IMG/VR virus record: IMGVR_UViG_3300005764_000058
Coordinates: 1-30,085 of that record
DNA length: 30,085 nucleotides
Origin: a virus
Taxonomy: Duplodnaviria; Caudoviricetes
Direction: 5' to 3' (one strand)
Shown: piece by piece, positions 1-30,085 of the stretch
Position numbering within the stretch: the stretch's first letter is position 1
Layout: each line of letters starts with the position of its first letter
Notes under the pieces: model-generated
What the model was told of the DNA's origin: nothing
Seen by the model: only the letters and a program-made list of their open reading frames with translations
Databases searched by the model: none
Translations under genes and position numbers: made by a program

Positions 1-232
1 TGCAATTGCCGATTGACCCGTCGCTGAGCTTGCAGCTAAGCGTCGTGACCGTCGCGCCCATCGCCAGATTGTCGGTGATCGCGATGTCCGGCGGCGTCAG
101 CGGATGTGGCAAGATATCTATAATTGCCAGGCCGCCGGCAACTCGTGTGCCGCCCCGCAGCAATGCCCACGCTGAGCTTGCTACGACCAACGCCACGAGC
201 AAAACGGGCAGGATTAGAGGCCGCCCTCGCAT
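1..232 (-). CDS. Secreted protein (partial, runs off the left edge), similar in start to the 29239 appendage protein
   Basis: Hand translation, not in the ORF track: MRGRPLILPVLLVALVVASSAWA|LLRGGTRVAGGLAIIDILPHPLTPPDIAITDNLAMGATVTTLSCKLSDGSIGNC. Classical signal peptide with an AWA cleavage site. Confidence 0.75.
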   Translation of the reverse strand, partial: MRGRPLILPVLLVALVVASSAWALLRGGTRVAGGLAIIDILPHPLTPPDIAITDNLAMGATVTTLSCKLSDGSIGNC

Positions 233-317
233 CCTGCCCGATTAGCCGCGATCGGGCGCCGCGTCAAACAAATCGTCTCGCGCGACGACAAAATGCGGCG
301 AGCCGCCGAAGCGGGGT

Positions 318-515
318 TTATGCGGCTTCCAGGCCGCGGTCCATTTCCGCGGCGATCTTGTCTCTCATAGAAATCAGTTGCCAGTTATAACGTGCTAGCC
401 GCTCATGTGTGCGGCCTCTGCGGTTTAAGGGACGCTCTAGCGAGCGCTTTACGCTATCCTTCTCTGCATCAACCAGGGCAAGGAGCGTGGCAAGCTCATC
501 GAATGAAAATTGCAT
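318..515 (-). CDS. Hypothetical phage protein, 65 aa
   Basis: Start reassigned to MQFSFDEL because GGAGGATGAG lies directly upstream. Confidence 0.7.
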   Translation of the reverse strand: MQFSFDELATLLALVDAEKDSVKRSLERPLNRRGRTHERLARYNWQLISMRDKIAAEMDRGLEAA

Positions 516-556
516 CTCATCCTCCGCTATCGGGGGGTTGCTCAGGTTTGGGGCGG

Positions 557-736
557 CTAGGCCGCCCGCTCCATGTTCAGCGCCCACACGTGATCTTGCA
601 GGGCGGCTTTAAATTCATCATTCGAAAAGAATTCCCGAGCTAACTCGAATTTCGCTACCGCTTCTTTGTCACCCGCCGCGCTTGCCGCCGCGATCATCTG
701 GTTGAAGCCTTCGCGAATTTCGGTCTTGGTGGCCAT
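557..736 (-). CDS. Hypothetical phage protein, 59 aa
   Basis: MATKTEIREG..., with a purine-rich RBS (GAGGGAGAGAG) upstream. Confidence 0.75.
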   Translation of the reverse strand: MATKTEIREGFNQMIAAASAAGDKEAVAKFELAREFFSNDEFKAALQDHVWALNMERAA

Positions 737-750
737 CTGCTCTCTCCCTC

Positions 751-823
751 TTGACAAACATAAATATAAGCGCTATATCAGCCGTCGTTCAAGACAAAAA
801 TGTAAGCGCAAACGAATTTTTTT
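751..823 (+). promoter_or_regulatory. AT-rich divergent promoter region; putative sigma70 promoter and possible recombinase-binding (res-like) sites
   Basis: TTGACA (751-756), 17 nt spacer, TATATC (774-779). TAAGCGC occurs twice. Lies between divergent genes. Confidence 0.5.
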
Positions 824-1429
824 ATGCACGAGCCCGAAACCACAACGTCGGCGCAGCTTGTCGGATATGCCCGCGTCTCGACCGCAGATCAGAATCCGCA
901 GTTGCAATTCGATGCGCTCGCGCAAGCTGGCGTCGATCGTATCTACCACGAGAAGGCGAGCGCCGCTGCGAAGAAAAGGCGAGCGTTCAACCGGCTGATG
1001 AAAGAGCTTCGCCCGGGCGATGTCGTTACGGTCTGGAAGCTCGACCGGCTAGGGCGCACCTTGCGCCAGGTACTCGACACGATCGAGCGTATCAATTCGG
1101 CCGGCGCCCATCTCCGAATTCTCACACAGCAACTCGACACCTCGACCGCGATGGGTAAGTGCATGCTTGCGATGGTCGCAGCCTTCGCCGAGCTCGAGCG
1201 CGATCTCGCCATTGAGCGGACCCGCGCCGGCTTGGCCTCCGCTGCGTCTCAAGGGCGTCGAGGCGGTGCCCGGCAGCAATACGCAGAGTCGGATATCGAG
1301 CGTGCTGCGGCGGAATTTCGTGCCGGCGCGTCCTATAAGGAGCTTGCCGCGACGGTGCTGAGCCGCAAGGGTAAGCCTATCACCCCGACCCAACTAAAGA
1401 GGCGCATCGATGCCCGAAGTTCCGCCTGA
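824..1429 (+). CDS. Small serine recombinase (resolvase/invertase family)
   Basis: LVGYARVSTADQ catalytic Ser motif, VWKLDRLGR, AFAELERDLAIERTRAGL, GRRGG and a C-terminal HTH-like region; 201 aa. Confidence 0.95.
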   Translation: MHEPETTTSAQLVGYARVSTADQNPQLQFDALAQAGVDRIYHEKASAAAKKRRAFNRLMKELRPGDVVTVWKLDRLGRTLRQVLDTIERINSAGAHLRILTQQLDTSTAMGKCMLAMVAAFAELERDLAIERTRAGLASAASQGRRGGARQQYAESDIERAAAEFRAGASYKELAATVLSRKGKPITPTQLKRRIDARSSA

Positions 1430-1443
1430 GCAAACGACCGCCA

Positions 1444-2001
1444 ATGTGGGCGCCGCCTAAACACGTCTCCCGGATTCTCGCTGAGAATCATTACCTCGGG
1501 GCAATCGACCGTGGTGCCGCTTGGGTTGACGAGTTCGGTTGCATCGTTATTGCGCCGCCGACCTCGCGGCGCCTTCCGACGCACTGGCTCGAGCTGCAAC
1601 GCTGGTGCCTCCTTGGGATTGAGAAGAACGGCGGAAGCCGCCAATGGGCGGCCTTCGTGCGCGCACTGCGGCGGGCGCGGCCAGACGTGTCGACGATCGT
1701 TAGCTATTCCGATCCAAGCCAAGGCCACACCGGAGCGCTCTATCGCGCATGCAATTGGTTGTGGGCTCCGACATGGCTGCGGCTGCGGCCGCCGCCAACA
1801 GGCAATGGCTCATGGACGGCAGGCGATCAGCAGTCGATTAAGGATCGCTGGATTTTTCCACTACAGCCGGAACCGGGGCGCGTGGACATTTTGCGGGTGA
1901 ATGATGAGTCTATCTTGCGGCGATGGCCGTGGGCTGAATATCGAGAACCAGGCGGCGTCCCGTTTAAACGGTGGCGACAGGAGGGTGCGCGAAATGCCTG
2001 A
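1444..2001 (+). CDS. Mom-like (GNAT-fold) DNA adenine modification protein
   Basis: HYL, LELQRW, KNGGSR and IVSYSDPSQGHTGALYRACNW motifs typical of the Mu Mom family. Confidence 0.8.
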   Translation: MWAPPKHVSRILAENHYLGAIDRGAAWVDEFGCIVIAPPTSRRLPTHWLELQRWCLLGIEKNGGSRQWAAFVRALRRARPDVSTIVSYSDPSQGHTGALYRACNWLWAPTWLRLRPPPTGNGSWTAGDQQSIKDRWIFPLQPEPGRVDILRVNDESILRRWPWAEYREPGGVPFKRWRQEGARNA

Positions 2002-2227
2002 TGTGACACAGACGACCCCTTGGCGTCACCCCGACTTGGACGGCTGGGCCATCGTCGGGATGAACCATTACATCCACGATGATGAAATGTTCCTGTTCGT
2101 CGCCATGACGAGCGGCAATTACTGCATCAAAGCCGAGGGACCAGACGACGCGGCGATCTGGGCAGATTTGCGAGGTCAAGCACGCGCGCTGGACTCCCGA
2201 TTGGAGAGGGAAATGCGCCGTGCCTGA
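1994..2227 (+). CDS. Hypothetical phage protein, 77 aa
   Basis: MPDVTQTTPW...; GAGGG RBS; overlaps the stop of the preceding gene. Confidence 0.75.
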   Translation: MPDVTQTTPWRHPDLDGWAIVGMNHYIHDDEMFLFVAMTSGNYCIKAEGPDDAAIWADLRGQARALDSRLEREMRRA

Positions 2228-2402
2228 CAATACACAGACGACCCGAGAATCTCGTCTCGCTGACGCTCTTGATCGCATCGCGCGCTTCGCTGAAGCCTAT
2301 GAGCGGGTAACTAAAGAGCGGTCACACAAGCACGAGAATGTTGGCTCTGCGCTCTGTATTACGCTCGGCCATTATGCACAAAAGGTACTTCATGCCGACT
2401 GA
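2220..2402 (+). CDS. Hypothetical phage protein, 60 aa
   Basis: GTG start, GGAGAGGG RBS, overlaps both neighbours. Confidence 0.65.
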   Translation: MPDNTQTTRESRLADALDRIARFAEAYERVTKERSHKHENVGSALCITLGHYAQKVLHAD

Positions 2403-2634
2403 TGAAATGACCGAAAGCTGCACTTGTCTTGGTGGGCCAAAGGCGGACCATAATCCGGCATGCCCGCTTGCGGCGCTACAGTCGCAAGCGACCGCTCGGC
2501 CTTCTTCTCCCCTGGATTTTATTGCAGCCGAGCGCGAGCGATGCCTTGCGATCGTGCGGCGGCATCGTGAGCATGTGAGTCAGGGGCGCGATTGCGTTAT
2601 GGAAATCATTCGAGAAATCGAGAATGGCGAATGA
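2392..2634 (+). CDS. Hypothetical phage protein, 80 aa
   Basis: MPTDEMTESCTC...HNPACP; overlaps both neighbours. Confidence 0.6.
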   Translation: MPTDEMTESCTCLGGPKADHNPACPLAALQSQATARPSSPLDFIAAERERCLAIVRRHREHVSQGRDCVMEIIREIENGE

Positions 2635-2836
2635 CCACGAGACCGACCGCGAGTGCCGAAACTGCCGATATTTCGCGCCGCTATCGCCCGGGCACGCGGC
2701 AATCTGTTTCCATAAATGGAGGGATATCCCCTGGAACGCCGCGGTTCCGCTTACCGGCCCCCACGACACCTGCGAGGCATTCGATACCAAGAGCTGGCAA
2801 GCAATGATCGCGGAGTGCGGCGAGAAAGCGCCGTGA
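2624..2836 (+). CDS. Small Cys-rich (probably metal-binding) phage protein
   Basis: CRNCRYF...C...TCEAF four-Cys pattern; stop overlaps the rusA start (GTGA). Confidence 0.7.
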   Translation: MANDHETDRECRNCRYFAPLSPGHAAICFHKWRDIPWNAAVPLTGPHDTCEAFDTKSWQAMIAECGEKAP

Positions 2837-3303
2837 TCACGATAACCTTGCCAGGCGAGCCCGTCGCCTGGGCACGCAGCCGCGGCCGCTTCCATCATAT
2901 GCCGGCGCACCAACGCAACGTCGTCGCTCTCTTGCGGCTCAAAGCCGAGGCAACCATGAATGGTTGCGCCATGCTCGAGGGCGCGATACGACTCGAGTTT
3001 CTTGCCGTCTTCGGAATCCCCGAATCGTGGTCGAAGAAGAAGCGCGCCGCCGCAATGTACCGGGCGGTGACCAAGCGGCCCGATTTTGACAACCTCGCGA
3101 AACTCGCCTCAGACGCTCTCAACGGCGTCGTTTACAAAGATGACGCCCAGATCGCCGAGGCGAGCATTCGCAAGATCTACGGCCCGCAGCCTAAGATCGT
3201 CGTGACGATATCTCCGCTACAATCGCCGCGGTCAGAGCTCGCTCTGCGTCAATCCGACGCCGCGAGTGAGGGGCACGCACCCGAAGTTCGTCAACCAGCC
3301 TAG
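2833..3303 (+). CDS. rusA: RusA-family Holliday junction resolvase
   Basis: ITLPGEPV N-terminus and KRPDFDNLAKLASDALNGVVYKDDAQI catalytic motif; GTG start at 2833. Confidence 0.93.
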   Translation: MITITLPGEPVAWARSRGRFHHMPAHQRNVVALLRLKAEATMNGCAMLEGAIRLEFLAVFGIPESWSKKKRAAAMYRAVTKRPDFDNLAKLASDALNGVVYKDDAQIAEASIRKIYGPQPKIVVTISPLQSPRSELALRQSDAASEGHAPEVRQPA

Positions 3304-3349
3304 CAAGCTGCGCTTGGCGATCCCGCACCAATTGCTCGAGCGCCAGCAT
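3191..3349 (-). CDS. Hypothetical protein, 52 aa
   Basis: MLALEQLVRD...; TGATG coupling to the upstream minus-strand gene; overlaps the non-conserved tail of rusA. Confidence 0.5.
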   Translation of the reverse strand: MLALEQLVRDRQAQLARLVDELRVRAPHSRRRIDAERALTAAIVAEISSRRS

Positions 3350-3501
3350 CAGAACATCCCCGCCAGCTTGACGACGAGTCGGCTGACCTCCTGTATGATG
3401 TAGGCGCCCGCGCCAAAGTCCGAGCCGCCGGTCCCGGCAAACGCCGCACCCGACGTCAGCACAAAAGACGGCAGCACAAAAACCCCGATGATCGACTTCA
3501 T
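3349..3501 (-). CDS. Small exported/membrane peptide, 50 aa
   Basis: MKSIIGVFVLPSFVLTSGAAFA|GTGGSDFG...; AGGAGAG RBS. Confidence 0.65.
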   Translation of the reverse strand: MKSIIGVFVLPSFVLTSGAAFAGTGGSDFGAGAYIIQEVSRLVVKLAGMF

Positions 3502-3632
3502 TCTCTCTCTCCTGTCGCGGCACCATCGCCGCTCGGAGAGGCATAGCAACTATGGCGTCAGCAAATCGTCCCTACACTCGTCCAAAAGTCGTCCAATCGT
3601 AAGGGTCGTTTTAAAGCGCGCTGAGTGGGTCT

Positions 3633-3659
3633 AAAAAAAAGACGGGTCGAAACCCGTCT
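3633..3659 (-). terminator. Rho-independent terminator
   Basis: On the minus strand: AGACGGGT-TTCG-ACCCGTCT stem-loop followed by a T run, just downstream of the leftward small-gene operon. Confidence 0.85.
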
Positions 3660-3689
3660 CGCATCGTTACCCCCAATAGGCGCTTTTCT

Positions 3690-3785
3690 CTATTGACGAA
3701 AAAGCGCCCCCAACCACGCACATACCCAACCGGCCGGAAAGCCGAGCACAAAACCACCGACGACGCAGATTAGGAACAAGCTCAC
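3690..3785 (-). CDS. Micro membrane protein, 31 aa
   Basis: Hand translation MSLFLICVVGGFVLGFPAGWVCAWLGALFRQ; GTGA coupling. Confidence 0.55.
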   Translation of the reverse strand: MSLFLICVVGGFVLGFPAGWVCAWLGALFRQ

Positions 3786-3877
3786 GGCAGCAGCCCCATC
3801 AACGTCAGGTGCGCCGCCGCCGCCAGCCATGCCAGCAACCCCACCGCCAGCACCAGCTTGCCGATCCGCGCGATCAC
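3782..3877 (-). CDS. Micro membrane protein, 31 aa
   Basis: Hand translation MIARIGKLVLAVGLLAWLAAAAHLTLMGLLP; GTGA coupling at both ends. Confidence 0.6.
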   Translation of the reverse strand: MIARIGKLVLAVGLLAWLAAAAHLTLMGLLP

Positions 3878-4041
3878 GGTATCGCCCGGACCAACCACCC
3901 GACGCTGGCCGCCAAGCACACCCACATCAGGGCGCCAAGCCCCAGCGCGACCACGAACATCAGAACGATGTCGCGCTGCCGGGTCTGCGACCGCTTCAGC
4001 ATCAGTCGCCGAAGCTCGTAAACGGGATCATCCTCGGTCAT
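3874..4041 (-). CDS. Small membrane protein, 55 aa
   Basis: Hand translation MTEDDPVYELRRLMLKRSQTRQRDIVLMFVVALGLGALMWVCLAASVGWLVRAIP. Confidence 0.6.
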   Translation of the reverse strand: MTEDDPVYELRRLMLKRSQTRQRDIVLMFVVALGLGALMWVCLAASVGWLVRAIP

Positions 4042-4086
4042 GGCGGATCAGTCGAGAAACCATGCGCTCATCTCACCCTCCGTTGC

Positions 4087-4326
4087 TCAGTACACGACAT
4101 TGGCAAACATCACAGTGCAGCAGCGATAGGGCCGAAACTCCCACATATCGCCGTGCGAGTAGCTGCGGCCGCGTAACCCAGAAATCCCCATCGCCGCTTT
4201 CGCCCGCCGCATGATCGCCCTGCGGCCAGTGCCGTCCGGTATGTCCAATGTTGCGCGCCGGACCCAGCAGTAGTTCGCCTCGCCGCCAAACGTGTCGGTG
4301 TACTCGACCGCGATCTGATACGTCAT
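4087..4326 (-). CDS. Hypothetical phage protein, 79 aa
   Basis: Strong RBS within the repeat; TDTFGGEANYCWV motif, recalled from other small phage proteins. Confidence 0.85.
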   Translation of the reverse strand: MTYQIAVEYTDTFGGEANYCWVRRATLDIPDGTGRRAIMRRAKAAMGISGLRGRSYSHGDMWEFRPYRCCTVMFANVVY

Positions 4327-4356
4327 CTCACCCTCCGTTGCTCACCAACCCAATCC

Positions 4357-4608
4357 TCAGTCTTCTGGTTCGGCATACGCGCTTTCGATCCGGTCACCGC
4401 AATGCACGCAATACAGCTCCGAATCTTCCCAATTAATCTCGCTGCTGATAATGCGCCAATCATCGTTTGGCGCGTCAGTGTGAACCGGCGCGTCCGAATT
4501 TGCGCATTTAACGCACAATGTCTCGCCGTCTGCCATAATCTCGAAAATCGGATAGCCACCAGGCCAAGCGTAGGCGCTGAATTTGCCGTCGTCGTCGTAT
4601 GCAATCAT
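4357..4608 (-). CDS. Hypothetical zinc-binding phage protein, 83 aa
   Basis: YAWPGGYP motif, two CxxC pairs (CVKC, CVHC), strong RBS. Confidence 0.85.
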   Translation of the reverse strand: MIAYDDDGKFSAYAWPGGYPIFEIMADGETLCVKCANSDAPVHTDAPNDDWRIISSEINWEDSELYCVHCGDRIESAYAEPED

Positions 4609-4635
4609 CTCACCCTCCTCGTTTCACCCGCGGGT

Positions 4636-4664
4636 AAGATAACCTTGACGTAACCAATGTCAAG
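4636..4664 (-). promoter_or_regulatory. Putative sigma70 promoter overlapped by an operator-like palindrome
   Basis: Minus strand TTGACA (4663-4658), 16 nt spacer, TATCTT (4641-4636). Inverted repeat CTTGAC-N9-GTCAAG at 4644-4664. Confidence 0.6.
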
Positions 4665-4691
4665 CGGAAATTGACAGACACCGCACCTGCG

Positions 4692-5033
4692 TCAGTCTGT
4701 CGCATCCTTTGGCCGACGCGCGTCCAGCGCCGCCTGCAACCCCTCGAGCAGTGCCGCCCCCATCGACTTGCGCGTCTCCAGATCCGCAAACTTCAACCCC
4801 GCCCGGATGTAAACCTCGAACAGCCTAACCTTCAGCGCTCGCTCGTGCAGGTCCGCTACATCCCACGGCACGCTCGCTAGCTCGTACATCGCTGGCATGT
4901 TCGCGCCAAACGTCGCCTCGATCTTCTGCATCGGAGGAAGTGCGTCAAACTCTGGTTGCGACAACCGCGGCTTGACCGCCGGCATCTGTGCTCGCTCGAG
5001 CGCTCGAGCCCGGTTGATCGGATTGCCGGCCAT
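4692..5033 (-). CDS. Hypothetical helical protein, 113 aa (weak small-terminase candidate)
   Basis: Clean ORF with protein-like composition; no motif recognised. Confidence 0.7.
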   Translation of the reverse strand: MAGNPINRARALERAQMPAVKPRLSQPEFDALPPMQKIEATFGANMPAMYELASVPWDVADLHERALKVRLFEVYIRAGLKFADLETRKSMGAALLEGLQAALDARRPKDATD

Positions 5034-5164
5034 TTATGAAATCATCACGCATACGCCCGCACGCATGCACTGACCGCTACGCCGGCCTGGCGCTTGCCGT
5101 CAAGCCTCGATTGCTTGGCACAAGATGTAGTGTTTCAAGGCTAGGCGACAAAACCACTCGATGC

Positions 5165-5177
5165 TAAGCCGTTGATA
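5165..5177 (-). promoter_or_regulatory. IHF consensus site
   Basis: TATCAACGGCTTA matches WATCAANNNNTTR. Confidence 0.55.
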
Positions 5178-5425
5178 TTGCGTGCGGTCGGATGTCGCAT
5201 AAGGGTAATTATGGAAAATCGGCCGGCAAATCGGCCCTTACGGTACGGGGAAAATTCTGGGCTCGGCTCTGGGTCGGTTGATTTCGCGACCCCCTTCGCA
5301 AACTGCGGCCACTTTGGGTTTTTCGGGCGAGCCTGGGGGAGGAAGCGCGCGCACAGAGAGGCCCGCGCAGCGAGAGCATCGAGCGGCAAGCGGAGCGGGC
5401 CTCGCGCGCGCGAGATGGCGGTAAG

Positions 5426-5480
5426 GAAAGAGCCTTTTTACTCCATACGGTTGTCCCTAGTTCCGTAAAAAGGCTCTTTC
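5426..5480. repeat. Perfect 16-bp inverted repeat
   Basis: GAAAGAGCCTTTTTAC (5426-5441) and GTAAAAAGGCTCTTTC (5465-5480), with a 23-nt spacer. Confidence 0.9.
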
Positions 5481-5530
5481 AGGAAAGGTAAGGATATAAA
5501 TCCGCGCGCGCGCGCGCGCAAGGGATGTGG

Positions 5531-6037
5531 TTAAGTCGTTGATTTGTCGTCGCGGGCCTTGTTTTCCGCCATTGTTTGGGGAGGAGTTCCAATTGCATCC
5601 AACACGCGCCGGTTGCGCTGGTCCCAGCGTTCGTCGGGGGGCAACTCGGTGGTTTGCGGGGGTCCGCCGAGTGGGGCGAGAAGGGTGCGGACGCGGGCGA
5701 GCTGCTGCGGGGTTGGCGGTAGTCGATCGACGGGTTCGCCGTGGGCTTGGCACGGCCACCATTTGCGGCAATTGCTGCAATAATTGAGGCAATACATATG
5801 CCAGGTCTGCTCGGCGAGGTTGCGGTTGTAGTGCCGGCCGCGGCGGTCGAGCGGGCAGGATGGCTGCCAGGAGCCTTGGAAGAAGCGGAACCAGCCGTAG
5901 TGGTAGGCGAACCAGTGGGCGAGATCGCGCGGGTCCCAGGCTTTGTATGGGATGCAGGGGCCGCCGAAGCCGTCGCCCAAGCCGTATTTGTGGGCGACGG
6001 CTTCGCGGTGGGCGAGGCTGGGAAAGCTGTCGGTCAC
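5531..6037 (-). CDS. Hypothetical protein, 168 aa, aromatic- and Cys-rich
   Basis: GTG start overlapping the upstream stop (GTGA); CLNYCSNC..WWPC..H cluster. Confidence 0.65.
   Translation of the reverse strand: MTDSFPSLAHREAVAHKYGLGDGFGGPCIPYKAWDPRDLAHWFAYHYGWFRFFQGSWQPSCPLDRRGRHYNRNLAEQTWHMYCLNYCSNCRKWWPCQAHGEPVDRLPPTPQQLARVRTLLAPLGGPPQTTELPPDERWDQRNRRVLDAIGTPPQTMAENKARDDKSTT
5532..5544 (-). promoter_or_regulatory. IHF consensus site
   Basis: AATCAACGACTTA matches WATCAANNNNTTR. Confidence 0.55.
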
Positions 6038-6309
6038 AACTCGAGCCCCGGCTTGGGGGCGGTGATCGGGAAGCGCCGGAAGGCGCGCTCGCGGGGCGAT
6101 TCGCCGGGTCTGGTGTCGGCGTCCCACGGGGGCTCGCCGGGGTCTTTGCGGGTTAGCGCCGGGCGTTTGCCGCGGGCGCGGTCGCGGGCGGCTTGCGGAG
6201 AGATGCCGACCAGGCGGGCGACGACTTTCCAGGGCAGCCGCATCGCGCGCAACTCTAGGATGCGCTCGCGGCTTGGCTTGACTTTTGCTTGCGATGATGT
6301 ATGTGACAT
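6034..6309 (-). CDS. Helix-turn-helix DNA-binding protein, 91 aa
   Basis: ILELRAMRLPWKVVARLVGISPQAARDR HTH pattern; GGAGG RBS before MSHTSS. Confidence 0.75.
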   Translation of the reverse strand: MSHTSSQAKVKPSRERILELRAMRLPWKVVARLVGISPQAARDRARGKRPALTRKDPGEPPWDADTRPGESPRERAFRRFPITAPKPGLEL

Positions 6310-6384
6310 GGGCTTGGTCCTCCATTTCCCCTGGACAGAGCAGCCGAGATTCCTTCGGCCACCCTCCGAAGGTTTCAACCCCAG

Positions 6385-6419
6385 AGAGCCCCGGAGTAGC
6401 GCCCGGGGCTCTTTGCGTT
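6385..6419 (+). terminator. GC-rich hairpin, possible terminator
   Basis: AGAGCCCCGG-N8-CCGGGGCTCT followed by TTGCGTT. Confidence 0.45.
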
Positions 6420-6506
6420 GGGGAGCAGGGATATGTGACGCCAATGTTACAAAGCCGTCAAGATGGTCGCCCGTGGGAGTTGGCCGAGGACGAATCGGCG
6501 GACACA

Positions 6507-6605
6507 ATGGTTAACTGTGACCCGGATGCGCAAAATCCGCTTGACGACGATGACGAAATCGGGGCGGAATGGGATGCGATGGCGGATTGGCCGCTGGAAG
6601 GATGA
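6507..6605 (+). CDS. Possible acidic micro-protein, 32 aa
   Basis: MVNCDPDAQNPLDDDDEIGAEWDAMADWPLEG; the stop overlaps the next in-frame ATG (ATGA). Confidence 0.35.
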   Translation: MVNCDPDAQNPLDDDDEIGAEWDAMADWPLEG

Positions 6606-6613
6606 GGATGGGG

Positions 6614-6805
6614 ATGACGGCTGCGGAGAAGATTGCGGCGATGAAGACTGAGGCTGATCAGATTGTTTTTAAGCTTGGCGGTTGGCTGAGCGTCGCAAAC
6701 CGTTTGCAAACAACCCCTGATAGCCTCAGAAGGGGTTTTACCAGCGTTGTCGGTTCCGAATCGGTGATGCTGCGGTTGCGACCACTTTTGGGAGAGCAGA
6801 AATGA
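6614..6805 (+). CDS. Hypothetical protein, possibly HTH-like (start could be 6602, 6608 or 6614)
   Basis: MTAAEKIAAMK...LGGWLSVANRLQTTPDSLRR; ATGA coupling to the next gene. Confidence 0.6.
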   Translation: MTAAEKIAAMKTEADQIVFKLGGWLSVANRLQTTPDSLRRGFTSVVGSESVMLRLRPLLGEQK

Positions 6806-7377
6806 GGAAGATCGCTAAAATCGCGGCAGCGGCGGTGCTGTTGGCGTGCTTCGGGCAGGGTGCGCACGCGCTGCCGTTTATCGCCGCGGGCTCGACGCTA
6901 TCGTTGAACGGGAATGATTCGTTCGATGCAACCTCGGTCAATTTTCTTGGGTTGGCGGACAATCTGGGGGCGGATTCGGGGGATTTCTCGATCCTGCCGA
7001 CGTGCCTGGGTTGCGTGACGATGTTCGATTTCACATCGGCCTCTACCAGCTTTCTGGTGTACTCGTTCAGCGAGGCGGGGATCTCGACCGACTTGACCTT
7101 GGACGCGGTATCGTTTGCGTTCACCCCCGGCCCGCCGTTTGACACCTTGACGGTGACCGGGACCGGGACGGCGGATCTGACCGGGTTTGCCCCGACCCCT
7201 GGTGAGTTCTCGCTGACGACGCAGGGCAACTCGGGCCGCGGGGTCTTTACCTTTTCCTCGACCACCGGGGCGTTGCCGGTGAGCGAGCCCGGGACGCTGG
7301 CCTATCTCGGGCTGGCGCTGTTGGCGCTGTGGGGCCTGCGTCGGCGGCATTCCGGGCGCATGGAGGCCGCGATCTAG
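6802..7377 (+). CDS. Secreted PEP-CTERM-type surface protein
   Basis: Signal peptide ending AHA, Ser/Thr/Gly-rich body, and C-terminal VSEPGTLAYLGLALLALWGLRRR (PEP variant + TM helix + basic cluster). Confidence 0.88.
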   Translation: MRKIAKIAAAAVLLACFGQGAHALPFIAAGSTLSLNGNDSFDATSVNFLGLADNLGADSGDFSILPTCLGCVTMFDFTSASTSFLVYSFSEAGISTDLTLDAVSFAFTPGPPFDTLTVTGTGTADLTGFAPTPGEFSLTTQGNSGRGVFTFSSTTGALPVSEPGTLAYLGLALLALWGLRRRHSGRMEAAI

Positions 7378-7381
7378 GTGC

Positions 7382-9343
7382 ATGGCTGACCGCGAGGCGC
7401 TTCTCGCCAGGCTGCGCGAGGATCGTTTCGCGGCGCACGAGGAACTATTTCGGCACCGGCACGAGGACCCGCCGGCACTGTGGCACTACGAGCTGTCCGA
7501 GTGTTTTTGGTCGGACGAGCCGCGCATCGTGATCCTCGGGTTCCGCGGCGGGGCTAAGAGTACCTTTGCCGAAGAGCATGTCGTCGTCGCCGGGCTCGAA
7601 GGGGCGTTTCGCTGCTGCGTCTTTATCGGACCATCGGAGACGCGGGCGGCGGAACGGTTGGGTGCGGTAGCGGCCGAGTTGCGGTTGAATGATCTGGTGC
7701 TCGAGCTCTGGCCCGATCCGCTCGATGCCGGCGGGCCGCAGACGCAGACCAAGCTAACGTTAAAGAACGGCGCGACGATCCTGGCGCTGGGCCGCGGGCA
7801 GGATATCCGGGGCCTAAAACAAGTCTCGGCGCGGCCGGATCTGATCATCGTCGATGACTTCGAGGACGCCGAGAACGTGCTGACGCCGGACGGCCGGCGC
7901 GGGATGCTGCGGTGGTTTCTGCGCGAGCTGCGGCTGGCCTGTCACCCTCGCGCACGTATGCGCGTGCTCGCGACAATAATGCACGCCGACTGCGTGCCGC
8001 TGCAACTGGTGCGGGCGGGATGGCCGGTGCGGTATTTTCCGGTTGCTTATGTCGATGCTGCTGGGATCGAGGCGCCGAGCTGGCCGGCGCGCTTTCCGAT
8101 GTCGTGGATCGAAGCCGAGCGCACCGAGTATCAGCGGCACGGTGAGGCCGACATCTGGGAAATGGAGATGATGTGCAATGCGGCTGACGATACCAGTCGA
8201 GATTTCCGACCAGAATACTTCCGGGTCGAACGACGGGTTCGGACCTATGAACCTGTCTATTGCATGTTTGACCCCGCGCGAACGGTAAGAAATACTTCAT
8301 CTGCTACGGGAATCGTTGTGTTCTCTTGGGTCGGAAATAACCTTGTCGTCTGGGAAGATCGTACAGGTTTCTATCGGCCTTCCGAATTAATCGAGGTCAT
8401 GTTCGATCTGGAGGACCGCTACCACCCGGTTGCGATCGGGTTTGAGGAAGTCGGGCTGGAGGAATGGGCGCGTGAGCCGATCAGAGCCGAAGCCGCCAAG
8501 CGTGGGGTTTTCCTGCCACTGCAACCCTTGCGGGCACCTCGCGACAAGCTCGCATTTATCCGGGGTCTTGAGCCGCATGCACGAGGCGGGGATATCGTGT
8601 TCGCAACTGAATTGCCCGATTTGGCCGGCGCTTTTGTCGGTTTTCCTCGAGGTCGGATTGACGGCCCCAATGCGCTCGCCTACGCCCTGATCCTGCGACC
8701 CGGCATCCCGGTCTACGAGGATTTCCTGCCCGCCGTCCATGTCGCCGAGCGCATCTTTTGGCCGCGGGGCGAGCCGCTTTATCTGGCTTTGAACGCCACC
8801 GGGGCGTGGACAACCGGGGCGCTGGTGGGGCATGCCAATGGACGAACCGTTATCATTCGGGACTGGATACGAGAAGGCGATCCTGGCTGGGGCGCGGCTG
8901 AGATTGTCCGCGAGGCGGGACTTGCTGCTGGGGCTCGAATTTCGGTTTGCCTGCCCCCGTCCCACTTTGACCAGTGGCATAACATCGGCCTTGTTCAAGC
9001 TGTTGCGGCAATTCCAGCGGAGGTTAGGCAAGGCGCCGCCGAGACCCGCGGCCGAGATTTTCTGCGACGGCAACTGGCTCACTTTTCGCGTGATGTTGCC
9101 GCCCTCAGAGTTGCCGCGGAGGCTCGATGGACGCTCGCGGCGCTGGCTTCTGGCTATGCGCGCAAGCCCGGCAAACCCGAGCCCGAGCCCGGTTTCTACC
9201 GGACCCTGATGGAGGGGATCGAATCGACCCTCGGGTTGTGCGCGACCGGCGTCTTCGACGAGAATGCAACGTGGTCGTTTACCCGAGAGGGACGACGCTA
9301 CCGGCAGTATGCCTCGGCTTTTGAGGACCGCAGGGTGCATTGA
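7382..9343 (+). CDS. terL: Terminase large subunit with a C-terminal extension
   Basis: Walker A GFRGGAKST, GQDIRG, Walker B LIIVDDFE and nuclease MFDPA; located before the portal. Confidence 0.93.
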   Translation: MADREALLARLREDRFAAHEELFRHRHEDPPALWHYELSECFWSDEPRIVILGFRGGAKSTFAEEHVVVAGLEGAFRCCVFIGPSETRAAERLGAVAAELRLNDLVLELWPDPLDAGGPQTQTKLTLKNGATILALGRGQDIRGLKQVSARPDLIIVDDFEDAENVLTPDGRRGMLRWFLRELRLACHPRARMRVLATIMHADCVPLQLVRAGWPVRYFPVAYVDAAGIEAPSWPARFPMSWIEAERTEYQRHGEADIWEMEMMCNAADDTSRDFRPEYFRVERRVRTYEPVYCMFDPARTVRNTSSATGIVVFSWVGNNLVVWEDRTGFYRPSELIEVMFDLEDRYHPVAIGFEEVGLEEWAREPIRAEAAKRGVFLPLQPLRAPRDKLAFIRGLEPHARGGDIVFATELPDLAGAFVGFPRGRIDGPNALAYALILRPGIPVYEDFLPAVHVAERIFWPRGEPLYLALNATGAWTTGALVGHANGRTVIIRDWIREGDPGWGAAEIVREAGLAAGARISVCLPPSHFDQWHNIGLVQAVAAIPAEVRQGAAETRGRDFLRRQLAHFSRDVAALRVAAEARWTLAALASGYARKPGKPEPEPGFYRTLMEGIESTLGLCATGVFDENATWSFTREGRRYRQYASAFEDRRVH

Positions 9344-9480
9344 TGGAAGGCTTCATTTTATCCACTTATGCAGACGCCATATTCTACGGACTAACCTGCG
9401 TGGGAATTATACTAGCGTTAGGCTCTATTATCGATTGGATAATCTGCGAGTTCCAGAATAAGGGAGAACGAGAAACCTGA
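9343..9480 (+). CDS. Small AT-rich single-TM protein, 45 aa
   Basis: Hand translation MEGFILSTYADAIFYGLTCVGIILALGSIIDWIICEFQNKGERET; TGATG overlaps at both ends exactly fill the terL-portal gap. Confidence 0.7.
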   Translation: MEGFILSTYADAIFYGLTCVGIILALGSIIDWIICEFQNKGERET

Positions 9481-11621
9481 TGGCTTTCCCCAAACGCTCA
9501 GCTGAGCTCGTCAAACTGCCCTATATCCGGGAGCAGTTGACTGATGTTTACCGGGCGGTCGAACGCGGATTTATGGCGCAGATGGACCGCTCCAATGATC
9601 TTCAAGACTACTGGAAGATATGGAATTGCGAGCGGAGTACAAATCAATTCTACTCAGGTAATACTAAAGTATATGTCCCGCTGGTGCGAAATGCCGTCAA
9701 AGCCCTGCGCCGCCGCTGGCTGAACCAGGCATTCCCCGACAGCGGCCGGCACGTCGCGGTCATCTCGCACGATGACATCTCGCCCGATGCCGAAGTGGCG
9801 TTGCTCGAGCACTATATCCGGCGCGCCGATCTCCGCTCGCTGATCATGCCGGGGTTGATGGTGGCCGGCATCGTCGAGGGGCAGGCGAGCCTCTTGGTGA
9901 CGTGGCAGAGCCGCAAGCGCAGCGTCGTCGAGCGCATCCCGCAGCCGATTCGCCTGATGGGAATGGACATGCCGCCGGAAGTAGCCGAGCCGGTGATGTC
10001 ATTGAAAGCCAGTGAGATCGAGGACGCCGGACCCGATGTCGAAGTGGTGCTCGACGCCGATCTGCTGGTGCTGCCGACCACCGCCGACAAGCTCTCCGAA
10101 GCGCTCGACCTCGGTGGCTCGGTGACGGTGCTGCGGCGTTGGGACGAAGCCAAGATCGAATGGCTGATCGAGGAAGGCGAGATCGACGCCGACAGCGGCG
10201 AGGAATTGCTCGGGGCGATGCGGAAGGATACCGCCACCGATCAGGAACGGTTAAACCTCGACACCGCTGGCATCAAAGGGAAGAACGACTTTGCGCTTGT
10301 ATATCGCACTTGGACGAAACTGGAAGTCGGAACAGGCAAGGATAGGGTGGAGCGCCTTTGCCTGGTGTACTTTGCTGGTGAGCATCGAATGCTATCTTGT
10401 CGGCTTTGCCCTTATTGGTGCGATAAGCCTGACGTTATCTCTGTGCCTTTGGATAAACTCCCTGGTAACTTTAAGGGTCTATCGCAGATCAAACCCGGCG
10501 TCGCCGAGATGCAATACGTCGCCAACGATCTGATGTGCGAAGGGCTCGACAACGCCACTTTCACGATGCTGCCGCCGGTCAGGTACGACCCCGACAAGGT
10601 GCCGAACGTCGATGCGTTGATCATGGATCTGAAGGCGTTGTGGCCGGCGCCGGCCGGCGCGATCGAGACCATCCAGTTCCCCGATCTGTTGCCGAAAGCG
10701 TTCGAGGCGGTGCTCGGCGCCGAGCGCATGATCAATCTGGCGATGGGGGTGACGCCCTCCGAGATGGCGCAACTGCCGACCAACCGGAAGATGAACCAGG
10801 CCGAGGTCGCGCAGGTGCAGCGCATCGAACTGCTGATGACCGACACCGAGGTTCACAACCTCGAATCCGGCATGCTCGACCAGCTCGTTACGCGTTTTGC
10901 CGAGTACGACGCGCAATTTCGCGACCGCGAGAAGACGGTGCGGGCGTTTGGCGAGCTCGGTTTGAAAGTCGAGATGGTCACGGTGCCGCCGATCCAGATG
11001 GGACGGCGGTGGGAATATGTCTGGTGGGGCGTCCAAGCCTCGCGCTCGGCGCAGCAGATCCAGCAGCAGATCGCCGCCGTCAACGTCATCGCGCCGATGG
11101 CGCAGCACCCATCGGTGATGGAAGCCGGCAAGCGGCTGAATTTGGTGCCGCTGATCGCGCATGTCGTCGAGGCGGCGTTCTCGCCGCGGCTGGCGCCGAA
11201 GATTTTCCAGGACATCGGCGATCAGGTCTCGCTCGATCCCGAGATGGAAAATCAGATGATGGCGATGGGTCTGCAACCCGAAGTCTCGCCGTTTGACAAC
11301 GACCCGCAGCATATGCAGGTCCACCAACAGTTGCTCGCCGCAACGCCGCCCGGCACGCCGGCCTACAACATCGCCTTTCGGCATCAGCAGTTGCACGCGA
11401 TCGCGATGGGCATGAAGGCGCAAGCGCAGATGCAGGCGGCGATGGGGGCACAGATGCAGCAGCCGGGCGGTCAGCCTCGGCGGGGTGGGCGCGGTCCAAC
11501 GCCTTCCCTGCCCGGAGCGCAGCCGCAGCAACCTCGTCCCTTGCGCGGCCCGCCCGGCGCGCTGCACCCCGACCAGATGCCAAAGGCCGGCGGGGTCATT
11601 CCAATGCCGCGGAGAATGTGA
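9480..11621 (+). CDS. Portal protein (P22-like, podoviral size)
   Basis: 713 aa after terL, helical, with DNDPQHMQVH and a Gln/Pro/Met-rich C-terminus typical of long podoviral portals. Confidence 0.88.
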   Translation: MAFPKRSAELVKLPYIREQLTDVYRAVERGFMAQMDRSNDLQDYWKIWNCERSTNQFYSGNTKVYVPLVRNAVKALRRRWLNQAFPDSGRHVAVISHDDISPDAEVALLEHYIRRADLRSLIMPGLMVAGIVEGQASLLVTWQSRKRSVVERIPQPIRLMGMDMPPEVAEPVMSLKASEIEDAGPDVEVVLDADLLVLPTTADKLSEALDLGGSVTVLRRWDEAKIEWLIEEGEIDADSGEELLGAMRKDTATDQERLNLDTAGIKGKNDFALVYRTWTKLEVGTGKDRVERLCLVYFAGEHRMLSCRLCPYWCDKPDVISVPLDKLPGNFKGLSQIKPGVAEMQYVANDLMCEGLDNATFTMLPPVRYDPDKVPNVDALIMDLKALWPAPAGAIETIQFPDLLPKAFEAVLGAERMINLAMGVTPSEMAQLPTNRKMNQAEVAQVQRIELLMTDTEVHNLESGMLDQLVTRFAEYDAQFRDREKTVRAFGELGLKVEMVTVPPIQMGRRWEYVWWGVQASRSAQQIQQQIAAVNVIAPMAQHPSVMEAGKRLNLVPLIAHVVEAAFSPRLAPKIFQDIGDQVSLDPEMENQMMAMGLQPEVSPFDNDPQHMQVHQQLLAATPPGTPAYNIAFRHQQLHAIAMGMKAQAQMQAAMGAQMQQPGGQPRRGGRGPTPSLPGAQPQQPRPLRGPPGALHPDQMPKAGGVIPMPRRM

Positions 11622-11797
11622 TGCTGATCGAAATTTTGTGGATCGTCTTTTTTGTGCTGGGGCTGGTGTTCTTTTACCCGCCGGCCGCCGCGACGGCACC
11701 CTGGCCGTGGGCGCCGCATCTTTATTATATGCTGATGTTCGGGTTGACCGGGCTAGTGCTGTTCGATGGGCTCAGCCGCCTTGCGCCGCTGCGGTGA
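11621..11797 (+). CDS. Small two-TM membrane protein, 58 aa
   Basis: Hand translation MLIEILWIVFFVLGLVFFYPPAAATAPWPWAPHLYYMLMFGLTGLVLFDGLSRLAPLR; TGATG coupling. Confidence 0.7.
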   Translation: MLIEILWIVFFVLGLVFFYPPAAATAPWPWAPHLYYMLMFGLTGLVLFDGLSRLAPLR

Positions 11798-11843
11798 GGA
11801 CCTGATATTAAGGTCTCGGAAGTATCGGAACTCCCCTAGCCTT

Positions 11844-11870
11844 GCCCCGGCCTGCCGGGGCTTTTCTTTT
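11844..11870 (+). terminator. Rho-independent terminator
   Basis: GCCCCGG-CCTG-CCGGGGC followed by TTTTCTTTT. Confidence 0.85.
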
Positions 11871-11879
11871 GCAACTCTC

Positions 11880-11910
11880 TTGACAAATCAGAATCACAAG
11901 ATGTAGCGGA
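11880..11910 (+). promoter_or_regulatory. Putative promoter for the scaffold/capsid genes
   Basis: TTGACA at 11880-11885 directly after the terminator; the -10 element is poor. Confidence 0.4.
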
Positions 11911-11976
11911 TCGACCCATCGGTCGCCCCTGACGTTAGTGGGCATCGGTTCGGCATACGTCAGCCTGGAGTAAAGA

Positions 11977-12786
11977 ATGTCGGAAGACCGCAACGCCGAT
12001 CGCGAATCGGAGTCGCTCGACGATGCCCAGGAAGCATGGGAAGACGACCAAATCGAAGATGCCGATGCCGCATCCGACGCGCCGGAAGGGCGCTCCGATG
12101 CCGGCGATAGCGGACAAGAGCGGGATTCTCCCGAAACCGATAGCGAAAGCGAAGGCGGGGGGCCGGTTGAAGTCCGGCCGCCGCGGCCTGGACGTGTAAA
12201 GCCGACCGCTCGTGAGGAAATCACCAACCTTCGCGCCGAACGCCGCGAGCTCCGCGAACGCCTCGACCGGCTCGAACTCGCCCAACAGCAACCGCGCGGC
12301 CCTTCTCCCGAGCAGATCGCGCAGCAAGAGCGCGCCGAAGAAGCGGCGATGTTCGAACAGGTTGCCATGCTGCAGCCGCACGAGCAGGCCGCCCGCGTCT
12401 CGCAATTCTACGCCCAACGCTCAGAGCGCAAGGTTCAGCAAGCGATCCAGGTTACGCAGGTTCAAGTATGGGACGCCGCCGATCGGCAGTCCTACGAGCG
12501 CGAGCTGGCAGACAATCCTCGCCTACAGCGGTTCGCCGATCAGGTCGAGCAGCTTCACCGGCAGTATCCCGGCGTCTCCCGCATCGACTTGCTCGACAAA
12601 GCGGTCGGCGAGGCAACCCGCCGCAATCTCAAATCGGCGCGGACCCGACAGAGCAACCAGGCCGCCGCTGCGGTGGCGGCCAACGGTGCCCGCCCGCCCG
12701 GTGGGCGCAGCAACGTCGCGGCACCCGCGCGCAACACCGCCGCCGGGCGCCGCGGTTACGAGCACATGCGCAACGTCCTCATCTAA
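11977..12786 (+). CDS. Capsid scaffolding protein (putative)
   Basis: Very acidic N-terminus, coiled-coil middle and basic C-terminus; directly before the MCP; GGAG RBS. Confidence 0.8.
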   Translation: MSEDRNADRESESLDDAQEAWEDDQIEDADAASDAPEGRSDAGDSGQERDSPETDSESEGGGPVEVRPPRPGRVKPTAREEITNLRAERRELRERLDRLELAQQQPRGPSPEQIAQQERAEEAAMFEQVAMLQPHEQAARVSQFYAQRSERKVQQAIQVTQVQVWDAADRQSYERELADNPRLQRFADQVEQLHRQYPGVSRIDLLDKAVGEATRRNLKSARTRQSNQAAAAVAANGARPPGGRSNVAAPARNTAAGRRGYEHMRNVLI

Positions 12787-12817
12787 GGGGGCGTCGCCCC
12801 CGCATCAGGGGGCCTAA

Positions 12818-14170
12818 ATGGCACAAACGACCGCCGGTTCATTACAGGGCGACGTACTTGCTTATCTGGCCGAGGAAGTGCTGCCGATCGCGCAGCGCCG
12901 CCTCGTCATCCACCAGTTTGGCGAGCGCAAGCGCATCCCCAAGGGACGCGGCAACACATGGTCGGCGACGCGCTACCAGCGCTTGCCGCTGCCTTATGCG
13001 CCGATCGCTGAAGGAGTGCCGCCGACCTCGCAGCAATTGACGATCCAGCAGGTGATCGGGACGGCGCAGCAATGGGCGGGGCTGGTTGTCATCACCGATG
13101 TCGCGGAGCTGACGATCTTTCACGACCCGTTTCAGCAAGCCAAGCGCATGCTGGGGTATCAGGTCGGCGAGTGCCTGGAGCGCAACGATTTCCTGGTGTT
13201 GATGGGAACGACCCAGGTCAACTACCCCAATTTGCGAGGCTCGCGCGCTAATCTGGTCGCGGGCGATGTGCTCGATCCCTATACGATCATTCGCACGCAA
13301 GCCGCGCTCGACGATATCGGGGCACCCTACTACGACGCTTCGACCGAGCCGCAGATCCGGGAGAACATTCGCGAAGGCGGCGCCGGGGCTTCGGGCAACC
13401 CGCGTTCGCACGAGCACTATGTCGCGGTCGGCCGCGGTTTGGCGCTCGCCGATCTGCGGCAGAACCCGACGATCGTCAACGCGTGGTCGTACTCCGACAT
13501 CAACCGACTCTATAATAATGAAGTCGGCGAGTGGTCATCGATCCGGTTCTGCCGGACCAATATGTCGCCGAGCTTTTTGGGCGCCGCCAACACCGCTTTC
13601 ACGGTCGGCGCCGCGACCGGCACCGGCTCAGGGTTTGCCGCCGGTACCTACTTTATCATCGTCACCGGCAGCGACTCGCAGAACCAGTATGAGTCCTACA
13701 TTTGCGCGGTTTCGGCCGGCACCGCCGCGACCGCCGGGCAGAATATCCCGGTCACGACGCCAAACGTCGCCGGCTACACCTGGAACATCTATGTCGGTTT
13801 GACCTCTAGCCCGCAAACCTTGGGGCTCTCCCCGTCCGGCCCAACCTCGGGTTCGATGGCGGGGCAGGCGGTGCAAATCCCGTCAAACACTACCGTCAAC
13901 CTAACCGGCATCGGTCTGCCCCAAGTACCGCCCGCCGCGCCCGCGGTCGGCGTCACGGTGCATGTGACATTCGTGTTCGGCCAGGGCGCCTTTGCCGTCG
14001 TCGAGCTCGAAAACATCGAATACAGCTATCTCAATTCCGCCGAGAAGATCGACCCGGTAAACCAGCTTCGCGTCGCCGGCTGGAAAGCGTTTCTCGGGGC
14101 GATGATCTTGAACTCCAATTTCGTCGCGCGTATCGAGAGCGCATCGGCCTTTAGCGCCACCTTCGGGTAA
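12818..14170 (+). CDS. Major capsid protein, N4-gp56-like family, with an inserted Ig-like domain
   Basis: QFGERKRIPKGRG, GEWSSIRF and C-terminal DPVNQLRVAGWK motifs; position after the scaffold. Confidence 0.9.
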   Translation: MAQTTAGSLQGDVLAYLAEEVLPIAQRRLVIHQFGERKRIPKGRGNTWSATRYQRLPLPYAPIAEGVPPTSQQLTIQQVIGTAQQWAGLVVITDVAELTIFHDPFQQAKRMLGYQVGECLERNDFLVLMGTTQVNYPNLRGSRANLVAGDVLDPYTIIRTQAALDDIGAPYYDASTEPQIRENIREGGAGASGNPRSHEHYVAVGRGLALADLRQNPTIVNAWSYSDINRLYNNEVGEWSSIRFCRTNMSPSFLGAANTAFTVGAATGTGSGFAAGTYFIIVTGSDSQNQYESYICAVSAGTAATAGQNIPVTTPNVAGYTWNIYVGLTSSPQTLGLSPSGPTSGSMAGQAVQIPSNTTVNLTGIGLPQVPPAAPAVGVTVHVTFVFGQGAFAVVELENIEYSYLNSAEKIDPVNQLRVAGWKAFLGAMILNSNFVARIESASAFSATFG

Positions 14171-14180
14171 GGAGTCCGGC

Positions 14181-14564
14181 ATGGCCTATTTTCTGCAATA
14201 CGAGCTGACGATCGCGTGGTACCCCGATGGCGCCGGGCCGATGACCCAAGCGTCGGCGCAAAAGCGCGTGTTCCGGCCGCAGCCCGGGCCGGTCGTCAAC
14301 GTCGTCGGCTCTGGCAACATTCTCGGCGGCATCGCCGGCCTGTCGCCGAATGCGACCTCCGATGGCTGGCCGGTGGGGCCAGGGCCGGTCGGCATTCTCG
14401 TGCCGGGCGGATATCCGCTGACGCAAGCCAATTTGAGGCTGGCGCTGCACGGCGTTAACACCGCCCCGGTCGGCGGTGCCTCGGCCTCGCTGTCGGGCGA
14501 TCTCGACGCGCAACTGGCGACTGCGCTGCCGATCCTGCAAGCCTGGACTTCCGGAGGCGGCTGA
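14181..14564 (+). CDS. Putative virion protein, 127 aa
   Basis: AAGGAG RBS; directly follows the MCP. Confidence 0.75.
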   Translation: MAYFLQYELTIAWYPDGAGPMTQASAQKRVFRPQPGPVVNVVGSGNILGGIAGLSPNATSDGWPVGPGPVGILVPGGYPLTQANLRLALHGVNTAPVGGASASLSGDLDAQLATALPILQAWTSGGG

Positions 14565-14731
14565 TGGCTGAAAGTTCTCGCGATACCCGACCGAGCGATG
14601 AAGCGAGGGCCAAGCGACTTTATGAGGCTTGGCTTGCCGCGGCGGCACCGGCCGCCTCGCATCCGTGGGAGGGTCTTTCGGATGACGACAAGGCGGTGTG
14701 GCAGAAGGTCGTAGAAGCGATAAGGTCTTAG
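14564..14731 (+). CDS. Hypothetical protein, 55 aa
   Basis: Hand translation MAESSRDTRPSDEARAKRLYEAW...WEGLSDDDKAVWQKVVEAIRS; TGATG coupling, fills the gap. Confidence 0.7.
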   Translation: MAESSRDTRPSDEARAKRLYEAWLAAAAPAASHPWEGLSDDDKAVWQKVVEAIRS

Positions 14732-14732
14732 G

Positions 14733-15299
14733 ATGGCGCTGCACACTTTTGGCACCAATGCCAACAATTTGCTGATCGCGCTCAAATATTTTCCCGGCGC
14801 GGCGACCCTCGACACCGACATCGGCAACCTCGAGAACTCGCTCGCTTCCGATGTGTGGACGGCGCAGAAAGGGACGCCGGGGGCGCCGCAGGTTCCCGAT
14901 TCGCCGGGGCCTACCGGGACGATCGCGACCGGGACCACCGCTGGCACCGTGACGGTCACCGCAGTTACGTTCGTTGCGGGTGCGCCGCTGGCGACGATCA
15001 CGCCGGGCGATGTCGTGCTCGGGGCCGGGATTCCCTCGACAACCTATGTCGTCACGTTTTCCGGCACGACGATGGTGATGAGCGCCGCTGCGACAACCTC
15101 GCTAACCGGGCAATACCTGCTTGTTCTGCCGCAGGACAACACCGCTTGGTTCAAGCGGGATGGAAGGCTCTTTGTGCCAAATAGGGGCGTCCTGAAGATC
15201 CGGCCCGGCGATGTGATCGCTCGCGATAACACCGGCTGGCCGATCCTGGTTTCCGGCGCATCGGCCAACTACCCTGGCTCGCAATGGACATTCACATGA
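14733..15299 (+). CDS. Putative virion structural/decoration protein with an inserted beta module
   Basis: Thr/Gly-rich; contains the GDVVLGAGIPSTTYV...MSAAAT module that recurs in the adaptor and nozzle. Confidence 0.75.
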   Translation: MALHTFGTNANNLLIALKYFPGAATLDTDIGNLENSLASDVWTAQKGTPGAPQVPDSPGPTGTIATGTTAGTVTVTAVTFVAGAPLATITPGDVVLGAGIPSTTYVVTFSGTTMVMSAAATTSLTGQYLLVLPQDNTAWFKRDGRLFVPNRGVLKIRPGDVIARDNTGWPILVSGASANYPGSQWTFT

Positions 15300-15973
15300 G
15301 AACGAAAAGAGCAAAGCGCGTTCTGACCGACGAGCAGCGGCTCGCGCTGCGCGAGAGGCTGGCGCGAGGCCGCGCGACCGCGGCAGCCAACCGTTCGGCA
15401 AAACCGGAAGTCGAAGCCATGCCCGCGTCCGCGCCAGTTGGCAAATACGGGCTGCCGCCCGACGTCGTCGCGCGCATTCGCCGCGAGCAACAGGAGAAGA
15501 TCGCCGCTGAGTTGCGCCAGATTGAGAAGTCTCGACAGCGCGACGGCGAAACCGCCTTTGCCGCTGAGGAATTGCAGCGGTTGCGCCGCGAGGCGGGCCT
15601 AACCGATCATCTCGACGATCTGATCGAGCACACGATCAACGTGGCGCCGTTCGCCGATGGCATTACGATCGACGGGGTGAAGTATCACCAAGGGTACACC
15701 TACACTTTCACTCGCCGGCAATATCAGGATATCGCCGAGACCGAAGCGCGCGGCTGGGATAGCGAAGATCGGGCGGGTAATCCGAACAAGAAGCAATACC
15801 GCCGCGACTATGCGGCCCGTGGCGGCCGAACGATGAACCCCAATGCGTTGGTGCGGCAGGATGCCTCCGGCGCCTTTTTGCACGGCGTTGCCGGCGTCAA
15901 TGGCAAGACCGGGGCGACAGTCGGGGCGCCCAGCGATGATCCGGTCGATGCGGTGGTGCGGGCGCTCAGATGA
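15296..15973 (+). CDS. Hypothetical phage protein, 225 aa
   Basis: ATGA coupling at both ends; basic helical N-terminus. Confidence 0.8.
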   Translation: MRTKRAKRVLTDEQRLALRERLARGRATAAANRSAKPEVEAMPASAPVGKYGLPPDVVARIRREQQEKIAAELRQIEKSRQRDGETAFAAEELQRLRREAGLTDHLDDLIEHTINVAPFADGITIDGVKYHQGYTYTFTRRQYQDIAETEARGWDSEDRAGNPNKKQYRRDYAARGGRTMNPNALVRQDASGAFLHGVAGVNGKTGATVGAPSDDPVDAVVRALR

Positions 15974-16563
15974 GCGAGCGCGACGAGCCGATCTCGCATG
16001 GCGTCGCGATGCGAGTCGGCATTGCCTGCGACGACGGCACGCAAATCGACTTGACCGCCGCGGTGTCGGCCGAAGACAGCCGCTTTCTGCTCGACGATAC
16101 GCTCGACCGGCTGGTGGCGGTCGGGCGGCGGCAGCGCGCGATTGTGCGGTTGCCGATGCTGCACCGGCAGCGCGAGGCGACGCTCATCTTGTTGGAACAG
16201 AATCAGCGGGCGCTCGCTGAAATGGAGGGCGCGTTTGCTGCGACGATGGCGGCCCGGCAAGCCCGTGTAGCCGAAAGCGAGAAAAAACGAAGCGACAAAC
16301 AGCGTTATTTTTCGGACGAATGGGTGGCGAGCGGCAAGCGGGGCGAGTATCAGCCACGCGGCGGCCAAGTTAGCGAGCTTGCCAAGCTTGATTCCGAAAT
16401 CAAGATTGTCGAGGCCGAGCAAATCAAGGCGAACCAGGAATTTGAGACGCAGCGCTCGCAACTGCAAAACGACATTCTCAAAAAAGAGCAAACCCTCAGC
16501 GAGATGGACGCCGACATTACCGAGTGCTTGCGGCTGACCAATGGTCATCTTAACGGTGGCTGA
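15970..16563 (+). CDS. Coiled-coil phage protein, 197 aa
   Basis: Long E/Q/K-rich heptad-like helices; coupled on both sides. Confidence 0.8.
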   Translation: MSERDEPISHGVAMRVGIACDDGTQIDLTAAVSAEDSRFLLDDTLDRLVAVGRRQRAIVRLPMLHRQREATLILLEQNQRALAEMEGAFAATMAARQARVAESEKKRSDKQRYFSDEWVASGKRGEYQPRGGQVSELAKLDSEIKIVEAEQIKANQEFETQRSQLQNDILKKEQTLSEMDADITECLRLTNGHLNGG

Positions 16564-17534
16564 TGCCTCTAAACGCCGCGCAAATCTGTCAGCTTGCCGG
16601 CAATCGGGCCAAGGTACCGGGGTTCGCGGCTGATCAAGGGGCGTGCCTCAACCTTGCGCTGCAATGGTTCGCGCAACGCTATGATTTTGAAGTCAACAAG
16701 GCGCCCTTCAACTTCAACTTCACCGGCGCCACCGCACCGATCGGCAACCTACAGGCGCAACTCGCCTCGGGTCCGTTCACACTGCCGGCCGATTACCTGC
16801 GCGCCAAGCGCGGCGATATTCAGTTTTATCCCGTCGCCGGCTATCCATTTCAACTGACACCGATCGATCTCAACGAGTTCGATCACCAATGGCAACAGGC
16901 CGGGTTTCAGAATTACCCGGTGTTTTGGGCAACCGACACCTCGCTGCGCCGCGATGTCCTGACGACGACCGGCTCGACGACGGCGGGCTCGGGCGTGATT
17001 GTCAACATGCTGACGACTGCGGGGCTGACTGCCGGCATGGGCGTTTATGGCGACGCGATCAAACTCGGCAGCGTCGCGCAGATCGTGGCGGGATCGATCA
17101 CCGCAACCGGCGTGACGCTCTCGGTTCCCGGCGATGTGCTATCGACCGGCCCCGGTGCCAGCCTCACCTTCGCGGTCAACCCGATCGCCTATGTGTGGCC
17201 GCCGGCCGGCGGCGCCTATCCGTGCTTTGTGCGCTACTACCGCATCCCGCCCGATATCGCCAACCCGGCGAGTTCGACGGCGATACCTTGGTTCGCTTTC
17301 CAGGATACGCTGGTCGATGCCGTCACCGGGCGGCTGATGCACGAGAGCGACGATGCGCGGGCGATGCAATTTCTCGGCGAGGGAGCTCCGAACAGCGTGC
17401 CGACCCAGATGCGCTCGCTGCTACAGATGAAGGATGATTACAACAACCGCGCCCGCACGGTCTCGCTCGACCGCCGCCGCTTTGGTCCCGGTTGGTCGAA
17501 CCTCCCCAAGAGCAAAGCTACCTTCGGTTTCTGA
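16563..17534 (+). CDS. Head-tail adaptor (tail tubular A-like) protein
   Basis: LNLALQW, TLPADYLR and YVWPP...VRYY pattern of podoviral adaptors; position before the large tail gene. Confidence 0.75.
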   Translation: MPLNAAQICQLAGNRAKVPGFAADQGACLNLALQWFAQRYDFEVNKAPFNFNFTGATAPIGNLQAQLASGPFTLPADYLRAKRGDIQFYPVAGYPFQLTPIDLNEFDHQWQQAGFQNYPVFWATDTSLRRDVLTTTGSTTAGSGVIVNMLTTAGLTAGMGVYGDAIKLGSVAQIVAGSITATGVTLSVPGDVLSTGPGASLTFAVNPIAYVWPPAGGAYPCFVRYYRIPPDIANPASSTAIPWFAFQDTLVDAVTGRLMHESDDARAMQFLGEGAPNSVPTQMRSLLQMKDDYNNRARTVSLDRRRFGPGWSNLPKSKATFGF

Positions 17535-20500
17535 TGCCGATCCGCAACACCCGCACCGTGACATGGAAGCCGCGGGGTTGTTCGGATGCTCTCGACGGCA
17601 GCAACGTCTTCCAGGGCGCCGCTCTGAACATGATCAATCTGGTGCCGAACCCCGGCACGATGGATCAATGGGTTTGCCGGCCGGCGCGGGACTATCTGAC
17701 CAATTTCGTCAATGCCGCGTTTTCGACGAACCCGACGACGGTGCGCGGCAACCCCGTCATCCTCGCCGATACGATTTTCGGATTCATCACGACGACGCGC
17801 AATCCGGGCCATGACGAACCTTATGCGGTCTCGGCGATCACCGGACAGGTTGTGTCGGTTTCCGGCGTCACGGTCGGTAACACGCCGACCACCGATCCCA
17901 ACCCGGTCGGCGCGACGCAATTGCCGATCGGCGCCGTCGTCGGTCCTTATGTCGTCTTCACGCATCCGGGATTTGCCGGGGGCATCTACAACCCAAACAG
18001 CTTCTCGGCGAGCATCACCGGCAATGTGGTGGCGGGGCAGAGCACGATCACCGGGTTTTTCGCCGGGCAGATTTACCCCGGCATGGTGGTGAGCGCCGCG
18101 GCTGGTCTCGCTCCTGGCACGGTCGCAACCTCCGGGGTTCAAACCGTCGATATCAATCAGTCGTCGAGCGGCATTGCGGGCAACAACTTCTTCACGGTGG
18201 CGAACTCGACCGGCTTGTTTCTCGGCATGTCGGCGATCGGGACGGGCCTCTCGGGATACATCACCGCGATTGCCGGGACGACGATCACGATCACGACGAC
18301 GCTGGCGACGACATTCTCTAATCAGACCGTCGCTTTTCACGGCAACACGGTTTCGATCTCGCCGGCCGCGACCGCAACCGCTGCCAATCAGCCGATTGCC
18401 TTCAATAATGCGCCCGACCGTTCCTCGGTCTTTGGCTGGTTCGATCTGACCGGGGCGAATATCAGCGTGCCGGCGACCCTGGTGAGCGGCAACCCGAATG
18501 CCGGGGTTGCCTCAATTGCCGGCTTGTCGGCGGGGATGAATGTCGCTGGCGCTGGTATCCCGGCCGGCACCCGCATCGCAAATATTCTCAATCCGACCTA
18601 CACCAGTCAGCCGGGCAATATCGGCGGCGGACAAACCGGCCTTTACATAACCGTCAGCTACCAGCCCGGCACGCTCTTGCCTCTCCCGGTACCGCAGGTT
18701 GGCTCAACGGTTACCGGGCCGGGTCTCGTCACCGGGACGGTGGCTAATGCAACCGCGCTGATCAGCCAGACCGCGACGCAGACCGTTTTTGGCATCACCC
18801 TCAACAATCCCGCTCTCGGAACCGCGCTGATCACCGGACTTTTTACGATCAGCGGGCTTTACACGGCGGTTTTGAGCCAAGCCGCCACGATCGGCGGTTC
18901 CTCGACGTTGACGATTACCGGCGGCACGATCGCGGCGCCGTTGTGGTGCGGCGGCACCACCGCGATCAACCCATTGCCGTCAACCCCTATAGGAGTCGGC
19001 AATTTCAACGGCCGGGCCTATTTTGCTTGTCAGCAGGACGGTGCGCCGTTCTCGGACGTGCAAAATCCGGCCTCGATCACGAACGCCAGCCAGGCCATCA
19101 TCCCCGGCAATCGCGAGGCTGTTACGGCTTGCGTCGGACAGCCGTTGCTCTCGCCGGTCAGCGGCGGCATGACCTCGGCGATGTACCTTTTTCAATCCGA
19201 TCTTGCGGTGCAGCAAGTAACCGGCGATCAGCAATTCGGCAACCTCGCGGTGCAGGCTCTCAATGTCGCCACCGGCACCCAATCGCCGGCCGCGATCGTG
19301 CCGACGACGCTCGGGATGGCGTTTATCTCGCCCGAGGGGGTGAGAATGATCGATTTCTCCGGGACGATCGGTCAGCCGATCGGCGAAGCCGGGTCCGGCG
19401 TAACGCTGCCCTTTGTCAACATCGCAGACCACTCGCGCGCGGTTGGCGCCGCCAACGGCAATGTGATCCGGTTTGCGCTGCAAAACGGGCAGCAGATCGG
19501 CCAACCCTGGATCGAATGGTGGTATGATCTGCCGCGCAAGGTGTGGAGCGGCCCGCATACGCTGCAAACCTCGGCGATCGCCAGCTATGGCGATACCTTC
19601 ATCACCGCCGCCCAGGATGTTCCCGCGCAGTTATATAAGAGTCCGTCGCAGCCGAGCGGGTTTGTCGATTTCGAGGAAGACGGTTCGACCCTGACTTGGG
19701 AAGCGCAAACGTGCCTGATGCCGGACACCGGTGCTATCGCCGAGAACGCCGTCGTCGAGGCAACGCTCGGGCTGGTGCATCCGTCCGATCAGCCAGTCAG
19801 CATCCAGGCGCTTAACGAGACCGGTACGGTGCTCGATTCGGTGATGTTGCCCGGACCCTACTCGATGCCGCTGTGGGGCGGGCCGCAATTATGGGGGACG
19901 GGTCTCTGGTACGCCGTCCCGGATCTCTTCCGCCAGGAGCGGCTAAACTGGCACAAGCCGCTCGTCTTTAAGCAGGCGCGCTTCCGTATCACCGGCCTTT
20001 CTCGGTTCGGGCTGACAATCGGCTCGTTGCGGCTGCGCTACGAGCAATTGGGGTATCTGTCCTACTGGCCGACCCAATCGCTCGACATCTCGGTGCCGCC
20101 ACTCCCCACCGCGCCGGTCATTCAGGGTCAGCCGCAAGCGGTAGTGGTCGCGGCCGGCGCCAGTCAGGGAACCGTCATCGGCACCTTGCTGGCGCAGCTT
20201 TCGCCGCATGGCGCGGCGCAGGCTGCCGCATTCATCCTCGAGTACAACCAAAGCAATCTCTTGGCGCTGGCTCCCTACAACAACAGCGCCATCCTCGGCA
20301 GTACCAACGGGACGACGACGATTGGCGGGTTTTCCGCGAACGCGCTCACCGCAGGATGGTTGCCGGGTCACATGATCACCGATTCGCGCGGCACCATCCC
20401 GGCCGGCACTTACATCGTCTCGATCGCCGCCGGGGGCCTCTCCGCGACGCTCTCGCAAGCGGCTGTGGCGAGCGCGGCCGGGGATCAATTCATCATCACC

Positions 20501-20626
20501 GGCACTAACCTGGTGACCAACTGGACGAGCGCACCCAGCATCAACAAGATCATCGGCGAGGTACAGGGCATTGCCGCTGGCGCGCTGACCTCTTACTGGC
20601 CTTTCATCGTGACGGTAACGCCATGA
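17534..20626 (+). CDS. Tail nozzle/hub protein (P22 gp10/T7 gp12-like) with inserted beta modules, 1030 aa
   Basis: Start at the TGATG overlap (MPIRN). GNFNGRAYF, PFSD, MAFISPEGVRMI and WWYDLPRKVWS propeller-like motifs; no signal peptide. Confidence 0.78.
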   Translation: MPIRNTRTVTWKPRGCSDALDGSNVFQGAALNMINLVPNPGTMDQWVCRPARDYLTNFVNAAFSTNPTTVRGNPVILADTIFGFITTTRNPGHDEPYAVSAITGQVVSVSGVTVGNTPTTDPNPVGATQLPIGAVVGPYVVFTHPGFAGGIYNPNSFSASITGNVVAGQSTITGFFAGQIYPGMVVSAAAGLAPGTVATSGVQTVDINQSSSGIAGNNFFTVANSTGLFLGMSAIGTGLSGYITAIAGTTITITTTLATTFSNQTVAFHGNTVSISPAATATAANQPIAFNNAPDRSSVFGWFDLTGANISVPATLVSGNPNAGVASIAGLSAGMNVAGAGIPAGTRIANILNPTYTSQPGNIGGGQTGLYITVSYQPGTLLPLPVPQVGSTVTGPGLVTGTVANATALISQTATQTVFGITLNNPALGTALITGLFTISGLYTAVLSQAATIGGSSTLTITGGTIAAPLWCGGTTAINPLPSTPIGVGNFNGRAYFACQQDGAPFSDVQNPASITNASQAIIPGNREAVTACVGQPLLSPVSGGMTSAMYLFQSDLAVQQVTGDQQFGNLAVQALNVATGTQSPAAIVPTTLGMAFISPEGVRMIDFSGTIGQPIGEAGSGVTLPFVNIADHSRAVGAANGNVIRFALQNGQQIGQPWIEWWYDLPRKVWSGPHTLQTSAIASYGDTFITAAQDVPAQLYKSPSQPSGFVDFEEDGSTLTWEAQTCLMPDTGAIAENAVVEATLGLVHPSDQPVSIQALNETGTVLDSVMLPGPYSMPLWGGPQLWGTGLWYAVPDLFRQERLNWHKPLVFKQARFRITGLSRFGLTIGSLRLRYEQLGYLSYWPTQSLDISVPPLPTAPVIQGQPQAVVVAAGASQGTVIGTLLAQLSPHGAAQAAAFILEYNQSNLLALAPYNNSAILGSTNGTTTIGGFSANALTAGWLPGHMITDSRGTIPAGTYIVSIAAGGLSATLSQAAVASAAGDQFIITGTNLVTNWTSAPSINKIIGEVQGIAAGALTSYWPFIVTVTP

Positions 20627-21339
20627 TGATGCGGGTGTGCGGGTTGCTGCTTCTCTCCGTATGGCTGATCACCGGGCCTTCAGGCGGCGCTCGAGCGGCA
20701 ACCTGCACGCTTCCCTATGTGCTGCAAAACGGCGTCGTCCCTGACGCGACGCAAGTGATGGCGAACTTTTACGCGCTTCTCAACTGCGTCAACACTGGCG
20801 GCGGCAGTGGCACGATCACCAGCATCACTCTCTCCGCCCCACCCGAGCTCTCGCCGGTCGGCGGCTCGCCATGCACCGGGCCGGCGTGCAATCTGATCAT
20901 CCCCAAGGCACCCGAAGCCGCGAACACGGTGTGGGCGGGCCCGACCTCGGGCGCGGCGGCGCCTCCGACGTTTCGACCGCTACCATACGAAGTTACCTTG
21001 GGATGGTCGGGTGTGCCGCCAAATGGGCTGGTGTTACTGTTTTCGATGGACGGTGCGGCGACTTGCCCGACCGGTTTTGCCGGATCGACGGCCGGCTCGG
21101 AAGTGGCACCGACCGCGGCGGTGACGGTCAACGTCAATCAGGTGACGAGCTCGGGGACACGAACCCCGCGCGGCACTATTGCGTGGGGCGCGGGTGCTGC
21201 CGCGTTCTCTCAACCGACCTTCGCCTCTAGTGGTGGCATGACGTTGGCGGCCACCGACTTTGTCGAGTTGGCGTTTCCGGCGAGCGCCGACGCGACTTTT
21301 GCCACCCCTTCGGTCACGCTCAAATGCGTGCGATCCTAG
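20623..21339 (+). CDS. Tail-fibre anchor/adaptor-like protein with a signal peptide
   Basis: Signal peptide ending ARA, then PYVLQNGVVPDATQVMANF (fibre N-terminal anchor motif) and ANTVWAGPTSGAAAPPTFRPL fibre-type repeat. Confidence 0.75.
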   Translation: MMMRVCGLLLLSVWLITGPSGGARAATCTLPYVLQNGVVPDATQVMANFYALLNCVNTGGGSGTITSITLSAPPELSPVGGSPCTGPACNLIIPKAPEAANTVWAGPTSGAAAPPTFRPLPYEVTLGWSGVPPNGLVLLFSMDGAATCPTGFAGSTAGSEVAPTAAVTVNVNQVTSSGTRTPRGTIAWGAGAAAFSQPTFASSGGMTLAATDFVELAFPASADATFATPSVTLKCVRS

Positions 21340-22163
21340 TAATCGCGCTATGCCTCTGCGCGAGGCTGGCGGCGGCGACCCCGCCGATGGTGGACAGCGG
21401 TAGCATCCACACCAACGGCGCCAGCGTCAGCAATAATCTTACACTTACACTCGTCACGGCATCGGCACCCGAGCGAATCATCCTCAATTTTGGCGCGGTC
21501 GATTTTACCTCGAATGGTACGCCGCAAGCGACTGGCGTTTCTGGGTGCGGGCTTTCTTGGTCATTGCGCAAGCGCACGACGTTTATCAACTTCACCGGGG
21601 GCACGTATTGCCACAACAACGCGTCCGGTACCTGTGACATCGATCAAGAAGAATGGACGGCATACGCCGCGAGCACAATTGCGAGTTGTACCGTAACGAT
21701 CGGCTTCTCGACCACGCCGGTCATATCCGGCGGGGTTTACGGGTTGTCTGGAATACCTAGCGGCGGCGCGTTTGATGCCAATGCCGGATTGCCAGCGGTT
21801 GCCACCGGGACCGCGATTACGGCAGTCCCCAACGTGTCCACGTCGTCTGTCCCATCGGCATTGTTTAATTTCAGCTCGGGAAATTACAATAGTCAAGCCG
21901 GTGGCACCGCTTGCAGCGGGTGGAATACAATATGGAATAACTTTCAATTCTATGGAGCCTTGTCTATCGGTATAAGCGCGGGCGCCGGACTTGCCCAAAA
22001 TCTTTGTTCTACTGTCTCTAATATATCAACGCCGATTTGGTCGGTAGGATGTAGCACAGTCTCGGCAAACATCGTCACCGCCGACGCGGTGCAGGGAATA
22101 CCATCGCCGGGCTGTACCAGCGGCGGCGGCGGCACCGGAAACGTCAATCTAAAGGTAAATTAG
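21324..22163 (+). CDS. Secreted beta-rich protein, putative virion appendage/receptor-binding module
   Basis: MRAILVIALCLCARLAAA signal; 8 mature Cys; Ser/Thr/Gly-rich. Confidence 0.75.
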   Translation: MRAILVIALCLCARLAAATPPMVDSGSIHTNGASVSNNLTLTLVTASAPERIILNFGAVDFTSNGTPQATGVSGCGLSWSLRKRTTFINFTGGTYCHNNASGTCDIDQEEWTAYAASTIASCTVTIGFSTTPVISGGVYGLSGIPSGGAFDANAGLPAVATGTAITAVPNVSTSSVPSALFNFSSGNYNSQAGGTACSGWNTIWNNFQFYGALSIGISAGAGLAQNLCSTVSNISTPIWSVGCSTVSANIVTADAVQGIPSPGCTSGGGGTGNVNLKVN

Positions 22164-22164
22164 G

Positions 22165-22320
22165 ATGCCGGGTAAACGCTTCACCGCGAAAGAAGACCGC
22201 CAGGCGGCGCACGTCGCTGCCTCGATGAAGAAAAAAGGAAAGTCGGCCAAGGCCGCCAAGTCGATCGGCTATGCTACGGTGGTCTCGCACGGCGGCGGCA
22301 AGCGGAAAGGCAAGAAATGA
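22165..22320 (+). CDS. Small basic protein, 51 aa
   Basis: Hand translation MPGKRFTAKEDRQAAHVAASMKKKGKSAKAAKSIGYATVVSHGGGKRKGKK; ATGA coupling. Confidence 0.75.
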   Translation: MPGKRFTAKEDRQAAHVAASMKKKGKSAKAAKSIGYATVVSHGGGKRKGKK

Positions 22321-22667
22321 TCCGGCTGTTTCTGATCGGCCTCTTGGTTGCGTGCGCGCTGCCGGTCTTCGCTCAAACCCAGCAGACGCCTACCTGGACC
22401 GTCAATCAAGCGGCCTGCGCCAAGGTGGTGACGCCGAGCGACACGGCACCGCTGCCTGCCGGGACGGCACCGTGCGCCAATTCTCCCAAGGCGCTATTCG
22501 TTGCCGGGACCGGGGCCGGGGCGGCGTGTGTGTTGGTCATGTCGCTGACCGGCGATCATGCCCAGATCACTTATGCTAACGTGCAGCCGGGGGCGTTTCT
22601 GCCAGTGCGGCCTTATCAAATTTTCGCGACGAATACGACATGCGTTGGCATGGTCGTGCTCTACTAG
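22317..22667 (+). CDS. Head-spike base protein (RcGTA Rcc01079-like) with a signal peptide
   Basis: VTPSDT..L...KALFVAGTG...ITYANVQPGAFLPVRP.QIFATNTT...VVLY family pattern after a VFA|Q signal peptide. Confidence 0.8.
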   Translation: MIRLFLIGLLVACALPVFAQTQQTPTWTVNQAACAKVVTPSDTAPLPAGTAPCANSPKALFVAGTGAGAACVLVMSLTGDHAQITYANVQPGAFLPVRPYQIFATNTTCVGMVVLY

Positions 22668-22864
22668 CGCTGGGCCTCTGCCTGGCGGCTGGCGCGGCGC
22701 TCGCGCAAGGGCTCGGCTTTGGCCTGGGCATCGATGACCAGCGCATCACCAAAGGCACCGGCACCACCGTCGTCATCCCGTCAAATTGCCTTCTGATCAA
22801 CGGCACGACGACAAACTGCCTCTTGGTCGCGGGCACGACCACCAACATTCTGCTGGTCAAATGA
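22640..22864 (+). CDS. Small secreted head-spike adaptor-like peptide
   Basis: Signal ending ALA|Q, mature GLGFGLGI motif, tandem NCLLxxGTTT repeats. Confidence 0.7.
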   Translation: MRWHGRALLALGLCLAAGAALAQGLGFGLGIDDQRITKGTGTTVVIPSNCLLINGTTTNCLLVAGTTTNILLVK

Positions 22865-25344
22865 AGGTTATCTTATATGGCGTGCTGACGCTGCTGCTGA
22901 TCGGCACCGCATGTCCGGCGCTGGCTCAAAGCCGCATCGATCAGCTTGGCGCGGGTGCGGCGATCACCGACGCCGACAAGCTCCCGGATTGCCAGGGCTG
23001 CAACGCCGCTACGCCAATGGTGGCGGTGACCGCAGCCCAGATCAACACCTATATCGCCTCGAAAGGCTATCTCACCGGCCTGCCGTCGATCGCTAACCTG
23101 CATGTGCTCGGCAACGCCACCGGCGGCGCGGCGGTCGCGCAGGACACAGCGCTGGTCGCGGGGGGCGGTATCTCGCTGGCCGGCGCGGGTGGCTCGATCA
23201 CGATCAGCGCGACCGGCGGCACGGTCTCCACCGGCGGGCCGCAGGCGATTGCGATCTATGGCGGCGCGTCTCCCAGCACGACGATCACGGCCGGCACGCT
23301 GGCATCATATTTTGTCTTGTCGGGCGGCAACCTGACGCTCGGCAACGTGCCGGCATCTGTGCTGGCGCCGGGGGCGGCGGCGACTAATGTCGGAACCTTG
23401 ACCGGCGACGCGGCGGGCTCGACGCTCCCCAACATTACGCTGACCAGCGTGATCACGGCGGGATCGTGCCTCAGTTGTAACCTCACCTATGACGCGAAGG
23501 GGCGAATCACCGTAGCGGCAAACGGCAGCGGCGGAGTGACGGTGCCGGCTGGCCCGATCGTGACAGCCAACGGCACCACTTTCGGCAATGCCACGCTTGG
23601 CACCGGGATGACGCTGACCGGCACCTTTCCGAACCAGGTGTTGGCGTCATCGGGTGGCGGTGGCGGTATCACCGGCCCGGCTTCGACGACGGTCGGTTTT
23701 GTGCCGCAGTGGTCGAATACCGCCGGCACGGCGTTGGGCGCCGGCTTGCCGGTCGGGACCACCGGGTCGAATACGATCGTCGAAACCACCGCAGGCGGCA
23801 CGATCAGCAACACGCTGATCTCGGGCTTACCGAACTCGGCGCTTCTCAATTCTTCTTTTCAGCTCGGCTCGACGCTGGTTGCGCTCGGTACGACGCAACC
23901 GAGCATCACCGCTCTTAGTCTGTTGGCGTCGCCGAGCTTGGGATTGCGCGACACCAGTGCATCCTTTGACGTGACCTTGAGCGCGACCTCGAGCGTGGCG
24001 CTGACGGCAGGACGCCAGTTGATCTTCGATGTCGTCAACGGCAGCCGCACTTTAAAGCTCGCCTCAAACCTGACGATCGCGAGTGACCCCGGCGCGGTGA
24101 CCGGGGCGCTCAGAAGCAACGGCACCGGAACCTTCTCGCAAGCCTCGTGCGCCGATCTCTCAACTGCCTGCACGACCGGCACCGGTACCGCGAACTCGGT
24201 CACCAAATGGATCTCGGTATCAACGCTCGGCAACAGCACAATCACCGATGGCGGCACCGGCGTCGTCGTCGGCGCCGCGGTCGGCGGTGCGCAGGGCAGC
24301 GGTACGCTCAACATGCAGGGCTGTTACGTCAATGGCGTCGCCTGCACGACCGGGCCGGCAGCCGGCATCTTCTTTGCCGGCACGACCGCCGGGACGGCCA
24401 ACGCGCAGACGATCGCGACGCCGACGCCGAGCGGGTTCACGCTCACCGATGGCTATACAGTGCGTGCGCGTATCGGCTCGGGGCTCACCAATACCGGCTC
24501 TGTCACGTTGAATGTCGCGAGCACCGGCGCGCAGCCGGCGATGGTGCAGACCGACGCCGGGACGGTGGCGCTGGTCGGCGGTGAGCTCGCGGCCGGCGCG
24601 CTGGTCGATTTCACCTATCAAACATCATGCACTTGCTATGCAACCAATGCGCTGACCGGCGCCGGCATCACCGCCAATCCGAGCGCGGTCACGGTCAGCG
24701 CGACGCAATGGGCTTACGGGCACATCTTTGTCTTTACCAGTTCCGGCCTTACCCTGACATTGCCGAGCGCGGCGACTTTGGCGAGCAACGGTGCGGTCGT
24801 CATCCAGACGATCGGCGTCCTGGCGACGCTCACGCCGCAATCGACCGACGCTATCAACAACGGGCAGGTAGGCGGTGGAGCTCTGGGAGCCGCGATCACT
24901 ATTCCTGCCGACACGTTTACGGTTGTCTCAACCAGCGGAGTCGCCGGGACAACGGCGTTCTCGGCACCGTTGGGGCCGGTACAGTATGCGCCGCTGACAT
25001 GGGGCAACGGCGAGAACCTTTCGACCAACCCGCTGCCGATTATGCGGTTTGCGACGCCGCGCATCGTCTACGGGGTGCGCTGCCTGCCGACCGCTCTCGA
25101 ATCAACCGCGGCGACGGTAGACATCTATTCCTTTGCCAGCGGCGGCACCCTGCCGCCGGCCGGCGGCGTCAAGATCAATACATCGGCCGGCAATGTCGGA
25201 ACCGGCGGCACGGCGGGAACCGAGCAAGACCTTGGTGTTACGACAACGACCGTGCCGGCGGCCTATTGGTTGATCCTGGTCGGGTCCGGGACATGGCCGT
25301 CAACACCCGCCGGGGCCGGTGCCTGTCAGGTGACGTACCGATGA
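22861..25344 (+). CDS. Long fibre protein with a signal peptide, 827 aa
   Basis: MKVILYGVLTLLLIGTACPALA|QSRIDQL...DKLP fibre N-terminal motif; YDAKGRIT, GTANA...NTGSVTLNV and LTLPSAA fibre motifs. Confidence 0.85.
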   Translation: MKVILYGVLTLLLIGTACPALAQSRIDQLGAGAAITDADKLPDCQGCNAATPMVAVTAAQINTYIASKGYLTGLPSIANLHVLGNATGGAAVAQDTALVAGGGISLAGAGGSITISATGGTVSTGGPQAIAIYGGASPSTTITAGTLASYFVLSGGNLTLGNVPASVLAPGAAATNVGTLTGDAAGSTLPNITLTSVITAGSCLSCNLTYDAKGRITVAANGSGGVTVPAGPIVTANGTTFGNATLGTGMTLTGTFPNQVLASSGGGGGITGPASTTVGFVPQWSNTAGTALGAGLPVGTTGSNTIVETTAGGTISNTLISGLPNSALLNSSFQLGSTLVALGTTQPSITALSLLASPSLGLRDTSASFDVTLSATSSVALTAGRQLIFDVVNGSRTLKLASNLTIASDPGAVTGALRSNGTGTFSQASCADLSTACTTGTGTANSVTKWISVSTLGNSTITDGGTGVVVGAAVGGAQGSGTLNMQGCYVNGVACTTGPAAGIFFAGTTAGTANAQTIATPTPSGFTLTDGYTVRARIGSGLTNTGSVTLNVASTGAQPAMVQTDAGTVALVGGELAAGALVDFTYQTSCTCYATNALTGAGITANPSAVTVSATQWAYGHIFVFTSSGLTLTLPSAATLASNGAVVIQTIGVLATLTPQSTDAINNGQVGGGALGAAITIPADTFTVVSTSGVAGTTAFSAPLGPVQYAPLTWGNGENLSTNPLPIMRFATPRIVYGVRCLPTALESTAATVDIYSFASGGTLPPAGGVKINTSAGNVGTGGTAGTEQDLGVTTTTVPAAYWLILVGSGTWPSTPAGAGACQVTYR

Positions 25345-25535
25345 TCCGATGGGCCTTTGTCATCCTGCTGCTGCTCGCCACATCGGCGAGCGCCAACCTG
25401 GTGCAGATGGTCACGATCAGCGGCGGCGGCATGCCGATCGCACCAGCCTGCGGCGGCACCGTGATCGCGGGTGCCGGGGCGCTGATAATCGGCAGCAACA
25501 CCAACATCGTCGTGATCATGGGGTGCGCGTCATGA
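25341..25535 (+). CDS. Small secreted peptide, 64 aa
   Basis: MIRWAFVILLLLATSASA|NLVQ...; ATGA coupling on both sides; 2 Cys. Confidence 0.75.
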   Translation: MIRWAFVILLLLATSASANLVQMVTISGGGMPIAPACGGTVIAGAGALIIGSNTNIVVIMGCAS

Positions 25536-26332
25536 AATGGAGGATCTTGCTCCTGGCGGCGGTTCTGGCCTGCGCCGGCCACATGGCCGCGGCGCAGATG
25601 ACCGTCCCGGTGACGAACAGCGGCACCGGCACGACCAACGGGCTGCTCGCGAAGCTGACGGGAGCGCCGTCAACCGCCGTGACGGTGTTGACGAGCGATA
25701 CCGGGGGCGCGATCGGTGTCGTGGTCTCGGGGGGCGGCACGACCGGGACTGCGATCGTCGGCGTCAACGGCATTGTCTCGTGCACTTTTGACGGCGCGGG
25801 TGTCGTGGCCAATCATTACGTGCAGATCAGCGCGACGACGGCGGGAAATTGTAAGGATGGCGGCGCAAGCTATCCAGCCTCGGGTCAGGTGGTTGGTATG
25901 GCGCTGCAAACTATCGGCTCGTCGGGTCCGGCTAACATGGTGGTCTTTCCGCCGCCTGGGATCGCTGGCGCGTCCGGCGCCTCGACCAGCGCAAATAATA
26001 CCTTCACGGGCACAAACACGTTCAGCGGCTCGACGATCGGTCCCGCGCCGATCACTATCACCACCGCGCTCACCGTTGACAGTACCATCACTTGCGGCGC
26101 GCTTTACCGCTACAACTCAGCCTCGCCGGCTAACGCTACGGTCAATACGAGCTTTCCGGCCGGGTGCTCGATCGGCATCGAACAGCTCAGCACCGGGGCG
26201 ATGACGGTGGTTGCCGGCACCGGCACGGTCCATTCGCCCTGCACGACCGTCGCCACCAACGCGCAATATGCGGTGATATCGGTCTTTGGCGAAGCCGCGG
26301 GCACTGCCTTGGTCGGAGGGCGCTGCACTTGA
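25532..26332 (+). CDS. Secreted protein with a capsid-cement-like (DUF2190-like) N-domain and a fibre-tip-like C-domain
   Basis: Signal ending AAA|Q; GAIGVV...VNGIVSC...QVVGMAL; ANNTFTGTNTF; YNSASP...IGIEQ.STG domain. Confidence 0.7.
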   Translation: MKWRILLLAAVLACAGHMAAAQMTVPVTNSGTGTTNGLLAKLTGAPSTAVTVLTSDTGGAIGVVVSGGGTTGTAIVGVNGIVSCTFDGAGVVANHYVQISATTAGNCKDGGASYPASGQVVGMALQTIGSSGPANMVVFPPPGIAGASGASTSANNTFTGTNTFSGSTIGPAPITITTALTVDSTITCGALYRYNSASPANATVNTSFPAGCSIGIEQLSTGAMTVVAGTGTVHSPCTTVATNAQYAVISVFGEAAGTALVGGRCT

Positions 26333-27264
26333 TCCTCCGCGCTCTGGCGTTGCTGCTGGCGCTGGCCGGGTCGGCTCACGCGCAAGGGCTGCCGTGGCAC
26401 GTGCGCGCGCAGGACAAAGCTACCGTCGCCGGGGGTGGCTGCACCGGCGGGTATCTTGGCTCGGGCGATGCGCTCTCGGGAGCGGCCCATTATTGGGGCG
26501 TGCGCGGCTACTCGTGCGCCTACTCGACCGGCGCGAACAACGCGATGATCATCCGGCGCGCCAGCGACAACACGACGAGCACGATCAAAATCCTGAACAC
26601 CGGATCGCTCGACACAGCGAGCGCGAGCTCGTTCTGTTCCGCAACGGCCTGTTTTGTCACGACTCTTTACGATCAGGTCGGGACCGCCAACCTGACGCAG
26701 GCGACTAACGCCAATCAGCCGCAGCTAATCTTTAGTTGCAAGGGTACATTGCCGTGCATCCAATTCGACGGCTCGTCGATGATACTTACCGGAACGATCA
26801 CCAGTATTTCGCCGCCGATTTCGTATAGCACTGCGGTAAATGTAACCGGAGACAATGCAGTGTTGGGTTTCCAAATTATTCTAGGTACAGAAAATTCTGG
26901 CGGCGGTGCAGCCGCAAGTCTAAATCGCAGCGTCGCTAATAGTTGGAACAGCGGAACAGAGGGCAATAGCTTGAGCAGTATGAGTTCCACCGATGCCACA
27001 TGGCACACGGCGCAAGCAACGTTTACCACAACCGCGAGCACTTCGGTGCTTAATATAGATGGCACCGAAACGACAGGCAGCACCAATGGCTCGGCGGGGG
27101 GCTATACAATATCTGACCTTAGCGGGCGCAGCACTGCGGCAAATTATTACATGAAGGGCCAAGCCGGCGAATATCGGATCGACACGGCGGCTTATTCGTC
27201 TGGCAACCGCACCGCCCTTTGCCACAACCTACGCCTTTATTGGAGCACGGCCGGATCATGCTAA
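26329..27264 (+). CDS. Secreted ConA-like protein resembling the arabinofuranosidase-B (GH54) catalytic-type domain
   Basis: TTG start (TTGA overlap); signal ending AHA|Q; IRRASDN, LDTA..SFC...CFVTTLYDQ.G..NLTQA...QP motifs. Confidence 0.72.
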   Translation: MILRALALLLALAGSAHAQGLPWHVRAQDKATVAGGGCTGGYLGSGDALSGAAHYWGVRGYSCAYSTGANNAMIIRRASDNTTSTIKILNTGSLDTASASSFCSATACFVTTLYDQVGTANLTQATNANQPQLIFSCKGTLPCIQFDGSSMILTGTITSISPPISYSTAVNVTGDNAVLGFQIILGTENSGGGAAASLNRSVANSWNSGTEGNSLSSMSSTDATWHTAQATFTTTASTSVLNIDGTETTGSTNGSAGGYTISDLSGRSTAANYYMKGQAGEYRIDTAAYSSGNRTALCHNLRLYWSTAGSC

Positions 27265-28247
27265 AACTGCTGGTTACGGGCCTTGGAGCGCTGCTTTGGG
27301 CGAGCGCGGCTTCGGCAGCGTGTGGCACTGATCTGCCGTACACAGCGCAGGCGCGGGCCGATGTGGCGGCGATGGGCTACACCTGTGAGATACTCGCCGA
27401 TAGTTTCACCGCTCTTTCGACGATCGATCTGGTGCAGAATGCGCAGCCTTACAGCGCCGGATACAATTGGTATTCGGTCGGGCCGTGGCCGCGAGTGGCG
27501 AGCTGCAACAATCAGCCTTTCTGGTGCACGTCTTCGGCGCAGAACGTTTCGAGCGGCTTTGCCTCGATCGTGGGCGGCAAGGTGAAGCTGACGCAGAATG
27601 TCTCGACGCCTTCCTCTTATCCGATCTTGTCGTCGTGCTATCCGACAGGTGCGGCACCTTATTGGGGAGGGACGCCGATCCCGCCAGGCGGATACTATTT
27701 CGAAGTCAAATTTTCGTCCGGCACGCCGACGATCGCCTGGACGATGCCAACCGAGTTTCTGACGGCGGGTATCGGTGCCACGGTGCAATTCGTCGAGGAA
27801 GACAACATTGACAATGGCGGCAACGGGCGGGGCAATGCCGCGTGGTATACGACCGGCGGGGCATTGGAAACCAATCAAGGCATTTTCTTGGAAAGCCCGC
27901 AGGACACGATCACCAATGCGCTGGTAGCCGGGGTGATGGCGGTGCCGGCGGCCGATGCCAACGGACAAACGCTGTCAAGTGGCGTGCTGCCGGTCGGTCA
28001 GGTAATCCTCAACTGGTACAACACCACCGGGTTTGCTGCCACCAATGCCGGCAACGGTGCCACTTCTCCCTTTACCGGCAACTGGATCACACAACTGACC
28101 AACCAGCACAATTGCGTCTTGATCAGCGGCAATGGGGTTGGCGTGCAATTCGGGGTCGATTGGGTGCGGGTGTGGACAAAGCCGGTAAGTTCCGGCGGCA
28201 CGCCCGGCACCGGCTCCGGTTTCCGGCTTTTTGGCACAAGGGGTTGA
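27258..28247 (+). CDS. Secreted GH16-like/ConA-fold protein
   Basis: Signal ending ASA; GYYFEVK, WTMPTE, EEDNID and VDWVRVW motifs. Confidence 0.65.
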   Translation: MLKLLVTGLGALLWASAASAACGTDLPYTAQARADVAAMGYTCEILADSFTALSTIDLVQNAQPYSAGYNWYSVGPWPRVASCNNQPFWCTSSAQNVSSGFASIVGGKVKLTQNVSTPSSYPILSSCYPTGAAPYWGGTPIPPGGYYFEVKFSSGTPTIAWTMPTEFLTAGIGATVQFVEEDNIDNGGNGRGNAAWYTTGGALETNQGIFLESPQDTITNALVAGVMAVPAADANGQTLSSGVLPVGQVILNWYNTTGFAATNAGNGATSPFTGNWITQLTNQHNCVLISGNGVGVQFGVDWVRVWTKPVSSGGTPGTGSGFRLFGTRG

Positions 28248-29242
28248 TGATGGACCGCGATAAGGTTTGGCAATTTGACGCTATCACCTGGCGCACCTTG
28301 GCGGTCCTAGTGGTCTTGATCCTGGGCTTGATGTTCTGGGCCACGGCTCATGCGCAGTCGATCACCGTCAACGGGTCGGCTAATGCGACGGTCGCGCCAG
28401 ACTCGACGATGGCGATCCATGTAACCGGGGGCAGTGGCAGCAACACGGATTGGATTGCCCTGGGGCCGCACACGTCAACCCCGAATAATGACGTGTTCAA
28501 TTGGGTTTATCTGAGCGGCACCGGCACGCCGCCACCGACCGCGATGAGCTCGGCTACCGTCAGCATGGTCGCGCCGAGCGCGCAGAACACCTACGAGGCT
28601 CGGTTCTACGCCAACAACGGCTACACCTTGATCGCATCGACGACGTTCACCGCGCAAACCGGCGGCGGTGGTGGTGGGGGCGGCGGCGGTGGTGGCGCTA
28701 CCGGCTCTTGCCCGACTGGGCAATTCGTCACGTCGATTACCGCTACAGCGGTCAACTGCGCGCCGCTGCCGCCGATACTAAGCTATCTCGCAGGCGATCC
28801 GACCGGATCGTGCACAGGCTCGCCGGGGGCGCCGACCGATAACGGGTTCTCGTTTGATAGCGCCGCGGGCAATCTCAAACTGTGGTTCTGCCTAAACAAC
28901 GCGTGGAGATCGGCGCTGCTGCCGGCGTCCAAGCCGATTCGCATGACCTCAAGCGCGACCGACACTCTGACCTCGAATGATTGCTTCGGCTACGTGCATT
29001 ATAACAGCGCGAGCCCGGTGACGGTGACGGTTCCGGCCAACTTGCAGACCGCAGCAGGGTATTGCGATATCGGACTTCTCCAGGACGGAGCTGGGCCGGT
29101 GTCGCCGGTCGCAGGGGCCGGGATAACCGGCGGCAATCCGTTCGGGTTCACGCAAACCGTGGGGCCGGGCGGCTGGTTGATCGTCCACGCCTATAGTCGC
29201 GGCGGCAGCCCGGCTTACGTCTTCTCGGGCGATGGCAAATGA
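28247..29242 (+). CDS. Secreted modular fibre-like protein (Ig-like domain, poly-Gly linker, fibre-tip-like domain)
   Basis: Signal ending AHA|Q; DWIAL..WVYL..YEARFY Ig-like pattern; CPTGQFVTSI; YNSASPVTVTVP...IGLLQDGAG domain shared with 25532. Confidence 0.75.
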   Translation: MMDRDKVWQFDAITWRTLAVLVVLILGLMFWATAHAQSITVNGSANATVAPDSTMAIHVTGGSGSNTDWIALGPHTSTPNNDVFNWVYLSGTGTPPPTAMSSATVSMVAPSAQNTYEARFYANNGYTLIASTTFTAQTGGGGGGGGGGGGATGSCPTGQFVTSITATAVNCAPLPPILSYLAGDPTGSCTGSPGAPTDNGFSFDSAAGNLKLWFCLNNAWRSALLPASKPIRMTSSATDTLTSNDCFGYVHYNSASPVTVTVPANLQTAAGYCDIGLLQDGAGPVSPVAGAGITGGNPFGFTQTVGPGGWLIVHAYSRGGSPAYVFSGDGK

Positions 29243-30085
29243 TTTCCTGGCGGCTGCGTCTTTTCCTATGGCTGGCATTCGCGCTCGGCCTTGCCTACAC
29301 ATCCGATGTCGAAGCGCTGATGCGCGGCGGTCGCGGCGGCGGGGGCGGCGCGGCGCAAACCATCGTCTCGATTACGCCGTCATCGTGCAGCTTCACCGCG
29401 GCGGTGCAGAACGGCTCCGTTTGCACCCTCACGGTCAATATGAGTGCGGGTCCTGCTTTCAGCGGCACTCTGGCGCTCTGCACCGGGACGAATGCACCGA
29501 TCAGCGGTTGCACCGGAGGCAATACCGGTGCCTTTCACCTAGTCGGCTGTGCGATGGCATCCTGCACCTTGGAGCAAAGCGCGGCGGCGGGTGGCACCCC
29601 GGCCGGCACCTATACCGATGTTTACGCCTACGCGCAGCAAACCGGGATTTCCAATTCGCCGCAGTTCCAGGCGCTCACCTTGACAGGAGCGGCCGCCGGG
29701 GCGGGGATCACATCGTTCACGATTCAGAACGCCGACGCCGCGAGCGCTGTCGTGCCCGGGGCCAACGGCTATCCTTATGTCGGCGGGCAATCTTGGGCGC
29801 GCGGCGATTGGGTGCCGGGAACCAATTACCCGATTTGCCAGGATCACGCGAACGCAGCGGTGCTGCCGTGCCAATGGGATCAGATCGGGACCTATCGCGA
29901 GAATGGCGATAATGGCTCGGTCAGGCACGCCAGCTTTTCGGTGCTGCTACCGGCGAGCTCGCCGCAATATGCCTCAGGCGGCATTCCGGCCTGCACCGCA
30001 AGCCCATGCACCGGCATCTTCCAGATCGATTTTGTCTCGCAATCCGGCACCTATACGCCCAATGTTCACGGCTCGATCAACGATG
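29239..30085 (+). CDS. Large secreted protein (partial, runs off the right edge), possible glycan-binding/depolymerase appendage
   Basis: Hand translation, not in the ORF track: MISWRLRLFLWLAFALGLAYTSDVEA|LMRGGRGGGGGG...; ATGA coupling; frame stays open to the window end. Confidence 0.8.
   Translation, partial: MISWRLRLFLWLAFALGLAYTSDVEALMRGGRGGGGGAAQTIVSITPSSCSFTAAVQNGSVCTLTVNMSAGPAFSGTLALCTGTNAPISGCTGGNTGAFHLVGCAMASCTLEQSAAAGGTPAGTYTDVYAYAQQTGISNSPQFQALTLTGAAAGAGITSFTIQNADAASAVVPGANGYPYVGGQSWARGDWVPGTNYPICQDHANAAVLPCQWDQIGTYRENGDNGSVRHASFSVLLPASSPQYASGGIPACTASPCTGIFQIDFVSQSGTYTPNVHGSIND

Follow-up and report, generated by a model that had tools for sequence, protein, structure and literature searches.

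The DNA considered here, a window of 30,085 nucleotides, comes from an uncultured soil phage. Of 12 consecutive late genes, 11 carry Sec-type leaders, among them the tail-fibre gene and the genes for the base and plug of a head spike. Genes are named by their first position, and the features that enter the argument are listed below, each with its basis in brackets.

6802..7377, +, signal peptide and PEP-CTERM protein (TIGR02595, 18.3 bits, cut-off 16; PF07589, 20.6, cut-off 20.7; passes the signal rule)
7382..9343, +, terminase large subunit, no signal (phrog_38, E 8.5e-42; signal rule)
9480..11621, +, probable portal, no signal (position and size; weak match to phrog_332 "head-tail adaptor", E 2e-5)
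12818..14170, +, major capsid protein of the N4-gp56 family, no signal (TIGR04387, E 6e-31; phrog_1357)
14733..15299, +, conserved leaderless, Cys-free late protein, possibly a capsid cement (internal control)
16563..17534, +, podovirus head-tail adaptor of the SU10 type, no signal (PF24175, E 2.8e-8)
17534..20626, +, probable tail nozzle of 1030 aa, no signal (position after the adaptor; alignment A4)
20623..21339, +, short tail fibre with signal peptide (signal rule, register, tip fold, gene position)
21324..22163, +, signal peptide and Ser/Thr/Gly-rich protein, 8 Cys (signal rule)
22165..22320, +, Lys-rich 51-aa protein without signal, the twelfth gene (signal rule; no hydrophobic leader)
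22317..22667, +, signal peptide and RcGTA-type head-spike base, 4 Cys (NF048002, phrog_12296, 6tb9)
22640..22864, +, signal peptide and 52-aa plug peptide, 2 Cys (GLGFGLG plug motif after the signal)
22861..25344, +, signal peptide and 805-aa mosaic fibre-like protein, 12 Cys (signal rule; Atlas clusters; related N-termini)
25341..25535, +, signal peptide and uncharged 46-aa peptide, 2 Cys (signal rule)
25532..26332, +, signal peptide and beta-rich protein, 6 Cys (weak virion-protein matches)
26329..27264, +, signal peptide (TTG start) and GH54 arabinofuranosidase-B-like domain, 8 Cys (PF09206)
27258..28247, +, signal peptide and GH16-like protein, a lead only, 6 Cys (Atlas)
28247..29242, +, signal peptide with long n-region and multi-domain protein with poly-Gly linker, 6 Cys (signal rule)
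29239..30085, +, signal peptide and Cys-rich protein, truncated by the contig end (signal rule)

Leaders in the late genes

Signals were scored, in the window and in its relatives, by a home-made n/h/c rule for Sec leaders that requires a basic n-region, an uncharged hydrophobic h-region and small residues at -3/-1. Eleven of the 12 late genes pass, as an earlier note on this DNA had claimed, against an overall background of 0.7-1.5% (24/3670 internal positions, 2/188 internal start codons and 66/4500 shuffled mature chains). Of 15 other window genes tested, only the PEP-CTERM gene at 6802 passes and the remaining 14 fail; terminase, portal, scaffold, major capsid protein, adaptor and nozzle are among the failures, and the earlier description of portal, capsid protein, adaptor and nozzle as leaderless is thus upheld. 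The PEP-CTERM gene, absent from that description, ends 4 nt ahead of terL, outside the appendage block, and suggests a diderm host with an exosortase.

Homologues of the core genes were scored in the same way. The rule is passed by none of 100 adaptor homologues and by 4/117 nozzle homologues, all four from mis-called internal starts, and signals occur in none of the 67 distinct homologues of 14733 in the fetched loci. The nozzle, at 1030 aa compared with 535-709 aa in four relatives, found no family match and no PDB match in profile and PDB searches, and its assignment is a probable one from position and alignment.

The leaders would be illusory if the true starts lay downstream, as the earlier note recognized. 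Each of the 11 genes begins in frame and overlaps the end of the one before it, in seven cases by a 4-nt ATGA/TTGA and in the rest by 1-28 nt, so that the fibre block is translationally coupled to the nozzle gene. No alternative start lies within the first 60 codons of 22640, and the next in-frame starts of 20623 and 22861 lie within conserved mature sequence. Read by eye, the likely cut site is AxA in 9/11, in line with the expectation that most would be, with VFA in 22317 and VEA in 29239. The weakest leaders are those of 28247, whose 16-residue n-region could make it a signal-anchor, and of 29239, which has an acidic c-region and is truncated by the contig end. Because a separate soil-run assembly, possibly of the source sample, is identical to the window over 14038-25571, the linkage of core genes to signal-bearing genes is not an assembly join. 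No RNA dataset was listed among the sequencing runs that contain the sequence. A search of 20400-30085 for invertase-type cassette repeats returned only short imperfect Gly/Thr-codon repeats and an internal repeat of 22640.

The tail fibre and its anchor family

The product of 20623 is a post-nozzle tail fibre, a virion-type part. Behind its signal come an N-terminal anchor (a strand and a helix flanked by a Cys pair), a shaft repeat and a C-terminal jelly-roll tip, with six Cys in all; the model has pLDDT of about 90 at the tip and 47-63 at the anchor. The Foldseek comparison proposed in the earlier note matches the tip to 9rkv, the tail fibre of phage 7-7-1 (E 2.6e-5; VIA Z 12.6; rmsd 3.2 over 115), compared with Z 7.6 for the second-best match, and the tip also resembles many BFVD tail fibres. 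For the anchor, neither PDB and PHROGs nor GenBank phages offered a match. Sequence searches of PDB with 20623, with 22640 and with adaptor, nozzle and anchor profiles gave nothing significant, and no meaningful match emerged from GenBank phages for 20623, for a fibre start or for two anchors that are leaderless or Cys-free. Complex prediction with two copies of the adaptor and three of the anchor returned a median score of 0.14, which counts neither for nor against binding.

Comparison across the anchor family draws on the best 80 of the 146 matches obtained with a query that contains Cys, a sample that is biased to signal forms and whose members are not independent. In these 80, the predicted cut and the anchor Asp are 16 residues apart in 44/61 signal-bearing anchors, and Met1 lies 15-17 residues before this Asp in 7/7 leaderless ones; as these distances agree, the predicted cut gives the N-terminus of the leaderless form. 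The fibre-anchor motif NG..DA.QV.ANF, which the earlier note had placed at the mature N-terminus, is accordingly borne out by the leaderless relatives. A second motif, xIxQL...D.LP, had been said normally to start at Met1, and this did not hold: it occurs only in signal-bearing genes, at three loci, and no leaderless xIxQL..D.LP start was found in the fetched loci or PHROGs.

Among the same best 80 of 146 matches, the leaders of 65 homologues keep the n/h/c plan in otherwise unrelated sequences and co-occur with cysteine pairs, the two anchor cysteines being both present in 56, both absent in nine and single in none. Directly ahead of the first Cys stands T, P, N or E in 37/52, and a Tat consensus appears in 0/61 signal-bearing leaders; the leaders of this family are neither lipoprotein nor Tat signals.

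Cysteine counts follow a related pattern. They are even in 10/10 complete mature chains of the window and, among 54 complete signal-bearing anchor proteins in the best 80 of 146 matches, even in 48, odd in three and zero in three, compared with 41 even and 52 odd in adaptors and 52 even and 64 odd in nozzles. In the best 149 library matches of 20623, signal forms divide into 14 even, four odd and two zero, and the others into 45, 61 and 21, a comparison that is weakly informative because most of these matches share only the shaft repeat. One leaderless anchor protein, in locus L155, has seven Cys. The capsid proteins of phage 7-7-1 assemble in the cytoplasm. As they are described as forming a disulfide network (PMC12796354), cysteines alone are no proof of periplasmic folding.

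Head spike, other late products and relatives

The RcGTA head spike combines a pentameric base, Rcc01079, with a fibre, Rcc01080 (PDB 6TB9; PMC7296036, PMC5026251), and fibre residues 2-10, IALGLGLGL, are described as binding the base pentamer (PMC7296036). The window has the same gene order. 22317 falls in the base family (NF048002, E 2.3e-9, 37.4 bits, cut-off 28; 6tb9 Rcc01079, E 0.025), and its RcGTA-type N-terminus, pointed out in the earlier note, agrees with that of leaderless relatives. A single-sequence fold of it reached pLDDT 40 and carries no weight here. Mature 22640 begins QGLGFGLGI, a plug motif with the same alternation of hydrophobic residues and Gly, and ends in two or three LLxxG repeats; it is likely a linker joining the spike base to a fibre. 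Unlike their RcGTA counterparts, 22317 and 22640 carry signal leaders and cysteine pairs, and the plug presents four of the five hydrophobic positions on a 52-aa peptide rather than five on a 325-aa fibre.

Base and plug are tagged together or not at all. Among 12 pairs both partners carry leaders in eight (one partner was scored by eye, and L190 and L191 are closely related), both are untagged in four and only one is tagged in none. The untagged pairs include those of the cultured phages P8625 and ZHS, which, unlike the pair in the window, begin at Met1. Some relatives have twin-Arg-like leaders on their spike bases. 22317 contains LVAC, a Cys that its signal-bearing homologues lack. Basic peptides resembling 22165..22320 precede the spike base in loci L120 and L121.

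The next product, 22861, is likely the head fibre. Its nearest Atlas clusters are 100% viral (scores 0.83-0.88, a lead only), its N-terminus has a relative in the third gene of the triplets at L121 and L192, and its C-terminal 225 aa are 48% identical to a signal-bearing late protein of G001, the closest complete relative. Further downstream, 25532 has weak matches to phrog_21978 (E 1e-3) and to phrog_18179, "virion structural protein" (E 4e-3). Two products look like sugar-binding or glycosidase folds: 26329, which matches the N-terminal part only of PF09206 (E 1.5e-9) and whose homologues in phage loci carry a signal in 4/6, and 27258, which reaches GH16 clusters in Atlas (0.92, 161 shared features) with no match in a Pfam scan. 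Both domains of 28247 are common to signal-bearing late proteins of G001 and a second relative, G005, and profile searches found no family for 21324.

In G001, whose major capsid protein is 87-96% identical, all nine post-nozzle genes have hydrophobic leaders (seven by rule, two by eye) and even Cys. Its anchor gene, in the position of 20623, combines a signal with an S74 chaperone (E 2.4e-15) and matches to tail-fibre PHROGs (E 4.5e-19). Among the 50 genes called in G001, 33 of which were scanned, no fibre without a leader was recognized. The survey of relatives for retained signals that the earlier note had suggested, run on an adaptor-selected and therefore signal-blind sample, found the anchor gene to be signal-bearing in 21 of the 26 phages that have an anchor gene; signal-bearing fibres are the majority state in this podophage group. 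In some relatives a virion role could fall to cytoplasmic parts, because L143 and L152 pair the signal-bearing anchor gene with a short leaderless one, G002 has leaderless fibre-like genes in a block of their own, and in L121, L125, L175 and L177 the first post-nozzle gene is different in kind and leaderless. A quick adaptor tree needs five changes of signal state, at least two of them forced, so that no direction of gain or loss is claimed. Searches that included GenBank phages found no close cultured relative, and no host is claimed because a plasmid search with the resolvase gave nothing at 1e-30 and each of three short MAG contigs suggests a different taxon.

Export, docking and the alternatives

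As 11/12 late genes carry export-type leaders, the fibre and spike parts likely mature outside the cytoplasm. In the proposed route, the head-and-nozzle particle would be built in the cytoplasm, while the tail fibre, a three-part head spike (base, plug peptide and fibre) and lectin-like proteins would pass through host Sec into the periplasm. Cleavage there would yield N-termini equal to those of leaderless homologues, the chains would fold with disulfides, and the appendages would dock onto the particle once lysis breaks the envelope. Translocation and cleavage of the leader-bearing proteins are very probable, and the N-terminal register, the even Cys and the non-lipoprotein, non-Tat anchors sustain this part of the earlier interpretation; disulfide formation in the exported proteins is likely. 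That at least 20623 and the spike trio attach to particles is fairly probable. The earlier reading of the block as virion appendages stands for 20623, 22317 and 22640, from fold, family and motif evidence; for 21324, 25341, 27258, 28247 and 29239, operon position was the only virion link found. Attachment at lysis, and not earlier, is what we infer, and the route as a whole, with exported appendages added to particles at lysis, is favoured with modest confidence.

In canonical tailed-phage morphogenesis virion proteins are all leaderless and assembled in the cytoplasm, and the particle is regarded as complete before lysis. The core genes of the window conform, but its fibre and spike genes do not. 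Like podovirus tail fibres, 20623 directly follows adaptor and nozzle and has the anchor-shaft-tip plan, with S74 on its G001 counterpart; unlike them, it has a signal peptide before the anchor, which a Cys pair flanks. In filamentous phages (Inoviridae) the coat proteins pIII and pVIII also have signal peptides that are cleaved off, but they remain in the inner membrane and are assembled during extrusion. The window phage shares with them signal leaders on virion-type proteins but is a tailed HK97-type phage with a leaderless capsid and a terminase, and no membrane anchor was recognized in its mature chains. The tip fold of 20623 is that of the long tail fibre gp015 of the Agrobacterium phage 7-7-1 (PDB 9RKV; PMC12796354). 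The MAT fibres of Bdellovibrio bacteriovorus, as PMC10769870 describes them, likewise join a signal peptide to a phage-type trimeric fibre, some with S74, and show that export and maturation beyond the cytoplasm are possible for fibres of this kind. By that description they differ in being bacterial chromosomal adhesins on the predator surface with a conserved beta-rich N-domain of ~130 aa, whereas the window genes are part of the late operon of a phage and retain motifs for docking to the virion. In the literature searched, a route of export and addition at lysis is described for no tailed phage.

The proteins could instead be exported and never reach the particle, acting as decoys, receptor blockers or capsule-loosening lectins freed at lysis, or being displayed on an infected or lysogenic cell in the manner of the MAT fibres. 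Signal-bearing, phage-like trimeric S74 fibres do occur on a bacterial surface, as described in PMC10769870. To this may be added the likeness of 26329 and 27258 to secreted glycosidase folds, the PEP-CTERM cell-surface protein in the same late run and the leaderless fibre-like genes retained in some relatives. The explanation is nonetheless rather unlikely: the anchor and spike-base motifs are held in exact register, to our knowledge no cellular partner binds them, the genes are coupled to the nozzle gene, no outer-membrane anchor was recognized on the 11 leader-bearing proteins, and the G001 particle, with no recognized leaderless fibre, would be bare.

Distinctly less probable is that export is real and the heads are decorated in a closed compartment before the outer membrane opens, possibly from membrane-tethered precursors, having entered the periplasm on inner-membrane breakdown or leaving by a non-lytic or vesicle route. 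Lysozyme-like genes, noted by inspection in G002 and G003, speak against it, as does the failure to recognize a dedicated export or assembly machine in complete relatives, even though it would avoid the dilution problem of assembly at lysis, the long n-region of 28247 is signal-anchor-like, and no endolysin or holin family was recognized in the window or in the 33 scanned G001 proteins. That the leaders are not working signals, whether because the starts are wrong, because the N-termini are hydrophobic by chance or because they are pro-peptides cut off in the cytoplasm, is highly improbable in view of the overlapping and constrained starts and of the leader plan and cysteine pairs kept by the 65 anchor homologues in the best 80 of 146 matches, for all that signals were scored by a home-made rule only and that in-frame start codons occur further on in some genes.

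Addition of exported appendages at lysis, if true, would place the last assembly step outside the cytoplasm and make it dependent on host Sec, signal peptidase and disulfide machinery, a new host dependency joined to phage use of disulfide-stabilized sugar-binding domains. With a little better than even confidence, widespread soil podophages split virion morphogenesis over two compartments, their host-recognition kit (tail fibre, vertex spike and plug, head fibre and lectins) being Sec-exported, oxidatively folded, preassembled in the periplasm and added at cell opening. Access to such domains may, speculatively, be one benefit; another may be that, until release, receptor-binding parts meet neither the particle nor the defence sensors of the cytoplasm. 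Annotation is affected too, since late genes with signals, which tend to be written off as morons or membrane proteins, could encode the receptor-binding proteins in a large uncultured group.

Signal peptides across the late block

The late block of the window (20623..30085) consists of 12 consecutive genes, 11 of which pass a purpose-written n/h/c rule for signal peptides, used here rather than SignalP. Among 15 other genes of the window only that of the PEP-CTERM protein at 6802 passes, and background is low (24/3670 internal positions, 2/188 internal start codons and 66/4500 shuffled mature chains). The starts of all 11 tagged late genes also overlap the preceding gene, and the proposal of an earlier note that 11 of 12 consecutive late genes carry signal peptides is upheld. 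Cysteine counts are even and above zero in every complete mature chain (10/10; 6, 8, 4, 2, 12, 2, 6, 8, 6 and 6; p about 0.001). Judged from sequence, export of the leader-bearing late proteins is highly probable.

Of the 11 likely mature chains, six (22317, 22640, 22861, 25532, 26329 and 28247) start with Gln and could cyclise to pyroglutamate, a modification known from Bacteroidota that matters for N-terminal sequencing. Another signal-bearing gene runs leftwards (-) from 232 off the record; its mature start, LLRGG, resembles LMRGG of 29239 and the RGG/GGG starts of late proteins in the relatives G001 and G004, and such starts are possibly another docking motif.

The window, which is the entire virus record (30,085 bases), is present in soil metagenome runs, and a different assembly, which may derive from the source sample, is identical over 14038-25571. 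Family or profile matches identify the terminase, the capsid protein (N4-gp56 type) and the adaptor (SU10 type); portal, scaffold and nozzle are putative labels drawn from position and size. No close cultured relative was found; in GenBank the best capsid matches that span over half its length stay below 28% identity. Because the record stops within 29239, ejection and lysis genes are missing from the window, and no lysis family was recognised in it or among the scanned proteins of G001. Features outside the late block are as follows.

824-1429 (+): serine recombinase (resolvase/invertase), family match
1444-2001 (+): Mom-family DNA-modification gene, family match
6802-7377 (+): PEP-CTERM protein with signal peptide, immediately before terL
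11621-11797 (+): candidate holin of 58 aa with two hydrophobic segments and no family match; its gene is coupled to that of the portal
12818-14170: capsid protein, its family match split into two stretches by additional sequence in the middle
within 16563-20626: adaptor with a ~75-aa insert absent from the relative G002, and nozzle exceeding its relatives' length by 300-500 aa

The inserts of capsid protein, adaptor and nozzle are all Thr/Gly-rich and leaderless. A repeat search found no invertible cassette in the late block. The 6802 product is, by its predicted features, a phage-borne exosortase substrate; its gene is absent from G001, and G003 and G004, two further relatives, have small membrane and lipoprotein-like genes at the equivalent place. 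The portion of the full-text-searchable literature covered yielded no paper describing phage PEP-CTERM proteins.

Identities of the leader-bearing proteins

The model of 20623, built from an 11-sequence alignment, combines a low-confidence N-terminal helix with a confident C-terminal jelly roll. Its closest solved structure is the long tail fibre tip of phage 7-7-1 (Foldseek E 2.6e-5; VIA Z 12.6, rmsd 3.2 over 115 residues, runner-up 7.6), and a structure search of a viral library matched numerous tail fibres. Family and structure-database matches place 22317 in the Rcc01079 family of RcGTA spike bases. According to passages of PMC7296036, RcGTA fibre residues IALGLGLGL plug into the base pentamer; mature 22640 starts with the similar QGLGFGLGI. 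The long mosaic protein 22861 has exclusively viral closest Atlas clusters (0.83-0.88; a lead only), 26329 has a GH54-like domain (family match), 27258 is GH16-like (a lead only) and 25532 weakly matches virion proteins; 21324, 25341 and 29239 are without assignment.

Tagged and leaderless relatives

The anchor, the putative N-terminal docking segment of 20623-type fibres, was scanned for in viral contigs; the best 80 of 146 matches, with locus L006 and the window, make 82 anchors, a sample of related sequences that are not independent and are biased towards the query. Its 72 distinct anchors comprise 61 that pass the rule, four with a signal by eye and seven that are leaderless. In 44 of these 61, 16 residues separate the predicted cut from the anchor Asp, and in the remainder 15-26, mostly where the rule chose an earlier AxA; in all seven leaderless anchors Met1 lies 15-17 residues before the Asp. 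Since the two distances agree, cleavage would restore the N-terminus of the leaderless homologues, and the suggestion that the mature fibre N-terminus matches a motif otherwise starting at Met1 holds in register (16 versus 15-17 residues).

Within the same sample (best 80 of 146 matches plus L006 and the window), the cysteine count of complete signal-bearing anchor proteins (n=54) is even in 48, odd in three and zero in three. The Cys pair around the anchor is complete in 56 anchors, lacking in nine and never single; all seven leaderless forms lack it. Adaptor and nozzle parity is near random, and tags occur on 0/100 adaptors and 4/117 nozzles, all four from mis-called internal starts. In an adaptor-selected sample the signal form is found in 21 of 26 distinct phages having the anchor gene, and on a quick adaptor tree (76 rows) the seven leaderless forms are scattered, with five changes, at least two forced.

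Four loci of a separate low-GC (38-49%) phage group (L034, L040, L043 and L097) have the same anchor after a nozzle-like gene, leaderless and almost without Cys. Another anchor-like family, GP...LNxLIxxIN, has a signal in eight cases and none in two (L013 in G002, L030, L039, L053, L071, L100, L142, L160 and L182); no member of it was seen in the window.

The base (22317-type) and the plug (22640-type) share their state. Both are tagged in eight pairs (window, L120, L121 and L188-L192; the L190 partner was judged by eye, L190 is closely related to L191, and the L191 plug is a variant), and both start at Met1 in four (L141, L194 and cultured phages P8625 and ZHS), in keeping with the expectation that the RcGTA spike-base motif normally begins there. 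Mixed pairs did not occur (Fisher p 0.003 for 7 vs 4, ignoring kinship); L188-L194 were retrieved with a signal-bearing query, and no plug was recognised beside five further leaderless bases (L148, L159, L184, L186 and L193). Because tagged pairs adjoin differing head and portal genes, the module is not restricted to the window's phage group.

The closest complete relative is G001, a genome of 46,262 bases with terminal repeats and a capsid protein 87-96% identical. Its nozzle gene is followed by nine genes with leaders (seven by rule, two by eye), all with even Cys; the G001 anchor gene has tail-fibre PHROG matches and an S74 chaperone. No leaderless fibre was recognised among the 50 genes called in G001, 33 of them scanned; any particle fibres would have to derive from the exported set. 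Counting against exported appendages are an extra short leaderless anchor gene in L143 and L152, a separate leaderless fibre-like block in G002, a differing, leaderless first gene after the nozzle in several relatives, and a leaderless anchor protein with seven Cys in L155.

Some post-nozzle blocks contain a membrane gene, on the reverse strand at L110:11262-12182 and L121:16415-17602 (-), with similar genes in L105, L112, L120, L125, L167 and L177. Two of four scanned have sub-threshold matches (E 2-3e-5) to the Wzy_C family of O-antigen ligases; the product could serve serotype conversion or glycosylate exported proteins in the periplasm. A PurD-like ATP-grasp gene (L009:478-1767 in G001; TIGR00877 E 5e-18, below cut-off) adjoins ejection-protein genes throughout the group, with counterparts in G002, G003, G004 and L168.

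Possible routes to the virion

Several fates of the leader-bearing proteins can be considered. Service as decoys or on the cell surface is unlikely, even with the precedent of Bdellovibrio MAT fibres, signal-bearing and phage-like, that can work there (PMC10769870). Decoration inside a closed periplasm ahead of release is less probable still, and that the leaders are an artefact is scarcely credible. Capsid proteins of phage 7-7-1 have disulfides (passages of PMC12796354), so cysteines alone are no proof of export; the searchable text of the Milano virion-disulfide paper (PMC10811340) lacks the terms 'periplasm', 'cytoplasm' and 'signal peptide'. Listings and abstract starts in the full-text-searchable literature, most subscription journals lying outside it, contained no description of a tailed phage whose fibres or spikes are exported.

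The most likely reading, which we hold with some confidence, joins a cytoplasmic particle to exported appendages. In vitro, finished particles of P22, T7 and T4 can be fitted with tailspikes, fibres or decoration proteins. Of the earlier scheme, in which a naked particle receives exported appendages at or after lysis, the leaders and the register stand, and docking on particles is our extrapolation. Head, adaptor and nozzle would be assembled in the cytoplasm. The fibre, the spike base, the plug and the lectins would pass through Sec, be cleaved, acquire disulfides and assemble beforehand in the periplasm, and the resulting appendages would dock onto particles when the envelope ruptures.
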